Source of the DNA: an uncultured virus (IMG/VR IMGVR_UViG_3300005193_000001)
Taxonomy: Duplodnaviria > Heunggongvirae > Uroviricota > Caudoviricetes
IMG/VR virus record: IMGVR_UViG_3300005193_000001
Span: 124,001 to 188,000 of that record
Strand: one strand, 5' to 3'
DNA length: 64,000 nt
Notes under the pieces: generated by a model
The model's database searches: none
What the model was told of the DNA's origin: nothing
What the model saw: only the letters and a program-made list of their open reading frames with translations
Made by a program: the position numbers and the translations under genes
Shown: positions 1 through 64,000 of the stretch, one piece after another
Numbering within the stretch: the stretch's first letter is position 1
Layout: every line of letters begins with the position of its first letter

Positions 1-336
1 GGGCGTCAAAGCATCGAGACGATCAGGATTGTTGGTCATCATGTCGTGATTTCCGGGCGTTAAAATCACCGGAACCCGCTCTCCGAGATTGGAAAGAAAG
101 TCCACCACCATTTCCACGAGCTCGGGGCTCATGTCGGCTTTAGAGTGCACGACGTCGCCCACTACTGCGGCTATGGAATTGGGATCCTTTCTTTCGTCTA
201 TTTCTTCGTAGATCTGATCGAATACGTGCCTGTATTCGTCGTGTCTCTTAAAGTTTCTGATGTGAAGATCAGCAATATGAAAGACGTTGCTCACTTCTTC
301 CAAATCTATAGGCAGATCTTGAATTTGAGAATCCAT
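1..336 (-). CDS. SbcD/Mre11-like metallophosphoesterase (T4 gp47-like recombination nuclease), runs off the window edge
   Basis: Manual minus-strand translation from ATG at 336: FHIADLHIR...GDVVH...PGNHD metallophosphoesterase motifs; not in the ORF track because it is truncated. Confidence 0.85.
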   Translation of the reverse strand, partial: MDSQIQDLPIDLEEVSNVFHIADLHIRNFKRHDEYRHVFDQIYEEIDERKDPNSIAAVVGDVVHSKADMSPELVEMVVDFLSNLGERVPVILTPGNHDMMTNNPDRLDALTP

Positions 337-416
337 ATTAGAGAAGTGTTGTAACTGGTCCACAAATAAATATACGCCGAAGACACGGCGCGAGATGAAC
401 TCTTCTTGAAGCCTCG

Positions 417-1379
417 TTACGTGGACCAGAGGCGACGTTCAATGAGATCGGACCTGGAAAGTACCTCCGTGTTTCGAATCAATTCCCAAGTCTTTTTGAA
501 TCCGAGATCGTCCGGGTCCTTTCCTGCTGGTAAATCGACGACGCGAACACCTATTCCTTCTTCTATCAGACTCTCAGCTATGTCCGTAGCCGTGTCTCGC
601 ATGTCGGGATCAAGCACCACATTCACCAAATCCAGTGAAGCCCTTATAATCCGGGCTTCGAGCTTGTCGGAAAGACGATTTCCAAGAAGTGGAACACAGT
701 TTCTCCGGACGCTAATGGCATCGAAAGGACCTTCCACCAGAGTTAAAGGAAAGGTCCAGTTGATAGTGTTTTCAAAGGGAATAATCTTAGATTTAGGTGC
801 CGAACAATTTTTGTATTTCGGCTTTTGAGAGCTCCATATGGCTCGACCAACGATATAATTCAATTCCCCTTCGCTATCGTAACTAGGGATAACGATGCGG
901 TTCTTGTACCTTCCTTCACCGCTATAACCCATGCGATACTTCACAATATCACCGTAGTTCACGCCCCGCTTTTTGAGCCTATTGATGGCGTGCTTAAACA
1001 AAATGTCGTTCTGGTTCTCCCAAAGCGGAGTGAAATCCTCCGGTGGATCGATAGAAACGCCTTCCTCTTCTTCGTCCTCCTCGTCTTCGGAACTGACATA
1101 AGCGGGAACGTCTATAACTTCTTTAAGCCTTTCAACGAGCGTCTGTGGGGCACTGGTTTCATCCAAAAGACTGAACAAAGATCCCCCACTCTTCTCGCAT
1201 ACCCAACAGTGCCAAGCTTGAAAGGTGTCACCATCCGGGTCGAGATTTACCCACAGCTTCTTTTTGCTTTCCGGATGCTGGCACCAAGGACAACTAAAGG
1301 CGTATTCTCCGTTTCTTCCCTTCTTTTCGGACTCGCTGTCAACGGCGCTTTCTATTATGGAAATGATCTCCTCGTTCAT
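417..1379 (-). CDS. DNA primase (Zn-binding domain + TOPRIM)
   Basis: CPWC...WHCWVC zinc finger, RIVIP, PKYKN, LVEGPFDAI, VLDPD and KDPDD motifs. Confidence 0.9.
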   Translation of the reverse strand: MNEEIISIIESAVDSESEKKGRNGEYAFSCPWCQHPESKKKLWVNLDPDGDTFQAWHCWVCEKSGGSLFSLLDETSAPQTLVERLKEVIDVPAYVSSEDEEDEEEEGVSIDPPEDFTPLWENQNDILFKHAINRLKKRGVNYGDIVKYRMGYSGEGRYKNRIVIPSYDSEGELNYIVGRAIWSSQKPKYKNCSAPKSKIIPFENTINWTFPLTLVEGPFDAISVRRNCVPLLGNRLSDKLEARIIRASLDLVNVVLDPDMRDTATDIAESLIEEGIGVRVVDLPAGKDPDDLGFKKTWELIRNTEVLSRSDLIERRLWST

Positions 1380-1897
1380 TGTTGCTCAACGTAAGCGGAA
1401 CCAAGGACAATAGCGTCGGCTTCATCTTCGTGTTGCTTTCTAATATTGTCGTATCGAGTCATGGACCACTCGATACCAAATTCTTCGGACACGGCGTCGA
1501 GGATCCACTGCTTGGTGTCGTCGTAGGAATCGGGCTTAATACCACGATCAAGACGAGACTGCTTTCGAGCCGTGTTAGGATGGTATCGAAGTACGTCTTT
1601 GCCCCTTCGATTCATTTCGTACCGGATCACGGCATTGAACTCGACGAGGACGGTAATGGATCTTCTAGTAGTCATTCCACCGTACTTCTTCGCCGCATCT
1701 TCGACGATAACAACGTCCGCTTGGTTGATTTGTTTCTCTATATCTGCGGTCAGAAGCTCTACGAGATCGTAGTGCCTCCAATCGTCGGGCTTCTCTTTCC
1801 CAATCCGAGAATATCCATGGTTTTCGACCCCGTTCTCGTCTCCGGTTGCCCACCCCACACAGGAGGTAGAAACGTCAAGCGCTAAAAAATCTGTCAT
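1376..1897 (-). CDS. RuvC-like Holliday junction resolvase
   Basis: N-terminal LALDVSTSCVGWA, central VIVED and C-terminal DEADAI acidic catalytic motifs. Confidence 0.8.
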   Translation of the reverse strand: MTDFLALDVSTSCVGWATGDENGVENHGYSRIGKEKPDDWRHYDLVELLTADIEKQINQADVVIVEDAAKKYGGMTTRRSITVLVEFNAVIRYEMNRRGKDVLRYHPNTARKQSRLDRGIKPDSYDDTKQWILDAVSEEFGIEWSMTRYDNIRKQHEDEADAIVLGSAYVEQQ

Positions 1898-1914
1898 AAG
1901 GAATGTAAGTAACT

Positions 1915-2226
1915 TTATTCGATTTCCTCTCCGTTGACTCGGATTCTTCCTATCTTGGAAGATCCGTCGCCATCAAATCCAAATTTGTCTTCACCGTCGT
2001 AATTGTCAATCTTAACCTGTCTGCTCGCCCCGGCATCGCCCATGTACTTTAGCTCCTTCAAAAGAGGATAGATTTGCTTTGCGGCGAACTCGCTACATTC
2101 TATTTCTATTTTATTGTCGTGACCGAAGTTCTCGTCCTCGTCGCCTTCAATTGCATCGGAAATTTCTACTTCTTCGGTTACGATCTCTTTGAGAACTCGT
2201 CGGAGCTTGGGGTGCATGTCATTCAT
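1915..2226 (-). CDS. hypothetical protein
   Basis: Acidic ORF coupled to the upstream gene; likely start MNDMHP. Confidence 0.6.
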   Translation of the reverse strand: MNDMHPKLRRVLKEIVTEEVEISDAIEGDEDENFGHDNKIEIECSEFAAKQIYPLLKELKYMGDAGASRQVKIDNYDGEDKFGFDGDGSSKIGRIRVNGEEIE

Positions 2227-2713
2227 CGCTTTCGAGTTCTTGCAAATCCACGTGTTCATAGGCGTCGGCAAGAGTCCAGCGATTGCACCAACCCTCGGGC
2301 TCCACGTATCCTCGGATTTGAGAACACACGTGCTTGCCAGTGGTGGTTTCCGTATAAAGGAATTCGCAGGTGGCGCAACTGTACCTTGGGTCCTGAGCTT
2401 CGGCTGTATAGCCCGATTCCTCTTTGCTCATCTTGTAAGGGGGCGTACCAGTCTTCAGCAGCCAATAAAGAAGAGGTCTTTCGGAACCTGACTCCTTGTA
2501 GTCTTGGATAGCCTCTCTGACGCCTTCGTGTACTTCTTCAAGGGGAATGTCGGGGTACTGTTCCGGAGCGTCTTCCTCCTGCTCGAAAAATGTACGTATC
2601 GGTTGCATGGCCTTCTCGGTGGCTCCTTCTACGTCCTCGATATCTTCGCTTTCGAGATCTTCTCGAATGGCCTGCCGCATTACCTCCATGAGTTGTTCTT
2701 CTCTATCAGTCAT
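2219..2713 (-). CDS. hypothetical protein with C-terminal HiPIP-like four-Cys domain
   Basis: Y...CATCEFL...C......VEPEGWCNRW resembles the high-potential iron-sulfur protein Cys pattern. Confidence 0.6.
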   Translation of the reverse strand: MTDREEQLMEVMRQAIREDLESEDIEDVEGATEKAMQPIRTFFEQEEDAPEQYPDIPLEEVHEGVREAIQDYKESGSERPLLYWLLKTGTPPYKMSKEESGYTAEAQDPRYSCATCEFLYTETTTGKHVCSQIRGYVEPEGWCNRWTLADAYEHVDLQELESDE

Positions 2714-3597
2714 GTGTCAAATCTAACTACTATATTCATAGGTGTTGAATCCGGCTTTCGGATTGGCGAAGAAAGCTTTCCAATGGCTAGAAGCCTATAA
2801 TCGTCGTCATATAGCCCAATCGTGCTTATGTAGGGTTTATCTGCTACGGGCTCGTCGCCATTTAAGATCGTGGGATTGGTAGTAGCTCCAAATTCTTCTG
2901 GCTCTATGGTAACAAATACCTCGTTTTCAAAATTAAAGGTGTCGCTTCTGAATTCGATTTCGAATTCTCGAAAAATGTTGTCAAATACAGTAAGTTGATA
3001 GTCGGGAAAGGTGGTGCCTTCTTCGACTTCGATGTTCATAACATCTTTGAAGTCGTAATTCGGCCATACCGAAATGCTAGAAATGGTGGGTTGCTGCTCA
3101 TCAAAGGGGCGACGGGTGAGAACCAAAACACCGTTACTATAAAAGATATTTCCAACGACGTCGTTCGTTCCCTTTACGAGCAGATTGCCATCACCATCGT
3201 CGGTAATAGTCAAACTCTGATCCCCGACAGATGTGGAAATTTCAAGAGAACCGGGAAAAACGCGGTTGCCAAATAACTCGCTCGAAATCTTGAGGACGTA
3301 AATGAGAGGATTGTCCCCTCTCGGAAAAGTATCTAGGTCTACGTTCTGAATGTCTTCGATGCCAAACCTTTCGTAGAAGTTGCCAGTGTAATACACATGG
3401 TCTATCATGTTATAGACAGCTTGCACCGAAGTTCCGCTTTTATTTCTTGGCACAAGATCAGTGGCGAATCGCTCGTCCAAGTCCGCACCAACATGAAATT
3501 CGAAGAACTCGCTACATTCCTCGCTCGTCACTTGCCAGAGCTTGCTGGCCGGGTATTTGTTCGTCTCAAAGTCTATCGGATCTAATTTTTTGAACAT
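2710..3597 (-). CDS. putative virion structural protein
   Basis: C-terminal PYISTIGLYDDDYRLLAIGKLSSPIRK motif shared with the 4523-5575 paralog; typical of large-phage tail/baseplate proteins. Confidence 0.65.
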   Translation of the reverse strand: MFKKLDPIDFETNKYPASKLWQVTSEECSEFFEFHVGADLDERFATDLVPRNKSGTSVQAVYNMIDHVYYTGNFYERFGIEDIQNVDLDTFPRGDNPLIYVLKISSELFGNRVFPGSLEISTSVGDQSLTITDDGDGNLLVKGTNDVVGNIFYSNGVLVLTRRPFDEQQPTISSISVWPNYDFKDVMNIEVEEGTTFPDYQLTVFDNIFREFEIEFRSDTFNFENEVFVTIEPEEFGATTNPTILNGDEPVADKPYISTIGLYDDDYRLLAIGKLSSPIRKPDSTPMNIVVRFDT

Positions 3598-3610
3598 GTT
3601 GGTTCATTAG

Positions 3611-4432
3611 CTAAAAAGGAAGCTTCTCTTTTTCAGCTTCCTCTTCCTCATCATTTTCTTCCTCGTTCCAAATATCCCGCTTTTTGTAGTCGTCGTGTAC
3701 GCTCTCCAAAGCATCCATTTGATTTTCCGACAGCTTGTTACGCTGACGAAGATACTGTAAAACGTCCTGAACGAATTCGTATGAAGATCGACCTTCGTTT
3801 CGAGGACGACCAATCTTCACGTGCCTCGGGTTAGGGTAGTCTTTATCTGACCTGTCAGAAATTTGAATGTCGTCTTTCAGAACTATAGTTTCCAGAAGGT
3901 TTTCGAGTCTCTCTTCCCACCGAGAAACCCGTCTCTGCTTCTTTTTCAGAAAGTCGAGATCGGTGTTCTTGATGTTAGTTACCACCGAATCCCGCATGTT
4001 CTGCGTAAATTCGCTCTCTCCGGTCGTCAAAATGTTGTACATGTCCCGAAGAAAGCTGTCTTCCTCAATTTCAAGACGAGCTTCCAGCCACTCGATGATC
4101 TCTTCGTATTCTTCGGCATACTTCTTTCGGCGGCGCTCTTTCTTCGCCTTCTCCTTGAGGTCTTCGATCTGACGTTCTACGTTCTGCATGTGAGACCACC
4201 CGGTTCCCATCACGTGCTCCAGGCAGTCGAGGCCGACGTCGTAATTGATATCGTCGTTGTCTTCGGCTTCGATCACCGCAGTGTAGCGGAGGTGAGTTCC
4301 GCAAAAGTCACATTGATGATCATCGCTCTGGTAATTTGATCCGGCGTCGTAGACCTCGTCAAGATTAAAGTCGTGGTCCTCGACGACGTCGAGAACCTCA
4401 GTCTTCCAACTCTTGCTTGGATTAGCTTTCAT
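3611..4432 (-). CDS. hypothetical protein with CxxC...H...C zinc-binding motif
   Basis: 273-aa ORF, CDFCGTH...VGLDC; has its own promoter-like motif at 4477-4501. Confidence 0.65.
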   Translation of the reverse strand: MKANPSKSWKTEVLDVVEDHDFNLDEVYDAGSNYQSDDHQCDFCGTHLRYTAVIEAEDNDDINYDVGLDCLEHVMGTGWSHMQNVERQIEDLKEKAKKERRRKKYAEEYEEIIEWLEARLEIEEDSFLRDMYNILTTGESEFTQNMRDSVVTNIKNTDLDFLKKKQRRVSRWEERLENLLETIVLKDDIQISDRSDKDYPNPRHVKIGRPRNEGRSSYEFVQDVLQYLRQRNKLSENQMDALESVHDDYKKRDIWNEEENDEEEEAEKEKLPF

Positions 4433-4476
4433 GAACCTAAGTGGTTTGGTGAGTGGCGATTTCTCTCACTGAAATA

Positions 4477-4501
4477 AACGTAGAAACAACATGAGCGTTC
4501 C
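4477..4501 (-). promoter_or_regulatory. ECF-like promoter motif GGAAC-N16-CGTT
   Basis: One of at least 11 copies; see findings. Confidence 0.65.
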
Positions 4502-4522
4502 TTAAGTCCTGTGAAGAGATCT

Positions 4523-5575
4523 TTAAAAGTCAATGTTTATCTCTACGCATAGCGGATCTCCATTTTCTTTTTCAAAGGGCTCTGAAAGCTTAGCAACCGC
4601 AAGAAGCCTATACTGATCGTCATACAAACCAATAGTAGTAGGAAACGTGGTTCCTACCTTTTCGAATGTAACATTACCGTCGTCGTCCGAGTAAGTAGGA
4701 TTAAGAGAGGCATTAAGATCCCCATCATCGTCGGCGGTGAAAATGGCTCTAATGGAAGTTTTCTCGGCTTGGGCATAAAAGGAACTCCCTCTACTTATAG
4801 CGTCGAACAGCTTTTTGTGATTCCTCTGTCCAACGTCGGGAGATATGACGGATGGAGAATCGGCTTTTTCTGCGAGTGTCTGAGGATTGAGGATAATAAT
4901 ACCCATAGAGGGATAAACGTAACCAACGAGGTCGTCGTTCGCACCATCGAGACTTCCCGTCACCACTCTAAGCTCTCGAATCGGGTCTGGGTCTCCGCTA
5001 ACGTCAGGAATTCCGTCTACGGCCTCGTCGACAAGTTCTATCCTGTTCCCTCCGAGTTCGAGCTCCAAGCTCCAGTTTCCGGGCCTTATCCTTCTGTTAA
5101 AGGCACGACGAGCGAAGTTAATCCCATAAAATTCGTCGTCATCAAGTTCTCCAAAGAAATCGTTTCTATCCTCAGGCAGAAGAGCTTGACGATATTGATT
5201 ATAAATCGCCTTCGCTGGTTCTAGCTGATTGTTAAGGCCGATCCCTTCTTCGTTTCCATAGGTCACGTAGAATTGAGGTTGCTGCGCTTTCTCTCTTTCT
5301 TTAATGTCCGTAATGAGAAAGCTGGTCTCGGTAGCATCAAATACCTTATAAAAATAGTCTCCCAAAGCGTCGGCGTCGTCAAGCTGTTGAGTTTGGGAAT
5401 CTAACTTGAGAGGGGCTGGTTTTTCAAGGGAAAACTGAGAAAGTTCGTAACGCTCACTAGGATCGGCACCGGATTGCCTTACACCCGGCAAAATCCAAGC
5501 ACTAACCACGGTAAAGTCGTCTCTGTTGACCGTTTTGTCCGGTACGGATAAAAATATGTTGTCTACATCAAGCAT
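4523..5575 (-). CDS. putative virion structural protein
   Basis: C-terminal TTIGLYDDQYRLLAVAKLSEP, paralogous to 2710-3597. Confidence 0.65.
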   Translation of the reverse strand: MLDVDNIFLSVPDKTVNRDDFTVVSAWILPGVRQSGADPSERYELSQFSLEKPAPLKLDSQTQQLDDADALGDYFYKVFDATETSFLITDIKEREKAQQPQFYVTYGNEEGIGLNNQLEPAKAIYNQYRQALLPEDRNDFFGELDDDEFYGINFARRAFNRRIRPGNWSLELELGGNRIELVDEAVDGIPDVSGDPDPIRELRVVTGSLDGANDDLVGYVYPSMGIIILNPQTLAEKADSPSVISPDVGQRNHKKLFDAISRGSSFYAQAEKTSIRAIFTADDDGDLNASLNPTYSDDDGNVTFEKVGTTFPTTIGLYDDQYRLLAVAKLSEPFEKENGDPLCVEINIDF

Positions 5576-5587
5576 CTATGTCGTGTG

Positions 5588-6268
5588 TTAACTTATTGAT
5601 ACTACTACATCGATCTCTTGAGCTATCCCGGTTTCATTACCCACTACTATTATTTGAGTTCTCGGACCATCGGTAGGACAATCGGGATCGTCCTGAAAGT
5701 CGGAAGGATCGAGACTACTTGCGGCCCATTCAACTTCAAACTCCGTTCCTACCGCAAATTCAGTCTGGGTTTGATCTCTATCGCTCAGATAAACCGGAAA
5801 TGTAGCATCTTCGAATTCGATTTGCCCATCTTGAGTAGCGCTGATGGTGACAAAATCCGTGTCCGCAACGATAGCAGTATAACCCAACTCGTCGTCAAGA
5901 TTGGTATCTTTTCCTTCAAGCTCGGTAGCTGGAGAAAATCTCTGTATATCGCCTTCATCCAGAGAAAGAGTGGCTTCTCCAGCGGGGAAATTGACTACTG
6001 GCACCTGATTCAAGTCGTCTTCAAGAGCTATGAGTCGAAATCGGGCAGATTGCCTCTCGTCAACGAAAGCTTCAAAAAGTGGAATATTTTCTATAATATC
6101 TCCAGCTACGTCGTCGTCTTCGTTTTCTTGCCAAAGATCGTAATCCACCTCATCGTCAGCTGCAACGAATTGAGTAATATTTAGCTCGCCTTCTTCTGCC
6201 AACGCTTGTCGGCCTTCTGCCGTAAGTCTAGCTTCTACTATCGTCTTTCTGTTGTCAAGGTGTCCCAT
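5588..6268 (-). CDS. putative virion structural protein
   Basis: N-terminal MGHLDN..IVEARLTAEGRQALA...DDEVDYDLW pattern recalled from large-phage structural blocks; position in the structural operon. Confidence 0.6.
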   Translation of the reverse strand: MGHLDNRKTIVEARLTAEGRQALAEEGELNITQFVAADDEVDYDLWQENEDDDVAGDIIENIPLFEAFVDERQSARFRLIALEDDLNQVPVVNFPAGEATLSLDEGDIQRFSPATELEGKDTNLDDELGYTAIVADTDFVTISATQDGQIEFEDATFPVYLSDRDQTQTEFAVGTEFEVEWAASSLDPSDFQDDPDCPTDGPRTQIIVVGNETGIAQEIDVVVSIS

Positions 6269-6331
6269 ATCGGATAAGCTTTGTTCAAAATTAAATAGAA
6301 AAGAATATCAAGTGCAATCGAGAATAGCCAA

Positions 6332-9300
6332 TTAACAGTCGGGGCAACAGCCTTTAGGAAAGCAAGAACCCACAGGTCTAGGAATACAAAATTGAGCGTC
6401 TACGTCTTCGTTAACAGAAGTTTGAGCAACGAGAGTCTTTCCTCCGATTTGTCCATCGGGCTTTGGAACCCTACTTCTGTCGAGAGCATGAGGCTCTATA
6501 ACTATACCTTCCAGCAGACGCGCACGCGCTGGCACGCATTTTCGTACGTGATCAAAAAAGGCATCATAAAATTCGTCCACCAGTTCCATGAAAAGCTGCC
6601 TGTCCACTCCTTCCTCGTATTTGTCGGTATACATTGAATTCAGGGTCTCGACGAACGTATACCTGTCGAGATTTTGATCCCTCGGATCACCGAGAAAGTC
6701 GTTTATATCCTCAATACCAATCTCAGAAAGAATGTCTCTGTTTATTCCCTCAACAAAAGAAAAGAAAATTCCAACTTTCCTGCTATCTCTAGTGAGAGAG
6801 TCAAACTCGCCTTCAAGAGCCGTTTCTTCGGGATCAAATCTGCCCACGACGTCTACGTCCTCTATTCTAATCTTAGAAGAAAAGAAGGACTGATTTCCCA
6901 TTCTGACGGGTTTAAAGAAATTAACCCTGTTAACGAGCTCAAATTGGAACGGGCTGCTACCTTCGTTCGGGTATCCGGAAGCTTCTATACCATCCCCTCC
7001 AGCAACCTGAATCGTGGAATCGTCTTGAAAAGCATAGTTGGGCCAAAGGGAAGGATTCTGAACTTCGATCTGAGACGGGGTGTCAAGCTGAAAGAACTCC
7101 TCATTGGGTGCCTCGTTCGGTATTTCCCGATCAGTGAACAAGTTCTGGGGTTCCGGAAAATCAACAAGCACCAAAAGTTCCCTACGCAACGTGTCAAGAG
7201 ATCTTCCAAATATGTCTTTCTCGTCCAAGAGAAAGTCGTTGTCGAAGTCAATTTTTGTTGGGGCAAGAGTATGTTCATTGAAGTTTTCGATGGACAGGTC
7301 CTCCTGCCAAATCATAAACTTGTCAACGTCTCCGATGAATCCGGACCCTTCGTTGAACGTGTCCGCATCCAGATTTCCTCCAACGTAAACGTCGGGGGCG
7401 GTGAGAAAGCCAATAGCTGTCGATATATCGAGTTGTATTGAGGTTTCACGCTCGTTCGACACGTTACCGAATGGACTTTGCCTCTGGAAAAAAAGGTCAA
7501 CGTAAGGTTCGTCCTCTCGTAGCTGCACAAGAATATTGCACCATCTATTATCGAAGATTGGAGCAGAAGAAGTTCTGGCGACTTCTCGGGTTCCGTCTCC
7601 CCTTCTTACTTCCATCACGACTTCTCCATTCGGAAAATCGGCGTTCCCTTTTTCCAACCTAACTTCAAGAGCCCCCTCAATTTCGAAAAGCTTAATTGGA
7701 ACGTTGTTTTGAAATTCGGTCCTAAACCTAATTTCAATTGCCTTCGGGTATTCATCGAAAGCTCCGAACAAATCTTCATAATCCGTGAAGCTTCCAATTT
7801 GTCTTCCAGTGTTCCATCCAGACCTAATATACTGATTGGAGAAAAATGGAAGAACGTAAGTCTCGTCCTCCACTTCAGTCGTTACATTTGGATCAGCATC
7901 GGGATCTCCGGGGATTCCACCAAACTCTCTGATGGTGAGAAAGCGAGAAGGAATTCCGAAGACGGAAAGCAGAGCTTCTATTCCTTTTTCCGTGCCTTTA
8001 GTCTTGTATTTGTGAATGACCGTGTTGAGAAGCCTTCTCCAGACCTGCTGCTGAGCCTGAAATCTGGTTAGGTTGATTTTGTCGTTTACGACTTCTCCAG
8101 ACTCGTCCACCACGCTGACGGGATCGGTAACTCCACCGGGCATGTTCTCAAAGAGCTTCTCCACATTATCCTTATCAAAGAACTCGTCGAGTATTTCATC
8201 GGCATCGAACCCATTAAAGGTATCGAGTCCAAAACTCTCCACAACTTCTCTCGAAAGGTCACTGCTGAGGCTCTGTGTAGAAAAAATGTCCTGAGACTGA
8301 TCAGAAAGGAACTCCAAATGCTCAATGTAAAGCCAGTTAACATCGAACCAATGGCCGATAAGATCAATGAAAAGAACGAACTCCTCGTTCCGCTCGTCTT
8401 CCAATATGTAATCAGGGATCTGCTTTCTGAGAGAGGCGTCGTTCTCGTCGTCAAATCTTCTGGCTTCTTCAAGCTTGTCTTCGAACCAAACTTTAGTAGT
8501 CGGAGAATCGGGCTTGTACAGAGACCCGTCGTTCCGCTTAGGATAAGCGGCTTCATCGTCGTTTTCAAAAAGCCACTGTTCATAGTCGTCAAAAGTGGCT
8601 ACCAGTTCGTCCGCTTTTCTCTTTACCGTTTCCGTACGTCCGGTAACGTCTCCTTCTTGTGCAAGCTTGTTAATTTCGCCTTGGTACTGTTCGAGGAGAC
8701 GAAGCTTGAATCGAAAGTTCTTCAAACGCTCTTCAGCACTCGAATATTGAACAAAATTATCAAACTCGGAGTAGTCTACGTTGAGATCAACTCTATCCTG
8801 CATACCGAAAGCCGAGTCCGCAAACTCTTTCGAGGTTTGACCGTCCAGAATATCCTCTATGCTCTCGGAGGTGGAAGACTGATCTCCGGTAACAGAAGAA
8901 GCCGTGAAATCCGGGGGTCCCAGATCTCGAACGGGTTCGGGCTGCGTGTCGGTTTCAAGGGAAAAGCGGTCAAAATACGATTTACCCAGAAGTTCGTCAA
9001 TCCAAACTTCCTGTCCTTTCTTTACATCGACTTCTTTTTGGAGACGAACGACGGCACCAAGAATTATAGGATCTCCGTTCATAGTCTGAACATTACCATC
9101 TTCATCGGTTTTGTATACTACATCCCAATCGAATATCGGAGAAAACTCGTTATTGGCAAAATTAGCAACAAACTTAAATGGCTCCGGGCTGCTTTCGAAA
9201 AGAGACCTGAAGTCGTTTCTAAAAGCTGATGTAACGTCGCGTCTTATGCGAATTCTAACTTCGGTGTTAGAAGTCTCCTGAATCCACATTGGGCTATTTG

Positions 9301-9652
9301 GATAACTACCGAGTTCCCTACGGAAAAAGTTGTATTGTGCCACATATTGCGGGTTGTCGGGAAGATCGGCATCTTTGACGTGCTGATAGAAATCAAGTTC
9401 AAACTCCTCGTTGCTAATGGAATTAAACCCAAAATCCCGGAGCCGAGTCCAATGTTGAAGGTTGCGTTCACTGTCATAAACGGCGAATTCTACACGTTCG
9501 TCTTTTATCCCATCATCTGGATTTTCCAAAATCGGGGGTTCTGCGATATCGACGACGAATTTATCTCGAAGCTGAGAATCTACAAACTCTCCATAAAAAG
9601 GATCAAATATCCCCCGTTCGAGTTCTCCTGAATTTACAAACTTGTTTAGCAT
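6332..9652 (-). CDS. large virion/baseplate structural protein with probable LamG/concanavalin-like domain
   Basis: 1106 aa; KTKGTEKGIEALLSVFGIP...IREFGG motif; beta-rich IEIRFRT...FDNRW...FIGDVD region. Confidence 0.65.
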   Translation of the reverse strand: MLNKFVNSGELERGIFDPFYGEFVDSQLRDKFVVDIAEPPILENPDDGIKDERVEFAVYDSERNLQHWTRLRDFGFNSISNEEFELDFYQHVKDADLPDNPQYVAQYNFFRRELGSYPNSPMWIQETSNTEVRIRIRRDVTSAFRNDFRSLFESSPEPFKFVANFANNEFSPIFDWDVVYKTDEDGNVQTMNGDPIILGAVVRLQKEVDVKKGQEVWIDELLGKSYFDRFSLETDTQPEPVRDLGPPDFTASSVTGDQSSTSESIEDILDGQTSKEFADSAFGMQDRVDLNVDYSEFDNFVQYSSAEERLKNFRFKLRLLEQYQGEINKLAQEGDVTGRTETVKRKADELVATFDDYEQWLFENDDEAAYPKRNDGSLYKPDSPTTKVWFEDKLEEARRFDDENDASLRKQIPDYILEDERNEEFVLFIDLIGHWFDVNWLYIEHLEFLSDQSQDIFSTQSLSSDLSREVVESFGLDTFNGFDADEILDEFFDKDNVEKLFENMPGGVTDPVSVVDESGEVVNDKINLTRFQAQQQVWRRLLNTVIHKYKTKGTEKGIEALLSVFGIPSRFLTIREFGGIPGDPDADPNVTTEVEDETYVLPFFSNQYIRSGWNTGRQIGSFTDYEDLFGAFDEYPKAIEIRFRTEFQNNVPIKLFEIEGALEVRLEKGNADFPNGEVVMEVRRGDGTREVARTSSAPIFDNRWCNILVQLREDEPYVDLFFQRQSPFGNVSNERETSIQLDISTAIGFLTAPDVYVGGNLDADTFNEGSGFIGDVDKFMIWQEDLSIENFNEHTLAPTKIDFDNDFLLDEKDIFGRSLDTLRRELLVLVDFPEPQNLFTDREIPNEAPNEEFFQLDTPSQIEVQNPSLWPNYAFQDDSTIQVAGGDGIEASGYPNEGSSPFQFELVNRVNFFKPVRMGNQSFFSSKIRIEDVDVVGRFDPEETALEGEFDSLTRDSRKVGIFFSFVEGINRDILSEIGIEDINDFLGDPRDQNLDRYTFVETLNSMYTDKYEEGVDRQLFMELVDEFYDAFFDHVRKCVPARARLLEGIVIEPHALDRSRVPKPDGQIGGKTLVAQTSVNEDVDAQFCIPRPVGSCFPKGCCPDC

Positions 9653-9665
9653 TAATACTTTTCGT

Positions 9666-12600
9666 TTATGGAATAAAGGGAACTACATTTCCTTGATCCG
9701 AATAATTCGTGTTCCCCGCCGTCTTTTCACCTCTTGCTCTAAAGTAATACTGTTCATCTTTCTTAAACAAAACCGGGCCTTCATAAGCGGTAATATTATT
9801 TTCTCCTCTGGGAAGACCCAAAAGTTTAACGCCATCTTCATCCAGTTCGGCGGTGGTATTCCAAGCCACGTCCGTATGCTGATTCGGCACGTCAACTGTT
9901 TGTGCATCTACCTCCGCCGTGTCTATCCTTTTCACGAAGTCTATAAACTGGGTATCATCGTAAACTGACGTTTGAAGCTTTCCTCGTTTAGGAATAGCCA
10001 TCCATCCTGTTGTTGAATCAATTTCGACGTTTCGAACGTCATGCGCTAAATCTGGAGCTACACCAAATATAAAGTTACTTCCGTCACTGTCGTCGTCATT
10101 AGTATACTCCCACTGTTTAATTCCAGAAGAATCCCATTTTTCCACGTATCCATTTTGCTGCCCCACTATCACGTTGTCTTCATAATCAACTTTCAGGTCA
10201 TAAGGTTTTCCTTTTAGGGGGATATCTCGAATCAATTCCACTCCATTCTTAGAGTATTTGTAGAGTTTGGGATCAACAAACTGATTCGATATGTAAGAAC
10301 CCACCCACAAATTACCATGGCTGTCAACATCCATGGTTCTTATTATTTGGTTTTGAACATGACCGTATCTTAGCAATTCTATCCCATCCGACGCTCTTAC
10401 CTTGATTATTTCCTCTTCTGTGTTAGATGTAGAATAAACGGCGTCGTCAACGGGGTCGTAAGCGACCGGAGAACGTCTTATACCAACATCATTGTCCGTG
10501 GTTCTTTCAAACCTATGCTCCCAAATCAAGGATCCGCTATCTCCATCCCTTTTTTGAACGTATCCGTCTCTATCTTCCCCAAAGAAACCGGGGGTTGAAA
10601 AGCGAAAAGCTACGTAGATGTTGTCTTCAAGATCGGAATCAAGTTCTATGCGAGTATCGCCATCATCTTCAATCGTTTGAAGACGTTCCTGCCAAATAAC
10701 GACACCACCCCGACTAGCTTTGGTCAAAAAAGGACTCGTTTCCGGACCGTCGCCATTGCCAGCACTAGCGGTTATTACATTTCCAGTTGTATCAGACGTG
10801 CAATCACGTCCCCCATCTACGTCTAAACTACTAATAATAGTGCCCGTTTTAGCATCGTGAAGATCTATGGAAATTCCACCAGTAACCCATACGGTGTCGT
10901 CGTAGTTTGAAGCCATGTTTCCGCCTACTGAACCAAGTTTTCCAGTAGTAATTAACCCACCTCCAGGATCGCCAGTTGTGATCCCATCAGGAGTTAAAAC
11001 ATAAAAAGCGGTGCTTGGCTTGTTCCCCTGAGATTCAGTAACAGCTATGAAAGGTCTTTTCGATTGAGGAGGATTGTCGATCTTTCCCACTTCGGCTATA
11101 CTCTTAAACGAAGAAAGAGTCCCTCCGGGATTTCCGGAGCTATCGGTTGCATCGTAAACTTCAACAACTCCGGTGGCCCCGGTAGCTAAGGCGAACCTTT
11201 TACCATTATTGGACCAACTTACGTCGTGGGCGGGTTCCGTAATCGTTTGATCTATGTTGCCATTACTGCTTAAATCAACATCGTTCAGGTCCGCGTCCCG
11301 AAGTCCATTATACACGAGAACTCGCCCATTGTCCGTGAATTCTTCCGCTTTCCCTATTGCTAACTTTCCCGATGCCGGGTCCCATTCCGCTGAAAATGAA
11401 ACTGGAGGATTGGCGGTATCTTCGAGACGAGCAAAATTATTGAAATTTTCATCAAAGATGAATGTTCTTCGCTGGAAAGCGGAGCTACCCCAAGTAACCA
11501 GTGCTAATCTTCCGGAAACAGGATCGAAGTCAACGTCAAGAGCCCTGTTACCGAATAACAAAGAAAACTCGTTGTTAGCATCCGCGATCAAATTCAAATC
11601 GGAATCGAAAACCTGAACTTGGTTTCCTTCACCTCCAAGAAGTCCAACTGCTAATCTACCATTTTTTTCGCCCCAATCCAACGCGTTAATTTCAAAGTTA
11701 TTGGGAATGTCGGGATTGGACAACACGGTTTCCAGAACGTAATTAACCACTTTACCAGAACTTGTGACCGGGGTATAAACCACTACATCTTCTCTGCCAT
11801 CAGCATTGTCTAATACTGACACCGCCACTCGACCCGTTGTTGGATCCACGTCCATAGCAGTCCCGTTAATTCCTGCGGGATTGGGGTTAGATTGAAATTT
11901 AGGTTTGTTAGAAATGTCTCCGAGAGAAACCTCGGGATCTCCTACTGATGTTTGTGGGTCGATGCTTCTGGAAAAGTTAGGGGCATTCGAAGGATCGCTG
12001 AAATCCGAATCTCCAAACTCGAAAGAGAAGTCTAGACCCCCAGCTTTTGCTATGGCCGAATTAATTTCGTCAATTCTAGAATCAAAGGTGGAGGCTACGG
12101 CCTTTTCTTCTCCCGAAACGGGTACGGTTGGAACACCGTCTTCGCTAAAGTTTCCGGTAGTAATAGAAAGGGGAGAAGGCGTTTCGAAATCAAGTATCTC
12201 TCCTTCATCGCTCGGTACAGTACTAGGATCACTAGAAATCCCAAACGCTTGAAAATAATACTCAACTCCGGGTTTTAGGGTTCCTTCGTACTCCAATACA
12301 ATGCTTTCAGCTATGGCTTGGTTCTGAGGAATATCACCACCTTGTCTTTGTCCTTCGGTTCCCACAACCGCCTTGCCAAATTCGGGAACCAGATCAAAAG
12401 ATATGGGGCGACTCGGTCTATCGTCTCCCACAAAAGCGGGATTAACGAGAATATTATTAGTATCAACACTAAGAACCTCGGAATCCCCGTCGTATTCTAC
12501 GGGATATATATTACCATCACTAAAGGCTACCTGTATCAAATCTTTTTCTTCGTCCCACGCAATTTGTGTTTGTCCAACATCATCCAGAACACTAGAGGTG

Positions 12601-14090
12601 GCAGAACCAAATTGATTCAAATCGATTTCATCGAGCTTGTCAAAAGACCCAGAAGAAACCCGAAGAACAGAAATAACACCATTGTCTTCACCAACTGCCA
12701 GCAAACCATTCTGGTCGTTCCAATCAAGACTAGAGAACCCATTGTTAATACGATCTATTTGAGCCAACAGCGAGAGAGAAGAATTGAATAGGAACAACGA
12801 TTCATTAGAACTCGCAAGTCCCGTGGATCCGGAGCCAACAGCTAATTTACCAGTGGTAGAGTCCCAAGCTACAGACTTGATTGTGTCCAAACCTTCCTGG
12901 CGCTCTTCACCTTCAGACTTTACATTTATAACCTCAGAACTTGTGAACGCCCCCCCAACTGGTGTAAAGATTTCAACATTTCTACTAGGACCAAAACCAA
13001 CTGCTATTCTTCCAGATTTTTCGTCCCAATCCATAGCACTAGTGGGGAAACCGTCACTGGAAGCTACTGTAGTATCCTCTAACTGGAAATTGCTGTCATA
13101 AATTCTTAAAACGTTGTCTTCTCTAGTAATGGTAGCGAGCCTTCCATCCCCCGTGGGGTTATATACTATATCGGCAGTGCCTTCGGGAATGGTACCGGGA
13201 TTCGTGTTATATTGAGCAGGACGAAGTATATCCAAAAAATCGAATTCTTCTCCGTAAACTCTAACTTGATGATCTTCTTGAGAAGCAACCGCTATTCTTT
13301 CGGAACCCGGATCTATGGAAACAGCTTTTCTATCAGAAAGGCCAGAGCTCAGTCGCTCACGAACGAAAAGCTTGGGGTCTTCCAATCTTTTGGAAAACAC
13401 GTCTCCCGGTTGTGGGCTCGTGTTATTATCGAGAATTACAATATTATCTTCTTCGGGAGCCGTCTGATTGGTGTCACTCCAACGAAGTCTAGGACCAACA
13501 AATCGTATACCGGAAACGGCTTCTATTTCCCCCTTTATCGTAGCGGCTTCGCTAGTAATGTCCTCCGCTTCCAAAGTTATAATTACCAACTCACCGAACG
13601 GAAGGGTCTTCCCCGTAGCTTCATCCATTTGAAGACACGCATCGGTTATCATATACGTGTACTCGGTATCGCTTTCCAATCCTTCTTCTCTAAACGGAAA
13701 TTCGGCATCTTCAGACAAAAGTATAGTTTCGTCTCTGCCAAGAATATAAGGCTCCGAAGTCTCGTTGACCAAACTAACAGTGAGAAAATCTATACCTTCT
13801 TCTATAACCTCGATTTCGGGCTCCGGTTTTGCTTCACAAGAAAAAAGAAGTTCATCAAATTTAGCTTGAGGTAAACTCAAAGGATCATCAAGAATAGAAT
13901 CTCCAATAATATACTCTACCGTCGTCCCGACTTCTATTTCTTTGCCATCTATCTTTCTGTGAAAGAGAGGAAAGCTCTCTTTTTGTAGATCATCTTCCAA
14001 TACAGTGAACTGTGTATCCCCCTCTTCTCTAAAAAAGATGGTATAAGGAGGTTCGGTCGACACTTCAAGAGAAATAAGTATTTTGCTCAT
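9666..14090 (-). CDS. large beta-propeller/FN3-like repeat protein, putative tail fibre or receptor-binding protein
   Basis: 1474 aa with many WD/PQQ-like blades (DWDEKSGRIAVG, AWDSTTGKLAVG) and FN3-like ends (GLESDTEYTY, LKPGVEYYFQA). Confidence 0.7.
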   Translation of the reverse strand: MSKILISLEVSTEPPYTIFFREEGDTQFTVLEDDLQKESFPLFHRKIDGKEIEVGTTVEYIIGDSILDDPLSLPQAKFDELLFSCEAKPEPEIEVIEEGIDFLTVSLVNETSEPYILGRDETILLSEDAEFPFREEGLESDTEYTYMITDACLQMDEATGKTLPFGELVIITLEAEDITSEAATIKGEIEAVSGIRFVGPRLRWSDTNQTAPEEDNIVILDNNTSPQPGDVFSKRLEDPKLFVRERLSSGLSDRKAVSIDPGSERIAVASQEDHQVRVYGEEFDFLDILRPAQYNTNPGTIPEGTADIVYNPTGDGRLATITREDNVLRIYDSNFQLEDTTVASSDGFPTSAMDWDEKSGRIAVGFGPSRNVEIFTPVGGAFTSSEVINVKSEGEERQEGLDTIKSVAWDSTTGKLAVGSGSTGLASSNESLFLFNSSLSLLAQIDRINNGFSSLDWNDQNGLLAVGEDNGVISVLRVSSGSFDKLDEIDLNQFGSATSSVLDDVGQTQIAWDEEKDLIQVAFSDGNIYPVEYDGDSEVLSVDTNNILVNPAFVGDDRPSRPISFDLVPEFGKAVVGTEGQRQGGDIPQNQAIAESIVLEYEGTLKPGVEYYFQAFGISSDPSTVPSDEGEILDFETPSPLSITTGNFSEDGVPTVPVSGEEKAVASTFDSRIDEINSAIAKAGGLDFSFEFGDSDFSDPSNAPNFSRSIDPQTSVGDPEVSLGDISNKPKFQSNPNPAGINGTAMDVDPTTGRVAVSVLDNADGREDVVVYTPVTSSGKVVNYVLETVLSNPDIPNNFEINALDWGEKNGRLAVGLLGGEGNQVQVFDSDLNLIADANNEFSLLFGNRALDVDFDPVSGRLALVTWGSSAFQRRTFIFDENFNNFARLEDTANPPVSFSAEWDPASGKLAIGKAEEFTDNGRVLVYNGLRDADLNDVDLSSNGNIDQTITEPAHDVSWSNNGKRFALATGATGVVEVYDATDSSGNPGGTLSSFKSIAEVGKIDNPPQSKRPFIAVTESQGNKPSTAFYVLTPDGITTGDPGGGLITTGKLGSVGGNMASNYDDTVWVTGGISIDLHDAKTGTIISSLDVDGGRDCTSDTTGNVITASAGNGDGPETSPFLTKASRGGVVIWQERLQTIEDDGDTRIELDSDLEDNIYVAFRFSTPGFFGEDRDGYVQKRDGDSGSLIWEHRFERTTDNDVGIRRSPVAYDPVDDAVYSTSNTEEEIIKVRASDGIELLRYGHVQNQIIRTMDVDSHGNLWVGSYISNQFVDPKLYKYSKNGVELIRDIPLKGKPYDLKVDYEDNVIVGQQNGYVEKWDSSGIKQWEYTNDDDSDGSNFIFGVAPDLAHDVRNVEIDSTTGWMAIPKRGKLQTSVYDDTQFIDFVKRIDTAEVDAQTVDVPNQHTDVAWNTTAELDEDGVKLLGLPRGENNITAYEGPVLFKKDEQYYFRARGEKTAGNTNYSDQGNVVPFIP

Positions 14091-14165
14091 ATCACTGATT
14101 TCTAGATAATACTCAGTTGTATTCTATGACTTAGAAAGACCAAATTCTCTCGACTTGATTGTCAC

Positions 14166-14351
14166 CTATTCGACGCTTGAATTTCTCGATAAGACTTCAT
14201 TTTCTTCTACTAGGTCGGAGGTGACGTCCGTGTCAAATATGCTATCTATTTCGTCTTCGTCTACATTATCAAGCTTTGGTACCAAGTCTAAAGTCGTAGT
14301 GCCATCGGGCTTTTCCCATATTATGAAGTTTCTTGAATTTCTCTCTATCAT
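14166..14351 (-). CDS. small hypothetical protein, in frame with the downstream 1474-aa ORF
   Basis: 61-aa acidic ORF ending in TAG; see findings. Confidence 0.5.
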   Translation of the reverse strand: MIERNSRNFIIWEKPDGTTTLDLVPKLDNVDEDEIDSIFDTDVTSDLVEENEVLSRNSSVE

Positions 14352-14354
14352 GAA

Positions 14355-15599
14355 TTATGCGCTGAGTGTTTCGAAGTATTGCTCTGGGGCAAATATCTGC
14401 TCGTTCTTAGTGACGGGATCTACGAATTTAAAAAGAATTTCGTAAGGCCTTTTTGGAAACAAATTCGAAAGATCGAGATCAAAGTAATGTCCATCAGAAT
14501 CGTAACTAACTACGGTGTAAGGATCGGAAAAAGGATGCACGGGTTCTTCGGTTCTCGCGTCTCGGATTTCGTAAAGCAAAGAACGCCGGGGGAGATAAGG
14601 TTCAGGCTCCGGATTTTGTCTTCTTTCTCTGCGCTCGCTAGGTCGAATCCCGAGAAAATCCCGGTCAGGAAACTTCTCTCTTACTTTAACCCGAAATCTC
14701 GTCTTGGCGGAAGCTCCGTAAGATTCCCTGAGATTAGTGATGAACACGGACATGCTTTCCGTGTTCTCGAAAACTTCAGCATTTTCGGGAACGTCGTACT
14801 CGAAGGTCTCCCTCCCGACGAGCAGGTGTGGAACGAATACCGTATTGGTGTTCCTGGAGAAAAAGCTGAGTTGAGAAAACCTGTCAAGATCCTCTCTTCT
14901 CCTCTTCAACAAAATCCCGTCGTCAGGATCAGCGTCGTTAAACAGTTCGTTAATTCTGAAGAAAACGTCGGGAGAGTCGTTGATATCGAAGGCTTCGGAA
15001 ACACTGACTGCTGTATCAAAATCGCCGCCCCTGCCGTTCCAGTCGATGCTTTCTTGTCTTTCGATCCAATTAACAGGTACTTCAGTAGGAGGATCGTTGT
15101 TGCGGCGTCCGAGACCTTCAGACCAGCTTTTTTGAACCGAGAAGACTTGAAGATCGTAGCTTTGCGGCAAGCCCTCTCCACGAGCGAAGTACATTCTGAG
15201 CCAAACGTCGGCATCGGGCTCGTCTTCTTCGACCGGAGGTTCAGGTTTTGGTTCTTGACGATCCGGTGCCAAGTCAATACCGAACTCGCCAAAAACGTTA
15301 ATACCTTCATCGTTAGGAAGAACGGAAGTTGTGCGTGTCGTAGTATCGATTCCGAACTCTCCAAACACATTCGGAGTAGCAGAACCCGTCACACCGACTT
15401 GGTTGAACCCTTCTTCTGGGACATCAAAATCGAACTCCAGAAGGACACGAGACGCGAGAACGGGATTCGAAACGTTATCCGAAACTCTGGTGTCGTTAGT
15501 GGAGGTGTTAAGCTCCAAGATTTCATCTATTCCACTGTTGAGATTCGGAAGATAGCCGTAAATGGTGGCGTCCTTTTCTGGACGTACAATCTCGAACAT
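14355..15599 (-). CDS. putative virion/baseplate structural protein
   Basis: KDATIY...NSGIDEILEL...SRVLLEF N-terminus; adjacent to the baseplate wedge gene; internal NVFGEFGID duplication. Confidence 0.6.
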   Translation of the reverse strand: MFEIVRPEKDATIYGYLPNLNSGIDEILELNTSTNDTRVSDNVSNPVLASRVLLEFDFDVPEEGFNQVGVTGSATPNVFGEFGIDTTTRTTSVLPNDEGINVFGEFGIDLAPDRQEPKPEPPVEEDEPDADVWLRMYFARGEGLPQSYDLQVFSVQKSWSEGLGRRNNDPPTEVPVNWIERQESIDWNGRGGDFDTAVSVSEAFDINDSPDVFFRINELFNDADPDDGILLKRRREDLDRFSQLSFFSRNTNTVFVPHLLVGRETFEYDVPENAEVFENTESMSVFITNLRESYGASAKTRFRVKVREKFPDRDFLGIRPSERRERRQNPEPEPYLPRRSLLYEIRDARTEEPVHPFSDPYTVVSYDSDGHYFDLDLSNLFPKRPYEILFKFVDPVTKNEQIFAPEQYFETLSA

Positions 15600-15606
15600 A
15601 TCATTT

Positions 15607-17472
15607 TTATATCACGCTTCCCGTTATGTCTTTGTCCGGAAATCTGAGTTCAAACACAGCCGGATCTTGAGGAGGGAAAACCACTCCTCTTCTCGTGGCT
15701 CTTTCAATGTCGTACCTGTTTCCGCTGTAATCCTCGGTTACGTTGAATCTGTTTTCTATGTCAAAGCTTCTGACCGTCTGGACTCCCTCAACACTTCTCA
15801 ACTCGTTAACCAATTCGCTGGTTATTATGGGGTCTCCGAAGTTCATGTTCTCTACCGATAGCATGTCCTGGAGTCTCGTGATGGCCCTAAACTTCGTCTT
15901 TCGCTTCGAAGACGTAGGACCAACGGAGATCTCAAAATCTACGGCAAAATTGATGGCAAAACCGTCTCTTATGCTAACTCCATCGGTAAGCATCCTGAAC
16001 TGGCCGAGAAATTCCTTCAGGTTCTCTTTAACGGCATCGTTTACGGGAACCAAACGGCCATTGGAGTTGAAGCCAAGAACGTATAAATTGATGCCAAGTG
16101 GATTGTCTCGGTTCGTGTCGGGGCGGACGGTAGCTTTGGCTACCGACCCGTACCTGCTCGGCATCGAGAGAACGCGGGTTCTGTAATCCTCCGCTGTCAC
16201 TGCCCTATCCTGAGCGGCAAAGAAAGCCTGCGCATTTCTCCTAATCTCGTCAATCGTCTCTCCCGGTCCACCGCCAGTAGCGGGAACAGGGTTCGTGACT
16301 CGAACTGAATCTTGAATGTTCTGCACGATCTGCTGGTTGTTGATGCCGTCCACGTCTCCCGGCCCGAATTCAAAGTCTACGGTAACTATGTTGGTGAGGT
16401 CGTTGATGGGAACGTTCGATTCTGTTCCACCACCTACGACGTACTCAACTTCGAGGCTCGTGTCGAAGGGAACCCTACCGAAGCTATCGGTGGACATGAA
16501 GTTAGCCGGATCGATAGGAAGATCAAGCTGGTTAATACTCGGAAGCTCCGGGTTTCCTATCGTAGTAGCGTCGGGAACCAGATTTTCATCAGAACCTCTC
16601 GAAACTCCGCTTCCGAATTGGATGTAAGTCGTGCCATCGCTTTCAGTTCTTCTTATAAACCTTCTTTCCTCTCTTCTAACGTCAATAAGGAAGGGCACTT
16701 CGTCGGAGAACGCGGAGAGATTAGAATCTATTCTGGCCCTGTTCCTGAACTCTGTGAAAATTTGTTCCTGAGCCAAGTAAGGAACCTCGTACCACTCGTT
16801 CCCTTCGGAATCTATAACATCAAGAATAGTTATAACGTTGTTGTCTGGAAGATCGCGGCGTGGGAAGGGCTCTGGATCGGAAAAATCGAAAGTAGTAGAC
16901 TCAATAGTGCCAGCAGAGGCTCTTACCTTTTTCGTGACCAGAAAACTCGCCGGGGTCTGGTCTGTTGGGTCTGTCTCGAAGATTCTAACTTCCCTTGGAC
17001 GGTCTGGGGTATCCACGGCGAAGTTGATGTCCTCCAATGTCCTGAATCGAACGTCGGGTCTACTTTCGCTGGACACTACCATATTTTCTCGAACCGCTGG
17101 GGCCAAACTGAAGTCGGGCTGAACGACGCCATCTTCTTCTTTTGCCGGAACAACAGCGAACACGTCGAGTGTGGTAGTTGCAGGTTCCGTGACGTTTGGC
17201 CTATATCCAAGCTCGTTTGCAAGGTCCCACACGTTCTCTCTTTCGTCCGCGTACTGGATGAAGCTCTCCTTAAATTGTACGTCGGTATAGAAAGAAAGAA
17301 CGTCACCGACGAAAGAGGCCATGTCGATGTACAAAAGGCCGATAGAACCTTCGCTGAAGTCCTGGATCGTATCTGGATAATAGGCTTCAGCGAAGTTTAT
17401 AAGACGCTCCTGAATAGAGGTAAAGTCCCTGTTCAGGTATCTTACATCTACGTCTTGTGTTCTGTCGGCCAT
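15607..17472 (-). CDS. baseplate wedge subunit (T4 gp6 / baseplate J-like)
   Basis: YLNRDF...GDVLSFYTD...A..LGY; ATGGGPGETIDEIR...QDRAVTAEDY signature. Confidence 0.9.
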   Translation of the reverse strand: MADRTQDVDVRYLNRDFTSIQERLINFAEAYYPDTIQDFSEGSIGLLYIDMASFVGDVLSFYTDVQFKESFIQYADERENVWDLANELGYRPNVTEPATTTLDVFAVVPAKEEDGVVQPDFSLAPAVRENMVVSSESRPDVRFRTLEDINFAVDTPDRPREVRIFETDPTDQTPASFLVTKKVRASAGTIESTTFDFSDPEPFPRRDLPDNNVITILDVIDSEGNEWYEVPYLAQEQIFTEFRNRARIDSNLSAFSDEVPFLIDVRREERRFIRRTESDGTTYIQFGSGVSRGSDENLVPDATTIGNPELPSINQLDLPIDPANFMSTDSFGRVPFDTSLEVEYVVGGGTESNVPINDLTNIVTVDFEFGPGDVDGINNQQIVQNIQDSVRVTNPVPATGGGPGETIDEIRRNAQAFFAAQDRAVTAEDYRTRVLSMPSRYGSVAKATVRPDTNRDNPLGINLYVLGFNSNGRLVPVNDAVKENLKEFLGQFRMLTDGVSIRDGFAINFAVDFEISVGPTSSKRKTKFRAITRLQDMLSVENMNFGDPIITSELVNELRSVEGVQTVRSFDIENRFNVTEDYSGNRYDIERATRRGVVFPPQDPAVFELRFPDKDITGSVI

Positions 17473-17475
17473 TGA

Positions 17476-17865
17476 TTATTGGGGTTGGTCGGAGATCTCG
17501 AAAAAGATCTCTACATTCTCTTCTTCCTCGTTGGGCAAAAAGAAAGTGGAAAATCTGACTTCGAGACGGACTACGCCCTCTTCGTCGAATTGGTCGATCT
17601 GTATGCTTTCAATCGTCACATAGGGTAAGAACCTGTCAACCACGCTTTCTATCTCGGATTGAATCTCCGCTTCCGTTTGTGGGGTGAGAGGTTCAAACAA
17701 GAATTCTTCCAGACGAGTCCCGAAATCGGGACGCAATACACGTTCTCCTCGACTCGTAGAAAGGACGTTAACAAGATTCGCCTTAACGTGTTCTACCGTA
17801 GTAGAAGTCTTGTCAAAGTACCCGTCCTCGGATCTGCGTATGGGATAGTTTACGCCAATAGACAT
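17476..17865 (-). CDS. baseplate protein gp25/GPW family
   Basis: NLVNVLSTSRGERVLRPDFGTRLEEFLFEP signature. Confidence 0.9.
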   Translation of the reverse strand: MSIGVNYPIRRSEDGYFDKTSTTVEHVKANLVNVLSTSRGERVLRPDFGTRLEEFLFEPLTPQTEAEIQSEIESVVDRFLPYVTIESIQIDQFDEEGVVRLEVRFSTFFLPNEEEENVEIFFEISDQPQ

Positions 17866-17868
17866 AAG

Positions 17869-18786
17869 CTATGGTTGATCATCGAACCTGTTGACAAGTT
17901 CGCTGTAGTCCCTGTTGGCCACCTGCCTTACGTGGTCGGGAACCTGTCCTCCGTGATTTCTAACGTTGTCTTGTCCTCCGGGGGCTGCTCCACCTCCTGC
18001 TCCAGCAGCTTGCTGCGGCTGGTTGGGCACGGCTCCGCCTAACTTCTGGTTTCCATCAACGGTGCCCCAATCTTCTTGGCTCCCTTGCTGAACGCCTTGC
18101 TGTTGCCCTCCGGTTACGGTGCTCTTCTGAGGAGCAGCGGCTCCAGCGGGGCTCTCGGCTTGCTGCGGATCAACAGGTTGTCCTCCTCCAGCGGAAGGCA
18201 TCCCTCCGCCTTGCTTGCCGAGAGCGGCTGCTGCTGCCGGGTTAAGTTGGCTCATGCCTTGATCCATTCCCCCTCCGCCTTGAGGCGCGGCCTGTTGCTG
18301 TGGGGCGGCCTGTTGTTGCATTCCCTGCTGTTGCTGATGCTGTTGTACCATCTGATCAGCAGGATGGGGTTCGTTTCCAGTCTGAACAGACTCCTGGATC
18401 TGACTTATTTGGTTCTTGATTTGGCCTATGCTCTCGTGTTGGTTGTTTCCGCCTCCATTACCCCCGCTTTTTTTTTCGGCTACTCCTTGACGGACAGCCT
18501 CTTTAGCGAAGTCGGTCTGGTCTTGACCCTGAATAGCTTCATTAACCACGGGGTCAGTGCTGGCGGGGTCCCTCATAGAGCCCTGCTGCTGTTGTTGTTG
18601 CTGTGGTTGCTGCTGCTGTCCGCCCTGAGCGAGAGCGTCTCGAACCTCCGTCAAGACTTCCTTCTTGACTTCGTTACGAATACGCTTCTCTGCCCTCTCA
18701 ACACGGTTGTTGATAGCCTCTCTTATGAATTTCAGAGGTCTCTTTTTGAAAGCCTTCAAGAGCTTCTTTCTTTTTTGCTTGTTCAT
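17869..18786 (-). CDS. Gln/Gly/Ala-rich low-complexity protein
   Basis: 305 aa; basic N-terminal helix followed by polyQ tracts. Confidence 0.7.
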   Translation of the reverse strand: MNKQKRKKLLKAFKKRPLKFIREAINNRVERAEKRIRNEVKKEVLTEVRDALAQGGQQQQPQQQQQQQGSMRDPASTDPVVNEAIQGQDQTDFAKEAVRQGVAEKKSGGNGGGNNQHESIGQIKNQISQIQESVQTGNEPHPADQMVQQHQQQQGMQQQAAPQQQAAPQGGGGMDQGMSQLNPAAAAALGKQGGGMPSAGGGQPVDPQQAESPAGAAAPQKSTVTGGQQQGVQQGSQEDWGTVDGNQKLGGAVPNQPQQAAGAGGGAAPGGQDNVRNHGGQVPDHVRQVANRDYSELVNRFDDQP

Positions 18787-18871
18787 ATCAAGTATAATTT
18801 GTGATTCAGATACGATAGTCCAGGATTTCTGTTATTAAATAGGAAGAACCCCGTAGCTGCGGTTCCTTTCG

Positions 18872-20032
18872 CTAGAGGTTATCGACAAAAGATTTCTCGC
18901 TTCGTATGGTCTTCTTAACCAACTCCAATATGCTCTTGTAAACGGGAGCTTGATTTGGAGGACCGGAAGGTCCAGCGGGAGTAGGGTGAGTTTCCCGTTG
19001 TAAGGTATTAAGAAGCCTCTCCAAACGATTTACAAGCTGCTGCCCCCTAACTGTAGGTTCGTTGTTGTTTTCGGTGGCTATGCGAATTTCGTTCTTAGCA
19101 TCAATAGTGAAGTCGTCCCCGCTAACAAAGTTGATGGAATCTGAAGCGAACCCAAAGATTTCGTTCTCCTTAGCATTAATAACGACCCTATCCGTGTCTA
19201 GAAATATTTGAGCACCATCGAAGGTGTCAGAAGGACTTTGAGCACTGAAAAGATGATCTGAAAGATCGGAAGTAGTTGCTTCGAAGTCGATTTCGGTGTC
19301 TTCGGTCATCCAAATGGCGGTAGGGTCTTCATTGATTTCCTCGAAAAAGGGCTCCAGAAAATCGGTATCTTCCAACTCTTCCCTTTGTCCGACCCGAAGA
19401 GTTACGACGGGATTCTGGTCTTCGTCTCTACCAAGCCTCATGCTGTTGCCGTATCTGCCTTCGTAGATCACGTCTCCGACCCTGTGTTGAAGAGGCTTAA
19501 TATCGGTGTTCACCGTAAAATCGTCGCCCTCAATATCAATGCCACCTCCTTCTGGGCTGCGCTGGAGTCCATCGGAAGCTTCGAGGTAACGCTCTTGGGT
19601 ATCGTCGCTGCTTTCTTCTTTACTAACCGATGAAAGAGGGACCGTGTTCTGATGGACGTTGTTGCGAACGTTGAAAGTTCGGAGATAATAAGTAATACCG
19701 TGAAGATCAATCGTAGAAACGAGCTCGTGTTCCAGCGGATAGGAACGTAACCTGTCATTTGCTGGTCGAGCATACTGAAGCGCATCTTCTCCACGATTGA
19801 ACTCCGACATGAGACGACGAATCTTGACCTTCCCAATGTCAGAATTTCTCTGATAATCGGGGTGATCTTCGCTTCTTATAACGTCCACAACCTCGGCAAG
19901 TTCGATTTCGTGAGTTTGAACCTCGGCTCTGGACGGGTCTCTGCTAGGGAAATCTCGATCAGCTATACGATTCGCTTCGTATCCATCTTTAGTGGGGGAC
20001 CCGGAAACACTTCTATTGTATCTGTACGGCAT
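18872..20032 (-). CDS. baseplate hub/spike protein (gp5/gpV-like)
   Basis: GDVIYEGRYGNSMRLG, beta-helix-like region, C-terminal THPTPAGPSGPP tip motif; next to the gp25/gp6 genes. Confidence 0.7.
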   Translation of the reverse strand: MPYRYNRSVSGSPTKDGYEANRIADRDFPSRDPSRAEVQTHEIELAEVVDVIRSEDHPDYQRNSDIGKVKIRRLMSEFNRGEDALQYARPANDRLRSYPLEHELVSTIDLHGITYYLRTFNVRNNVHQNTVPLSSVSKEESSDDTQERYLEASDGLQRSPEGGGIDIEGDDFTVNTDIKPLQHRVGDVIYEGRYGNSMRLGRDEDQNPVVTLRVGQREELEDTDFLEPFFEEINEDPTAIWMTEDTEIDFEATTSDLSDHLFSAQSPSDTFDGAQIFLDTDRVVINAKENEIFGFASDSINFVSGDDFTIDAKNEIRIATENNNEPTVRGQQLVNRLERLLNTLQRETHPTPAGPSGPPNQAPVYKSILELVKKTIRSEKSFVDNL

Positions 20033-20476
20033 TTATTCTTCTTCTCCAAGATCAAGTTCCTTGTCAACCTTTTCGGCTGCATCTTTAGCCTTGTCCGTCA
20101 ATTCGTCGTAATCGGTGTCTTCAAGGTCTTCTGCAACGTCTCGTATATAATCCTTGTCTTGATCGCTGAGAAGACCAGACCCTTCTTCGCCTTCTTCGTC
20201 TTGAGACGTTTGACGAACAGTGGCGTTGTACATCTTTTGAACGACCTGAGAAAGCTGAAGAAGCTGCTCGTTGTTCTTAACGCTGATCTCCATATAATCG
20301 GTGATCACGGGAACTATAGTAGCAGCGTCTCCTTCATCCTCTATTAGGTCGGAGAGTTGATCTACGAGATCTTCGATGAGGTGCTTGTTCTCGTAACTGC
20401 GTTCGTAAGCTTCTTCCAAAACGTCTCCAAGTGATTTGTCCTTGAAAGCTTTAATTTCATCGGGGTCAAGACTCAT
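20033..20476 (-). CDS. hypothetical helical protein
   Basis: 147-aa acidic ORF abutting the gp5-like gene. Confidence 0.65.
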   Translation of the reverse strand: MSLDPDEIKAFKDKSLGDVLEEAYERSYENKHLIEDLVDQLSDLIEDEGDAATIVPVITDYMEISVKNNEQLLQLSQVVQKMYNATVRQTSQDEEGEEGSGLLSDQDKDYIRDVAEDLEDTDYDELTDKAKDAAEKVDKELDLGEEE

Positions 20477-20482
20477 AGTAGT

Positions 20483-21316
20483 TTATTCAAAGAATTTGCC
20501 TTCTGGCTGAACGCTACCTGTGTTCTTATAATTATCAGACAGCTTGATATAATCCTCTCGAAACTTTTTTACCACTTTGGTAATGTGCTGAGTTCTTTCT
20601 ACGCCAGTCATTTCTCTAATCATGACGTAAAGCTGCCTCTTGTTAAAGGTTTCGATGGTGTCTCGTTTTTCGAAGATTTCCAGGAGAGCGTCGGCTATCC
20701 GAATGTCTCGCTTCTTGTCAAACATATTGGATATGCGCCCTCTCCAGTAGCTAATCATTTCTTCGAAGAATTCGTCTCGCTCTTCGACGTCTTCAAAGGT
20801 CTCCTCCATCGGCAGATCGAAATTGTTATCATCGTCGTCGATCCTGACCTCGGCCTTGTATCTGTCGTAGTTCTTGTTATTGATTTGGATAAACTTGTTA
20901 CGAGCGATGGTAGAGAAGTAAGAAAATGCCTTACTGTCTTTGGTCTCGTCGTACATGTCGATCTTCTCCACCATGTGGTGGAGAACTCGCTGCTGCACGT
21001 TCTCAAATGGAACATCAAAGTAGCTGAATCCAAAGTTATTAAACACTCCTTCTACCAACTTTTCAAAGGGCTCTTTGATTTCGTTTCTGTAGATGACATT
21101 TCTATCCAACATGAGCTTGTCACGCCTCTTCGAAAGCTCCCTCTCCCGCTCTGGATCGTCAATTTCTTCCAGCTTTTCCTCTATCTCTTCAACCTCTTCC
21201 GTTAGATTGTTGAACTTCTCGATGTACTTGTCCGTCTCTTCGGTGAAATAATATCCGTCGTCGTTTTCTTCCTCTTCATCTTCGGTGCTTACAACTCGTC
21301 TCTCTACTATTGACAT
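20483..21316 (-). CDS. putative phage sigma factor (T4 gp55-like, late transcription)
   Basis: YDETKDSKAFSYFSTIARNKFIQ resembles the sigma region-2.3/2.4 motif of gp55. Confidence 0.6.
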   Translation of the reverse strand: MSIVERRVVSTEDEEEENDDGYYFTEETDKYIEKFNNLTEEVEEIEEKLEEIDDPERERELSKRRDKLMLDRNVIYRNEIKEPFEKLVEGVFNNFGFSYFDVPFENVQQRVLHHMVEKIDMYDETKDSKAFSYFSTIARNKFIQINNKNYDRYKAEVRIDDDDNNFDLPMEETFEDVEERDEFFEEMISYWRGRISNMFDKKRDIRIADALLEIFEKRDTIETFNKRQLYVMIREMTGVERTQHITKVVKKFREDYIKLSDNYKNTGSVQPEGKFFE

Positions 21317-21373
21317 ATAATTTTTGAGAGTTTTCGATGCTGGGCGCTTTCACGACACGTTGCCGCTACTAGC

Positions 21374-21670
21374 CTATGAAGAAGAAGGGAAGTCTTCTTC
21401 AACTCGTTCCTCGGAGTAAAAACCAGACTTGAAAAGCTCCTTCATCATGCTCCGCAGGGTGTTATAAAAATTCCCTATCTGATCGTCACTTTGATATGCT
21501 CCTGTGTCATCTAGCCTTTGCAATTGAGTATATAGCTCTCTGACCATACCCGACAGCTGCTCGTAATAATCCTCGTAAAACACGTTCTGCCAATACAGGT
21601 TCCAAACGGCGTACCCGAGGATACAGGTAGTGCTAAAGAAGAAAGCCGCAAGACTGATCCAAATCCACAT
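21374..21670 (-). CDS. membrane-anchored hypothetical protein
   Basis: N-terminal hydrophobic helix followed by a coiled region. Confidence 0.65.
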   Translation of the reverse strand: MWIWISLAAFFFSTTCILGYAVWNLYWQNVFYEDYYEQLSGMVRELYTQLQRLDDTGAYQSDDQIGNFYNTLRSMMKELFKSGFYSEERVEEDFPSSS

Positions 21671-21678
21671 AACAAAGA

Positions 21679-22038
21679 CTAGGTAAAGAGTTCTTCAAAT
21701 TCCTCGTCGGCATCCTCACGCTCCTGCTGAGAAGGCTCGTTACTAACCTGTTCTTCTTCCTCCTTCTCTTCTTCATCGAACACGTCGTCGAATTCTTCCT
21801 CGTCTTCAGAATCTTCTTCCATGGGCTTTTCATCCTCGGAGGAGGAATTTTCCACGGTCTCTTCTTTGTCTTCGGTGAAGACTTCGGAGAGGGCTTTTCC
21901 CTCCACAACGTTGCCCATATCCTCGGCCTCAACGTCCATATCCACGTTTCCGTCCCCCTCAGAACTGAAACTGATGGTAAAACTTACGTCGTTCTCTGCG
22001 AGATACTCGATGAGCTTTCTGATTTCTTTTATTTGCAT
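21679..22038 (-). CDS. highly acidic hypothetical protein
   Basis: 119 aa, E/D-rich tail. Confidence 0.6.
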   Translation of the reverse strand: MQIKEIRKLIEYLAENDVSFTISFSSEGDGNVDMDVEAEDMGNVVEGKALSEVFTEDKEETVENSSSEDEKPMEEDSEDEEEFDDVFDEEEKEEEEQVSNEPSQQEREDADEEFEELFT

Positions 22039-22055
22039 GGGTTTTTGTATATTGA

Positions 22056-23333
22056 TTAAGGATCGTAGATCGTAAGCTTATCGCTAGCACGGGTAATAGC
22101 GACGTATTTGAGCCGCTCGATTTCGTGCGGATTCGGACAGGTGTTAACGTCTTCTATGTCCACGAAAACTTCGGTGAACGTAGAACCCTGAGCCCTGTGA
22201 ACTGTCATGGCGTAGGAATAATCGACGTGGGCAAAAGACTCTTTGTAATTGTAATAATCTCTCCACTTTCGCCCATTGTCCTTCGCTTTTTCTGCGAGTT
22301 CATTGAGCTTCTGTTGGTACCTGCCTTCTTCGTCTCTGTTAAGAACCTCGATGTGCCTATAATCGTCGGCGTCGGGTCCAGAAGAGATCTCAAGCTCCCA
22401 AGTATCGAATCCGTAGAGGGAACTTGGCTTTTTGCCCTCCACGATAAATTCTTCGCTGTTTTGGATGATCGGGGATCTGTACTCGTCGTCGACTCCGAAC
22501 CACGGTTCGGTGGCTACCAACCACTCTCCCTGCACGTACTGCTCGTTCGAATCTCCGTAGAGCATGGACCGGAAAACATCGTTGTAGGTCTCAACAACGT
22601 CGTTCCTGTAGGCGAGAACGCGTGCGTGATCCCCTCTACGAGCATAGAGGTCAGTATCGAAGCTTTCCATAGCACGTTCCACCAGATCCATCCTATCGTC
22701 AACAACGTAGACCCCCTTGTCGTCGTTCACTCGGGTTTCGAAGTTGTGATGATCGTTCTCCCTCACCATCATCGAAGTTTCTATGATAGGGTTGCCCTTC
22801 TCCTGACGAACTATATTTTCGAGCTTGTAGCCGTCGTGATCGAGAGCGGGGCTGGGATCCTCGTTAACGGGAGGAAGCTGAGCGGGGTCTCCGGAGATAA
22901 TGACAGAGAGATTATGAGCCTCTGCGGATTCCATGATCATATCATAAAGCTTGCTAGGGATCATGGACCCTTCGTCAATAGCCAAGAGAGCCCCCCAAAC
23001 GAACTTCTTGGGGCCGTCTCCAGTTGGGACGAACTTATATCCGCCCTTTCCATCGGGCTTTGGACGCATCCCGAAGGCGGAGTGAATTGTCTGGACTTCG
23101 TACCCCGTTCTGCGGCCCAACACTTCAGCCGCCTTGTGGGTTGGGGCCATCATGTAAGTCTCGTTAAATTCAGGCCCGTGCTTGTCAACGATGTGACGAA
23201 GAAGATGTGTTTTCCCGGTTCCGGCATAACCTTTGAGAGAGGCTACGCCACCGCCGAAAACAATATCCGTGATAGCTTTTTCCGCTTTCGACTGCTCGTC
23301 TGTAAGAGATATGCGTTCTGGATTATTTCTCAT
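22056..23333 (-). CDS. SF1B DNA helicase (Dda/RecD2-like)
   Basis: GYAGTGKT Walker A, APTHKAA, IDEGSM, GDPAQLPPV, YAMTVHRAQGSTF, YVAITRA. Confidence 0.93.
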   Translation of the reverse strand: MRNNPERISLTDEQSKAEKAITDIVFGGGVASLKGYAGTGKTHLLRHIVDKHGPEFNETYMMAPTHKAAEVLGRRTGYEVQTIHSAFGMRPKPDGKGGYKFVPTGDGPKKFVWGALLAIDEGSMIPSKLYDMIMESAEAHNLSVIISGDPAQLPPVNEDPSPALDHDGYKLENIVRQEKGNPIIETSMMVRENDHHNFETRVNDDKGVYVVDDRMDLVERAMESFDTDLYARRGDHARVLAYRNDVVETYNDVFRSMLYGDSNEQYVQGEWLVATEPWFGVDDEYRSPIIQNSEEFIVEGKKPSSLYGFDTWELEISSGPDADDYRHIEVLNRDEEGRYQQKLNELAEKAKDNGRKWRDYYNYKESFAHVDYSYAMTVHRAQGSTFTEVFVDIEDVNTCPNPHEIERLKYVAITRASDKLTIYDP

Positions 23334-23390
23334 TTAGAAACCTTGTTTTTCTGCGAGATTTGAAACGTGAAAAACGTGGGCTTGGTTTCG

Positions 23391-23636
23391 TTAAGCTTTC
23401 TTAAACCAAACGTAGCCATCTTCTCCTTCTTCTACCTTACACTCTTCCACTCCCAGGATATCACAGGCGAAGTCATAAGCCTCGTCGAAGTTCTGATGTT
23501 CTCCGGGACGAGAATCCTCGTCTGGATTGACGATTCTCGAAGGATATCCGACCTCGTCTTCACAAACGAGAGCCGAAATAGCCACGGGAAAGTCTTCGTT
23601 GTCTTCTATCGCTGCTGCTAGATCTTTGATACTCAT
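23391..23636 (-). CDS. hypothetical protein
   Basis: Acidic ORF on the coding strand. Confidence 0.55.
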   Translation of the reverse strand: MSIKDLAAAIEDNEDFPVAISALVCEDEVGYPSRIVNPDEDSRPGEHQNFDEAYDFACDILGVEECKVEEGEDGYVWFKKA

Positions 23637-23738
23637 AGATATGCTTGTAACTATTTGGGTTCAATTCATTCAATTATAGGTATGGCGGATTGACCTCGAA
23701 CGAGACCAACCCGCCATGAAGCCTCTGGAAAGCTTTTG

Positions 23739-23987
23739 TTAATTGTCCTTTTGGACTCCTTGCCATTGAGCCAGAGTGCTCATATAATAGTCGAGAGAAG
23801 CCTTATTGATCTTGTCTTCGTTGTAATCGTCCAAAATGCTATTAATAAGTTGGGTCTTCGTATATCCACCGGACTCCGCAATTTCGGACCAAAACTCGTC
23901 GAGCTTGTCGCGGTCGTTGGTTTGGATTGCGTCGTTGTACTTCTTGAGTAGTCCTTTTTCGGCGTTTTTCTCAACTGCAGAAGTCAT
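23739..23987 (-). CDS. hypothetical protein
   Basis: ORF on the coding strand. Confidence 0.55.
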   Translation of the reverse strand: MTSAVEKNAEKGLLKKYNDAIQTNDRDKLDEFWSEIAESGGYTKTQLINSILDDYNEDKINKASLDYYMSTLAQWQGVQKDN

Positions 23988-24053
23988 GGTTCTTCTAAAA
24001 TGTGGTTATAGTATTCCTACTTATTCGAAATTAACTTAAAGGGAGGACCTCGT

Positions 24054-24233
24054 CTAATCGTCGTCGTCCTCCTCTCTTTTTTGTTTGGCTTTCTCTTGAG
24101 CGTCACGAGTTTTGTTCCAATTGCTCCAAAACTCCGAGTCCTTAGACTTGGAGGTGGAGTCCATTATCTCTTCGGTAACATCTTTCTCGTCTTCAAGATC
24201 GTCTACTATACTATCGAACTTGTCTGGATCCAT
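24054..24233 (-). CDS. hypothetical protein
   Basis: Acidic ORF, likely start MDPDKF. Confidence 0.5.
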   Translation of the reverse strand: MDPDKFDSIVDDLEDEKDVTEEIMDSTSKSKDSEFWSNWNKTRDAQEKAKQKREEDDDD

Positions 24234-24249
24234 AATGGTTTTTTTGTCT

Positions 24250-24603
24250 TTAGTCTTCCGGGTCTTCCCAAATGCGTTGTACCTCTTCTTCACACTTAAA
24301 TACGAGTGGTTGGGCATCACCAGCCAGTATCTTGTACATGAAGCGAATAGCCCTAACATCGTCTTCTTTTATTTCCAAATCAGATCCAAATTGTCTGTGG
24401 TATTGACTCAATTCCACAACGCCGCTGTAGGTCTTTTTCGAGCCATCGAAACGGAGACCAACGCGAATACCGTTATCAAAGTGAAAAACAACGAAGAACC
24501 TTCTACCGCTTTGCTTTTCTTGAATTTGGACCCTCTTTACTATATGCTTGTAACCCAGCCAATCCTCGATTCTTTCTTCGGCCTCTTCATACCGATCAGA
24601 CAT
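24250..24603 (-). CDS. hypothetical protein
   Basis: ORF coupled to its neighbours. Confidence 0.55.
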   Translation of the reverse strand: MSDRYEEAEERIEDWLGYKHIVKRVQIQEKQSGRRFFVVFHFDNGIRVGLRFDGSKKTYSGVVELSQYHRQFGSDLEIKEDDVRAIRFMYKILAGDAQPLVFKCEEEVQRIWEDPED

Positions 24604-24847
24604 TATGATTCAAAATCTGCTCTACGACACCGAACACTACTTCTTGTTCGTCTCTCAGCGCCTTGTAATGATCGATAACTTCTTGTGATGAAACAAGCTT
24701 CGCTATATAACGCCCACTTTCATATCCGTTTTCTTTCAAAACCTTATCGGGTCTCGTAGGCCCGTTGCGTACAACGTACTCAACGAATTCTTCCGCGTCG
24801 AGGTGTGAGGTGGATCTTCCGTCCAGTATCTTGTAAATTGTCATCAT
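24596..24847 (-). CDS. hypothetical protein
   Basis: ORF coupled to its neighbours. Confidence 0.55.
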   Translation of the reverse strand: MMTIYKILDGRSTSHLDAEEFVEYVVRNGPTRPDKVLKENGYESGRYIAKLVSSQEVIDHYKALRDEQEVVFGVVEQILNHNV

Positions 24848-24853
24848 AGAATC

Positions 24854-25465
24854 CTAAGAGATTTCAAGTACGTTCCAATCGTCGTGTTTCTTGGCGTACT
24901 TCCACTTAACTTCGAACACGTCGCCTTCGGCGTTTTCCACCTCTATTTTGTCGTTACGTCCGAGTTTTTCAAGATCGGACTTTTCGTAAGGTACGCGTTC
25001 TATTTTCTTATCAAAAATGGTATTTCCGTTCAGATGGTCAATCTCATGCTGAACGACAACGGATTCCAAATAAGCTGGGTCTTCTTGCTTCTTGTCTTCG
25101 TCGTTTTCGTCCTGTTCGGTCCACTGACCGGGTCCGAATTCAAGCTTACCCATCCAATTGTCAGCTTCGACAGTGACCCAAACCGAACGCTCAGTCCGTA
25201 GCCGTTCTCCCGGAATGGAAAGACAACTTTCCCAAGTGCGGGTGGTCCCACTTCTATCAACGATTCTTGGGTTGATGAGCTCGATTTCTTCCTTAACGTC
25301 CAAAATGCACGAACGACTGTTCTGGACCCCGATTTGGTTGGCCGCGAGTCCGAAGCCTTGAACGTCCTGGAGCTCTTCCCTAATGCGATCAATAACTTCT
25401 TCGTGATCCACGTCGGAAGAATGAGTGACAGGAACGGTGAGTTGGTTCAAGTCCGTAACAATCAT
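24854..25465 (-). CDS. def: peptide deformylase
   Basis: GFGLAANQIG, ESCLS and QHEIDHLNG motifs. Confidence 0.93.
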   Translation of the reverse strand: MIVTDLNQLTVPVTHSSDVDHEEVIDRIREELQDVQGFGLAANQIGVQNSRSCILDVKEEIELINPRIVDRSGTTRTWESCLSIPGERLRTERSVWVTVEADNWMGKLEFGPGQWTEQDENDEDKKQEDPAYLESVVVQHEIDHLNGNTIFDKKIERVPYEKSDLEKLGRNDKIEVENAEGDVFEVKWKYAKKHDDWNVLEIS

Positions 25466-25512
25466 ACAACTGTAAAATCGGTATAATCTCTCAAAGCGAT
25501 AGTGGATCGTCG

Positions 25513-26235
25513 TTATTTGGCTACGGAAGCCGTCTCCGAAGAAGAAGCGAGTGGCGGACTACCGTTATAAGAGTGATCGGCAAAGAACCGAAAACGCTTT
25601 TCTTCAACATCCGGAACCGGAACCTTAGAAAATCTGGAAGCCCAGACGGGATGTGGCTTGTATCCGGGCATGGAGACTTCGCTGTAAAAATAGAGAGTAC
25701 TAGCGGAAAATGGACGCTCGCTAGAATCGGCATTCACTATCTGCCTCGAAGTATCGAGAGCTTGAAACCAATTCCTGGACTTATGAAATGGAGCCTTCAG
25801 ATGATCCGCGTCCAGAGTCAGATAATAATCTCTTTTGGGATTACTCCTGTTAAAGGCGCTGAACTGCTTGTCATCCAGCACGATATCTCGGTAGGTGGAC
25901 TTGCCATTGTAGTTAACGTCAACCCTATTTCTCACGACCCAGCCCACATACCTCATTTCTTTAGGCTTCGTGGTTTCGCTGTAGATAGCACGTGCAAGCC
26001 ACAGAACCCGATCACTTGTACGAGCCTTCAAAACAGTCCTAATACTATCGATCTCTTGTTCCCTGGACTCGTATTTCCACTCGGCTTCAAGTGCTCTTTC
26101 AAGGTTGGCATCTGCTCGTTTCTCGGCCTCAATGTGCTCCTGTTCCACCGAACTTACGCCCCAAGCAAAGACGCAAAAAGCTATCAAAGAAGTGATGGAA
26201 ATGGAAAGACAAAAAGGAACGAGGCGTATGTGCAT
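25513..26235 (-). CDS. cell wall hydrolase, SleB/Hydrolase_2 family, membrane-anchored
   Basis: LARAIYSE...VGWVVRNRV...QFSAFN...LYFY; N-terminal transmembrane segment. Confidence 0.85.
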   Translation of the reverse strand: MHIRLVPFCLSISITSLIAFCVFAWGVSSVEQEHIEAEKRADANLERALEAEWKYESREQEIDSIRTVLKARTSDRVLWLARAIYSETTKPKEMRYVGWVVRNRVDVNYNGKSTYRDIVLDDKQFSAFNRSNPKRDYYLTLDADHLKAPFHKSRNWFQALDTSRQIVNADSSERPFSASTLYFYSEVSMPGYKPHPVWASRFSKVPVPDVEEKRFRFFADHSYNGSPPLASSSETASVAK

Positions 26236-26298
26236 AGCTGAGTGGAGTTTTTGTTAAAGGAAATCACGTGAGTTCAACGAACTTAAAGGTCCGTTGTT

Positions 26299-26616
26299 TC
26301 AAGCCACCAGATCTCCTCCGCCTTCACCACCAATGTCGGGGGAGCTTCCCTTTCTAGTAAACACGATCCTCCAGTCACCAATAGACTCTCCATCGATGGT
26401 AACGTCGTCCACCTCCATCACAGCTTTTTGAACGTCGTCGTCTACAATTTCAGACATAAGAAGAAGCAAAGCTGCTTTTCTGGAAGCTGTAGTCTTGCCT
26501 ATATAATCTTCGTTCTCTATGGCCTTCTTCTTGACCAATTTTCCTATGCTTTTCTCGTCCCAATTAAGAATGGAAGTTGATTCTTTCTCATCTTCAGTGA
26601 GTTTCAATTCAGCCAT
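26299..26616 (-). CDS. hypothetical protein
   Basis: ORF coupled to the GroES-like gene. Confidence 0.55.
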   Translation of the reverse strand: MAELKLTEDEKESTSILNWDEKSIGKLVKKKAIENEDYIGKTTASRKAALLLLMSEIVDDDVQKAVMEVDDVTIDGESIGDWRIVFTRKGSSPDIGGEGGGDLVA

Positions 26617-26932
26617 GTATTTGGTCGTTTGATAGATTCGCACCGATAGCCAAAATCGAGTTTTCTTCTACGATCTTCGTTCCTTCATTGTCTATGGAGT
26701 AAGAACGCTCAGAAACGTAAAGAACCACGTCCCCTTTATCACAGGCTTCAAGGGTAGGCCCCACTCCCAGAACCACGGCTCCAGCCACTCTGCTATCGGT
26801 GGACAAAGAACCGCGAGAAAAACCGGAATCTGGCGTCTCTATTTGGTGGTTCTTATTCTCTTTAACTTCTAAATCTTGAATTATGGCATTGTTACGAGTT
26901 GGATCGAAGCCAACGTTAGAATAATCAATCAT
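26609..26932 (-). CDS. GroES/Cpn10-like co-chaperonin (divergent)
   Basis: PTRNNAII...AVVLGVGP...CDKGDVVLY...IVEENSILAI. Confidence 0.65.
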   Translation of the reverse strand: MIDYSNVGFDPTRNNAIIQDLEVKENKNHQIETPDSGFSRGSLSTDSRVAGAVVLGVGPTLEACDKGDVVLYVSERSYSIDNEGTKIVEENSILAIGANLSNDQIHG

Positions 26933-27306
26933 GAAGAATTGTTTGCATCTTGGGGCTCGTACTTTTCCCACAGATCTTTCATGTCTTGCCCTATGTGCTG
27001 AATAACGTCCTGCTTTTCCAAGCCTTGAACGTCAAAAAACTCGTGTTTCCACTTTTTGTAGAGATTGTTGAGCTTGTCTAGCTCTTCTTCACTTATAGAT
27101 CCACGCTCTTGTATTTTGACCAGACACTTGGAAAGAAATGTGAAGTCAGGATTGGGCTCACCACCTATCGCATTTCCGTTATCATCTACTGCTCCCTTAT
27201 AATCATTACTAGCCCGAAGACAACAGACCATGTAAAGACTAATAAGGTGGGTGCGATCTTTGACCCAATTAAGCCACTCCGTTTTCTCTTCTTCGGTAAT
27301 GCTCAT
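26929..27306 (-). CDS. hypothetical protein
   Basis: 125-aa ORF. Confidence 0.55.
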   Translation of the reverse strand: MSITEEEKTEWLNWVKDRTHLISLYMVCCLRASNDYKGAVDDNGNAIGGEPNPDFTFLSKCLVKIQERGSISEEELDKLNNLYKKWKHEFFDVQGLEKQDVIQHIGQDMKDLWEKYEPQDANNSS

Positions 27307-27345
27307 GACAAGAGCTAAAGAATAAGGTGAAAAAGAAAATAAAAA

Positions 27346-27421
27346 GCAGGGGGTGGAATGCGTGGAACTCCGGGCAACGACCGGGACTTCACCAAGAGCT
27401 CCACGCAGAGTTGAGCCCCCC
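27346..27421 (-). ncRNA. long hairpin RNA or terminator directly 3' of the suppressor tRNA
   Basis: GGGGG/CCCCC outer stem, 11-bp GCGTGGAGCTC/GAGTTCCACGC stem, CCGG/CCGG apical stem, followed by a T-run. Confidence 0.45.
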
Positions 27422-27425
27422 TATG

Positions 27426-27500
27426 AGCGGGAGAACGGATTCGAACCGCTGTCGCCAACCTTAGAAGTTGGGGTTATGGACCTTTCTAAACTACTCCCGC
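27426..27500 (-). tRNA. amber-suppressor tRNA (anticodon CUA), tRNA-Gly-like body
   Basis: Acceptor GCGGGAG/CTCCCGC + U73; anticodon arm CCAAC-TTCTAAG-GTTGG; T-loop TTCGAAT. Confidence 0.8.
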
Positions 27501-27564
27501 TGGTACCACGTGACAGAAAACCGCCCGTGGACCGTTCAAGTTTCATGAAGCTCTGTTGAAGAGA

Positions 27565-27831
27565 TTACTCCTCCACCACCAACACAGCCTCGTCCTCAAG
27601 AATGGCGTGATCGCCCTTCCAATCAAGACCGGATCGTGCAGAGTAATAAATAATATCACCCTCCTCGCAAGACTCGACTTCGGGTCCGGTTCGCACCACT
27701 TCGGCACGGTGAACAGCCTCTCCGGTCTGCTCAGGGAGATAAAGTCCCTGCTCAGTCTGCTGTTGGCTGCTTTCCTGAACGATGAGATTGTCTCGCGTCG
27801 GTGTACCTCTAACTGCTGTATGTGTAGCCAT
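27565..27831 (-). CDS. groES: GroES/Cpn10-like co-chaperonin
   Basis: PTRDNLIV...TEQGLYLP...AEVVRTGPEV...GDIIYY...ILEDEAVLVV. Confidence 0.8.
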   Translation of the reverse strand: MATHTAVRGTPTRDNLIVQESSQQQTEQGLYLPEQTGEAVHRAEVVRTGPEVESCEEGDIIYYSARSGLDWKGDHAILEDEAVLVVEE

Positions 27832-27903
27832 TTGGAATAATAGTTTATTAATTCGATTCACGAACCTGTTACGGTCCGTCCTTACTGCTTTATTAAATAG
27901 GTG

Positions 27904-28215
27904 TCAAAACATATCAAACAAGCGCTTCGCGATACCTTCTGCACACTTCACGTCTTCGAGCTCCGGGTCCGTGAAAGTATAAATCCTTGACTTGATGGAA
28001 ATGGAGCTACTTTCTTGATAAACTGTAAACTCGACCTTGAAAGACGCCTTCGACCTCTCTCTCGTATCATAAACGAAAGCTTGGATTATATCTCCGCTTT
28101 CGAAGGCTTTCTCGTATGCGGCCTCAGCACTAGAGTCTTTCGGTACGCGAAAGCTAGAATATTCGTTGTTCTCCAAAACCTCAAGTGACGTGCCGCTGCT
28201 TTTATTCAAAATCAT
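27904..28215 (-). CDS. hypothetical protein
   Basis: ORF coupled to the kinase gene. Confidence 0.5.
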   Translation of the reverse strand: MILNKSSGTSLEVLENNEYSSFRVPKDSSAEAAYEKAFESGDIIQAFVYDTRERSKASFKVEFTVYQESSSISIKSRIYTFTDPELEDVKCAEGIAKRLFDMF

Positions 28216-28675
28216 CGTATCTGTTCTCCATCATTTCGTACCAATCTTCGAAGTGCATGTCATCAACTCCCAGAGGATCTTTAACCCTGCTAACGCGCTT
28301 AATCACGGGAATCAGATACTCTTGTTCAGAGTCTTTAGCGCGTTCAATGCAAACCTCGGGAGAGGTGTGGAACTCCTTGAAAACGGTCTGGAAATTCTCG
28401 TCCCTGAACAGGTTCCGCCTCTCTTCGGTCGCCATCATAGAGTCCAAAATGACGACGTCGTGATGGTCGTGAAAAAGAGCTCGGACAGCCACCCTAACAT
28501 GCTTCCAGACAAGTGGTTCTGCCTGTTTGTTGTAGTGGCTACCATGCACGGCATATCTGAACCCGTCAACCTCCACTACGGGCCAACCGTGCTCTTCCAT
28601 CATTTCATTAATCCACGTGCTCTTCCCCGCTCTCGGGAGTCCGACAGTTGCTACTAACGTATCTTCCTCAGTCAT
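28202..28675 (-). CDS. P-loop kinase (AAA_33 / polynucleotide kinase-like)
   Basis: GLPRAGKSTW Walker A, VVILDS, EVCIERA. Confidence 0.8.
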   Translation of the reverse strand: MTEEDTLVATVGLPRAGKSTWINEMMEEHGWPVVEVDGFRYAVHGSHYNKQAEPLVWKHVRVAVRALFHDHHDVVILDSMMATEERRNLFRDENFQTVFKEFHTSPEVCIERAKDSEQEYLIPVIKRVSRVKDPLGVDDMHFEDWYEMMENRYDDFE

Positions 28676-28973
28676 GGGTATCTACCGTACCGTTTTTACT
28701 TTCAAGCATTCTTTCGAGTCTTTCGAGCTTATGGAGAACGCGATCCTCGACCTTAGACTTGTCGGTATGGAGGAGAATCAGTGTGGGTAGGAGAATGTAC
28801 ACGTCGGCAATCTCGTCCGCCCACTGGTCCGAATCGGCTCTCCCTTGTACCTGTTTCCCGAAAAGTTCGATAAGTTCTCCGATCTCTCCAATAGCGAGCT
28901 TTTCTTGACCTTCTTCCCCCCACTGGTCGATTGCTTCCTGAGCGGCTTCGAAAATTTGGTCCGTATGATTCAT
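28668..28973 (-). CDS. MazG-like NTP pyrophosphohydrolase
   Basis: WG...Q...AIGEIGELI...DEIADVYI. Confidence 0.75.
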   Translation of the reverse strand: MNHTDQIFEAAQEAIDQWGEEGQEKLAIGEIGELIELFGKQVQGRADSDQWADEIADVYILLPTLILLHTDKSKVEDRVLHKLERLERMLESKNGTVDTHD

Positions 28974-29242
28974 AAATTGTCGAAGTATTTGTAGTTGATA
29001 ATAGGCTTGTCTAGGGCTTCTCGGATGAGTTGTAAAGCGTTTTCGACGTCTTCTTTTGGCTCGTCGGAGTCCAAAGGTGATCGTACCTCAATAGGATTCA
29101 CGGAGCAAAGAACGGGCTCTCCGCTGTCATTGTAAAACACTTCGTGAACAGCGTGCCAATCTCCGTGCTGATTTTCATGTTTCAAGAGCCTATAATTAAA
29201 GCCGTCGATGTTATCCAAATCGCTTCCTTTTCCAGTGTTCAT
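28970..29242 (-). CDS. hypothetical phage protein
   Basis: NYRL...VHEVFYND.GEP motif recalled from small phage proteins. Confidence 0.6.
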   Translation of the reverse strand: MNTGKGSDLDNIDGFNYRLLKHENQHGDWHAVHEVFYNDSGEPVLCSVNPIEVRSPLDSDEPKEDVENALQLIREALDKPIINYKYFDNL

Positions 29243-29280
29243 GATAAAATTCGAAACGATGAGCTTTAGTTAATATAGAG

Positions 29281-29317
29281 GTGAGGGGAGCCAGCCCGAA
29301 AGCCAGCTCCCCTTCAC
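29281..29317. terminator. GC-rich hairpin, probable terminator
   Basis: GTGAGGGGAGC...GCTCCCCTTCAC inverted repeat in the intergenic gap. Confidence 0.5.
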
Positions 29318-29346
29318 CCCCCTCTTTCTCCCTTCAAGTCAAATGC

Positions 29347-29946
29347 CTAATTGACGATGAAGTCGTCTCCGTTAACCGAAATCTGGCGGATGGACTTCAA
29401 CTTGTAGTCTCGCAGGATTACCGGGTCTTCGACACCCTGACGAGAACTTCCGCTGGAGGAATAAAGGTACTCCTCCATGTCTTCGCGGGGGATGACGTTG
29501 CCGTTGGGACCAATGTACTCGGTCTCCAGAACGTTCTCCACTTTAGCCTCCAGGTAGAAGCTACCCTTATGCTCGACCAATGGAGTGCCTTCAACGCGCT
29601 CTCCCCACTGGCGGGGCTCAGGCTCGAACGGCTCGTGGTCTTCACCGTTCTCACGCTCTCGCTGGTAATTGACGGAGTTACCGTAATTAAAGTTAATCGT
29701 CACGTTAACCCGGCTCCGCTTCGTTACCAAGCAGTTCCCATCGTCGTCGTGAAACTCGTTGTAAGGAGTGCCACGACCATCCTCTGTCTTGCGCATCCGA
29801 GGCGTAGTTTCCGCCGTGAATGTAGCAAATGCGGCACGACGAGGAAGGTTTGCCAACATCTCCTTCAAGCCGTCCTGCGTGAGAACGTTAATGTCGGAGA
29901 TTTTGGTCTCGGAATCGAATGCAGCCTCTCGGATAGAAGATCGCAT
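29347..29946 (-). CDS. hypothetical protein
   Basis: 199-aa ORF preceded by the repeated promoter motif. Confidence 0.7.
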   Translation of the reverse strand: MRSSIREAAFDSETKISDINVLTQDGLKEMLANLPRRAAFATFTAETTPRMRKTEDGRGTPYNEFHDDDGNCLVTKRSRVNVTINFNYGNSVNYQRERENGEDHEPFEPEPRQWGERVEGTPLVEHKGSFYLEAKVENVLETEYIGPNGNVIPREDMEEYLYSSSGSSRQGVEDPVILRDYKLKSIRQISVNGDDFIVN

Positions 29947-30009
29947 GGCGTAAGGTGGTGGTTGATGAAAAAGTAGCTGCTGTCTCCTTCCTTCTGTTGC
30001 GGTAATTTA

Positions 30010-30034
30010 AACACGCGTGAGCATGTTGCGTTCC
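30010..30034 (-). promoter_or_regulatory. promoter motif GGAAC-N16-TGTT
   Basis: Intergenic copy of the repeated motif. Confidence 0.6.
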
Positions 30035-30055
30035 TGAACGCGTGTGAAGACTCTG

Positions 30056-30406
30056 TTAAAGCCCTGTGAACTCCTCAGTCAAAAGATCGGAAATCTCGTT
30101 TCCATCAACCACAATTTCTACAAGCCAACGACCGTACTTGCCCGTGTCGTCGTTCTTGTAAGTCCTAACCAAAATCTGGTCGGCCTCCGAAATTTTGCTC
30201 TTGACAAATTCCATGTGAGCCACGCCCCTCTCGTACTCGTCGCTGCCTTCCTCGACGTTATGAATCTCTGCGGTATCGACACCGAGAAGACGGGCTCTAA
30301 TATACCTCTTCGTCCTGAACCCAAGGTCCAGAAGAAGATCGAAGGTATCCCCGTCTACAACATTCTGGACTTGGGCTTTATAGGTGTAAGGGTGCATATC
30401 GCTCAT
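30056..30406 (-). CDS. thermonuclease (SNase-like)
   Basis: VVDGDT...RLLGVDTAE...GKYGRWL. Confidence 0.88.
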   Translation of the reverse strand: MSDMHPYTYKAQVQNVVDGDTFDLLLDLGFRTKRYIRARLLGVDTAEIHNVEEGSDEYERGVAHMEFVKSKISEADQILVRTYKNDDTGKYGRWLVEIVVDGNEISDLLTEEFTGL

Positions 30407-30418
30407 AAAGAAGTAAAG

Positions 30419-30775
30419 TTAAATCGAGTTCCTAAGACCCGAAAGAATTGAATCTACGTAGTCTTCGATGCAAAAGTATCTGGGCTCGTCGTTCACGTGA
30501 ACAAGCTCCTTCATTTCATCCGAAGAGAAGTCAATAGTTTTCACGGCATCTTCGCCATAGTCTTTGACGGCCTTTACCACGTTTCTTCCATTCAGGCTCA
30601 GAGAGCACATGATACTGTTTTCGGCGCTGTACTGGACCATGACAAAGACTTCGAGCCACAGGTTATCGGCAAGCTTTTTCTTGAAGGTAACTCTGGGCTT
30701 CGCGTGATTTTCAGTTACGTGATCAAAATCCAGTTCCGTTTCAACATCGAAGTACTTGGTTTCGTAGCAGTTCAT
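30419..30775 (-). CDS. hypothetical protein
   Basis: ORF in a tightly packed run. Confidence 0.55.
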   Translation of the reverse strand: MNCYETKYFDVETELDFDHVTENHAKPRVTFKKKLADNLWLEVFVMVQYSAENSIMCSLSLNGRNVVKAVKDYGEDAVKTIDFSSDEMKELVHVNDEPRYFCIEDYVDSILSGLRNSI

Positions 30776-31236
30776 TTAATATAAACGTCAATGACAAATT
30801 GTTCGAATTTTTCAGACATGAAGTCACGGACAAAATCTTCATCGAAACTGTCGTTCCAAACTTCAACCATCACATAGTTGTGATGAGAAGAGGTGGTCTG
30901 AAGTCTGTTCTTGAGATCGTCGGAATTTCGAATGGAAACGAGACCGATCTCTTCCGAGTAAATGATATCTGAGGGATCGTCGGGCAACTCCTCGTTATAA
31001 AGAGACTCTTCGGTTTCACGATGAAATACAGCCGCAGAAGAACCATAAGCAGAAAGGTTGCCATCGCTACTTTCAGATATAGCTCTGAAAACTGCTTCTT
31101 TGTGAGCAGACTTGGGACTGGCGACTTTCTTACCATCGATGTAGATGGCATGGCTCTCTTCGGCATGAACGTGCAGAACTTCAATTCCAGAGCCTTCAAA
31201 GGTGAAGGTAGGCTCGAACGGAAGATCTTCAAACAT
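30772..31236 (-). CDS. hypothetical protein
   Basis: Likely start MFEDLP. Confidence 0.55.
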   Translation of the reverse strand: MFEDLPFEPTFTFEGSGIEVLHVHAEESHAIYIDGKKVASPKSAHKEAVFRAISESSDGNLSAYGSSAAVFHRETEESLYNEELPDDPSDIIYSEEIGLVSIRNSDDLKNRLQTTSSHHNYVMVEVWNDSFDEDFVRDFMSEKFEQFVIDVYIK

Positions 31237-31546
31237 CGAATTCATCAAATTTTTTATAAAGATCGTCGTCGATTTCTTCTCCAAACACTTCTACCAAATA
31301 CTCTTCTTGGGTCATGGGCTCTATACGTCTGTAGTCTAAAGTGGACTTCCAAAGTTCTTGCACCGTGTCTCCGCTGGCCACCAAGGTCTCTTTCAGGTAC
31401 TCGAAGTCCACCTCTTTGTCCGGGCCTTCTCTTCTCTTATCGACCCACTGTCCGGGACCGTCCTCGGTGGAAACTTCGTTCCCAACGAGAGCAAACATGG
31501 TATCGAAGAAACGAGAGATACGAATCTCGTCGGCGTCGGGAAACAA
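31229..31546 (-). CDS. hypothetical protein
   Basis: Acidic ORF. Confidence 0.5.
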   Translation of the reverse strand: MFPDADEIRISRFFDTMFALVGNEVSTEDGPGQWVDKRREGPDKEVDFEYLKETLVASGDTVQELWKSTLDYRRIEPMTQEEYLVEVFGEEIDDDLYKKFDEFDV

Positions 31547-31584
31547 ATGGTGAAGCCTTCATAAAGCTTTCTTTTCTTGATCCA

Positions 31585-31791
31585 TTACAGTTCTTCTATG
31601 TTTCCACATTTTTGGCACTCGGCCACTTTGATGTAGTTTAGCCAAGCAAGCCCGAGAGTGAAAACAGACATAACTTTCTTCTCCGTCGTTACCTTACGAG
31701 TTGGTCCGGGATTCGGATGATTGTCGTAAAGGTAAACGTCGTGGAGAACTTCGCCTTGACATTTCTTACAATACCTTCTTTCAGAATCCAT
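31585..31791 (-). CDS. small zinc-ribbon protein
   Basis: CKKC...hydrophobic stretch...CQKCG. Confidence 0.55.
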   Translation of the reverse strand: MDSERRYCKKCQGEVLHDVYLYDNHPNPGPTRKVTTEKKVMSVFTLGLAWLNYIKVAECQKCGNIEEL

Positions 31792-31795
31792 CGGT

Positions 31796-32002
31796 CTATT
31801 CCGTCTGTTGCATTCTAGATTCTCCACAATAAGGACAGTACCGAAAAGGTGGACCTTCGTATTCAGGAAATCCAGAGTGCATCGTGGCAAGATTCATAAT
31901 GCCGCCGATTATAGAAACGTGTTCCATCCAATCGTTGCAGCACTCGTATTCAGGGTCTTTTAGCCCTTCCACCTTCTTATAAGACTCGTCGTCTTCACTC
32001 AT
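31796..32002 (-). CDS. small Cys-rich protein
   Basis: CC...FRYCPYCG. Confidence 0.55.
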   Translation of the reverse strand: MSEDDESYKKVEGLKDPEYECCNDWMEHVSIIGGIMNLATMHSGFPEYEGPPFRYCPYCGESRMQQTE

Positions 32003-32023
32003 AAGAACTTTGTCTTTTATTAG

Positions 32024-32125
32024 TCGTGTGGGCGGGACTCGAACCCGCGTTTCCGTGTGATCTCGGATTTGAACCAAGCCTCACCTCGACCTATCGGTCG
32101 GTGTTACCGGACGTTTTCCACACGA
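32024..32125 (-). ncRNA. tRNA-like RNA with two T-arms (copy A)
   Basis: Acceptor CGTGTGG/CCACACG-A; hairpin CGACC-GATA-GGTCG; CTTGG-TTCAAAT-CCGAG; GCGGG-TTCGAGT-CCCGC. Confidence 0.7.
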
Positions 32126-32129
32126 TTGG

Positions 32130-32545
32130 TTGTGTTTGCTCGCCGCAAACGGCCCTTCCAGCTTGCTCTGTACCGCTGATCAGACGGTAGGGGGCGCACC
32201 TTCAAAGTCGCTCACGGTGGTAGGCCACAACGGGCCAGCCGAGTGGGGCAGAGTCGAACTGGACCTCGCAAGTGCCAGCCGTGAAGCCAAGACACTCGCC
32301 CATCCACCCGGCTATTGCTTTTTTGGTGTCGGAAGCTATTCAAGGTATCGTTCGCCCTTCATGTTCTTCCGGAGAACGCAGTGATCGCTTTCAACGCAGC
32401 ACGCCGTCACGCTTTTTATCGCAGCGTGTTTACGGAATCGAACCGTCCAGTCCCGCTTCTCGTGGGTTCAAAGTTATGCGGATTCTGACCACTCTTGGCG
32501 GAGACCTGTCCCTGCTTTCGAGCCTGTCCCTTACTCGGCCCTAGC
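32130..32545 (-). ncRNA. candidate large structured ncRNA (or cluster of ncRNAs)
   Basis: About 415 nt without an acidic ORF; T-arm ACGG-TTCGATT-CCGT at 32432-32446; closed domain AGCCGGGTGG/CCACTCGGCT with T-loop at 32237-32313. Confidence 0.55.
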
Positions 32546-32643
32546 GTTTCCATATTTTAGTCTTTCGTGTTCCCCTTTGATCTTTCGATAAAGTTTCGAC
32601 CCATCCATGGCTTTCTCGTCTGTCAATCAAATGTTGGGGCCTA

Positions 32644-32958
32644 TTAACTGCTCGAATCTTGAAGTTGTTCCGAAGAAACTCGATCTTCATCTGGATTTAA
32701 TCTGGGCTTTGGCACCATGCCGTAGGCTACTGGAAAAATGACGAACATAAGATAAACCATCCAGAACCAAATGTTGGTAATTTGAAGAGCGGTAGTTGCA
32801 TCCAGGATCATGGTAAAGGAGAGAATAGCTGCCGCGATTCGAAAATACTGCCTGTAGATCTTCGGCTTCTCGTTGCTCAGCCAGTGCAACAGGTAGGTGG
32901 CACCCGCAAACACGGCTATAACCGCAAAAAGTATGAGAAGCGCTACGGGAGTGCTCAT
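32644..32958 (-). CDS. membrane protein
   Basis: Three hydrophobic helices. Confidence 0.65.
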   Translation of the reverse strand: MSTPVALLILFAVIAVFAGATYLLHWLSNEKPKIYRQYFRIAAAILSFTMILDATTALQITNIWFWMVYLMFVIFPVAYGMVPKPRLNPDEDRVSSEQLQDSSS

Positions 32959-33308
32959 TGATCTTGGATTCTTTCAGTGTACAAGTCCACGAACAGGTCC
33001 GTCATTTCGGCTTCCCTATCAAGGGCAGAAGCGTCCCAATCTTCCGTCTCTTTCTTGAGATATATCATGCTCTCGTGGAGAGATTCAACCACGTCTGCAC
33101 CATCCACGTCGCCTTCGATCTCGTCGTGAATCCTGCGGATGGCCGGAAGCGACATACCAGCCGCGTCTCCGCCAATTTCTACTCCTATACCATTAAGATA
33201 TGCGATATGCTGGTAGGCAGATTCCAAAGACTCCGCCAAAGATTCGACGTTTTCGGCGTCGTCAAGAAGACCAGAGTGTACCCACTTCTCGGTAAGAGAC
33301 GAGGACAT
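32955..33308 (-). CDS. hypothetical protein (N-terminus reminiscent of gp23-type capsid proteins)
   Basis: LTEKWVHSGLLD...SLPAIRRI. Confidence 0.55.
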   Translation of the reverse strand: MSSSLTEKWVHSGLLDDAENVESLAESLESAYQHIAYLNGIGVEIGGDAAGMSLPAIRRIHDEIEGDVDGADVVESLHESMIYLKKETEDWDASALDREAEMTDLFVDLYTERIQDQ

Positions 33309-33337
33309 ATATAACTAGTATTTGAAGTGACAATGCG

Positions 33338-33398
33338 CTGATCCTACGGAGTCGAACCGCTTCTCACTGCGCAAGTGAAACGGGCCAAAGACGGACCA
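33338..33398 (-). pseudogene. D-armless tRNA-like element, anticodon-loop triplet GCG
   Basis: TGGTCC/GGATCA acceptor, TTCAC-TTGCGCA-GTGAG arm, GCGG-TTCGACT-CCGT T-arm, no D-arm. Confidence 0.5.
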
Positions 33399-33402
33399 AT
33401 TG

Positions 33403-33475
33403 TTGCAGGGAGGGGACTCGAACCCCCAACATGTGGGACATGAATCCACCGTTCTGCCGATTGAACTACCCTGCA
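33403..33475 (-). tRNA. tRNA-Met (CAT)
   Basis: Cloverleaf; anticodon loop TTCATGT. Confidence 0.85.
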
Positions 33476-33486
33476 ATATAACTTTG

Positions 33487-33579
33487 AAACTCGTTGAATT
33501 TCTCCTCCACGAACCCAGAGTCATGACCTCCCATATCTTTCATACGAGTTCTCGCTCTGCCAAACTGAGCTACGGAGCA
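33487..33579 (-). pseudogene. tRNA 5' half (acceptor strand + D-arm) fused to a non-tRNA stem-loop
   Basis: TGCTCCGTAGCTCAGTTTGGCAGAGC followed by a GAACTCGT/ACGAGTTT stem; no intact T-arm or 3' acceptor strand. Confidence 0.5.
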
Positions 33580-33589
33580 TTGTTGAAAG

Positions 33590-33835
33590 TCAATCATCGA
33601 GCTTTTCGAGCGAACCTTCCGGTGGCGTGTTAGGAACTTTGTAGGGATCGTGAGGAGTGGGCTCGGTGTTTCCGTTCAGAGCTTCCTCTAACTTCCTGTC
33701 CCTAATTTCATCCATCTGCTTCCAAGTCAATCGTTGAGTTTCTACACCGAATTCATGAAGCTCGCCATCAACGTAGATGCCCCAACGATAACGATCTCGA
33801 ATGAACCTGCTCCAGACCTTAACGCTTTCCATCAA
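33590..33835 (-). CDS. hypothetical protein
   Basis: ORF coupled to the upstream gene. Confidence 0.5.
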   Translation of the reverse strand: MMESVKVWSRFIRDRYRWGIYVDGELHEFGVETQRLTWKQMDEIRDRKLEEALNGNTEPTPHDPYKVPNTPPEGSLEKLDD

Positions 33836-34155
33836 TCGAGAGAGAACGTGTCAACTTTACGATCTCGCACCTCTTTCGCCCTATCTTCTATGTTGTCCTT
33901 CTTGTCTTCAAAGTCTTTGAAGGCCGGGAACTTGTGCTGCCTACTTGGAACGTGTACTTCTCTTCCATCCAGGAAGAACCCGACGCCATCTTCCCAATCT
34001 CCTCCGATTCTGCCATAGAAAACGGGCTCGTCGTCTATGACATATGAAACGACAGCGGTACAATTTTCCGTTCCCTCTACATGACCCGAAAGTTCTTCGG
34101 ACCACCTGAGATCGGTTCTGGTCTCCCTGTCAAAATTACGATCATGTTCAAACAT
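33832..34155 (-). CDS. hypothetical protein
   Basis: Likely start MFEHDR just after tRNA-Ile. Confidence 0.55.
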   Translation of the reverse strand: MFEHDRNFDRETRTDLRWSEELSGHVEGTENCTAVVSYVIDDEPVFYGRIGGDWEDGVGFFLDGREVHVPSRQHKFPAFKDFEDKKDNIEDRAKEVRDRKVDTFSLD

Positions 34156-34158
34156 AAG

Positions 34159-34232
<74 letters not shown>

Positions 34233-34240
34233 GGATCGAG

Positions 34241-34585
34241 CTAAACTTGGGGCCTATCGTTGTTCTCGATAAAGTGCTTAAACAATCTTCTACCCGCTCT
34301 TTCAGGATTATCGATAGGAACCTCAACGGTGTCGAAGTAATCTCCGTATCTCTCCACTTCAACGTGCATCATGTTCCGAAAAGTGTTAGCGTTATCCGGG
34401 TTCATAACGTTATAGGCGAAGCCTCCATCCATGTAGACCTTGTATCCTTCCGAGAGCTTGTGTTCGACCACGTCTTTAATGTCCTGACCACCGAAGCTAT
34501 CCATTTCTTCGGTAACTTGCTTGGCGTAGTCAATTCCGGTCACTTCAAAGATCATTCTTCTAACCGCTTCTCTCAAATCATTCAT
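34241..34585 (-). CDS. hypothetical protein
   Basis: 114-aa acidic ORF. Confidence 0.6.
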   Translation of the reverse strand: MNDLREAVRRMIFEVTGIDYAKQVTEEMDSFGGQDIKDVVEHKLSEGYKVYMDGGFAYNVMNPDNANTFRNMMHVEVERYGDYFDTVEVPIDNPERAGRRLFKHFIENNDRPQV

Positions 34586-34635
34586 CGAAATCGCTCTGAT
34601 TTAAAGGCCCAATCTTCTAAGGTCAAATAACAGTT

Positions 34636-34729
34636 GTGGGCGATCAGAGATTCGAACTCCGTTAACCAAATTGATGGATTCGAACCATCGTTCACGGTAG
34701 CGAGCCGTGTTCCCAGGATTATCGCCCAT
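34636..34729 (-). ncRNA. tRNA-like RNA with two T-arms (copy B)
   Basis: Acceptor GGGCGAT/ATCGCCC-A; hairpin CACGG-CTCGCTA-CCGTG; GATGG-TTCGAAT-CCATC; CGGAG-TTCGAAT-CTCTG. Confidence 0.75.
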
Positions 34730-34836
34730 ATCTCACGCCTTGTTAAAGAGGGCGTGAGCAAACTCTTGGGCCGCTCTCGATGGAGAGCAAAAGGTCCACC
34801 ACCTCGTTTTTGTAGAAGAACGAGGAAACCTAACTG

Positions 34837-34910
34837 CACCCCCGACGAGATCCGAACTCGCGACCTCTTCCGTGACAGGGAAGCATCCTAGACCACTAGA
34901 CCACGGGGGT
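34837..34910 (-). tRNA. tRNA-Asp (GTC)
   Basis: Cloverleaf; CTTCC-CTGTCAC-GGAAG; G73. Confidence 0.92.
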
Positions 34911-34919
34911 ATAATTATG

Positions 34920-34992
34920 CTCCCCGGAGTGGACTCGAACCACTAACCGCCCGGTTAACAGCCGGGTGCTCTGCCGATTGAGCTACCGAGGA
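34920..34992 (-). tRNA. tRNA-Asn (GTT)
   Basis: Cloverleaf; CCCGG-CTGTTAA-CCGGG. Confidence 0.95.
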
Positions 34993-35186
34993 ATGAAGTT
35001 TTTAGAACCGCTTTCAAGACCCAAAAGCGGTGTGATAACCGCTACCAAATTTCGGTATTTCAATTGTTCTATTGGTCGAGGCAACGTGCTCCCCCGTAAA
35101 GGAAAAGCGCGAAACCACAAACCACGAGAGCGTCAAACAGCATCACGGTTTGCTTGGGTCTGAATGAGAAAGAAAGCGAAAAATAG

Positions 35187-35261
35187 CACGGACGGAAGGA
35201 TTTGAACCCTCGGCACGCGGGTTTGGAATCCGCTGCTCTGACCGACCTGAGCTACGTCCGT
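35187..35261 (-). tRNA. tRNA-Trp (CCA)
   Basis: Cloverleaf; loop TTCCAAA; G73. Confidence 0.92.
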
Positions 35262-35417
35262 ATGATTAGACCCGATTCCTTCTTCAAATGCTTCGTTTCG
35301 GGTCCTATCCAAGTGAAGCAGTCTTGGCGGTTCTAGTCGCAACTATACGCTGATATCGCCCACCTAAAGCTTCATCAACGCTCTGACCGTTGTTAGGGCA
35401 ACGATCAGCAACCTTCT

Positions 35418-35633
35418 TTACTGTTCGGGTTTTTCTATTTGTCCGATCATTTTCTGAAACACGTCAAGCCTTAGATTATCTTCTTCGGTAAGATCTTGAT
35501 TGTCTCCGTTTTTGAGATCTACGTCAGTTACCGAACCATTTTTAAACTTTACGAGGCAGCTATATTCGTGGACCTCGTTCTCTTCTGCTACTTTTGCTGT
35601 GGTAACTTTCCAAATAACGTTTGGACTTGCCAT
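35418..35633 (-). CDS. hypothetical protein
   Basis: 71-aa ORF. Confidence 0.5.
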   Translation of the reverse strand: MASPNVIWKVTTAKVAEENEVHEYSCLVKFKNGSVTDVDLKNGDNQDLTEEDNLRLDVFQKMIGQIEKPEQ

Positions 35634-35667
35634 CTTTTTACAAATTTATTAAAGGTAAATGTTGTTG

Positions 35668-35743
35668 TAGCGGGGGCAGGATTCGAACACTGCGTATGCG
35701 TGGATATGAGCCACGTCTGGAACCAGCCTCCAGTTACCCCGCA
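35668..35743 (-). tRNA. tRNA-Met (CAT), initiator-like
   Basis: TGCGGGG start with unpaired 1:72; CGTGG-CTCATAT-CCACG; one-base bulge in the T-stem. Confidence 0.75.
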
Positions 35744-35748
35744 ATATG

Positions 35749-36153
35749 TTAAACGATCTCTACTTTCGAAGACCTGTCAATGAAGTCGTAGAGATCAACG
35801 TCGTCTCTGATAGCTTTCCCCTCGGCGTCTTGCATCAACACCAAATCGGCTTCACTTTCCCAGACCACGTGTCCAGCCTTTTTCAACTCCTCTTCGGTCT
35901 CGAAGTAAAAGATCTTGCAAATGGGTTCCGAAACGATTCCCGCATGATAGCTATCGAGCTCCGGTCCCTCGTAGTTGATGCCGTTCTCCCGAAATTGCAA
36001 CCTCACATTGTCGGAATCGGGAATAGGAACTTGCAGGTGAAGCCAGTCGTCTTCGATGTAGTGTGGACAGCTGTACTCTACATCTTCGCTATCCTCTTCA
36101 CCGTTTCCGAAGAAGGACCAAATGAACCTCATCATACTCATAAAAGAAACCAT
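35749..36153 (-). CDS. hypothetical protein
   Basis: 134-aa acidic ORF. Confidence 0.55.
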   Translation of the reverse strand: MVSFMSMMRFIWSFFGNGEEDSEDVEYSCPHYIEDDWLHLQVPIPDSDNVRLQFRENGINYEGPELDSYHAGIVSEPICKIFYFETEEELKKAGHVVWESEADLVLMQDAEGKAIRDDVDLYDFIDRSSKVEIV

Positions 36154-36199
36154 TTTTTACAAAGAAACGGTGCTACATCGCTCTCACCTATAAGTATAA

Positions 36200-36347
36200 A
36201 GCGGATTTGAGGAAGCCTCCCGGCTTTCGCCGTCTTCGAAGTCTTGCAGGACCATTCCGTAGCCGGACACTAGTAATCCGTACTCGATCACACTCCTTCC
36301 GACGCTGGCCTTGCGCCTTCCGGAAGCTCACCGAGATTAGGTCCGCT
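36200..36347 (-). ncRNA. candidate structured ncRNA (about 150 nt)
   Basis: Terminal stem AGCGGA/TCCGCT, second stem GAGCTTCC/GGAGGCTT, internal hairpins CGGC-GAAA-GCCG and TCCG-GCTA-CGGA. Confidence 0.55.
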
Positions 36348-36357
36348 CCCTTTTGTG

Positions 36358-36460
36358 TGCTTCTGGTGGGATTTGAACCCACGGCCTCGGGGTCGAGCGC
36401 ACTCGGTCAAGGACCGATTCACGTAGTGCCCCGCGCTCTGCCGAACTGAGCTACAAAAGC
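36358..36460 (-). ncRNA. tRNA body with a 36-nt structured insert in place of the anticodon loop
   Basis: Intact acceptor, D and T arms; CGGGG/CCCCG stem encloses CACTACGTGAATCGGTCCTTGACCGAGTGCGCTCGA. Confidence 0.8.
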
Positions 36461-36479
36461 AAATTTCGCGTGTACCTTC

Positions 36480-36504
36480 AACGAAACCAACGCTTTCTGG
36501 TTTC
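36480..36504 (-). promoter_or_regulatory. promoter motif GAAAC-N16-CGTT
   Basis: 20 nt upstream of the anticodon-insert tRNA-like RNA; preceded by AAGCTTCAT. Confidence 0.65.
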
Positions 36505-36647
36505 ATGAAGCTTTCTTTAATTCTGAGGTCTGTTGAACACGAATCCAGCAATCCACCTGTTGTCGAACATAACATGTGGAAGCTTTTCCGCTGGACCACA
36601 GGTGTTATGAATTCTTACACAAATCTCGACGGCAAGCTCGTTTTGAT

Positions 36648-37295
36648 CTACCATTCAGAAGCAAGTGTTGGTCTGCCGTAGAATCCCGGCTTTCCATTGG
36701 AAATTACATCTTTAATCATCCTTCGGAAATCGACCTCCGTGGCGTCGTTGACGAAATCGGGCATCAATCCATCTAGATCAAGTTCGGACCTGTGGTACTC
36801 GGGACCGAAATTCATGAACGGAGAAAGAAGGCTCTTGAAAAGCGGACTCTTAGCTATGCGCTTTTTTACCGGATTAAGATCGGGGTGTCTGGAAGGTCTC
36901 TCTATGATGTAGACCTCCGCCCCAACGTGCTCCAGAGCAACAAGCTCTTCTTTGAATCTGACGTCGTCCACAACGAACTTGTCGCCGTCCGAATGGCTCA
37001 AACGTAGCAAAAGAGACTTGATCCAAAAAAGCTCTCCAAATTGTTCTCGAAAAAGCTCAGATCCTATTATTTGCATCGCTTCTCTGCGAGAGATATCCCA
37101 AAGGCTGTAAACCTCTTCCTTGTCGATACCCTCGGGAAACCGAAAGGTGGAATCAACTACCTCCTGAATGGGGTCTGCAATTGACACGGTCTCGTATTCC
37201 GAAAGAGCCTCAGCAGCGGTGCTCTTTCCTGCTTGCTTTTTCCCGGCAAATGCTATAATGTCTTTGTCAAGGGGTTTAGGTAAAATGTCGGACAT
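36648..37295 (-). CDS. deoxynucleoside monophosphate kinase
   Basis: GKKQAGKSTAA, ADPI, REAMQIIGSE..R, VVDDVRF..E, HRSE. Confidence 0.88.
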   Translation of the reverse strand: MSDILPKPLDKDIIAFAGKKQAGKSTAAEALSEYETVSIADPIQEVVDSTFRFPEGIDKEEVYSLWDISRREAMQIIGSELFREQFGELFWIKSLLLRLSHSDGDKFVVDDVRFKEELVALEHVGAEVYIIERPSRHPDLNPVKKRIAKSPLFKSLLSPFMNFGPEYHRSELDLDGLMPDFVNDATEVDFRRMIKDVISNGKPGFYGRPTLASEW

Positions 37296-37301
37296 ATTAC
37301 T

Positions 37302-37946
37302 TTATGATAACAGAGTTTCGAAGTGCCTCGTCGATGCCGAATACCCATCCCCGATAAGCTCCGAAAGCCAAAATTCGGTGTGATCTCCGTTGTTCTTTCC
37401 AACGTCTTCCAGGATTCGGAGCTCGTCGGTGAATTGACTCATGGTGTGTTGGCACAACCCGCATGGAGCCACGTCCCCGCTCTGGTCTTGTGGAGAAACG
37501 GCCATGGCGTGAAACTGAGTAGCGCCATTGAACACGGCGTTGAACATAGCCAACATTTCAGCATGTGTGGAGGTAGAACGCCCGGAAACCTCCACGTTAG
37601 CTCCTTTGAAGACGCCTTTGTTGGTCATGACGGCGGCTCCGACTTCGTACTCGCTGTAAGGGGCAAAAGCTCTCGACCGGGCTTCACGAGCATCCTGCAT
37701 CAACTCTTCATCGACCATTCGAAAGTTCCAGTACATTTCTTCCAGAGCATCTTGTATGGCGCTAGAAGGAGATTGACTGGAGGTGCCGAATTGAAGAGGC
37801 CCGTGATCGTCGTGAGGAGTCCAAGACTTCAACCTTCCGTCTATAGACTTTCTGGTATAGGTGTCAGCGACGGCACCTTCTGGAGGGTCTTGAAACTCGA
37901 AAGTCTCTTTCTTAACCGTGTACTCAGTCTTGTCAGTTCTTTGCAT
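37302..37946 (-). CDS. cdd: cytidine deaminase with N-terminal extension
   Basis: AFAPYSEYEVGAAV...GANVE...HAE...PCGLC. Confidence 0.9.
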   Translation of the reverse strand: MQRTDKTEYTVKKETFEFQDPPEGAVADTYTRKSIDGRLKSWTPHDDHGPLQFGTSSQSPSSAIQDALEEMYWNFRMVDEELMQDAREARSRAFAPYSEYEVGAAVMTNKGVFKGANVEVSGRSTSTHAEMLAMFNAVFNGATQFHAMAVSPQDQSGDVAPCGLCQHTMSQFTDELRILEDVGKNNGDHTEFWLSELIGDGYSASTRHFETLLS

Positions 37947-38400
37947 GCTTGGGTCTCCAAATGTGTACGTTATTAGGAAGATGCTCTTCTAAAATAGGTT
38001 TTACGTCTTCAATGTCGCGCCCCCCATTCCCTATCGCAGGAAAGTTAAGATCGAAACGTTTCCAATCGTGCTTGTGGGCTACATCGCCAAGAATCTTCGT
38101 GGATTTCTCCACCAAATCGAGAGGAGAATTGTCTTTAAAGTGCTTTTTGACCTGAAAGGCTACGAGTCTGGAATTGTCAGGATCAAGTGGAAGAACTCCA
38201 TAAAACCCAAGATCTCCGCATTTCTCCTCGATTCTGCTTCCGAACTTCTGATCAACGTCTAAAACCTCGTCTGCGACCTTGGCTATCCCACGACCCATCA
38301 CCAAAGAGCCATCATTTCTGATGAAGCTGTTGGTGGTTATGCAAAACGCGTCGGAGTGTTTGTAGCCGTTCCACATGTTACCGAACTCGTACTCGGGCAT
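37933..38400 (-). CDS. macro domain-like (ADP-ribose-binding) protein
   Basis: ITTN...LVMGRGIA...FQVK.HF...PAIGNGG. Confidence 0.75.
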   Translation of the reverse strand: MPEYEFGNMWNGYKHSDAFCITTNSFIRNDGSLVMGRGIAKVADEVLDVDQKFGSRIEEKCGDLGFYGVLPLDPDNSRLVAFQVKKHFKDNSPLDLVEKSTKILGDVAHKHDWKRFDLNFPAIGNGGRDIEDVKPILEEHLPNNVHIWRPKHAKN

Positions 38401-38403
38401 GAC

Positions 38404-38922
38404 TTATTTAGGCAATTTGGATACTGCGTAAAAGAACACGTCGTGACTAGGGTTTCTGCAAGCTACGACTTCCAAAACGGCAAACGTGCTACTTCGAAAC
38501 CTGTTGAAGTCGATATCGGAGGGGTAGCACATTCCAGTAGGGTGATTGTGAACGACGCCCAAGTACTCTAAAGGACTTAAAGAGCAGTTGGCGTTGTCAA
38601 AAGATCCAAAGCTACCTCCGGACATTTTAACGTCCGGAACCATCAGGCTCTCGACGAAGAGGGTATCACCCTCGTTACGACCATGGAGACAAAAAGGAAA
38701 CTCTGAATTCTGGCTCTTGTAAGCATGTCGCAGAGTTTCCTTCAACCCTTTGCGAAATAAGACTTCTCTATCTCCAGCGGTAAGAACAGAAGTAAAATTA
38801 GAGTCCGGAAGATACGGCGAAGAAGTGCTTTCTTCTCCTTCGTCCATCACGAAGCTATCCATGAAAAAAAGAAGCCCGATGAACGCCAAACAGAAGAGCC
38901 AAAAGGCACGAACGTCCATCAA
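38404..38922 (-). CDS. membrane-anchored JAB/MPN-like metalloprotein
   Basis: N-terminal transmembrane segment; E...GVVHNHPTGMCYPSDID JAMM motif. Confidence 0.7.
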   Translation of the reverse strand: MMDVRAFWLFCLAFIGLLFFMDSFVMDEGEESTSSPYLPDSNFTSVLTAGDREVLFRKGLKETLRHAYKSQNSEFPFCLHGRNEGDTLFVESLMVPDVKMSGGSFGSFDNANCSLSPLEYLGVVHNHPTGMCYPSDIDFNRFRSSTFAVLEVVACRNPSHDVFFYAVSKLPK

Positions 38923-39275
38923 AGTCCGGAGTCTTGGGCTACTTTAATAGCGTGAGAGTCGGTCATAGTACCAACGAGCCCACGTTCTTCCGACCAACCT
39001 TTCACGGCTTCCTCGTCTCCCCAACAACCAACGGGGAAGCAATTGTTCAGGTACATGACAATATCCTCGATTCTATCCGTCATGTGCTGGTCAGCTTTCC
39101 CAACAGCAAGAGAAAGATCGTTAGTGATACAGGCCCACACGAAGCTTCCTTTGCTGGGAAGACGCCCTTGAAGGGCAAACTGCCTCAAGCTCCGAAACAC
39201 GCTGGGGTTCGCCTCTTGGATGCGTCGAGCGTAAGGCTTGCTGGGAACCGTGTTGTAAAACTCGGAAATCGTCAT
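38919..39275 (-). CDS. hypothetical phage protein
   Basis: GSFV.A...NDL..AV..AD...P.GCWG motif. Confidence 0.6.
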   Translation of the reverse strand: MTISEFYNTVPSKPYARRIQEANPSVFRSLRQFALQGRLPSKGSFVWACITNDLSLAVGKADQHMTDRIEDIVMYLNNCFPVGCWGDEEAVKGWSEERGLVGTMTDSHAIKVAQDSGL

Positions 39276-39316
39276 GATGAATAAAAGTTGGGTGGATTTG
39301 AAGTTATCGAGTCGTT

Positions 39317-39781
39317 TTACCCGTCATAAGACTCGGTGTAATCACAATCGGTATCGCCGTACCGGGAACAACCCAGGAACTTACCGTGCTTTCCGCTCCG
39401 AACGCTAAGAGGGGCACCACAATTCCCGCAACGGCCCTCGATCATGTCCTTCCAGTTGGAAAGACGCTTCTTGAGATTCTTCCGCCAAGTCTGGATGCGA
39501 TGAACACGCTTGCTGGAGCCAATGGCTTTCCACTCCGAACCGTCCTTCCACATCAGCACGACGCGAATCGCGTCTTCTCCACTTTCTCGGGACCTTCTAG
39601 TCCTGCTATCGATAGACGAGTAGACTCGAATCATCAGATCTTCACCACCCTTGGTGGAAAACGGGTAATCGTAAATCCGCTCTTTAGCGCTCTTAACGTC
39701 GGTAGAGGGGGTGAAGTCCATTTCCTCGATCAAAAACTCGTCCATTTCGCCTTCCGTGATCTCCGTGTAAGTGGCGGACAT
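39317..39781 (-). CDS. hypothetical protein with C-terminal topoisomerase-type C4 zinc finger
   Basis: CGNCGAPL..RSGKHGKFLGCSRY...CDYT. Confidence 0.75.
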   Translation of the reverse strand: MSATYTEITEGEMDEFLIEEMDFTPSTDVKSAKERIYDYPFSTKGGEDLMIRVYSSIDSRTRRSRESGEDAIRVVLMWKDGSEWKAIGSSKRVHRIQTWRKNLKKRLSNWKDMIEGRCGNCGAPLSVRSGKHGKFLGCSRYGDTDCDYTESYDG

Positions 39782-39823
39782 CTTGTTGGGTGGTGGTCTG
39801 TTTGACTCTATCGCGTTCTTTTT

Positions 39824-39848
39824 TACGTTTCAAGGCACATGGGGTTCC
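39824..39848 (-). promoter_or_regulatory. promoter motif GGAAC-N16-CGTA
   Basis: Intergenic copy. Confidence 0.6.
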
Positions 39849-39881
39849 GCTAGAAAAACGATCTTAACAGAGTCTTCACAG

Positions 39882-40238
39882 CTAAACGGCATCCTTTACA
39901 TACTCCAACTCGTGATATTTTAGGTGAGAAAGAAGATACTCGGTCCTTTCAGCGCTAAACCACTTTTCTAACTGTTCATAAAGCATCTGAAAGGGTTCGC
40001 TTCTTTCGAAGGATCTTTTGCCGTCGCTATCAACAGTTTCTACTCTATGAAATTCAAACGTCTTCGTTCTGTCAGGAATAGTTTCCGTCCAAACCGTAAG
40101 ACCAAAAAGCTCATAGGTCTTCTTGTATTCTCCGAAGTGCAGAATTATTCTATCCCTGTAATCGCTGTAGCCGACTTTAACGGCAGTCACGACTTCATAA
40201 TAATCTATTTGCTTAAGTTTTTCCACCGGAAGTCTCAT
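39882..40238 (-). CDS. hypothetical protein
   Basis: 118-aa ORF. Confidence 0.55.
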   Translation of the reverse strand: MRLPVEKLKQIDYYEVVTAVKVGYSDYRDRIILHFGEYKKTYELFGLTVWTETIPDRTKTFEFHRVETVDSDGKRSFERSEPFQMLYEQLEKWFSAERTEYLLSHLKYHELEYVKDAV

Positions 40239-40264
40239 AACTGATCTTCACTGCTGAATAATAT

Positions 40265-40496
40265 CAAAGGAGAAAAAGCCTGTAGCCCGGATTCTGTTAT
40301 TTCAACCTATCATCTGCCTTTACGCTCCCTACCCACCCATTATCGGTCTGCTCACCACCAAATAGGGCTGTTCGGGATTTCACCCTCTCCGGTTAAGAAC
40401 GAACCTCTCGGTTCTCCCGGATTAGAGCAGAGGTGTCCGGAGCTTCCTCACGAACGACAAAAGCCGAACGTGCGATAGGTCAGCTTCCTTCCTTTG
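40265..40496 (-). ncRNA. rnpB: shortened RNase P RNA
   Basis: P1 CAAAGGAAGGAAGC/GCTTTTTCTCCTTTG; P2 CCTATCG/TGATAGG; P4 5' GAGGAAGCTCCGGAC and 3' ACAGAATCCGGGCTA; internal AGGGTGAAA and GAGCAG elements in the expected order. Confidence 0.85.
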
Positions 40497-40677
40497 AAGG
40501 GTCTTCAAAATTCGAGAGATCCGTGAGGTACCACCAGAGCCGCGCCGTAGGTACAAGAATAGAGATACTGACCAAAAAACCGGACGTAGAGCCTTCTCTG
40601 AAACTGATAGCCGTGTTGACAAAAAGACCAACCACCAACGCGAGATAATAAACTGAAAGTTCTACGCGACTAACCAT
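40480..40677 (-). CDS. small membrane protein
   Basis: Two hydrophobic helices; 3' end overlaps the rnpB P1 5' strand. Confidence 0.5.
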   Translation of the reverse strand: MVSRVELSVYYLALVVGLFVNTAISFREGSTSGFLVSISILVPTARLWWYLTDLSNFEDPSKEGS

Positions 40678-40862
40678 TACGTGGGTTCCGTTTGTGATTT
40701 GAGATCGCTTATGAATTGCTCGATTTCTTCCGAGATTTCCTCCTCACTCGCTTCGTGAAGAAAACCAACGTCCAACATCGCCTGGATCTTCACCTTCTTG
40801 TTAAGTGTGTTAGGGTCGAAAGTCTGGTAAAGGTCGGACTCAACGTCTTCAAAAAGTTGCAT
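40677..40862 (-). CDS. hypothetical protein
   Basis: 61-aa acidic ORF. Confidence 0.5.
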   Translation of the reverse strand: MQLFEDVESDLYQTFDPNTLNKKVKIQAMLDVGFLHEASEEEISEEIEQFISDLKSQTEPT

Positions 40863-40867
40863 ATTAA

Positions 40868-41308
40868 TTACTTTCTTCCAGTGGAACCGAAACCGGAATC
40901 ACCACGCTTCGTGTCCGGAAGTTCTTCTACCTGCTCAATTCCTCCGTCGTAGTAAGGAGAGAACATAATCTGTCCTACCCTTTCTCCGACTTCGTAAATA
41001 TCTCCAGTGGGATCTACCTTGTAAAACCGAAATTGAATGGTCCCCGTGTAATCGGGATCAACGATTCCCGCTGCATTGGCCTGAATGAGCCCTGTTTCCG
41101 AAACGCTGGATCGAGCTCTGGCATCGCCAAAGAACCCGTCAGGGATGTTGAAGGCAACTCCAGTCTCGTACCAGATTTGATGCTCAGTTTCCTTTTGAAT
41201 CTCGGCTGCATAAAGGTCAAAAGCAGCGGCGGTGCTGTATCCCCTCTCTGGAGGTCGTGCGTTCGAATGCGTTAGCTTGTACTGTAGAAGATCATCGTCT
41301 CTGTGCAT
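40868..41308 (-). CDS. dut: dUTPase (trimeric)
   Basis: AAFDL, RSS, GIVDPDYTG, RVGQ, RGDSGFGSTG. Confidence 0.95.
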   Translation of the reverse strand: MHRDDDLLQYKLTHSNARPPERGYSTAAAFDLYAAEIQKETEHQIWYETGVAFNIPDGFFGDARARSSVSETGLIQANAAGIVDPDYTGTIQFRFYKVDPTGDIYEVGERVGQIMFSPYYDGGIEQVEELPDTKRGDSGFGSTGRK

Positions 41309-41345
41309 GTAATCTATTGAAAAGCATTAAGAATTCAGGGTCTTC

Positions 41346-41669
41346 TCACGAAATTCGTTCGACAGAATAGACCGAGTTCATGGTCTCGATCACTACCTCT
41401 TTCTCGCCACGTTCTTCGACGTTCTGAACGGGTGAAGTCTCCATAACGCCTTGAATAGGCTCGCCGTTCCTCTCATGCCCGTCAATGATCATGGGCATGT
41501 CTTCCACGATGCTGTGTACGAGGCGACCTTGAACTGCGTAATCGACTGGTAGAGATTTTTGGGGATTCCCGGAGCCGTGATCGTGTTCTTCCCAAGATGG
41601 AGTCTCGTGTTCCGGGTTTTTCGAGGTATCGACTTTGACGGCGGAGACCTTAGTTCCCTTGTCAAACAT
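41346..41669 (-). CDS. hypothetical protein
   Basis: 107 aa; TSPV...ETMNSVY. Confidence 0.6.
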   Translation of the reverse strand: MFDKGTKVSAVKVDTSKNPEHETPSWEEHDHGSGNPQKSLPVDYAVQGRLVHSIVEDMPMIIDGHERNGEPIQGVMETSPVQNVEERGEKEVVIETMNSVYSVERIS

Positions 41670-41687
41670 GAAGAAATTAAAGACTTG

Positions 41688-41915
41688 TTAGCAAGAACCG
41701 AACTTGTAAGAAATGAAGCTCTTGGGCGGATCGTCGTCTCGGACAATGAAACCGAGATCATCGAGCCTTTCCTTGTCTTCATCGCTCACTTCATCGGGAT
41801 GAACGCCACACACAAAAAGCACGTCATGTTCACAGTGAAAAGGGGCGTACTGGTCGTCGTTGTATTTCTGGAAAATTTGGCAAGCCTTCGCCATGTCTCC
41901 GAACCCGTCAGACAT
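41688..41915 (-). CDS. hypothetical phage protein
   Basis: IFQKY...PFHCEHDVLFV...VSDED..RL.DLGF. Confidence 0.6.
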   Translation of the reverse strand: MSDGFGDMAKACQIFQKYNDDQYAPFHCEHDVLFVCGVHPDEVSDEDKERLDDLGFIVRDDDPPKSFISYKFGSC

Positions 41916-41950
41916 ATCGGACCAAAAGCGGTCAATAATAAAGAATCGAG

Positions 41951-42024
41951 TGGAGGTGAAGGGATTTGAACCCCCGACTTCCGCCGTGCAAAAGCGGTGC
42001 TCTACCAAACTGAGCTACACCCCC
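41951..42024 (-). tRNA. tRNA-Ala (TGC)
   Basis: Cloverleaf; G3:U70; loop TTTGCAC. Confidence 0.95.
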
Positions 42025-42174
42025 TGGCGAGTATTTGTATAGCGCTCTCAAGCGCTCAGGCGGAGAGGCTATCTCCACCGCTCTGTCCTTTTTTATTTTC
42101 GGGTCCGTACAGCCGCGACCCGGCTACTAATCGATAGCTACCTTCCGGCTGGTAAACCACGACTTTCACGTCAG

Positions 42175-42261
42175 TACCGATGGAGGGACTCGAACCCACA
42201 CGGCATATTTCAGCCACTGCGCCCTCAACGCAGCGCGTCTACCAGATTCCGCCACATCGGC
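42175..42261 (-). tRNA. tRNA-Leu (GAG)
   Basis: Class II cloverleaf; CTGCG-TTGAGGG-CGCAG. Confidence 0.93.
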
Positions 42262-42422
42262 TTATGTGTCTTCGTCACCGGACGACTTGAAATCTTCCTC
42301 AAGCTCTTCTCCGTCCCCACGAACGATAACGTGATTTTCCGACTTTCTGACCACCTGAGGAGGATGATCCATTCGGTTGTCGTCCAATTTGTCCAAAACG
42401 TCGAGTATCTTCTTCATAAATG

Positions 42423-42497
42423 TCCCCCCGACTGGACTCGAACCAACAACTCACCAGCCTTCGCAGGGCTGGGCTCTTCCAGTTGAGCTACGGGGGA
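42423..42497 (-). tRNA. tRNA-Arg (GCG)
   Basis: Cloverleaf; CAGCC-CTGCGAA-GGCTG. Confidence 0.9.
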
Positions 42498-42500
42498 ATG

Positions 42501-42525
42501 AACAAAGGAACGAAAAGCCTGTTCC
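42501..42525 (-). promoter_or_regulatory. promoter motif GGAAC-N16-TGTT
   Basis: Immediately upstream of tRNA-Arg(GCG); preceded by AAGCTTCAT. Confidence 0.6.
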
Positions 42526-42544
42526 ATGAAGCTTCGGTAAAAAG

Positions 42545-42617
42545 TGGAGCAGAAGGGAATCGAACCCCCAACATCGACGCTGCCAGCGTCACGTTCTACC
42601 GATTGAACTACTACCCC
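42545..42617 (-). tRNA. tRNA-Ala (GGC)
   Basis: Cloverleaf; G3:U70; loop CTGGCAG. Confidence 0.92.
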
Positions 42618-42623
42618 AAACAG

Positions 42624-42696
42624 AGCGGCAGGAGGCAGTCGAAGCCTCAACATCGACCTTGGAAGGGTCGCGCTCTGCCACTTGAGCTACTGCCGC
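42624..42696 (-). tRNA. tRNA-Gly (TCC)
   Basis: Cloverleaf; CGACC-CTTCCAA-GGTCG; U73. Confidence 0.92.
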
Positions 42697-42722
42697 TTGT
42701 GCAAAAAGTAGATATAAAGTCG

Positions 42723-42920
42723 TTAAGCGGCGTCCCGAACCTTCTGGTACTGAGTCTCGGGCTCGTTGCCGAGAAAACCCGTAAGAAGATAAAGGCCCAT
42801 GTCGTGTGCAACTCTCTGCACGCTCCTGGCACTACTCATGTCGGCACGCCCGGATTCTCGAACGACCTCGTATTCACTCAATATCCTTTCTTTTCTCTCT
42901 TCGGACTCGAAATCTTTCAT
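42723..42920 (-). CDS. hypothetical protein
   Basis: 65-aa ORF between tRNAs. Confidence 0.55.
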   Translation of the reverse strand: MKDFESEERKERILSEYEVVRESGRADMSSARSVQRVAHDMGLYLLTGFLGNEPETQYQKVRDAA

Positions 42921-42945
42921 GTCGATTCTGATCTATATGTTCTAG

Positions 42946-43020
42946 TAGGGGCGGTAGGACTCGAACCCACGTATCTTCCAGTTATAAGCCGGACGCCTTC
43001 ACCAACTTGGCCACGCCCCT
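42946..43020 (-). tRNA. tRNA-Ile (TAT)
   Basis: Cloverleaf; TCCGG-CTTATAA-CTGGA; A73. Confidence 0.9.
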
Positions 43021-43037
43021 GTGCGAAGTTAAATATG

Positions 43038-43295
43038 TCAAGAAAGAGGCTTCCAGTCTTCGCTCTCTCGATCCCAATGTCTAACGTCGTAAAAAGAGAG
43101 TATGTAATCTTCCGATGGAGTCCGAAGCATCAGAGTAACTCCAGCGTGATCCATCCTCCTCTTGATCTTGACGTCGAAGCTATAAGTCAGGATACGGTCG
43201 GCCTCGCTAACGTCACCAGTAGGGACTCTTTCAAGCTCCAGAGCCTTCTTGCCCCAAAGCTTAAAGCCTTTGCACCAGTGATCTTCATGATTCAT
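43038..43295 (-). CDS. hypothetical protein
   Basis: ORF coupled to the upstream gene. Confidence 0.5.
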   Translation of the reverse strand: MNHEDHWCKGFKLWGKKALELERVPTGDVSEADRILTYSFDVKIKRRMDHAGVTLMLRTPSEDYILSFYDVRHWDRESEDWKPLS

Positions 43296-43510
43296 AGCTC
43301 TTCGGGATCAATGACATTAATTTCCTCCGAATCCGAAGCGATCTCGACCTCATCTTCGTAATCTTCCTTTACCTCTTCCCAATCCTCCGGGCCAATGCCC
43401 AAGGCTTGATCAATGAGAAAGTTGACCTTAGGATCGGAAGTCATAGGGGGCCAATCGTAGAAGTACTCGTTGTTAACAAGCTCTTCGGCGTCTTCTACGG
43501 TCTCAATCAC
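43292..43510 (-). CDS. hypothetical protein
   Basis: Acidic ORF. Confidence 0.5.
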   Translation of the reverse strand: MIETVEDAEELVNNEYFYDWPPMTSDPKVNFLIDQALGIGPEDWEEVKEDYEDEVEIASDSEEINVIDPEEL

Positions 43511-43563
43511 GGCACGAAGTAGATGTTGTTAAACTTTCGCGGACTACATTAAACGGAGACTCG

Positions 43564-43863
43564 CTATTTTTGTTCCGAGTCTTTGTTAAAGTCCAGTGAA
43601 GACAGGTCCGCGCTCGCGTGAACCTCTATCCTGTGTGAACCGTCTCTGTACTTCCCGACATTCGAGTATCGAACCTGCTCCACTCGAAGGTCAACAGTAT
43701 CGCCTTCGTAGTCTTCGTTTCTCGGATTGACCGTGCTTCTTAAGTGGAAGTCAGAAATGACTTCGCCTTTGCGAGGAATACACAGCATATCGGTATAGTA
43801 ATCCTCGGCAAACCCGTCAATGTCGAATTTGATCTCGTAAACAGTAGTATATTTCTTCGGCAT
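43564..43863 (-). CDS. hypothetical protein
   Basis: 99-aa ORF. Confidence 0.55.
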   Translation of the reverse strand: MPKKYTTVYEIKFDIDGFAEDYYTDMLCIPRKGEVISDFHLRSTVNPRNEDYEGDTVDLRVEQVRYSNVGKYRDGSHRIEVHASADLSSLDFNKDSEQK

Positions 43864-43867
43864 AGAA

Positions 43868-44230
43868 CTAGTATCTGTTGAAAAGGTTCTTCTTCGGCGT
43901 CCGGTCTTCCATCGTTTGGATCAATTCCGTGACGGTCAGACCGTCTAGCCACGAGCAGTGCTTCTCCAAAAGATGCGCGTTCTTGGGATCGTCGAGATCG
44001 ACCATGCCCTCGTTGCCCATGACCTCGAAGCCGCATTGAAAACCAGCTACTTTGGTGGCCTTGTCGAAATCGTCTTCCAGATTAGAGTCGTCAATGCTTT
44101 CCTCCATCTTGTCGATGGACTCACTGAGGTTGTCAAGATCCGTTTCCGGACCACCAGCGCACCCATAGACGACAACGGCGAAAAGAAGAAGGAGCGAAAA
44201 TCCGAGACTAACTAAATCAGAACCGCGCAT
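43868..44230 (-). CDS. putative lipoprotein
   Basis: Hydrophobic leader ending VVYG-C. Confidence 0.6.
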   Translation of the reverse strand: MRGSDLVSLGFSLLLLFAVVVYGCAGGPETDLDNLSESIDKMEESIDDSNLEDDFDKATKVAGFQCGFEVMGNEGMVDLDDPKNAHLLEKHCSWLDGLTVTELIQTMEDRTPKKNLFNRY

Positions 44231-44261
44231 ATAAATTATCCGCTTTGTTGTTGAAAATTAG

Positions 44262-44422
44262 CGACGACGGCGAGACTTGAACCCGCATGCACGCCCCGCT
44301 AAGTGACGTACATTTTAGGAGGCTATCCTATTTGCGCCGAAACACCGTGGCTAACGGCTTCGGGTTAGAGGGTCCCCCCTAACCGCTGGCGGCGATTACC
44401 GATTGCTCGCCACACGCCATCG
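44262..44422 (-). ncRNA. 160-nt tRNA-like RNA with multiple inserted hairpins
   Basis: 8-bp acceptor CGATGGCG/CGTCGTCG, D-like arm TGGCGA/TCGCCG, T-arm GCGGG-TTCAAGT-CTCGC, four internal hairpins; promoter-like motif at 44441-44465. Confidence 0.7.
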
Positions 44423-44440
44423 TAAAGTAACGCCCTTCGA

Positions 44441-44465
44441 AACGGGATCAAGAAACGGACGTTTC
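44441..44465 (-). promoter_or_regulatory. promoter motif GAAAC-N16-CGTT
   Basis: 19 nt upstream of the 160-nt tRNA-like RNA; preceded by AAGCTTCAT. Confidence 0.65.
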
Positions 44466-44480
44466 ATGAAGCTTTCTTAA

Positions 44481-44656
44481 ACACCCACGGCCAACGGCGG
44501 AAACCGTTGGCCGGGTTCGGGGTCTAACCGAACAATGGAAGCTGGGTGCAGTCCTTTTACATCCTTCCAGGCGTAGGTATCGGCTGGCGCTTTCACCAGA
44601 TCCATTTGTCGCTGGTACCCCTACGCGTTGCAGCGCTCGCTCCCATTCGTGGGTGC
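44481..44656 (-). ncRNA. candidate multibranch ncRNA (about 175 nt)
   Basis: Terminal stem GCACCCACG/CGTGGGTGT; arms GCGTAGG/CCTACGC, GTTCGG/CCGAAC, CGGCCAACGG/CCGTTGGCCG. Confidence 0.6.
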
Positions 44657-44663
44657 TAACAGG

Positions 44664-44921
44664 TCACCATGTGATGTAAAGATGTCTAACCTTACCGTCA
44701 GGAGACCTCGAAACTTCAGTTTCGAACCCAAGAACCCGCATATCTTCTCGAATCTCTTCAACCTTGTCCCAACCCCTGTCAACGTGCACTCTGCAATAGT
44801 CGTAGTCGTTAAGTGCATATCGTCTCACGCAGTCGGTAACGTATTCACCCAAATCCATGTCTTCCATGGAAAGGTCATTAGCCTCCTGAGCCGATATGTT
44901 TACACTGAGGTTGTTCGACAT
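44664..44921 (-). CDS. hypothetical protein
   Basis: 85-aa ORF. Confidence 0.5.
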   Translation of the reverse strand: MSNNLSVNISAQEANDLSMEDMDLGEYVTDCVRRYALNDYDYCRVHVDRGWDKVEEIREDMRVLGFETEVSRSPDGKVRHLYITW

Positions 44922-45445
44922 ACTGTAACTGGAAGTTCAACGCTTGTGTTAAATTCTGCAGCGGCTTTTACGGCACGCTGAGCCAATTTGACGGGATTAT
45001 CTTCTTTCATAGCAGCCATAGCCCCATAAGCCTCTCTCGCTCCAGTTCCGAGGGCGAAGAAGGGTTGATCAAAACGAATGACGGAAAAGTCCTTCTGAAC
45101 TTTGAATATTTTGTTCTTGACGGCCAGAAGAAACATTCCTCCTTCTTTTCTGTTGTTTTTTATCTTCGTAAAGCCCTTGCTTTCTAAAACGTGTCGGATC
45201 TTAGGAAGGAGAACGTCTATGGCGTAGAACCTTTCGCTTTCCGAATTTATATCGGGAGGACACAAATGGTGCTCCAAGATTTGACCCATCCTGAAACTCG
45301 TCGTATACCCCAAAGCCAACTCAATGCCATCGAATTTAAGAACCTTACTATTCCGAGACTTTCTCGTGTGATGGTTGCCCACACAGGCCGAGTCTCCAGC
45401 CAAAATAGCACCGGGATCCGATTCCACTCCTACAATACAGGTCAT
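44900..45445 (-). CDS. Ntn-hydrolase peptidase (HslV/proteasome-beta-like)
   Basis: N-terminal M-T-CIVG...AGDS, SKV, ALGTG...AYGAM. Confidence 0.8.
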   Translation of the reverse strand: MTCIVGVESDPGAILAGDSACVGNHHTRKSRNSKVLKFDGIELALGYTTSFRMGQILEHHLCPPDINSESERFYAIDVLLPKIRHVLESKGFTKIKNNRKEGGMFLLAVKNKIFKVQKDFSVIRFDQPFFALGTGAREAYGAMAAMKEDNPVKLAQRAVKAAAEFNTSVELPVTVCRTTSV

Positions 45446-45936
45446 CGTACGATACTTTCTATTTTTCTACAATCCTTTGCCGTTATGCCAACTGAAGGGT
45501 CCGTCTTGACGAAGTTGCTTTTGTGTCCGACTTTAGCACCGGGATTGTCGTCCACCACGACGTAATCTTCCTCCAGCCCCACGTCGGAAGCTTCTCTATG
45601 AAGCCACCGAGATATTACGGCCCCACGAGTGTCACTCTCTCCAAGCCCCCACGCCGAAATCTGTCGAGGTCCGGTAGTATCGACGACGGGACAGTTGTAC
45701 CAACCGTAGAGAGCCATAATGGAGGCCAATTTCTCCGGGCCGTGTCCCTGTCTCCAAGAACTCGACCACACGACGTGAAACCCCATCCTGTCAACTACGG
45801 TTCGAACGAGCCCAATCCTAACAGGGTCGAGCCTCCATGGACGACGGGCGGAACCGTAGCCCTCGAAGGCTCTACAAGAGTCCGAAGAATTCAGAACTCC
45901 ATCTACGTCAAGAAAAAGAAGGGGCGGTTTACTCAT
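45442..45936 (-). CDS. HAD-family phosphatase (Swiss-army-knife RNA-repair type)
   Basis: LFLDVDGVLN, VWSSSWR, RG..I..WL, YVVVDD. Confidence 0.85.
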   Translation of the reverse strand: MSKPPLLFLDVDGVLNSSDSCRAFEGYGSARRPWRLDPVRIGLVRTVVDRMGFHVVWSSSWRQGHGPEKLASIMALYGWYNCPVVDTTGPRQISAWGLGESDTRGAVISRWLHREASDVGLEEDYVVVDDNPGAKVGHKSNFVKTDPSVGITAKDCRKIESIVR

Positions 45937-46120
45937 CGTACACGTCGGTTTCGGCTTTCGTGGCTCGTCCAGACGTGGACGCGCTAAACTTGTCACTTAC
46001 GTCCGCTCTGGTTTCTCCATCTTCGAGCACAACGAACTGGTGAGGCTCGTAACTGGAGGGTTGCATGATGATGAAGTCCGCTCCGGGAGGAACGTCTTCG
46101 AAATCGATGTACAAATCCAT
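45929..46120 (-). CDS. hypothetical protein
   Basis: 63-aa ORF coupled to the HAD gene. Confidence 0.45.
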   Translation of the reverse strand: MDLYIDFEDVPPGADFIIMQPSSYEPHQFVVLEDGETRADVSDKFSASTSGRATKAETDVYDE

Positions 46121-46191
46121 CGTGACTTAAAGGTTGATGCTTGGTGTTGCGGATGGACTTGAACTTGAAAGAAATGCGTCGGGTTCTTCCT

Positions 46192-46410
46192 TCATTTACG
46201 CTTCACAGAAGGAGGAGGGACCGTATAGAGCGGAAGAGGAATCGGATAGTTCTCACGAAGCTCCGTTCTATCGAGAAAATCGGACATAGGAACGGTTCGG
46301 CCTTGATCGTGGTGTCTTTTGGCGGATTTCACTCGGGCCATAACGTCTTCTTCACCAAGTCCGAAGTACTCGTTTCGAATGTGATTTGGAAGGTCGTCAG
46401 GACTTTTCAT
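46192..46410 (-). CDS. hypothetical protein
   Basis: Likely start MKSPDD. Confidence 0.45.
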   Translation of the reverse strand: MKSPDDLPNHIRNEYFGLGEEDVMARVKSAKRHHDQGRTVPMSDFLDRTELRENYPIPLPLYTVPPPSVKRK

Positions 46411-46879
46411 CTGCGTGCTTGGATATGACTTTGTTAATGTGTTCGTCGTGGATGGACCCCAATCTCTTAACTTCACGTCCAAGATCAACGTCTAACGTTC
46501 CTTCGGGGCCATGAAAAGCCCACTCGTGACCAAAAAGCCTGTCGAAAACGAACCCACCGTCTTTCCACTCTATGATAGCGATACCTCCAGAGTAGTCGTG
46601 AATCAACTGCTCCGGGTCTTCGACGTCCGCTGGAGTTCCATGCTCTTCGTACTCGCGGCGTTGTGTCTCGGCGCTCGTGTCCTTAACGCGCTTCACAACG
46701 TCTCCTTCCCACAGACTCTCCTCGTTCATATCTGACCACCCGGTAAACCAAGAAATCTCGTACCTGCTTTCGGAAAGGTCGGGAAGGTCTTCCTGAGAAA
46801 GTTGTTGTATATGAGCCTCCAAGACGAACTCGTAAGAGAGGACGTCAAACACCCTTAATTTACTTGGAAAGCTGCTCAT
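46397..46879 (-). CDS. YopX-family protein
   Basis: KLRVFD...FTGWSDMNEESLWEGDVV...LGSIHD. Confidence 0.7.
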   Translation of the reverse strand: MSSFPSKLRVFDVLSYEFVLEAHIQQLSQEDLPDLSESRYEISWFTGWSDMNEESLWEGDVVKRVKDTSAETQRREYEEHGTPADVEDPEQLIHDYSGGIAIIEWKDGGFVFDRLFGHEWAFHGPEGTLDVDLGREVKRLGSIHDEHINKVISKHADEKS

Positions 46880-47161
46880 AATTAGGCAAGATTTCGTTGG
46901 AGGAGTTCCAGACAAACCTGTAGTAGCCCTTAATGTTGAAGTCGCCTCCACCTTTAAGGTAAGAAAGGTAATCGCTGGCGAATCTCTATCCGAGGACATT
47001 GTTGCCAATGTGAATATCTTCTCCCCCAAGACCACTGAGTTCCGAAAGCTCATATTCAAGCCCGTCGATCATCGACTCCTTACGAAAATCGGACATCTTG
47101 TAGTCGTCGGGAAATTCCTCATTCGTAGAAGTGTAAGCAGTGACCCCAGAATTGCTCATAA

Positions 47162-47389
47162 TTAATTGACATTTAAAAAGTCGGAACGCGAATCTATGAT
47201 TTCCACGATATCGTTTCTGACCCTTCTTCCGTAAGCCCCGTTATCGTAGAGGTCGTCGGCAAGGTTCCGAAGACCACTAAGGGTAGATACAGGATAGCCA
47301 TACTTGTTCAAGTCCATAGAATCTCCGTTCTCATCGACCCTACGTATAGTGAGGTCGTCAAAGTCTATCTTGAAAGAGTCTACAGTCAT
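47162..47389 (-). CDS. hypothetical protein
   Basis: 75-aa ORF. Confidence 0.5.
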   Translation of the reverse strand: MTVDSFKIDFDDLTIRRVDENGDSMDLNKYGYPVSTLSGLRNLADDLYDNGAYGRRVRNDIVEIIDSRSDFLNVN

Positions 47390-47416
47390 AACGAGACGGG
47401 ATTTATTGCGCGAAAA

Positions 47417-47495
47417 TGGTCGGGGTAGAAAGATTCGAACTCCCGCTTACAGAGATTAAGAGTCTCCGGCTCTGACCTACCTGAGCTATACCCCG
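47417..47495 (-). tRNA. tRNA-Lys (CTT), encoded CCA
   Basis: Cloverleaf; GGAGA-CTCTTAA-TCTCT. Confidence 0.88.
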
Positions 47496-47858
47496 CTATA
47501 CTTTTTGTCCTAAAATGTCGTTGTAATTCTGCACGAATTCTCGAAGCGTGGTTCCCACAACTTCTGCAGATTCTACTCCGAAGTGCTTCATCCGAAGAAG
47601 CTCCTCACTAATCCTTCCCAGCTTCAAGCCGTAAAGAAACCAATAAGCGATCTCGTCCACTTGATTCATAGAATCGGAAGGTTCGAGAATTCGGTGTCAT
47701 TTCCAGACTCGATCTTCGCGATAATGCTTCCGAAGCCTATGTAGCCCTTTCGGAGCCCTTGGGTAACTTGAGAGTCTATCGGCTCCGCCTTGACTTCGAA
47801 TTCTATTTCTGGAATACCGTCCATAGGAACGTTTCTTTCTCTCTTTGAGATAAAAGGG

Positions 47859-47932
47859 TAGCCCCTGAGAGATTCGAACTCCCGACACCCGCCTCGTAAG
47901 GACGGTGCTCTCGGCCACTGAGCTAAGGGGCT
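47859..47932 (-). tRNA. tRNA-Val (TAC)
   Basis: Cloverleaf; CCGTC-CTTACGA-GGCGG. Confidence 0.9.
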
Positions 47933-47934
47933 AT

Positions 47935-48030
47935 TGGTGCCGTTATAGGGATTTTCACCCTTGCATCGTCAATCGTACGCCTCTGCTGATGATCTTCTAA
48001 CATCGGTCAAGGTCTTCAAACGATAACGGC
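47935..48030 (-). ncRNA. tRNA-like RNA: 8-bp acceptor + 4-bp T-like arm + ACCA, non-tRNA interior
   Basis: GCCGTTAT/ATAACGGC-ACCA; AGGG-TGAAAAT-CCCT. Confidence 0.6.
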
Positions 48031-48040
48031 ATGAATTGTG

Positions 48041-48189
48041 AGCGGGGCGCGGACTCGAACCGCTTGCCGAGTAGCCTTGCCTCTACCACCATCCGGTCGG
48101 GGGATTTCAACCCTTCCCGTCAGGAGATCTACAAGGCATCCGTCTTTGACCCACAGGTTCGCACAACTAGCTCACTTAGCTGTTCCACT
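48041..48189 (-). ncRNA. candidate tRNA-like ncRNA with a large interior
   Basis: 3' GCGG-TTCGAGT-CCGC-GCCCCGCT; imperfect 5' partner; internal GGG-TTGAAAT-CCC T-loop hairpin. Confidence 0.45.
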
Positions 48190-48229
48190 GCTTTTTTGAG
48201 TTGCACTATTCACGAACAGCGTAGAGCGG

Positions 48230-48304
48230 TACTGCGTCTCGGATTTGAACCGAGGTTTCCGGCTTGAAAGGCCAGCGTCCTAGACCGAGCTAGACGAACG
48301 CAGC
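48230..48304 (-). tRNA. tRNA-Glu (TTC)
   Basis: Cloverleaf; loop CTTTCAA. Confidence 0.93.
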
Positions 48305-48309
48305 AGTCT

Positions 48310-48612
48310 TTAAGTAATCTCGAAAAGCGAAGGAGTTTCGACGTTATCCATATCGAACCAATCGTTGTCCGAAATGTAGTCGAAAAGCTTCTCCGCGATC
48401 TCCTTGTTGTCGGTTTCGGTCAAGTCCTGCGACTCCAAGAACTTGAAAATCCTACTCTTCAGCTTCTTACGCTTCTTCATCCGATCAAGCTCGTCTTCGA
48501 AGACCCCGATATCGAAATCGGGACACAAAGCTATGTCTTCGAGAAGAGAACGGTTGACCCTGCGGACGCGCTCCCTTTCCGCAAGAGAATTTCCAGAATT
48601 ATTGCCTTCCAT
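48310..48612 (-). CDS. hypothetical protein
   Basis: 100-aa ORF behind the promoter motif. Confidence 0.55.
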   Translation of the reverse strand: MEGNNSGNSLAERERVRRVNRSLLEDIALCPDFDIGVFEDELDRMKKRKKLKSRIFKFLESQDLTETDNKEIAEKLFDYISDNDWFDMDNVETPSLFEIT

Positions 48613-48652
48613 GAGACTGAAGGTCGGTTGTTCAAAAAGTAGCGGGTTATTT

Positions 48653-48677
48653 TACGAAAAGAGACGTAAAGAGTTCC
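48653..48677 (-). promoter_or_regulatory. promoter motif GGAAC-N16-CGTA
   Basis: Intergenic copy. Confidence 0.6.
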
Positions 48678-48692
48678 AAGTTCAAAAGAGCT

Positions 48693-48875
48693 TCACTCGT
48701 CGTCTACGTTCTTCGCTTCTTGGATACCCCTCGGAGACGCGTCGTCTTCCACCGGATAAGCCTTGCCCGAACACCCTTGAATCTCGCAAGCATGAATGCT
48801 CGTAAAGAGCGGAGGCCCCGTGGTCCAAACGTGTCCACATTCTTTGCACTTGTACTCGTAGGTTTCAGTGTTCAT
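48693..48875 (-). CDS. small zinc-ribbon protein
   Basis: YEYKCKECGH...C....C. Confidence 0.55.
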   Translation of the reverse strand: MNTETYEYKCKECGHVWTTGPPLFTSIHACEIQGCSGKAYPVEDDASPRGIQEAKNVDDE

Positions 48876-49038
48876 GGTATTGCTGAGTTAATTGTAAAAA
48901 GAGAATAGAGTTTCGGTTCTAAAAAGGGCTGTCGCTTACAAGAGGATTTACGCCGCTCTCTTTGCTTGCTTTAAGCAACTTAACTGTCACCACAGCCAAC
49001 AAGCAAAGCGGAGAAAAGTAATAGATTAAGGTATCTCA

Positions 49039-49740
49039 TTAATCAAATGTATATCCGATTCCAAATTGCACGTTATGATTCGGTGGCAAGTCGCCGTAAG
49101 TGTAGTTGTATCCACCGATGAAAGAAAGGTGGCCGAACATCCGAATCATTCCTCCAGCCCCAATGTTCGAGTGGAACGTTTTGTGTCCGTCTGGATGCTC
49201 TCTGTAAACCACATTTCCAGCTTCGGTAATTGCCGACTGGTAGTTGGTAGAGCGTGTTACGCCCGTTTCTAAGAACACGGAAGCGGTGTTGAGCCGCCAC
49301 GTGTCTAAGTCAAAGGTTCGCGTCGTGCCACCTGTTGCAGTCCGTTGAAACGTTTTCTTTCCCGTCACAGCAGACTCTGAACCGAAAAGTGTCGCTTGTT
49401 GAGTTTGTAGCACCATCGTAGTTGGCACGCCGCTTCCGGTTCTACCAGCAATAACAACAATTCCAGAGTCTTCATCACCAATTTGCAAATCAAAGTCGGT
49501 AGTCACAACATCGTCGTTGTAGAAGCTTCGGGCTGCAAACCTCAACCCGTAGGACCCCTCTTTCGTCGTGTAAGCTCCGATACCAATCGGTGATCTCATC
49601 GTGCCACTATAATGAGCCGTAAAATCTCGATCCGGTGGAATCTCTACGCTGAACAAGATCGGTTGTCTAGCGTCGGTCGTGTCTTGCCCGAAACTAGCAA
49701 TTGGAAAGAAAAGAATCAACACATAAAGCAAGTGTCGCAT
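49039..49740 (-). CDS. putative outer-membrane beta-barrel protein
   Basis: Sec signal peptide, alternating amphipathic strands, C-terminal VQFGIGYTF-D barrel signal. Confidence 0.7.
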   Translation of the reverse strand: MRHLLYVLILFFPIASFGQDTTDARQPILFSVEIPPDRDFTAHYSGTMRSPIGIGAYTTKEGSYGLRFAARSFYNDDVVTTDFDLQIGDEDSGIVVIAGRTGSGVPTTMVLQTQQATLFGSESAVTGKKTFQRTATGGTTRTFDLDTWRLNTASVFLETGVTRSTNYQSAITEAGNVVYREHPDGHKTFHSNIGAGGMIRMFGHLSFIGGYNYTYGDLPPNHNVQFGIGYTFD

Positions 49741-49761
49741 GAGCTTAAACTAAATGACAAT

Positions 49762-49786
49762 AAAAAACGGGGGCCTTTCGCCCCCG
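49762..49786 (-). terminator. rho-independent terminator
   Basis: CGGGGGC-GAAA-GGCCCCCG followed by TTTTTT on the minus strand. Confidence 0.7.
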
Positions 49787-49818
49787 CTGTATTCCGATGC
49801 ACTAAGTGGCCGTGCTGT

Positions 49819-50754
49819 TTAGATGATAATGATAATGCCACCATCGTCGCCACCGATGTTTACACCGTCTTCTGCGCTCCCGTTTACATTGTTATAGAGA
49901 AACACAGGGTCTTGATTGTCGGTATCTATGTACTCATCCGAGACCTGAAGCTCCAATAGAACCGAAGCCGTTCCGTCGCGGTACTGTCCCGGCGCAAGGT
50001 TGATTGTCCCCTCACCAGTATCAAACGTAGCACCACTTCGGTTCTGGAAGTCTGCTCCGTTTCTTGCAGTAGTGCGGTCGCCCGCGTCTATGCCACTTGG
50101 ATCGATTCCGACGCCGCCAAGAGGCGTGTCTTCAGTAAATAGACGGCCTGCAAGGGCAGAAGCATTTCCCTTACTGTTTTCAAGGGTCACTTCGAACTGA
50201 TTCCCGTCGCCAGCGAACTGAAGATTTGCATTGAAGCTCAGGCCAAACTCTGTGAAGAGGGTTGCATCTTGATCATTGTTGTCACCGCCACGAAAATCAA
50301 CTTCCGTGACCTCTCCTGAATTAACGACCACGTTTCCGTCGCCGTCTCCGGTTGTGGCAAACACAATGGCGCTGTTGCGGTCGGGAGTGTTGTAGTCCCT
50401 GAAGCCCAGAAGATCTACGTCATAGTCCCCTGCGGGAACCACAAACTCCGCAACGACAGTACCGCCGGACTTCGGGTAGTTAATCCCGAAGTCTTCGCGG
50501 GTTTCGCCGCTTACGTCGCCCGTTCCGTTAACAAAGACATTGAGCTGGTCCCCTTCTTCAAGAGACGAGGCTTCACGGGTAATGGTCGTGTTGGCTTTCG
50601 CTCCGCTACTAGCCGGATTCTTGATGGTCAAAGTCAACTCTTCCATTTCTTGCTCTTCTTGCATACCCGAGCCGCCACCGTCACAGCCGACCATAAGAGC
50701 CGGAAGAGCGAGAAAAAGCAGTGCGGTGGTGAAGTTTCGAATTGTAGTAGTCAT
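49819..50754 (-). CDS. lipoprotein, beta-rich
   Basis: Signal peptide with LMVG-C lipobox; 311 aa; own promoter motif. Confidence 0.75.
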   Translation of the reverse strand: MTTTIRNFTTALLFLALPALMVGCDGGGSGMQEEQEMEELTLTIKNPASSGAKANTTITREASSLEEGDQLNVFVNGTGDVSGETREDFGINYPKSGGTVVAEFVVPAGDYDVDLLGFRDYNTPDRNSAIVFATTGDGDGNVVVNSGEVTEVDFRGGDNNDQDATLFTEFGLSFNANLQFAGDGNQFEVTLENSKGNASALAGRLFTEDTPLGGVGIDPSGIDAGDRTTARNGADFQNRSGATFDTGEGTINLAPGQYRDGTASVLLELQVSDEYIDTDNQDPVFLYNNVNGSAEDGVNIGGDDGGIIIII

Positions 50755-50798
50755 GGTTACAAGCTTTCTATTGTTGAGTGTAAAAAGTGAACTGAGTC

Positions 50799-50823
50799 AA
50801 CGAAAAGCTGGAAGTGGCGTTCC
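50799..50823 (-). promoter_or_regulatory. promoter motif GGAAC-N16-CGTT
   Basis: Upstream of the lipoprotein gene. Confidence 0.65.
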
Positions 50824-50926
50824 AAAGAAAAGAAAGCTTAACCAAAACTTCACAGACTCGATACATGGGCAAGCAAAAGTAGACTGAAAGACTCGGAAAC
50901 CACGGGTAGACAAAAAAGAAGTGTAG

Positions 50927-51001
50927 TTGCCCCGGAGGGATTTGAACCCACGACTCTCGGCTTAAAAGGCCGCTGCTCTAACCTGACTGAGCTACGGAGC
51001 A
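50927..51001 (-). tRNA. tRNA-Lys (TTT)
   Basis: Cloverleaf; loop CTTTTAA. Confidence 0.92.
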
Positions 51002-51116
51002 TGGTTGGAGGCTTTCCACCCCACTTGGCTAATGCTATTAGCTCACTGTTCGCCTTTTCGCTACCAACGATGGGCTTGGATTGCCGCTTGAACGGTCCTA
51101 AGGTCAAGCAAGGTTG

Positions 51117-51305
51117 TTAAATCATCGAAGGACCACCTTCTCCAAAGATTTCTCTCAAGCTTTTGTCCGTTTCAGTGTGGCCTGGAAGAAAGTCAACGTC
51201 TCCGTCTATCGTGTTTCCAGACTTCAACAGGACGAGGAAATTGTCGTCCTTCAACGCATATTCTCCGCCGTTATCTTCGAATTCATCAATCTCAACAAGT
51301 TTCAT
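51117..51305 (-). CDS. hypothetical protein
   Basis: 62-aa acidic ORF. Confidence 0.5.
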   Translation of the reverse strand: MKLVEIDEFEDNGGEYALKDDNFLVLLKSGNTIDGDVDFLPGHTETDKSLREIFGEGGPSMI

Positions 51306-51330
51306 AAGGATTTTGCTTCTTTATGATTAG

Positions 51331-51405
51331 TACTGCTTCTCGGATTCGAACCGAGGTTTCCGGCTTGAAAGGCCAGCGTCCTGGACCAGACTAGACGAAA
51401 GCAGC
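51331..51405 (-). tRNA. tRNA-Glu (TTC), second copy
   Basis: Near-identical to 48230-48304. Confidence 0.93.
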
Positions 51406-51426
51406 ATATGTAAAATGCTCTATCTT

Positions 51427-51690
51427 CTATAACAAAGCGGTCTTCTCCGGTGTCATAAGGTCGTCGGAAATGACCTCCGACGAATCGACGTAATTTTCAA
51501 GAACTTCTCGGTCGGCAGGACCTTCCGTGGGCGTCGTCGGACCATCAGGGTTCGGATCGACCGGAAGGTCTCCGTCTTCGTCGTTTCGTCCTTCGTCATC
51601 ACTACCGCCCCAAGACAGAGAATCAATATACTTGAAAAAGAGATAAACCACCGTTAATCCCAAGGACGTCAAAAAAGTGGCTAAAAACAC
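51427..51690 (-). CDS. membrane-anchored acidic protein
   Basis: N-terminal transmembrane segment, D/P-rich tail. Confidence 0.55.
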   Translation of the reverse strand: MFLATFLTSLGLTVVYLFFKYIDSLSWGGSDDEGRNDEDGDLPVDPNPDGPTTPTEGPADREVLENYVDSSEVISDDLMTPEKTALL

Positions 51691-51718
51691 CTTTCTCTTT
51701 TTGTGGTTTAAGTATTAG

Positions 51719-51793
51719 TACTGCCAGCGAGATTTGAACTCGCGTTACCGCCTTGAGAGGGCGGCGTCCTGGACCGAGCTAGACGATGGCAGC
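51719..51793 (-). tRNA. tRNA-Glu (CTC)
   Basis: Cloverleaf; CCGCC-CTCTCAA-GGCGG. Confidence 0.93.
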
Positions 51794-51936
51794 AAAGTGG
51801 AGGGAATCTCACCCTCCTGTCGCTTGGATGGTTCCACGGTCAAAGCGAATAATAAAAAGTGCCGCGCTCTTCGCTCTATCGCTAAAGGCAATAAGCACGG
51901 CTCCGGGTCGGGTCGTACAAGTCCCGCCGTTGCGAG

Positions 51937-52014
51937 CGAGTGGCACGGGATTCGAACCCGTAGGCCCCAGCTAAGGGTTTACCATATGGGGCGGGCCAGT
52001 GCCCCGTCCCACTC
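51937..52014 (-). ncRNA. tRNA-like RNA with expanded anticodon region
   Basis: GAGTGG/CCACTC acceptor, ACGGG-TTCGAAT-CCCGT T-arm, GCCCCA/TGGGGC stem enclosing 17 nt. Confidence 0.6.
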
Positions 52015-52389
52015 TTAGATCTCTTGATCACCCTTTTTGCCGCAAAGGACTTTGGGGGATCTGTCGGCCTCAACGTACATGAACTCTCTTCCCTTAGGAA
52101 ATTCGAGAGTCATAGTAGAATCTGTACTGCTCTTGATTTCCCACTCCGTTCCTCCGGGAAACCTAATAGTGTTTCCTTCGTACTTGACGGTTCGAGGAAA
52201 GACCATGCAGTCTCCTTCGCCGTTAATGCTCCAAACGAAGAGAATCCTCGGACCAAAGTTCAAGTAAACCGTTCTGTCTTTGTCCTGAAACTCGTGTCTG
52301 AGGTATTTCGCGTCGTCGTCTTGCCCATGGGCAAACGAAAAGGAGCCCAAGAAGAGGAACACCGCGATCACACTGAGAAGCTTTTTCAT
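52015..52389 (-). CDS. secreted hypothetical protein
   Basis: MKKLLSVIAVFLFLGSFSFAHG signal peptide. Confidence 0.65.
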   Translation of the reverse strand: MKKLLSVIAVFLFLGSFSFAHGQDDDAKYLRHEFQDKDRTVYLNFGPRILFVWSINGEGDCMVFPRTVKYEGNTIRFPGGTEWEIKSSTDSTMTLEFPKGREFMYVEADRSPKVLCGKKGDQEI

Positions 52390-52417
52390 ACCATTTTTGA
52401 ATTTAAGAGTCAAGATA

Positions 52418-52642
52418 TTAGTCTACGGATTCAAGGCTGTCGAGGTTAAGAACGTGATAGACGTTGTCCTCCTCGTTAACGGAAGCAATTTCGTTTCCTT
52501 CGGCTTTACGATTAGCAGCCCAATCCAGCAAAGTAATCGCGTTGTTCAGGAGCTCTCGGGTAGACAGCCCACCGAGCTTTCTCTTCATTTCGTCCAACGC
52601 CTTCTCCTGTTCCTCCGAAAACTTTATACGAACTTCAGTCAT
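52418..52642 (-). CDS. ribbon-helix-helix-like DNA-binding protein
   Basis: VRIKFSEE...LDEMK...STRELLNNAITLL. Confidence 0.6.
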   Translation of the reverse strand: MTEVRIKFSEEQEKALDEMKRKLGGLSTRELLNNAITLLDWAANRKAEGNEIASVNEEDNVYHVLNLDSLESVD

Positions 52643-52684
52643 AGCGACAAATGTAAATAAATGGGTTACATCCAACAAAGCGCT

Positions 52685-52781
52685 TGCTCGTGGATCGCTG
52701 TCCGGACAGCAACCCCTCGGGTCACGCTCCCTACGCCGCCGACACTTTCACACGACGCCCATCTTGGCTGGTTAACGAGCA
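52685..52781 (-). ncRNA. candidate structured ncRNA (about 97 nt)
   Basis: Terminal stem TGCTCGT/ACGAGCA; hairpins GCTGT-CCGG-ACAGC and GTGAAAG-containing loop; non-coding. Confidence 0.45.
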
Positions 52782-52784
52782 GTT

Positions 52785-52835
52785 TGGTGGAGCAGTCGGA
52801 TTCGAACCGACGATTACTGACCAACAGTTACTCCA
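52785..52835 (-). ncRNA. 51-nt tRNA minihelix-like element ending in CCA
   Basis: TGGAGTA/TGCTCCA-CCA, single hairpin ACTG-TTGGT-CAGT, T-arm GTCGG-TTCGAAT-CCGAC. Confidence 0.6.
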
Positions 52836-53580
52836 ACAAGTTTTCTATTTCGTAATTTTTCGCCCACCTTATATTTCCAGTATTTGTTTTCGGGTCTTCT
52901 ACTCTAAGGTGTATCCCTCTTTTTGGAGCATCGCTAAACTCAACTCCATAAACCTTATTTGTCTCTGAACAGTATATGGCAAACAAGTCTATGTCATCTT
53001 TATGATAAGACCCGCTTTTATTTATATTTTTATTGTACGAGTTTCCACTTCTTTCTAACTTTGCTACTATGCAACCATTTTTATAGTTTCCATTTTTTAC
53101 TTGCAGTTTCAAAAACCCATTCGAACTTTCAATCAAAAGGTCTTCTGCCGACCTCACTACTGGTTCATATATTTTATATCCTAATTCTACCAGTTTGGTT
53201 CTAACTTTCTCTTCCGCCAGAATTCCCTTATGTCGTTTTGAACCTAAAAACTCTTTTTTTGTTTTTGCTTTTCTCGGCTCTTTCGGTTCTTTTTTCAACT
53301 GGTCTTTTGTTTCTTTAGTCGTATATTTTACAACTGTCGTTTTAGATACACCTAAATTTTCCGCAACTGCGCTTACTGTCTCCCCACTTTTTCGAAGAGA
53401 GTTTATTTTCCGTTCTTTTTCTTTGCTTATCTTTTGTTGCTTTTTTCCAGTATCTTCAAGCCCCGCTTGCTTACAGTGGTAAGCTACCGTGCCTTTCGAG
53501 CAGTCAAGCTCATTTTCAATTTCACGATAGCTTTTACCCTCTTTTCGAAGTCGGATTATATCTTGCTTATACTTGCTCAT
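52828..53580 (-). mobile_element. free-standing homing-endonuclease-like gene: two HTH domains + PD-(D/E)XK nuclease (I-Ssp6803I-like)
   Basis: G.SYREI...L.CSKGTV HTH; KGILAE...DLLI...KLQVK...Y...DIDLFAIY; Lys-rich and visibly AT-richer than its flanks. Confidence 0.8.
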
Positions 53581-53675
53581 TAAACTTACTTAATTTGAAC
53601 CGTGTGCATTATTATATATACTTGCGGTTCAAAACTTTTGGTTCAAAAAGCCTATTTCAAAGCATATTCAAAAAG

Positions 53676-53748
53676 GGCGAGTGCTCGGATTCGAACCGAG
53701 ACTAAGGCGACCACAACGCCTCGTGCTACCGATTACACCACACCCACC
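53676..53748 (-). tRNA. tRNA-His (GTG) with encoded G-1
   Basis: AGGCG-TTGTGGT-CGCCT; G-1:C73. Confidence 0.93.
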
Positions 53749-53798
53749 ATATTTACGCAGCGGGTTAGACCAGACTTGCCAATGCCCCACATGTTCCT

Positions 53799-54056
53799 TT
53801 ATCCGATAAGCTTCTTGCGACCGCTCTTCTGGAAATCTTCCTGCTCCTTGAATGCTGCTCCGTAAGCGGCCAAAAGCCGATCAAGCAAGACACCTCCCGT
53901 GACGCTGAGAGAAAAAGAAAGAGGAGCGAGAATGAGGTGCGTAATCAGAAAACCGATAAAGTAAGGTCGGCCCTGAGGACGCACGAAGAAGTAGTTCTCC
54001 ACCGTCATGTAAAAAGTCCAGAAGATAGTAAAGGCGAGATAAAGATAAAAGAACAT
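53799..54056 (-). CDS. membrane protein
   Basis: Two hydrophobic helices. Confidence 0.6.
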   Translation of the reverse strand: MFFYLYLAFTIFWTFYMTVENYFFVRPQGRPYFIGFLITHLILAPLSFSLSVTGGVLLDRLLAAYGAAFKEQEDFQKSGRKKLIG

Positions 54057-54098
54057 TCAGTGTCGTTGTTTAAGTTACAAAGTGTCACTTGATTTTCG

Positions 54099-54171
54099 TC
54101 CCCCCGGCAGGATTCGAACCCACGTCGTTCTCGATCCGAAGTCGAGCGCCTATCCACTCGGCCACGGAGGA
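54099..54171 (-). tRNA. tRNA-Arg (TCG)
   Basis: CTCGA-CTTCGGA-TCGAG. Confidence 0.9.
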
Positions 54172-54187
54172 ATGTGTCGGATGCTTT

Positions 54188-54212
54188 AACACCCGAACAG
54201 ATCCGTTGTTCC
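54188..54212 (-). promoter_or_regulatory. promoter motif GGAAC-N16-TGTT
   Basis: Upstream of tRNA-Arg(TCG). Confidence 0.6.
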
Positions 54213-54233
54213 GGATTCACAAGAGCTTCAAAG

Positions 54234-54304
54234 ATGCCCCCCTCGGATTCGAACCGAGACTAACGGCTCCAAAGGCCGCTGTCCTACCATTAGACCAGGG
54301 AGCA
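54234..54304 (-). tRNA. tRNA-Gln (TTG)
   Basis: GCGGC-CTTTGGA-GCCGT. Confidence 0.92.
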
Positions 54305-54444
54305 ATATATCGGTTTTGTTGTCGTTTTTAGGTACCGCATTTTGTGGGGAAACCGAAAACCCCTCAAGGCTATTATTTCAAGCCTTCAGCACCCCGGTTT
54401 CAGCATGTTTGTTACCGGAAAGCGATTGAGAGCCCAAGTGAACG

Positions 54445-54780
54445 TCATTGAGCAGAATCTTTGTACTTGTCTTCAATTTCGGAAAGCTTTTCTTGAATCT
54501 CGTCAATCTCACCAGCGTCGATGTACTGAGGCATTTCCCAAGGTTCTTTGACCTTCCAAGTCACGTAATGATGAAGGCTCTTGTCTTTCGTGCAACCGAA
54601 CATGAAAGTGTCCTCCTCTATGCTTCCAAGAATTTCGTCGAGAACCTTGGCTTCGTACCTCACGAAATCGTCGTTTTCAAGGATTTCAGCAATTTCCACG
54701 ACCAAAGCCATCGACTTGTCGGTATATTGCACCGTGTCTTCCTCTTCGAGATTAAGTCGCTTTTCCTTTTCTTCCACCAT
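54445..54780 (-). CDS. hypothetical protein
   Basis: Likely start MVEEK. Confidence 0.55.
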   Translation of the reverse strand: MVEEKEKRLNLEEEDTVQYTDKSMALVVEIAEILENDDFVRYEAKVLDEILGSIEEDTFMFGCTKDKSLHHYVTWKVKEPWEMPQYIDAGEIDEIQEKLSEIEDKYKDSAQ

Positions 54781-54805
54781 AAATTTACGTTCGTTGAATG
54801 AAAAA

Positions 54806-54898
54806 GAAGCCCGAGTATGGCGGTATCTCAAGAACGCCTCGGCAACCGCTGGTGCAGATACGTCATTAGCTCCCGCCTATCCTGCAAATTCGGGCTTT
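54806..54898 (-). ncRNA. candidate three-way-junction ncRNA
   Basis: AAAGCCCGAAT/ACTCGGGCTTC closing stem; TGCAG/CTGCA and GCGGT/ACCGC arms; directly 3' of tRNA-Ile. Confidence 0.5.
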
Positions 54899-54916
54899 AA
54901 AAGCTTCTATACGGTG

Positions 54917-54993
54917 TCGGCCCGGAAGGATTTGAACCCTCGACTGACCGGATATATCAGACCCGCGCTCTGACCAGACTGAGCTACGAGCCG
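54917..54993 (-). tRNA. tRNA-Ile (GAT), divergent second copy
   Basis: CGGGT-CTGATAT-ATCCG. Confidence 0.8.
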
Positions 54994-54999
54994 ACTTAG

Positions 55000-55073
55000 T
55001 TCAGGTGGCCGGATTCGAACCGACAACCTCCAGCTCTTCAAACTGGCACTCTACCGAATTGAGTTACACCTGA
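55000..55073 (-). tRNA. tRNA-Phe (GAA)
   Basis: CCAGT-TTGAAGA-GCTGG. Confidence 0.88.
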
Positions 55074-55081
55074 ATCTACCT

Positions 55082-55537
55082 TCATGCCGCGATGTAGATG
55101 TCTACCTCTTTACCGTTCTTGAAGTCAAGTTCCCCGTTCGTGTGATGAGTCTCTTCCGCGATCCGTTCAAGGTGTCGAGCCTCGATGCCGTAGAACTTGG
55201 AGAAGAAGTTCAAAGGCACGTCTGCATAAAGCTTCCAGGGCTCTTGATGATCTCTATACCGCTGAACAGCGGGGTCTTCGTTCAAAACGTTCACGAGCTC
55301 TCGAAACGTGACGTCGTTGGGATCCACGTCCCGGTCCGGAAGTTTCTCGATCTTGAAGAGGTGGATCTTCTCCGGGGCAAACCCGTGCTCCACTTTGGCG
55401 ACCGCCTCCTTGATCTCGTCGTCGGAAGGATCGGCAACGTCCGTCCTGAGAAGAACCAGAGACTGCTCCGGGTTCTCCACGTCTTCTGGATTCTCGAACG
55501 TGTAGCGGTAAGTCGCGTATTCAACGAGAAGTCTCAT
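55082..55537 (-). CDS. hypothetical protein
   Basis: 151-aa acidic ORF. Confidence 0.6.
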   Translation of the reverse strand: MRLLVEYATYRYTFENPEDVENPEQSLVLLRTDVADPSDDEIKEAVAKVEHGFAPEKIHLFKIEKLPDRDVDPNDVTFRELVNVLNEDPAVQRYRDHQEPWKLYADVPLNFFSKFYGIEARHLERIAEETHHTNGELDFKNGKEVDIYIAA

Positions 55538-55563
55538 AGTCTTTTATGTTATTAGAAGAACGG

Positions 55564-55636
55564 CTGCTCAGCAAGGAGTCGAACCTTGAACCTCGTGGTC
55601 CAGAGCCACGCGCTCTACCGATTGAGCTACTGAGCA
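55564..55636 (-). tRNA. tRNA-Gln (CTG)
   Basis: CGTGG-CTCTGGA-CCACG; U1:A72, G73. Confidence 0.92.
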
Positions 55637-55640
55637 TTTC

Positions 55641-56267
55641 TCAGATTTCCAACTCGATGCCATCCAATGTTAAACTCGGATCGTCGTTCTCCTGCAAGAC
55701 CTCAAGAATTTCGAGCATCCTGTCAAATTCGATACCACCGAACCGAAGATCGTTGACCCCAAGTTCTGGAGTACCCCCAACTTTCGCCTCTACCTCGAAC
55801 CCGTTCAGTTCTCCAGTAACGGTTCGGGCGTAACCGAGGTTCGTGTTGCCAAACCCAAAGCGGTCATACAGAACGTCTCGCCTTCTCTGGTTTTCCCTTG
55901 TTCTCTCCTTTCTCTCTTCCCTTTTCTTCGCTTTTCGTTTTCCGATTTCTTCGGCCAAATCAGCGACTTCCTTCCACTTCTTTCGAAGCTTCTTGGCATC
56001 GATCTCGCTGGACCTCGCGCCACGCCACCTGCTCCGGTCTGGAACCTCCACTTTGACTCCAAAGTGGTACTTTTTGTAGAGAAGGTGGCCTTTCTTGGGG
56101 TGATCGGGAAGTTCTCCGCCGAACGCGGTAAGAAAGGCGAGTTTGGCTATCGCGTCTTCATTTCTGCTCAAACCATCGCGCCAGTCGTTAGGCATCCAAG
56201 CCGGGTTGACGGACGGATTCAGAGCCGAAACGTCTATTGTACCGGACTCTACCAAGTCGAGAGACAT
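55641..56267 (-). CDS. hypothetical protein
   Basis: Likely start MSLDLV. Confidence 0.6.
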   Translation of the reverse strand: MSLDLVESGTIDVSALNPSVNPAWMPNDWRDGLSRNEDAIAKLAFLTAFGGELPDHPKKGHLLYKKYHFGVKVEVPDRSRWRGARSSEIDAKKLRKKWKEVADLAEEIGKRKAKKREERKERTRENQRRRDVLYDRFGFGNTNLGYARTVTGELNGFEVEAKVGGTPELGVNDLRFGGIEFDRMLEILEVLQENDDPSLTLDGIELEI

Positions 56268-56486
56268 AAGGTAAAGAACAATTAAATTAAAGTGGCAAGC
56301 AACAGGCCCAGAAAAAAGAAGAACCAAAGAGGATCGGAACTATCCTCCTCATTTTCGGTCTTCTCCTTTTTCGGTGAAGCGGGGTCCATCTGTTTTCGCA
56401 TACGGTACTCACGATTCATTTCTTTTTCCGGCATCGAACCGTCACGTCCTGTCATGATCCGAGAACTACAAATTATAAAAAGCGAG

Positions 56487-56561
56487 TCGGGCGAGTAGGA
56501 TTCGAACCTACGGCTTCGCGCACCCAAAGCGCGAGCTCTGACCGTGCTGAGCTATCGCCCG
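56487..56561 (-). tRNA. tRNA-Pro (TGG)
   Basis: CGCGC-TTTGGGT-GCGCG. Confidence 0.92.
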
Positions 56562-56566
56562 TAGAG

Positions 56567-56640
56567 TCGGGACGACTGGATTTGAACCAGCGACCACCAC
56601 GCCCCCAGCGAAGTGCGCTACCAGACTGCGCCACGTCCCG
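56567..56640 (-). tRNA. tRNA-Pro (GGG)
   Basis: Cloverleaf; loop CTGGGGG. Confidence 0.9.
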
Positions 56641-56649
56641 AAAAGGAGG

Positions 56650-56853
56650 CTATGCCTCCACCAGAAAAAGCGGACCACGAAAGGCTAGTGGGCCACCGAA
56701 TTCTTCCGTCTCTCCAGTCTCGATGTTTTCGCCAATCACCCCGGCGCATCCGTTGATGGTCGTGAATTCCACGACTTCATGCCTCTCGTCAGAGCGGCCT
56801 TCCTCAACGAAGACGTCGCCTTTTTCGAGATTGTTAGGGTTGATACGTTCCAT
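56650..56853 (-). CDS. hypothetical protein
   Basis: 67-aa ORF. Confidence 0.5.
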   Translation of the reverse strand: MERINPNNLEKGDVFVEEGRSDERHEVVEFTTINGCAGVIGENIETGETEEFGGPLAFRGPLFLVEA

Positions 56854-56865
56854 AACTTATTGAAT

Positions 56866-57201
56866 TTAGTCAGAAAGTTCAACGCGATAGATGGTCTCGT
56901 CCGACCACAAAATTTCGATCCTGTGAAGAGCCGACCACTCGTAAGATTGGAGGGTGCTCTCCATAAATCCGTAAAGCCAATGGTCCTTCGGCAAATCGTC
57001 CTTATTGCCCATCCAAGGCTTGTGGAACTCCTCAAAGGACTCGCCGTCCACCGTGCCTTCTTCGACAATATCGTCGAGACGCTCTTTGTCTTCGTCAATC
57101 ATCCACTGCCACATTTCTTCGCGTCTTTCCCGATCAACGGGAATAACGACGCGGCACCCGTTCTCCGGGTTGTGAATGTGAACTTTGGCAAGAACGTCCA
57201 T
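56866..57201 (-). CDS. hypothetical protein
   Basis: 111-aa acidic ORF. Confidence 0.55.
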   Translation of the reverse strand: MDVLAKVHIHNPENGCRVVIPVDRERREEMWQWMIDEDKERLDDIVEEGTVDGESFEEFHKPWMGNKDDLPKDHWLYGFMESTLQSYEWSALHRIEILWSDETIYRVELSD

Positions 57202-57235
57202 TCCTCTTTGGTAACAACTGAAAGAGAACGAATAG

Positions 57236-57318
57236 TGGGCCGGAGAGGATTCGAACCTCTGAAGGATTAACCGCCTGATTTACAGTCAGGCTCCTTTGGC
57301 CGACTTGGATACCGACCC
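57236..57318 (-). tRNA. tRNA-Tyr (GTA), bacterial type
   Basis: CCTGA-CTGTAAA-TCAGG; long variable arm; G1:C72. Confidence 0.93.
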
Positions 57319-57325
57319 TAACGTG

Positions 57326-57616
57326 TTACCGCCGAATGTCAACCGCTTCTCCGGTGCGAACGAACACGAAGCTCTGCGCGATCTCCAACGAAGTCGTGAT
57401 TGCTTCGAGAACAGGCGTCGGAGCCAACCGGGTGATGGTCTGAATGGTCTCTTTGACCTTCTTCACCGTACCAACGCGAGAAGCGTTTCGGAGCATCCGA
57501 AGCGCATAATCTCCAACGCGAGTGTGGTCAAGACCGTTCACTCTTTCTTCCAACATCCGCTCGTCGTCAGCAATTGCTTCCGAAAGATCTTCCATCATCG
57601 AGGTCTGGTGAGTCAT
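57326..57616 (-). CDS. hypothetical protein
   Basis: Likely start MTHQ. Confidence 0.5.
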   Translation of the reverse strand: MTHQTSMMEDLSEAIADDERMLEERVNGLDHTRVGDYALRMLRNASRVGTVKKVKETIQTITRLAPTPVLEAITTSLEIAQSFVFVRTGEAVDIRR

Positions 57617-57871
57617 TGTCCCAAGGCTGGTTGGTGAAAAAGCGTCGGATTGTCTTTCACGTAAGAAACAAGGGGAGCGTTCCAATCCCCACGGAGCTTC
57701 ACAGAGCCTTAAAACTCGAATGCCCCTCGTCTCCTGTGCGGAAACAAGGGGCGAAGAAGTCTCACCAAAACGCACAGGGGTCCATCAACCGGGGTTTTTC
57801 GGTTCAATAGCAAATTGTTGATAAGTCCGTGCGAAAGTAATCATGGTGTGTCTGCCTTTAAGTATAAACGG

Positions 57872-58411
57872 TCAACCAGAAAACAGCGTCGTCAACCGCT
57901 CAAGTTGTTCCAACCTGTTTCGAAGGTCGTCGATTTCCTTGTCGTAATCGAATTGTCCTTTCACCAACTCCAGATCGTACTCGTCAACGAAACTTTCCAG
58001 CAACCCAACGAGATCGTCGTGTGGGTCGTTTCGAAAAGAAAACTGAATATCGAGGACACCGTTTTGGTTCGAATCCGGTGGGGTAGTTCTAACAATCGTT
58101 CTACCGTGATTCGACGGATCAATAGAGCCCACTTGAACGACTCTTCCAAGTTCGGTGAACGGCTCCGTCATGCCGTCTGGGGGATCGGAAATGAAAAGCT
58201 GCAGAAAGCTTCCATCCCTGTCAATCCTGGAAACCGAGACTTCACCGTCATAATCGTGAAGAAACTCGAACAGTTCTTCAACCGCGAGTTTCGACGCCTC
58301 TGCACGGACGTCTTCCAAAACGTCGGTGAGGGAGTCAAGGTCTTCTTCCAAACTGTCTTTCTCAGACTTTATGTCTTCAAGCTTGGAAAGGGCACTTTCG
58401 AGATCGTCCAT
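57872..58411 (-). CDS. hypothetical coiled-coil protein
   Basis: 179-aa acidic ORF. Confidence 0.6.
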   Translation of the reverse strand: MDDLESALSKLEDIKSEKDSLEEDLDSLTDVLEDVRAEASKLAVEELFEFLHDYDGEVSVSRIDRDGSFLQLFISDPPDGMTEPFTELGRVVQVGSIDPSNHGRTIVRTTPPDSNQNGVLDIQFSFRNDPHDDLVGLLESFVDEYDLELVKGQFDYDKEIDDLRNRLEQLERLTTLFSG

Positions 58412-58442
58412 ACGGAGTTGTGACTAATTTAACAGAAAAAAG

Positions 58443-58517
58443 CACCCCCGAAGGGATTTGAGCCCTCGACCTCCGCCGTGACAAGGCGGCGTTCACTCCA
58501 AACTGAACCACGGGGGT
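58443..58517 (-). tRNA. tRNA-Asp (GTC), second copy
   Basis: CCGCC-TTGTCAC-GGCGG. Confidence 0.9.
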
Positions 58518-58528
58518 GTGTTAGGACG

Positions 58529-58602
58529 TGGGCCGGGAGGGACTTGAACCCACGACCACGCGATTATGAGTCGCACGCTCTAACCAACTGAGCTACCGGC
58601 CC
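58529..58602 (-). tRNA. tRNA-CAT (probable Ile2, otherwise elongator Met)
   Basis: GGGCC start; TGCGA-CTCATAA-TCGCG; A73. Confidence 0.88.
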
Positions 58603-58624
58603 TCCCTATTAATGCACCACTTTT

Positions 58625-58649
58625 AACAAGCGGGAACGCCACTTGTTCC
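58625..58649 (-). promoter_or_regulatory. promoter motif GGAAC-N16-TGTT
   Basis: Upstream of tRNA-CAT; preceded by AAGCTTCAC. Confidence 0.6.
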
Positions 58650-58661
58650 GTGAAGCTTCTG

Positions 58662-59114
58662 TTAACCGAAGACGCGGCGAATCTCCTGCTGAATCACCTT
58701 GCGGATATCGCTCTCCGAAAGCTGGAGGGAATCGCCACTGTCGAGAGAAGCCGTTGGAGAAGTAGCACTCGTGACCTCCTGGTCTTCTTCAATGGTAGGT
58801 GCGATCCAGCGCTCCATGGGATCGACAGCTTCTCGTTCTCGAACCGTTTCCTCGGTCGAGGTGTCGTCGGAAAAAAGGTCGCTCATCACGTTCTCCACGG
58901 TTTCCTTCATTTCTACAGGATCGTGGGACTGCGTTTGGTCACTGTCGTTACCGGAAACGTCGTCTGGAAGCTCGAAGTTGGGGGAATCGTTCATTTCCAC
59001 CTCGTCTCCCTCGTCGAGCCGCTCCTGTCCGTCCTCGGTAAGCATAGTGCGCTGACCCGTTTCCTCGTCCTTGAGAATTACGGGAAAAGATTCTTTAAGC
59101 TGGTTCTGGTTCAT
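58662..59114 (-). CDS. highly acidic hypothetical protein
   Basis: 150 aa; C-terminal LSESDIRKVIQQEI helix. Confidence 0.6.
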   Translation of the reverse strand: MNQNQLKESFPVILKDEETGQRTMLTEDGQERLDEGDEVEMNDSPNFELPDDVSGNDSDQTQSHDPVEMKETVENVMSDLFSDDTSTEETVREREAVDPMERWIAPTIEEDQEVTSATSPTASLDSGDSLQLSESDIRKVIQQEIRRVFG

Positions 59115-59140
59115 TGGGCTTGTACGGTCTTGGTTCGTGG

Positions 59141-59587
59141 TTATGTATCAAGGCGATTTTGCCAGAACCTGACCTGAAGACCACGTTCCAAGTAGCGACG
59201 AGCACGATCCGACATTTTATCGTTATGGAGCCGTGGGGCATCTTTTACGACTTCAATACTGCTTTCACGTGTCTTGATATGCCCTGCGTAGTCCGGAAGG
59301 TCTTCAACGACGCCCTCGGGAGCCGCGAACCAGAAGTAGTTGGGAATGCCGCTCTTCTTCGCGTTCTCCAAAATCCGGTGCTTCCTGGACTTGGTGTCAA
59401 ATTCCCGAAGGAAATCCGTGGTACTTCGCTTGATTTCGAATTCGTGCACGAACAGGGCCTTGGTAACACTGAGGAGATCAGATTCACCTCTCGGCGTCAT
59501 GGCCTTGCAGTTGGGCACCGTCATGATGTGGTTTTTGTCTGAACTAAACCTGGAATACAGGACGTTTTGGATTTCTCGCTCTTTCAT
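59141..59587 (-). CDS. PD-(D/E)XK nuclease-like protein (MmcB-like)
   Basis: ESDLL...EFEIKRSTTDF..E...PNYFWFAAP...LPDYAG. Confidence 0.75.
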   Translation of the reverse strand: MKEREIQNVLYSRFSSDKNHIMTVPNCKAMTPRGESDLLSVTKALFVHEFEIKRSTTDFLREFDTKSRKHRILENAKKSGIPNYFWFAAPEGVVEDLPDYAGHIKTRESSIEVVKDAPRLHNDKMSDRARRYLERGLQVRFWQNRLDT

Positions 59588-59809
59588 GCGTGTGTGTACT
59601 TTGTAAGCTTAAAAGCTCTCTTAATGCTGAGCAACGAAGTTGCTGGTTGTTCTCTTTCTTTTTTATTTTAGTTTTTTCTTTCTCTTCAGCGTACACGTGT
59701 ACGCTTCTTTTTCTTTGTGTTTTTTGGTTCTTTTTTATATTTCTTTTTCTTCCGGATACCTGAGCCCATAGCTGCTCAGCTTCCGGTACCAGCGTGCACG
59801 TGCGTTCAT

Positions 59810-60181
59810 TTACTCGGATGCGGGGGCTCCCTGAAGAATTCCATAGAGGGTAATCTCTTCGTTGACTTCAGGCCACTTCACCTTCTTTCTGCCTTCAGCC
59901 ACTTCGAACCCCGAAAGGTCTTCGGCCTCGTCAAGCTTCGTGCTCCACCAGACCGGAATAGAGATAAGCCTATCGTCAGAAAGTTTAAACGTAATATACT
60001 GGTCTTCCACAGTCACCGAAGTAATTTTTACGTCCTTGGTAAAGTACGTGGCGAGCTCGTCTTTCGTAACCGACTCTTCTTTGAAATCTTCGAACTCTTC
60101 GGTCAAATTGTCGAGCCTGTTCTTGAAGTTTTTCAAGAGCGCGGCCTTTTCCAGTTCCTTTTGCAAGTCTGTGTCTCCCAT
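59810..60181 (-). CDS. DUF2442-like protein
   Basis: LSDDRLISIPVWWS.KL..A...WPEVNEEITL.GIL. Confidence 0.65.
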   Translation of the reverse strand: MGDTDLQKELEKAALLKNFKNRLDNLTEEFEDFKEESVTKDELATYFTKDVKITSVTVEDQYITFKLSDDRLISIPVWWSTKLDEAEDLSGFEVAEGRKKVKWPEVNEEITLYGILQGAPASE

Positions 60182-60222
60182 ATTAATATCTGTTTATCTT
60201 TGAAATGCCATCGATTCTACAC

Positions 60223-60287
60223 TTCTCTCGGGCTCTGACACTGGAGTCGGTACTGAAACCTTGATCTCGTGTCAGAGCCCGAGAGAA
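60223..60287. repeat. perfect 19-bp inverted repeat with 27-bp spacer
   Basis: TTCTCTCGGGCTCTGACAC ... GTGTCAGAGCCCGAGAGAA. Confidence 0.9.
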
Positions 60288-60309
60288 CCTCGTTAAAACA
60301 AGCACGTAT

Positions 60310-60870
60310 CTACGCCAGAGGATGAAGCTTGATGTTAGTGAAGATCTTTCCGACCTTCATGTCGCTTCTTACTGCGTCTCTGGCTGGTCTAACGGCAACA
60401 TTTCTTTTCTCTGGAATTGCCCATTTCTCGTTGTCTTTTATGGGCGGTCTGCCCCCGAGAACGTGAATTCCTTTAGAACTACACCTTGATCTCCAAACCT
60501 CAAAGTCCATGGCTGCATACTCTGCCCAGAGCATACCGAACTCGTAACAGAACAGAGGCCCATGGCTTTCGGTGAACGGGGTCTTCCCCAACGCCGCAAT
60601 TATGGCGTGGGAAAGCTCGTGGAGAAGAGTAGTCACGTTCCCACTCGTTAACGCTGCGGTATGAAAGTTGGGAAGGTATACGTTATCTTCGCTCTTCTCG
60701 ATCTCGGGAACTCGGAGCTCTTTGAATGGGACCCTTCGCTTCCAAAGCTCGTCGGCTATTGAACGTAGAGTATCAAAAGGTAAAACTTCGTCACCAACAG
60801 GGTCCGCGATTTCAAACTGCTCTCTGTAAAGTACAGACTTTTGCGAGTCCTTAGTTGTTACTTGCTCCAT
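60310..60870 (-). CDS. HExxH zinc metallopeptidase-like protein
   Basis: LLHELSH...HGPLF. Confidence 0.65.
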   Translation of the reverse strand: MEQVTTKDSQKSVLYREQFEIADPVGDEVLPFDTLRSIADELWKRRVPFKELRVPEIEKSEDNVYLPNFHTAALTSGNVTTLLHELSHAIIAALGKTPFTESHGPLFCYEFGMLWAEYAAMDFEVWRSRCSSKGIHVLGGRPPIKDNEKWAIPEKRNVAVRPARDAVRSDMKVGKIFTNIKLHPLA

Positions 60871-61118
60871 TTTTGCCTCGCGCTTTCCACGAACTTTTCT
60901 AGAGACTTTTGATTATCGAAGATGTACTCAACTCCATCGATAGCTACGAAATCCATTTTAGCTTCGACAGCCAGATCAAGCTTTTTCATCAGATCTTCGT
61001 CAACCATTTTTATAACGCCGCCTCTGATCTCGTCTGCGCCCACAGAATCATCAGAGGGGGGTTGACTGTAGTAAATTGTGTCGAACTCGTCGCGGAGACG
61101 AGAAATGACGTCCTCCAT
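60858..61118 (-). CDS. hypothetical protein
   Basis: 86-aa ORF. Confidence 0.55.
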   Translation of the reverse strand: MEDVISRLRDEFDTIYYSQPPSDDSVGADEIRGGVIKMVDEDLMKKLDLAVEAKMDFVAIDGVEYIFDNQKSLEKFVESARQKWSK

Positions 61119-61262
61119 CTAGAAGTTGCTTCTGTTAACAAGCTTGTTTCTTACCCACCTCTTAATTCTGGAAATCTCCCTTTCCACGTGTGGGCGCTCC
61201 GCGTTATCGACAAGATAGTCAGCTAACTTCATAATAGCTTTAGGGACTGTTCCCATTAAGAG

Positions 61263-61339
61263 AGCCTCTGGCGGGGGTCGAACCCACATTTCGCTCCTTA
61301 CGAAGGAGCCCTGATTTCCATCGCTCCAGGCACAGAGGC
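61263..61339 (-). tRNA. tRNA-Thr (CGT), atypical D-arm
   Basis: GCCTCTG/CAGAGGC; GCTCC-TTCGTAA-GGAGC. Confidence 0.7.
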
Positions 61340-61346
61340 ATAAAAG

Positions 61347-61422
61347 AGCACGGGGTGGGATTTGAACCCACGGATAGATGTTTTGCAGACATCGGCGTTA
61401 GACCGGGCTTCGCCACCCGTGC
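61347..61422 (-). tRNA. tRNA-Cys (GCA)
   Basis: GATGT-CTGCAAA-ACATC; U73. Confidence 0.88.
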
Positions 61423-61517
61423 TTCTATCTCTCGCTGTCTTTGATTATCTTCTTTCTTACGTTATAGGCAAACACCAAGACGAAAACAACCGGAGCAGCG
61501 AGCAAGAAATCCACAGG

Positions 61518-61748
61518 TTATTCTTCGAAGTCAGCTACTTCTCTCGAAGAAACCATGGCGACGTCGGGCTCTCGGATGAAGACGCTCGACGTGTCAATCG
61601 TGGCGTTCCAGGAGATCTGCTCCAAGCCTCGCTCTCTGATAAGCTCCTTCGGAGCGTCCTCTGGAGCGAGAACCAGTGCCGATTGTTTTCTCTTCTTACT
61701 TCTGCACGAGAAGGTGGTGATCTTTTGACTAACTTTGTACAGTGTCAT
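61518..61748 (-). CDS. hypothetical protein
   Basis: 76-aa ORF. Confidence 0.45.
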   Translation of the reverse strand: MTLYKVSQKITTFSCRSKKRKQSALVLAPEDAPKELIRERGLEQISWNATIDTSSVFIREPDVAMVSSREVADFEE

Positions 61749-61797
61749 GGTTGTTTATCTAGTCTTCGGTTCAAGTCCTCATAGAAGCTCTGTAATG

Positions 61798-61869
61798 AGG
61801 TGAGGGGTGGATTCAAACCACCGTAGCAGCCGTTGCAAGACTGTGCCTAATCAACTCGGCTACCTCACC
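61798..61869 (-). tRNA. tRNA-Cys (GCA), second unrelated copy
   Basis: CAGTC-TTGCAAC-GGCTG; U73; T-loop TTTGAAT. Confidence 0.82.
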
Positions 61870-61882
61870 TTACGGAAAATCC

Positions 61883-62071
61883 TTAGTTCCTGTGACCAGA
61901 AAGAAATTCTTCGCCTCCAACTTCGTTTGACTCTTCTCGTATTCCTTCCAACATCTTCTGTACGATGGCCTCACGTGCGGCTTCGGATTCGAGATTAGCG
62001 TCGTTAAACTTTTCGAGAGTGTTCCTAGCGATTTCAAGTAGGTTTTTCTCTTCAAAGAGGATCATTTTCAT
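61883..62071 (-). CDS. hypothetical protein
   Basis: 62-aa acidic ORF. Confidence 0.5.
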   Translation of the reverse strand: MKMILFEEKNLLEIARNTLEKFNDANLESEAAREAIVQKMLEGIREESNEVGGEEFLSGHRN

Positions 62072-62099
62072 AACGGTACTTCTAAGGTAAGAGCGTGAG

Positions 62100-62183
62100 T
62101 ACCCCCGACAGGAATCGAACCTGCACGCTATGATAAGCAGCGGGATTTGAATCCGCCACGTATGCCAGTTCCGTCACGGGGGC
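62100..62183 (-). tRNA. tRNA-Leu (CAA)
   Basis: Class II cloverleaf; loop TTCAAAT. Confidence 0.9.
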
Positions 62184-62407
62184 GTATGCTAGTCTTCGTC
62201 TTCTTCCCAATCGACTCCATACTTGCGGAACCGATGGAGCTTCTTCTCCACGTCTCGAAAGATCTCACCATACTTTCCGGGAAGTGACCAATCTTCTGCC
62301 AAAGGCTTATCGTTTTTGTCCGCCATAATAGGTATAGATCGTTTGTTCTCTTTGTTAAATAGCTGAACGGGGGTTTCGTTTCGCGTTTCACGGAAGCTTA
62401 ATACAGA

Positions 62408-62432
62408 TGTGGGGGGCTCTCGCCCCCCACGT
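62408..62432. terminator. GC-rich hairpin, possible terminator
   Basis: GTGGGGGGC-TCTC-GCCCCCCAC. Confidence 0.45.
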
Positions 62433-62559
62433 TTTCTCTGCCTCGGTAGCGCCGTTGTTAACTACGAGCCCTGTTCCGAACGTCTTCGAAGTTCCGCTCC
62501 ACCAGACTTTTCTTCCAACGGTCAGCGACCCTTTCTGGGTCATTCATAGCTGGCATAAA

Positions 62560-63072
62560 TTAGGATTTAATTTCGTCAGAAAGTTCATCGATAGTGGCAA
62601 CCCTTATGTTTTCTGGAGGTTCCACGGGAACGGGCTCAATCGGAGCGATGGCGGCAAGATCTATTTGCTCTCTGACTTCGTTCATGTCCACGAGCTCTCC
62701 GGGACAGGTCTTCATGTCAGTAAAGGCTCTGTGGCCGTAGATCTCTTCAACGGGAATGTCGTACTCGTCCATCTTTCTGATGCAAAGAGCAACGACAGCA
62801 TCCCACTGCTCCGGGGTCCACTCTTCGTAGTCTCCGTGTCCCTGAATGCAGATTCCAAGCGATCCCGTGTTATGTCCTTTGACGTGGGCTCCAATCATGT
62901 GATCTTCACGGCCTCTTTGGACCGTTCCATCTTTAAGAATGAAGTAGTGGTATCCCACCATCATCCATCCTCTGTCTCTGTGCCATTGGTCAATATCCTC
63001 AATGTCGTAATCGGAGCCCTCGTAGGCTGCTGTGTGAAGAACAAGCTTGTTGATTTCTGAGTGAGTAGCCAA
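62560..63072 (-). CDS. N-acetylmuramoyl-L-alanine amidase (Amidase_2, T7 lysozyme-like endolysin)
   Basis: LVLHTAA...WHRDRGW..VGYHY...GAHVKGHN..SLGIC...GHR...KTCPG. Confidence 0.92.
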   Translation of the reverse strand: MATHSEINKLVLHTAAYEGSDYDIEDIDQWHRDRGWMMVGYHYFILKDGTVQRGREDHMIGAHVKGHNTGSLGICIQGHGDYEEWTPEQWDAVVALCIRKMDEYDIPVEEIYGHRAFTDMKTCPGELVDMNEVREQIDLAAIAPIEPVPVEPPENIRVATIDELSDEIKS

Positions 63073-63215
63073 CGTACTTCTAAAAGTTCTTGTTTCGAAA
63101 CGTCCACGAAGCTTGAATGAAGCTTCGATGTTTCGAAAGCAACGTGTGACCCTTTAAGACTCAGATGTATACCGTTTGCTTCTTCACTTTTATGTATCCA
63201 GGAAAAGACGGTAAG

Positions 63216-63290
63216 TAGGGGCGGAGGGGATCGAACCCTCATGCGACTGATTTTAAGTCAGTCAGGTCTGCCAGTTCCCGTCACGCCCCC
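63216..63290 (-). tRNA. tRNA-Leu (TAA) with short variable region
   Basis: ACTGA-CTTAAAA-TCAGT; variable region only CGCAT. Confidence 0.85.
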
Positions 63291-63480
63291 TTGTGACAAT
63301 TTTCGAGATTTCCGATCTCTCTCACGCGCTTCTCGGTTCCATCTTCAAACACGAGAACAAGTTCGTGGTCACAAGATCTACGAAGGCAATAGTCGGGGCT
63401 TTCGAAGCTCCAGCTTTTAAGCTTTTTACACCCCTCCTCCGTCTTTATATGTTTAGTATCCGTGAAGTCGTCGAGTCTGA

Positions 63481-63888
63481 TCACATCAATATCGCCGCAA
63501 AGAACATCCAAGAAAAGAGTGAAAGACCGAGGGCTCCGAATCCGTGCTTCGTTTCCCCCTTAACGAAAAGAACGATGGACATAATAATGCCGATAATCGG
63601 AAGAAGGAATCCGGTGATATAGCTGCCCACGATCAAACCTGTGCTAGCTCCACCATTGTCTTCGCCGCTCCCGACACTGGTGCTTCGAACGAAAGTGTGA
63701 AACTCGGGCTCTTCGAACTGGTCTCCGTTCCGAAGCTGGTTGATAATCTCGCTAGCTTCGTAGGTGTCGCCCTCGAATTCTACGGTTTCGGACTTCGACT
63801 CGAACGTGATTTCTTCAAGTCGGCCATTACTGGACCTCGAAAGCTGTGAAACTGCGCTCGTGTTATTGAATGCGTCGTAAATGTCCAT
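63481..63888 (-). CDS. membrane protein
   Basis: Two C-terminal transmembrane helices. Confidence 0.6.
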   Translation of the reverse strand: MDIYDAFNNTSAVSQLSRSSNGRLEEITFESKSETVEFEGDTYEASEIINQLRNGDQFEEPEFHTFVRSTSVGSGEDNGGASTGLIVGSYITGFLLPIIGIIMSIVLFVKGETKHGFGALGLSLFSWMFFAAILM

Positions 63889-63922
63889 GATTGTAACCTT
63901 GTGTTGTTATTATTAAGATTCG

Positions 63923-64000
63923 TGCCCAAGAGAGGACTCGAACCTCCACGGCCAAAAGCCACTGCGGTCTGAACGCAGCACGTCTACCTATTCCGTCACT
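63923..64000 (-). tRNA. tRNA-Leu (CAG), 5' end beyond the window
   Basis: CTGCG-TTCAGAC-CGCAG; long variable arm. Confidence 0.88.

What the first reader, a model, noticed from the sequence alone, without database searches (positions are those of the whole stretch)
34636..34729. Double-T-arm tRNA-like RNA (copy B)
Seen: 7-bp acceptor + A73, an 11-nt linker in place of a D-arm, a 5-bp/7-nt anticodon-like hairpin (loop CTCGCTA), a perfect T-arm, an 11-nt linker, then a second T-arm closing onto the acceptor. The element at 32024 has the same order of modules with a different sequence. Inference: an RNA class I do not recognise, possibly forming interdigitated T-loops of the kind used by RNase P, T-boxes and the L1 stalk to bind tRNA elbows.
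Basis: partly seen in the sequence, partly recalled or inferred. Interest (0 to 1): 0.82.

Follow-up and report, generated by a model that had tools for sequence, protein, structure and literature searches.

The report
Phage tRNA look-alike with two T-arms
A 263-kb phage carries, among its 47 tRNA genes, two genes for tRNA-shaped RNAs that have a second T-arm, no D-stem and no usable anticodon; similar RNAs turn up in a few other large phages, and what they do is untested.

Summary
Copy B (window 34637-34727, minus strand, 91 nt) has a 7-bp acceptor stem, an 11-nt linker, a 5-bp/7-nt hairpin, a consensus T-arm (T1), a second 11-nt linker, a second T-arm (T2) stacked on the acceptor, then A73. 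Copy A (32024-32124, 101 nt) has the same module order.

Neither copy is called by ARAGORN or matches any Rfam family. Neither resembles any tRNA of this genome beyond the T-loop, so a recent recombination scar is unlikely.

No diverged orthologue was found, only the same phage at 99.8% identity. A covariance model built from B and two look-alikes scored copy A (31.2 bits) above every ordinary tRNA of the window (23.3 at most). It also found three new double-T elements in other large-phage records, mostly inside tRNA arrays.

Across nine aligned elements 94% of pair cells are paired. Both linkers usually carry a D-loop-like GG. The 3' trailers of five of six elements follow the convention of the neighbouring tRNA genes (C74 here).

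Best reading: a non-decoding tRNA mimic, processed like a tRNA and showing two T-loop/GG modules. Its role is inferred only. The interdigitated-T-loop idea could not be tested. Earlier notes of this scan describe similar RNAs on other DNA.

The parts
34721..34727 (-). Copy B acceptor 5' strand (7 nt)
   Evidence: Pairs 7/7 Watson-Crick with 34638-34644. Pair probability is 0.83-1.0.
34710..34720 (-). Copy B linker 1 (11 nt), with a D-loop-like UGGGAA and no D-stem
   Evidence: Sequence. A GG-N0-2-A motif is expected in 0.27 of 11-mers of this genome. A YGG aligns here in 9 of 9 double-T elements.
34693..34709 (-). Copy B hairpin hp1 (5 bp, 7-nt loop CUCGCUA)
   Evidence: The loop has U33-like U, but U where an anticodon loop needs purine 37. 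The hairpin varies or is absent in look-alikes.
34673..34689 (-). Copy B T1: extra T-arm (5 bp, loop UUCGAAU, GG/CC flanks)
   Evidence: Found by the T-arm scan as an orphan not inside any tRNA call. It is identical to T1 of L060.
34662..34672 (-). Copy B linker 2 (11 nt), with UGGUUAA
   Evidence: A GG followed by an A/U-rich stretch aligns here in 8 of 9 elements.
34645..34661 (-). Copy B T2: the T-arm that stacks on the acceptor (5 bp incl. one G-U, loop UUCGAAU)
34636..34644 (-). Copy B acceptor 3' strand (34638-34644), A73 (34637) and C74 (34636)
   Evidence: C74 follows the discriminator in 42 of 47 ordinary tRNA genes of this genome, and none encodes CCA.
32023..32124 (-). Copy A. Acceptor 32118-32124 with 32025-32031; linker 1 32101-32117; hp1 32087-32100 (5 bp, loop GAUA); spacer 32079-32086; T1 32062-32078; linker 2 32049-32061; T2 32032-32048; A73 32024; C74 32023
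   Evidence: It scored 31.2 bits with model R2, which was built without it. The best ordinary tRNA of the window scored 23.3 bits.

Best explanation
Copies A and B are genes for small non-decoding tRNA mimics. They are transcribed with the phage's tRNA array. Their canonical part, the 7-bp acceptor stacked on T2 followed by N73-C74, is what tRNA-processing enzymes recognise. They are therefore most likely cut out and 3'-finished like the neighbouring tRNAs, by RNase P at the 5' end and by 3' trimming plus CCA addition (inferred).

They cannot read codons. There is no D-stem. The hairpin at the anticodon position has U at position 37 (B) or a 4-nt loop (A).

Instead they carry a second true T-arm (T1), and each T-arm is preceded by a single-stranded segment with a D-loop-like GG. 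The mature RNA would therefore present the acceptor end plus two T-loop/GG ('elbow') modules (inferred from sequence; not modelled in 3D).

I think the most likely role is a trans-acting mimic or decoy for proteins or RNAs that read the acceptor/T-arm/elbow of tRNAs, for example host tRNA-targeting defence enzymes or tRNA-handling factors. That last step is a guess.
For: Shown:
- The module anatomy and intact helices.
- Location on the tRNA strand inside the array.
- No tRNA call and no Rfam family.
- A73-C74 in both copies, against C74 in 42 of 47 real tRNA genes.
- The look-alikes follow their own genome's trailer habit in five of six cases. C74 is used in G000, G027 and LR756508.1. Encoded CCA is used in G002, where all 3 neighbouring tRNAs have it. 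L060 also encodes CCA, although only 1 of 11 neighbouring real tRNA calls does.
- Model R2, built from B, L023 and L060, scored A at 31.2 bits against 23.3 or less for the window's ordinary tRNAs.
- In 50 other viral records R2 found three double-T elements that the first pattern could not have selected. They are G027:101736-101822 (42.3 bits), LR756508.1:482032-482114 (32.4) and G003:1826-1900 (34.8).
- In the nine-sequence alignment 94.4% of 180 cells pair and 19 of 22 pairs change on both sides. No shuffle of 500 reached this.
- T1 loops of the three model-found members are UUCGAAU, UUCGAUU and UUCGAGU. They vary at T-loop positions 59-60, not at the would-be anticodon.
- A GG motif occurs in all 4 linkers of A and B, with background 0.27-0.41 each. 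It occurs in 9/9 and 8/9 aligned linkers.

Context for a conflict role:
- A full tRNA set with a CUA-anticodon tRNA.
- A HAD domain of the 'Swiss Army Knife' RNA-repair proteins and an AAA_33 kinase-like protein.
- Other tRNA mimics in the same island.
Against: - No expression data: no RNA run holds the phage.
- No diverged orthologue of A or B was found, so conservation of these two genes is untested. The only other copy is 99.76% identical, and its 3 differences lie in the next ORF.
- The class is rare and heterogeneous. hp1 is optional and the linkers differ. A has two extra predicted helices (UCCG/CGGA and GUGA/UCAC) that use up both GG segments.
- The alignment used for pair counts was fitted to the model. 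Five of its nine rows had been picked by me for having these helices.
- R2 scores near 25 bits are also reached by ordinary tRNAs. One example is the tRNA(CUA) in L146 at 25.6 bits.
- Nothing shows a binding partner.
Confidence: 0.4

Rival explanations
1. The element is a cis-acting processing signal. The acceptor/T2 minihelix serves only as a cutting mark for tRNA-processing enzymes, like the t-elements of plant mitochondria. It would free or stabilise the mRNA of the small ORF that follows, and the excised RNA would have no job of its own.
For: A ends 21 nt before the ATG of a 68-codon ORF (32002-31796). B ends 51 nt before the ATG of a 114-codon ORF (34585-34241). Throughout the island, tRNAs and small same-strand ORFs alternate. 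The promoter-like and terminator-like counts are no higher than in shuffles: 4 against 4.4, and 2 against 5.5. Only the acceptor, T2 and C74 part is canonical.
Against: This role does not explain why T1, hp1 and the GG linkers are kept intact and recur in other phages with compensatory changes. Ordinary tRNAs nearby could do the same job. The two downstream ORFs are unrelated.
Confidence: 0.25
2. The element is a non-functional relic. A tRNA gene would have suffered a duplication or illegitimate recombination of its 3' half and is decaying.
For: A fresh case exists. L116 carries an exact tandem repeat of about 30 nt covering the variable loop and T-arm. In copy A the 7 nt after T1 can pair 6/7 with the 5' acceptor strand, as expected of a duplicated 3' half. 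Distribution is sporadic and no orthologues were found. In the pattern scan 53 of 111 distinct hits were ordinary tRNAs followed by a stray T-arm hairpin.
Against: All 22 module pairs in each copy are intact. T1 and T2 stems differ completely. The best non-self match in the genome is 15 nt of T-loop. Local similarity of the 5' parts to the 47 tRNAs equals shuffled controls: 124 of 300 and 152 of 300 shuffles reach the observed score. C74 is kept. The architecture recurs with 19 of 22 pairs changed on both sides.
Confidence: 0.15
3. One reading: T1 and T2 interdigitate as in RNase P, T-box stem I and the L1 stalk, and the RNA docks on the elbows of other tRNAs.
For: There are two consensus T-loops 21-23 nt apart. 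The same window also holds an RNase P RNA-like gene and an L1-stalk look-alike. So elbow-related RNAs do cluster here.
Against: No tool here can test tertiary structure. The known interdigitated modules (recalled, Lehmann et al. 2013) are compact pentanucleotide T-loops in one small domain, not two full 17-nt T-arms on flexible linkers. T2 is committed to stacking on the acceptor. Both linkers carry GG, which would fill the T-loops as the D-loop does in tRNA. No Rfam family with that motif matches the element.
Confidence: 0.08
4. It is a decoding class II tRNA. T1 would be the anticodon arm (CGA, Ser in B; CAA, Leu in A) and linker 2 a long variable region.
For: T1 loops read U33-CGA-A37 and U33-CAA-A37. 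Ser and Leu are both long-variable-arm tRNAs. A true tRNA-Ser(CGA) of this genome has an anticodon loop that passes the T-arm scan. ARAGORN calls L060 'tRNA-Ser(cga)'.
Against: There are 31 nt (B) and 39 nt (A) between acceptor and T1, instead of about 20, and no D-stem. T1 is the exact T-arm consensus with GG/CC flanks. In L136 the same position has U at 37. Loop variation falls at T-loop positions 59-60. Linker 2 has no stem. The genome already has ordinary tRNA-Ser(CGA) and tRNA-Leu(CAA). The Rfam tRNA model gives no hit even at E<=10.
Confidence: 0.04

Closest known systems
Phage T4 RNA C (species 1, 139 nt) and RNA D (species 2, 119 nt)
   Same: These are small RNAs encoded on the tRNA strand inside a phage tRNA cluster (annotation). 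RNA C ends in a consensus T-arm closed by a 7-pair acceptor-like stem. Their roles are still unknown (PMC3014915; I read the passage only).
   Different: RNA C has one T-arm, not two, and RNA D has none by my scan. R2 scores RNA C 20.6 bits with the T1 block deleted. There is no sequence similarity.
Ordinary tRNA (Rfam RF00005)
   Same: It shares the 7-bp acceptor, the T-arm, a discriminator followed by C74 as in this phage's tRNAs, a D-loop-like GG, and position in the tRNA array.
   Different: There is no D-stem, no valid anticodon loop and an extra T-arm. There is no RF00005 hit and no ARAGORN call.
Unannotated twin-T-arm tRNA-like element of Escherichia phage G7C (NC_015933, about 34.80-34.93 kb)
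   Same: It lies in a non-coding stretch with two T-arm hairpins between acceptor-like strands and a GG linker after the 5' strand.
   Different: The module order differs, with hairpins between T1 and T2. The acceptor pairs only 5 of 7. There is no tRNA array in the 50 kb read (0 ARAGORN calls). R2 scores it only 14.6 bits.
Interdigitated double T-loop modules of RNase P, T-box stem I and the L1 stalk (recalled: Lehmann, Jossinet and Gautheret 2013)
   Same: There are two T-loop motifs in one RNA.
   Different: Those are compact elbow receptors. Here the T-loops sit in full T-arms, one of which is part of an acceptor/T minihelix. The arrangement was not testable.
tRNA-like processing signals (plant mitochondrial t-elements) and D-arm-less mitochondrial tRNAs
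   Same: In both, acceptor/T-arm mimicry is enough for RNase P/Z, and a connector replaces the D-arm.
   Different: Neither has a second T-arm. D-arm-less mitochondrial tRNAs still decode.

Membership tests
tRNA (RF00005) | 7-bp acceptor stem with discriminator, and a T-arm of 5 bp with loop UUCRANY | tested here: met
tRNA (RF00005) | D-arm with a 3-4-bp stem | tested here: not met
   There is an 11-nt (B) or 17-nt (A) single-stranded linker, and no stem in any fold.
tRNA (RF00005) | Anticodon arm with a 7-nt loop, U33 and purine 37 | tested here: not met
   B has loop CUCGCUA with U at 37. A has the 4-nt loop GAUA.
tRNA (RF00005) | Score at or above the Rfam gathering score (29 bits), or an ARAGORN call | tested here: not met
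   There was no RF00005 hit at E<=1 over 38 kb or at E<=10 over 2.9 kb. ARAGORN made no call in standard or intron mode.
Double-T-arm tRNA-like RNAs of large phages (class proposed here; models R1/R2) | An acceptor stem enclosing two T-arms, the 3' one abutting the acceptor | tested here: met
   B and A meet it. Further examples are L023, L060, L087, L003 and L004, and G027:101736, LR756508.1:482032 and G003:1826.
Double-T-arm tRNA-like RNAs of large phages (class proposed here; models R1/R2) | Helices kept by compensatory change across members | tested here: met
   In alignment A5 94.4% of 180 cells pair, 19 of 22 pairs change on both sides, and 0 of 500 shuffles reach this. Caveats: the alignment was fitted to the model, and five rows were pre-selected.
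Double-T-arm tRNA-like RNAs of large phages (class proposed here; models R1/R2) | Common descent of the members (true homology) | tested here: inconclusive
   Only L023, L060 and L136 share linker and loop motifs. A and B share nothing beyond the T-loops. BLAST finds nothing.
T4 RNA C / RNA D type stable RNAs | Encoded in a phage tRNA cluster, with a tRNA-like 3' domain | tested here: met
T4 RNA C / RNA D type stable RNAs | Sequence or model similarity to RNA C or RNA D | tested here: not met
   R2 gives 20.6 bits on RNA C with T1 deleted, and no hit on RNA D.
Interdigitated T-loop elbow receptors (RNase P, T-box, L1 stalk) | Two T-loops that intercalate into each other and form a flat tRNA-elbow docking surface | not testable with these tools
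   No RNA 3D prediction is available. Only the presence of two T-loop sequences is shown.
tRNA-like processing signals (t-elements) | Cleavage by RNase P or RNase Z at the element's ends | not testable with these tools
   Only the position 21 and 51 nt upstream of ORF starts, and the C74 signature, are shown.

The most novel reading that the evidence does not exclude
The RNA is a purpose-built two-elbow tRNA mimic. Each T-loop would be capped by its own GG linker, so one molecule shows an acceptor end and two tRNA elbows. It would act as a bivalent decoy or competitor for elbow-reading machines, such as the specificity domain of host RNase P, the L1 stalk/E site, or tRNA-directed defence nucleases. 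It would belong to a phage 'tRNA-elbow toolkit' together with the RNase P RNA-like gene lacking the specificity domain (40267-40491) and the L1-stalk look-alike (54807-54897) in the same island.
Probability: 0.12. Interest if true: 0.85.

Novelty: new variant of a known kind. Interest (0 to 1): 0.6.

Why it matters
Phage tRNA clusters have been known for fifty years to hold tRNA-like RNAs of unknown function, such as T4 RNA C and D. This finding adds a definable architecture: acceptor, GG linker, T-arm, GG linker, T-arm. It recurs in several large uncultured phages and is in no RNA catalogue.

If these RNAs are decoys for tRNA-reading host factors or defence nucleases, they would be an RNA-based counter-defence. 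If they are only processing marks, they show how little of a tRNA the processing enzymes need.

Either way, tRNA finders miss them. Phage 'tRNA islands' therefore contain more genes than the annotation shows.

Tried and rejected
- **BLAST against cultured phages.** BLAST of B and A against 50,697 phage records gave 69 and 70 records. None covered more than 30% of the query, and all matches were T-arm pieces. A 5-kb query found only tRNA matches, plus one 234-nt ORF match to LR756508.1.
- **Exact pattern of T1-linker-T2 in viral contigs.** 0 hits.
- **Loop-anchored pattern in metagenome contigs.** 1 hit, the same phage at 99.76% identity.
- **Neighbouring proteins as anchors.** The 114-aa ORF gave one 30%-identical relative with no tRNAs nearby. 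The deaminase gave none.
- **Sequencing runs.** No RNA holder was listed. The laid contigs showed no variant in A or B.
- **ARAGORN variants.** At lowered thresholds or in mitochondrial mode it gave only implausible calls.
- **Donor tRNA search.** Nothing beyond T-loops, and similarity equal to shuffles.
- **Subfamily pattern from L023 and L060.** It returned only those two.
- **Model R1 on five look-alike records.** It found only L060 itself.
- **MAFFT alignment of eight elements.** It was structurally inconsistent and I did not use it.
- **Literature.** Four searches were answered. Terms included 'tRNA-like', 'two T-arms', 'phage', 'rnaC', 'rnaD', 'decoy', 'anticodon nuclease', 'noncanonical tRNA', 'huge phages' and 'T-loop'. 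No listed title or abstract describes double-T-arm phage RNAs. Passages read in PMC10690425, PMC11662646 and PMC13056530 were not relevant.
- **T1 as anticodon arm, and B as a derivative of tRNA-Ala(CGC).** I considered both and set them aside (see the rivals). For tRNA-Ala the pair at 3:70 is G-C, not G-U, and position 37 is U.

Full report
**Setting.** The window is bases 124001-188000 of a 263,015-bp virus record (48.7% G+C, CheckV completeness 100). ARAGORN finds 47 tRNA genes, all on the minus strand, 34 of them in the window. Protein hits include baseplate gp25, a UvrD-like helicase, dUTPase, peptide deformylase, Cpn10, a PD-(D/E)XK endonuclease with HTH domains, and a HAD domain of the 'Swiss Army Knife' RNA-repair proteins. 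It is a large tailed phage. The only sequencing runs that hold most of its sampled words are brine metagenomes.

**The observation.** On the minus strand copy B reads exactly as described. It has a 7-bp Watson-Crick acceptor, an 11-nt linker, and a 5-bp hairpin with loop CUCGCUA. A 3-nt spacer and a consensus T-arm (T1) follow. Then come an 11-nt linker and a second T-arm (T2) abutting the acceptor 3' strand, then A73. The precise span is 34637-34727. Copy A (32024-32124) has the same order, but with a 4-nt hairpin loop and longer linkers.

A scan of the whole genome for two T-arm-like hairpins 17-60 nt apart gives four rows. They are A, B, a real tRNA-Ser(CGA) whose anticodon loop looks like a T-loop, and one weak pair.

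Free-energy z-scores are unimpressive: B -1.26, A -2.88. For B the modular fold is 0.4 kcal/mol above a fold that cross-pairs the palindromic UUCGAA loops. For A every module pair has probability 0.92 or more, and the minimum-energy fold adds two helices inside the molecule.

**What it is not.**
- ARAGORN does not call either copy, with or without introns.
- Rfam gives no match at E<=1 over 38 kb, nor at E<=10 over 2.9 kb. The one exception is a 16-bit match of A's T2 to the tmRNA T-arm.
- The elements are not a fresh fusion of this genome's tRNA pieces. The longest non-self match is 15 nt of T-loop. The similarity of their 5' parts to the 47 tRNAs is what shuffled queries give (124 of 300 and 152 of 300 shuffles reach it).
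- T1 and T2 have unrelated stems.
- T1 is not an anticodon arm. It is the exact bacterial T-arm consensus with GG/CC flanks. It sits 31 or 39 nt from the acceptor, instead of about 20. In look-alikes found without constraining that loop, the variation falls at T-loop positions 59-60 (UUCGAAU, UUCGAUU, UUCGAGU), including a U at the would-be position 37.

**tRNA-like ends.** In this genome 42 of 47 tRNA genes have C directly after the discriminator, and none encodes CCA. A and B both have A73-C74.

The same match to local habit holds elsewhere.
- The element in G027 ends A|CUAA, like 3 of 4 neighbouring tRNAs.
- The element in LR756508.1 ends A|C, as do all 11 tRNAs I looked at there.
- The element in G002 encodes A|CCA, as do its 3 neighbouring tRNAs.
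- L060 also encodes CCA, although only 1 of 11 real tRNA calls near it does.

I take this as the best evidence that the 3' ends are handled like tRNA ends. The processing itself is inferred.

**Relatives.** I found no diverged orthologue.
- BLAST against cultured phages finds only T-arm fragments.
- An exact T1-to-T2 pattern finds nothing in IMG/VR.
- A loop-anchored pattern in metagenomes finds only the same phage. It is 99.76% identical over 1,240 nt, and the 3 differences all lie in the next ORF.
- Read-laying showed no variants.

Of 111 distinct hits, 53 were ordinary tRNAs followed by a stray T-arm hairpin, 4 were tRNAs whose anticodon loop mimics a T-loop, and 54 had no tRNA call. Among 37 of the last group with both arms at least 4/5 paired, 6 had a 7/7 acceptor closure, against 12 of 481 decoy 3' strands.

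L060 and L023 match B module for module. They also share a GACG hairpin loop and a GNGGGAUA second linker with each other. L060 lies inside a same-strand tRNA array.

**Models.** A single-sequence model of B (R1) scored L060 at 32.3 bits, but ordinary tRNAs reached 25.

A model from B, L023 and L060 (R2) scored copy A at 31.2 bits, although A was not used to build it. The best ordinary tRNA of the window scored 23.3.

I ran R2 over 50 viral records. The 49 IMG/VR records were chosen by me from the 119 pattern loci plus one protein-search locus, favouring the larger contigs; the fiftieth was LR756508.1. R2 gave 41 places at E<=0.001 in 26 records. I inspected seven of them.
- Three are new double-T elements at sites the first pattern could not have picked. 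They are G027:101736-101822 (42.3 bits, in a tRNA array, first linker nearly identical to L023's), LR756508.1:482032-482114 (32.4 bits, about 620 nt downstream of the nearer of two same-strand tRNAs) and G003:1826-1900 (34.8 bits, a second copy in L060's genome).
- One is L087's own site.
- One is an ordinary tRNA(CUA) at 25.6 bits.
- Two are partial or ambiguous.
- I did not inspect the other 34 places. Three of them are the pattern sites of L023, L060 and L003 and one is L004's. The other 30 are 63-108 nt long at 20.6-28.4 bits; most are of ordinary tRNA length, and many are probably ordinary tRNAs.

In the nine-row model-fitted alignment 94.4% of 180 cells pair and 19 of 22 pairs change on both sides. 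No shuffle of 500 reached these values, and sliding the partners drops pairing to 38-48%. The alignment is fitted to the structure, and five rows were pre-selected for these helices. The count therefore shows a shared architecture, not proven common descent.

**The linkers.** All four linkers of A and B contain GG followed within two bases by A. The background is 0.27-0.41 for windows of these lengths. In the alignment a YGG falls in the first linker of 9 of 9 rows, and a GG followed by A/U-rich sequence in the second linker of 8 of 9.

This resembles the G18-G19-N-A21 core of tRNA D-loops (established tRNA knowledge). My inference is that each T-loop has its own D-loop-like partner, giving two 'elbows'.

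There is a caveat for A. Its lowest-energy fold pairs the two GG segments with each other.

The hairpin at the anticodon position is variable or absent. It is therefore not a defining feature.

**Function.** Nothing here measures function. The canonical part (acceptor, T2, C74) argues for excision by the tRNA-processing machinery. The extra, conserved-in-shape part (T1, GG linkers) argues that the excised RNA matters. This is why I rank a trans-acting mimic or decoy (0.4) above a pure processing mark (0.25) and a relic (0.15). The interdigitated-T-loop, tRNA-binding idea stays possible (0.08) but untested.

**Known things.** The nearest described case is T4 RNA C and RNA D. They lie in the T4 tRNA cluster, and RNA C ends in a T-arm closed by a 7-pair stem. 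Their roles are unknown (PMC3014915, passage read). They lack the second T-arm.

Earlier notes of this scan describe double-T-arm or two-elbow tRNA-like RNAs in other phage genomes, so the scan has met this kind of thing before on other DNA. I checked two of their leads. T4 RNA C has a single T-arm. Phage G7C does hold an unannotated twin-T-arm element near 34.8-34.93 kb, though its order of modules differs and R2 scores it only 14.6 bits.

My four answered literature searches listed no paper on such RNAs.

Noticed in passing
window 40267-40491 (-): An RNase P RNA-like gene of only 225 nt. Rfam RF00010 scores it 63.2 bits (below the gathering score of 100), E 4e-17, aligned end to end. The P4 and J18/2 core sequences are kept, but most of the specificity domain (about 140 model positions) is replaced by about 44 nt. 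A phage-encoded minimal RNase P RNA would be notable in its own right.
   Followed up: partly
window 54807-54897 (-): A 91-nt look-alike of the 23S rRNA L1 stalk. It matches Rfam LSU model positions 2125-2216 at 45.4 and 39.2 bits, E about 1e-10. It lies directly upstream of, and overlaps by 25 nt, the start of a 128-codon ORF (54831-54445). It may be an L1-binding leader or decoy.
   Followed up: partly
window 36357-36460 (-): A 103-104-nt tRNA missed by standard ARAGORN. Rfam tRNA scores it 55.7 bits. ARAGORN in intron mode calls tRNA-Glu(CUC) with a 29-nt insert just 5' of the anticodon, which folds as an extension of the anticodon arm.
   Followed up: partly
window 52785-52835 (-): A 48-nt mini tRNA-like element. 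It has a 7-pair acceptor, a small hairpin with a UUGGU loop and a consensus T-arm, followed by an encoded CCA. Rfam gives a weak tmRNA hit (16 bits). It lies just downstream of, and overlaps by 8 nt, the 3' end of the endonuclease ORF 52828-53580.
   Followed up: partly
window 33338-33399 (-), 51937-52014 (-), about 32238-32312 (-), and T-arms at 32431, 44270 and 48048: More tRNA-like oddities lie in the same island. One is a 62-nt D-arm-less element 3 nt after tRNA-Met. One is a 77-nt element with a UUAGCU-loop hairpin before its T-arm and G73-C74. One is an element with a 9-pair closing stem. Three longer structured stretches end in T-arms.
   Followed up: partly
whole genome (G000), tRNA 3' trailers: 42 of 47 tRNA genes have C at position 74, mostly followed by U, and none encodes CCA. 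The same habit is seen in LR756508.1, G001 and G027. This suggests a shared 3'-processing rule in these large phages.
   Followed up: partly
window 27425-27500 (-): This is a tRNA with anticodon CUA, an amber-suppressor type that ARAGORN labels 'Pyl'. TAG still ends 28 of 158 long minus-strand ORFs, so wholesale recoding is not evident. LR756508.1 has a similar tRNA.
   Followed up: partly
viral loci L010, L015, L022, L055, L056, L069, L074, L076, L078: A conserved module follows different tRNAs (three with ARAGORN calls: Met, Leu and a doubtful Ser; six without). It consists of 4 nt, a T-arm hairpin (UGCAG or UGUGG stem) and a conserved tail of about 30 nt. It matches unannotated DNA of Cellulophaga phages phi19:3 and phi13:2 at 89.6% identity. 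In L022 the tail can pair with the tRNA's D-loop.
   Followed up: partly
L123 (LR756508.1) and L120 (G001): Repeated orphan T-arms (AUGGG UUCGAGU CCCAU) are preceded by a recurring CUGC-N-ACAGCA hairpin motif upstream of tRNAs. G001 has three T-arms in a row behind a tRNA-Gln.
   Followed up: no
window 45442-45996 (-), 28202-28675 (-), 52828-53580 (-): A HAD domain of the 'Swiss Army Knife' RNA-repair proteins (E 2.8e-23), an AAA_33 kinase-like protein and a PD-(D/E)XK plus HTH endonuclease lie within or beside the tRNA island.
   Followed up: no

Follow-up and report, generated by a model that had tools for sequence, protein, structure and literature searches.

A predicted catalytic-domain-only RNase P RNA gene of bacterial type in the tRNA region of a T4-like phage

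RNase P RNA is the ribozyme that trims the 5′ end of new tRNAs and, to our knowledge, it has been treated as a universal and strictly cellular gene. Here, we describe a phage-borne RNase P RNA of bacterial type that is reduced to its catalytic domain and that homology, a structure map and covariation indicate to be a real gene. It measures 232 nt between the outer ends of P1 and occupies positions 40265..40496 on the minus strand of the window, the 64,000-nt stretch of DNA analysed in this study (bases 124001-188000 of a 263,015-bp IMG/VR virus record). We consider it probable (roughly 70 %) that this sequence specifies a functional minimal RNase P RNA, encoded by the phage and derived from bacterial type A. 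All elements of the RNA described below lie on the minus strand, and RNA positions are counted from window position 40496, which is position 1.

Using E-value thresholds over the interval 39900-40900, we obtained a match to the bacterial model RF00010 (RNaseP_bact_a) at 40267-40491 (minus strand; model positions 1-367, 63.2 bits, E value 1.1e-18) in which the P4 core is aligned, and a genome-wide search returned it as the single RF00010 match across the 263,015-bp record (E value 6.8e-20). This is the covariance-model check that a previous sequence-only reading of the locus had proposed. The archaeal model RF00373 gave no match at the locus, and the best model of the Rfam clan for the phage RNA is the bacterial RF00010. 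The score lies below the RF00010 gathering score of 100, and a search of the 64-kb window at Rfam gathering thresholds returned 34 matches to tRNA but none to RNase P. By its E value the RF00010 match is far beyond chance, and the alignment identifies the predicted RNA as a true homologue of bacterial type A RNase P RNA. No ORF of at least 40 aa spans the gene; three short ORFs overlap its 5′ part only, two of which were scanned and showed no family match.

The sequence-only reading had recognized P1, P2, P3 and both P4 strands, all of which are borne out by the structure map, in which P1-P5 and P15-P17 can be written with standard pairs, as can all 70 pairs of the fold. The ends that it had assigned, 40265 and 40496, are the exact outer ends of P1, a helix of 16 pairs (40481..40496 with 40265-40282; RNA 1-16/215-232) interrupted by two bulges, G217 and C225. 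P1 was located independently in each of the eight relatives that we describe below and displays two-sided changes in 15 of its 16 pairs across the resulting nine-sequence alignment, to which the following counts also refer. P2 (5′ strand ACCUAUC; 40474..40480 with 40305-40311; RNA 17-23/186-192) comprises seven pairs, five of them with two-sided changes, and the P3 hairpin (40449..40472; RNA 25-34/39-48) consists of two 4-bp segments separated by a U.U/U.U internal loop and capped by a UUUU loop, with two-sided changes in 7/8 pairs. The 5′ strand of P4 follows J3/4 within GAGGAAGCUCCGG (CR-I; 40437..40449), carries a bulged U at 40441 (U56) and pairs through 40437-40444 with 40284-40290 (RNA 53-60/207-213); the 3′ strand is preceded by J2/4 within ACAGAAUCCGGGCUA (CR-V; 40283..40297), a placement supported by the Rfam alignment, the structure map and covariation. 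The two motifs from which P4 had been recognized, GAGGAAGCTCCGGAC at 40449-40435 and ACAGAATCCGGGCTA at 40297-40283 on the minus strand, are thus both present. As in type A RNAs, P4 forms a pseudoknot with a bulged U, flanked by CR-I (GAGGAA..UCC) and CR-V (ACAGAA..CGG..UA), and the P1-P2-P3 framework is accompanied by a CR-IV-like J15/2 linker (ending in AGGCAGAUG; 40312..40325).

The arm that carries P15, P16 and P17 (40326..40377) is also of type A form. P15 (40374-40377/40326-40329; RNA 120-123/168-171), P16 (40365-40368/40335-40338; RNA 129-132/159-162) and P17 (40357-40360/40344-40347; RNA 137-140/150-153) each show two-sided changes in three of four pairs. J16/15 contains the GGU (40331..40333; RNA 164-166) that in type A RNase P RNAs binds the 3′ CCA of the tRNA, and G164, G165 and T166 are invariant in the nine-sequence alignment. 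The loop of P17 participates in the P6 pseudoknot, in which CUGCUC (40425..40430) pairs with GAGCAG (40348-40353; RNA 67-72/144-149). GAGCAG had been noticed in the sequence-only reading under another label; the element is present and is the L17 strand of P6, pairing with CUGCUC at RNA 67-72. Similarly, AGGGTGAAA is present as described, but the Rfam and family alignments place it in the 3′ strand of P5 (GGUG) and J5/15, not in the specificity domain.

The remnant of the specificity domain is enclosed by P5 (40381..40435 in all), a helix of four pairs (40432-40435 with 40381-40384; RNA 62-65/113-116) that is 100 % paired, with two-sided changes in three. Within it, P7 (40417-40421 with 40388-40392; RNA 76-80/105-109; 100 % paired, two-sided changes in 4/5 pairs), a lone hairpin with a GAGA loop (40401-40414; RNA 83-87/92-96; two-sided changes in 4/5 pairs) and the 8-nt 3′ strand that follows it (40388..40421 together) are all that remains of P7-P14. 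Since it comes after P7, the lone hairpin would correspond to P8; it carries a GNRA loop (GAGA or GAAA) in four of the nine members. Two features of type A RNAs are therefore wanting, namely most of the specificity domain, where 140 model positions for P7-P14 are reduced to 44 nt, and P18, which is absent beside the J15/2 linker and whose 23 model positions in the RF00010 alignment correspond to 1 nt. These figures agree with the strong shortening that had been reported from the letters alone. The catalytic core has lost none of its conserved blocks, namely CR-I, the bulged U, CR-IV, CR-V and the GGU, and as read from the alignment and the structure map the catalytic domain is complete, with P1-P5, the P4 and P6 pseudoknots, P15-P17 and the GGU. 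An unconstrained fold recovers P1, P3, P4, P5, P7, the hairpin and P15-P17. Its minimum free energy (-77.9 kcal/mol, z = -1.34) is unremarkable against shuffles, 17/200 of which fold at least equally well, and the case for the RNA therefore rests on homology and covariation.

Relatives were sought with an exact-motif pattern consisting of the two P4 motifs at shortened spacing. Among viral contigs, a P4 spacing of 120-150 nt returned three loci, all of which are RF00010 matches (63.5-118.5 bits), and a spacing of 150-180 nt returned eight, again all RF00010 matches (49.7-136.2 bits); each of these 11 shortened RNAs has a tRNA within 300 nt. Two viral loci with a spacing of 89-119 nt (L014 and L015) had no RF00010 match at E ≤ 0.001 and were rejected. 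The same scan gave 35 loci in metagenome contigs and 22 in prokaryote genomes (185,579 species), none of the latter with a tRNA in its flanks (0/22). A covariance model (R1) derived solely from the window's sequence, which contains the nested helices and not P4 or P6, matched 24/35 metagenome loci, 8/13 viral loci and 4/22 prokaryote loci, among which only L059 from a member of the Shapirobacteria (CPR) matched well (37.2 bits). Within the reach of an exact-motif pattern, short forms of RNase P RNA often accompany phage tRNAs and are very seldom found in cells. Other searches returned nothing further: 50,697 phage records queried by BLASTn with 39000-42000 gave no match, and no close relatives of the phage were found through its Dda-like helicase. 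One viral locus (L002) contains an exact copy of an 18-mer from the P4 region, but it lies in GC-rich DNA, lacks any Rfam match and was rejected as a chance match; six viral loci retrieved with a signature of the P4 end, the P6 strand and L17 (L087-L092) had neither an R1 match nor a tRNA and were therefore taken as chance.

Eight of the metagenome loci (L039, L024, L038, L020, L021, L046, L031 and L034) share the window's exact architecture, together with a 'GGAG' after P7 and a GGUGAGCAG loop, and form a subfamily with it; tRNA genes lie within 400 nt of five of the eight. A further metagenome contig of 3 kb (L050) is 100 % identical to the window. RF00010 scores of 50.9-77.9 bits were obtained for six of the eight relatives; of the other two, one was matched best by RF00373 and one was not matched, so that none reaches the RF00010 gathering score and all nine members lie below the threshold. 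The window's subfamily is among the most reduced. The other viral short forms resemble it in being RF00010 matches of 207-269 nt that lie on large viral contigs and always beside tRNA genes, but most keep more of the specificity domain, and one (L004) lacks P15-P17 while possessing P18. A T4-type capsid gene, which the phage described here encodes, was found in none of the five other RNase P RNA-bearing viral records checked, so that these are other phage lineages. Separately, a brine run (X1) contains short contigs, 90-95 % alike, that match only over the P4 strands (40281-40313 and 40414-40466) at a depth of 12-25; these are probably the conserved cores of RNase P RNAs from other organisms in the same sample.

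To assess the fold, nine sequences (the window's RNA, represented by L050, and the eight relatives) were fitted to R1, against which they score 43-112 bits, and P4 and P6 were added by hand. Paired cells account for 94.5 % of 548, compared with 68.0 ± 1.4 % in shuffles; two-sided changes occur in 50/70 pairs, compared with 31.7 ± 3.1; and the covariation score is 0.592, compared with 0.171. Not one of 500 shuffles reached any of the five covariation measures, and sliding the 3′ partners by 1-3 columns left only 36-46 % of cells paired. All 12 helices contain at least one pair with two-sided changes. The set is small (nine sequences), and the nested helices in these counts belonged to the model that made the alignment. 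The two pseudoknots lie outside R1, yet P4 is 100 % paired, with two of its seven pairs compensatory (AU 5/GC 4 and CG 7/GC 2), and P6 is 100 % paired in the six sequences aligned there, its first pair being CG in four, AU in one and UA in one. L046, L031 and L034 are gapped at P6 in this alignment; by eye, the P6 strands of L046 are the same, while those of L034 and L031 are different but complementary. Taken as a whole, the covariation shows that the reduced fold is under selection.

These data bear directly on the idea that the locus is the decaying relic of a fragment of host rnpB acquired by the phage. The large deletions relative to cellular forms and the score below the gathering threshold would suit such a history, but the deletions cleanly remove entire structural modules, no remaining helix is broken and the reduced architecture is kept through compensatory changes in eight diverged relatives, whose spread over 43-112 bits argues against one recent clone. 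We therefore regard decay as highly improbable.

Besides the other viral short forms, four groups of RNAs offer points of comparison. With cellular type A RNA (rnpB/M1 RNA; RF00010), the phage RNA shares an end-to-end match, P1-P5, P4 with its bulged U, P6, P15-P17 with the GGU, and CR-I, CR-IV and CR-V; it differs in its length (232 nt versus a 367-position model), in lacking P8-P14, with their conserved T-loop-binding joints, and P18, in its score below the gathering threshold, and in belonging to a phage whose genome holds no rnpA. The sequence-only reading had likened the RNA to the shortened forms of Pyrobaculum, a comparison that is apt as an analogy, although the phage RNA derives from bacterial type A. 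According to the accessible part of PMC3579882, the type T RNAs of the Thermoproteaceae (Pyrobaculum, Caldivirga and Vulcanisaeta) are natural RNAs derived from archaeal type A that keep the catalytic domain and are missing the greater part of the specificity domain, with a P2 of 3 bp and a P5/P15 linker of 2 nt. The phage RNA likewise keeps the one and lacks most of the other, but its P2 has 7 bp, its P5/P15 linker has 3 nt (A117-A119), it fits the bacterial model best while RF00373 is silent at the locus, and it is viral, whereas type T RNAs are cellular and work with archaeal proteins.

Diverged bacterial RNAs provide the third comparison. Lui et al. 2021 (PMC8172020) describe RNase P RNAs of CPR bacteria that fall short of Rfam thresholds and from which P12, P13, P14 and P18 are missing, the loss of P12 being otherwise known only in Mycoplasma fermentans and the Thermoproteaceae; some lack the 3′-CCA-binding motif (written there as UGG) or P15. 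The phage RNA resembles them in its bacterial character, its sub-threshold Rfam score and its loss of P12-P14 and P18, and L059 is one such short form. The phage RNA differs in that it keeps the GGU and P15-P17, and in that the CPR RNAs are cellular, each being its organism's only RNase P RNA. The L059 RNA itself (L059:365-584; 220 nt) has a similarly short P4 spacing and scores best on the archaeal model, at 103.8 bits, which is above threshold.

The fourth comparison is with a laboratory construct. According to Mao et al. 2018 (PMC5839562), the catalytic domain of the E. coli RNA retains activity by itself, at reduced efficiency, whether or not the C5 protein is present; this domain needs a P6-type interaction and can dispense with P18 (which contacts P8), and engineered catalytic-domain-only RNAs are much less efficient. 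The engineered E. coli RNA, insofar as that text describes it, lacks the specificity domain and has kept and lost the same parts as the phage RNA, although it is a laboratory deletion of a cellular RNA, whereas the phage RNA is a natural gene, known by its sequence, that selection has kept. By this comparison, the parts kept and lost in the phage RNA match the laboratory deletion results available from PMC5839562. The parts shed would be those that serve only the specificity domain, namely P8-P14, which read the T-loop, and P18, which bridges to P8.

The genome that carries the gene is that of a T4-like myovirus, whose DNA comes from brine metagenomes and whose 263,015-bp record is rated complete by CheckV. 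It encodes a Gp23 major capsid protein (E value 4e-81), a Gp20 portal, a T4-type terminase, an S77 prohead protease, gp25, a baseplate wedge and a sheath, in line with the earlier view that the RNA is phage-encoded. Two of its helicase genes contain domains of the intein or homing-endonuclease type: the DnaB-like helicase (G000 21720-24158; L075:4720-7158) contains Hint and LAGLIDADG domains, and an SNF2-family helicase (G000 73116-75959; L078:5116-7959) contains an intein splicing domain and a LAGLIDADG domain. The genome also contains 47 tRNA genes, all on one strand, 46 of which lie between 151,425 and 197,997 of the record; together, they serve all 20 amino acids, and one has a CUA anticodon. 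In the window, the tRNA region (27425..64000; 34 tRNA genes) lies on the minus strand, the same strand as the RNase P RNA gene, which is located inside it with the nearest tRNAs 1.45 kb upstream and 5 kb downstream. It is flanked upstream by a dUTPase gene and two small ORFs, and downstream by an ORF of 118 aa.

Several observations on the tRNA genes themselves were made in passing. The CUA-anticodon tRNA (27425-27500, minus strand) is labelled 'Pyl' by ARAGORN and is a possible amber suppressor; TAG ends 77 of 388 ORFs in a crude set, long ORFs are open under code 11 and no sign of recoding was seen. A 103-nt Rfam tRNA match at 36358-36460 (minus strand; 55.7 bits) is absent from the ARAGORN list and possibly represents a tRNA that contains an insertion or intron, while the ARAGORN tRNAs at 34836-34910 and 61262-61333 are missing from the Rfam gathering list.

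The absence of rnpA from the window, which the sequence-only reading had noted, extends to the whole phage genome: PF00825 gave no match at E ≤ 1, while the same search was positive in 10 control genomes, and rnpA was likewise found in none of the five other viral records carrying an RNase P RNA. We considered the flanking ORFs as a new protein cofactor and rejected them, as the predicted products have pI values of 5.6 (118 aa), 4.7 (65 aa) and 4.1 (61 aa); these ORFs returned no Pfam, PHROG or NCBIfam match, and no tblastn match was found beside the relatives. Since the phage encodes no such protein, the partner of the RNA would be the host's. The phage encodes bS21 (L079:14806-15045) and IF-1 (L075:10908-11123), both above NCBIfam cut-offs, and a peptide deformylase (window 24857-25465), pointing to a bacterial host and hence to a partner of the RnpA type. 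With Cpn10, DnaJ and Hsp20, which are also encoded, these proteins make up a broad translation and folding kit.

The lack of rnpA could also be read as evidence for a protein-free ribozyme, with the high ionic strength of a halophile's cytoplasm replacing both the protein and the lost domain, the second of the two options that the sequence-only reading had offered. The origin of the DNA in brine metagenomes, the absence of rnpA from this phage and from all five other RNase P RNA-bearing viral records, and a moderately acidic phage proteome (median pI 5.1; D+E 16.4 % versus K+R 11.5 %) are all compatible with this, and the accessible text of PMC5839562 reports that a Pyrococcus furiosus catalytic domain without P18 is active in vitro without specificity domain or protein. 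However, bS21, IF-1 and the deformylase indicate a bacterial host, in which RnpA would be available, and the absence of rnpA fits the borrowing of a host protein equally well. We judge protein-free operation to be unlikely and favour assembly with the RnpA of a bacterial host as the most likely arrangement.

What the RNA would act on is suggested by its surroundings. Acting with host RnpA, it would cleave the 5′ leaders off phage pre-tRNAs during infection. Eight tRNA pairs lie only 4-12 nt apart, so that one 5′ cut would also free the short trailer of the upstream tRNA. The base preceding the tRNA is a G in only two of the 47 genes. At the other end, CCA is encoded in three tRNA genes and absent from 44/47, and the phage encodes a 386-aa protein of the PolyA_pol family whose best matches are CCA tRNA nucleotidyltransferase models (E value 2e-54, 185 bits, compared with an equivalog cut-off of 290 bits). 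A PolyA_pol-type nucleotidyltransferase is present in four of the five other viral records, a count that covers RNase P RNA-bearing records only and has no base rate. Genes for RNA repair include three RNA ligases and 2H and HAD 'Swiss Army Knife' domains. A Thg1-family tRNA-His guanylyltransferase is encoded at G000 78994-79800 (L078:10994-11800, minus strand; PF04446, E value 3.9e-30, plus Thg1C; no NCBIfam match) but was found in none of the five other viral records carrying RNase P RNA, which speaks against a general link between the two. We suggest that the RNase P RNA would form part of a tRNA maturation and repair kit of the phage, together with the CCA-adding-type nucleotidyltransferase, Thg1 and the RNA ligases.

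Thg1 adds G-1 to tRNA-His in eukaryotes and archaea. The phage tRNA-His gene (53675-53748, minus strand) follows the bacterial arrangement, with G-1 encoded (53748) and C73 as the discriminator. A more speculative proposal, to which we would give only a rather small chance, is that the phage runs a tRNA 5′-end pathway of its own that is unlike the host's: a catalytic-domain-only ribozyme without a phage protein, and possibly with no protein at all in a salty cytoplasm, would cut tRNA-His at +1 because it lacks the specificity domain, thereby removing G-1, which Thg1 would then restore. If this were true, such a pathway and the CCA-adding-type enzyme would make the maturation of the 47 tRNAs largely independent of the host.

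Transcription signals were examined with a simple scan, which detected no promoter-like site directly upstream of the gene on the minus strand (the nearest being at 41025-40997) and no terminator-like site behind it; the scan counts are at shuffle level (promoter-like, 5 versus 2.6 ± 2.1; terminator-like, 2 versus 2.8 ± 1.8). A run that is labelled metatranscriptomic but is 'probably DNA' contains a 184-nt contig at 40298-40481, inside the gene, and, at other places in the 6 kb examined, two more short contigs like it, so that it cannot be taken as a sign of expression; no RNA run was listed as containing the stretch. We infer that the RNase P RNA, whose strand is that of the 47 tRNA genes, would be transcribed with the tRNA region, after which the catalytic domain (P1-P5 and P15-P17) would fold and be locked by the P4 and P6 pseudoknots. 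In one viral contig (L005, minus strand), the RNase P RNA (281-501) abuts tRNAs at 500-572 and 212-283, such that ordinary tRNA end-processing would excise it, its 3′ end being made by RNase P itself.

A further reading is that the RNA is active as RNase P but mainly serves purposes other than cutting tRNA leaders, for example cleavage at tRNA-like structures in polycistronic phage transcripts, or its own release and that of its neighbours from long transcripts. For such a role, one could cite that the scan showed neither a promoter nor a terminator belonging to it, that cleavage at the ends of the flanking tRNAs would release the RNase P RNA in L005 and that the loss of the T-loop-reading domain may relax substrate choice. 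In the window, though, the nearest tRNAs are 1.45 kb and 5 kb away, and 47 tRNAs are obvious and abundant substrates, leaving this explanation improbable.

We also weighed whether the RNA might be a decoy or regulator, binding host RnpA or pre-tRNAs to no useful catalytic effect and thereby diverting host tRNA maturation in favour of the phage. In bacterial holoenzymes, RnpA is bound by the catalytic domain, which is the part retained here, and the specificity domain, on which efficient recognition of tRNA depends, has been lost, both as a decoy would allow. A sponge, on the other hand, needs none of the core elements (the bulged U of P4, CR-IV, CR-V and the GGU) that are invariant or compensated in the diverged relatives, and the phage invests in 47 tRNAs that need 5′ processing. 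A decoy is, in our estimation, very unlikely, and 5′ processing of the phage's own pre-tRNAs is the role that we prefer.

A full-text literature search, with subscription journals outside its scope, found no paper on a phage-encoded RNase P RNA, and a 2024 review of RNase P mentions phages, in its accessible part, only as sources of substrates (PMC11143913). Routine annotation misses genes of this kind, all nine members of the subfamily lying below the Rfam threshold. A natural RNA of bacterial type that consists of the catalytic domain only and is maintained by selection in phages would show nature's minimal working RNase P, and it offers a small and tractable ribozyme for studying substrate recognition without T-loop reading, as well as a system in which to ask whether a foreign RNA borrows host RnpA. 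For the phage, the finding would add 5′-end processing to a takeover of translation that already comprises tRNAs, CCA addition, tRNA repair, bS21 and IF-1.
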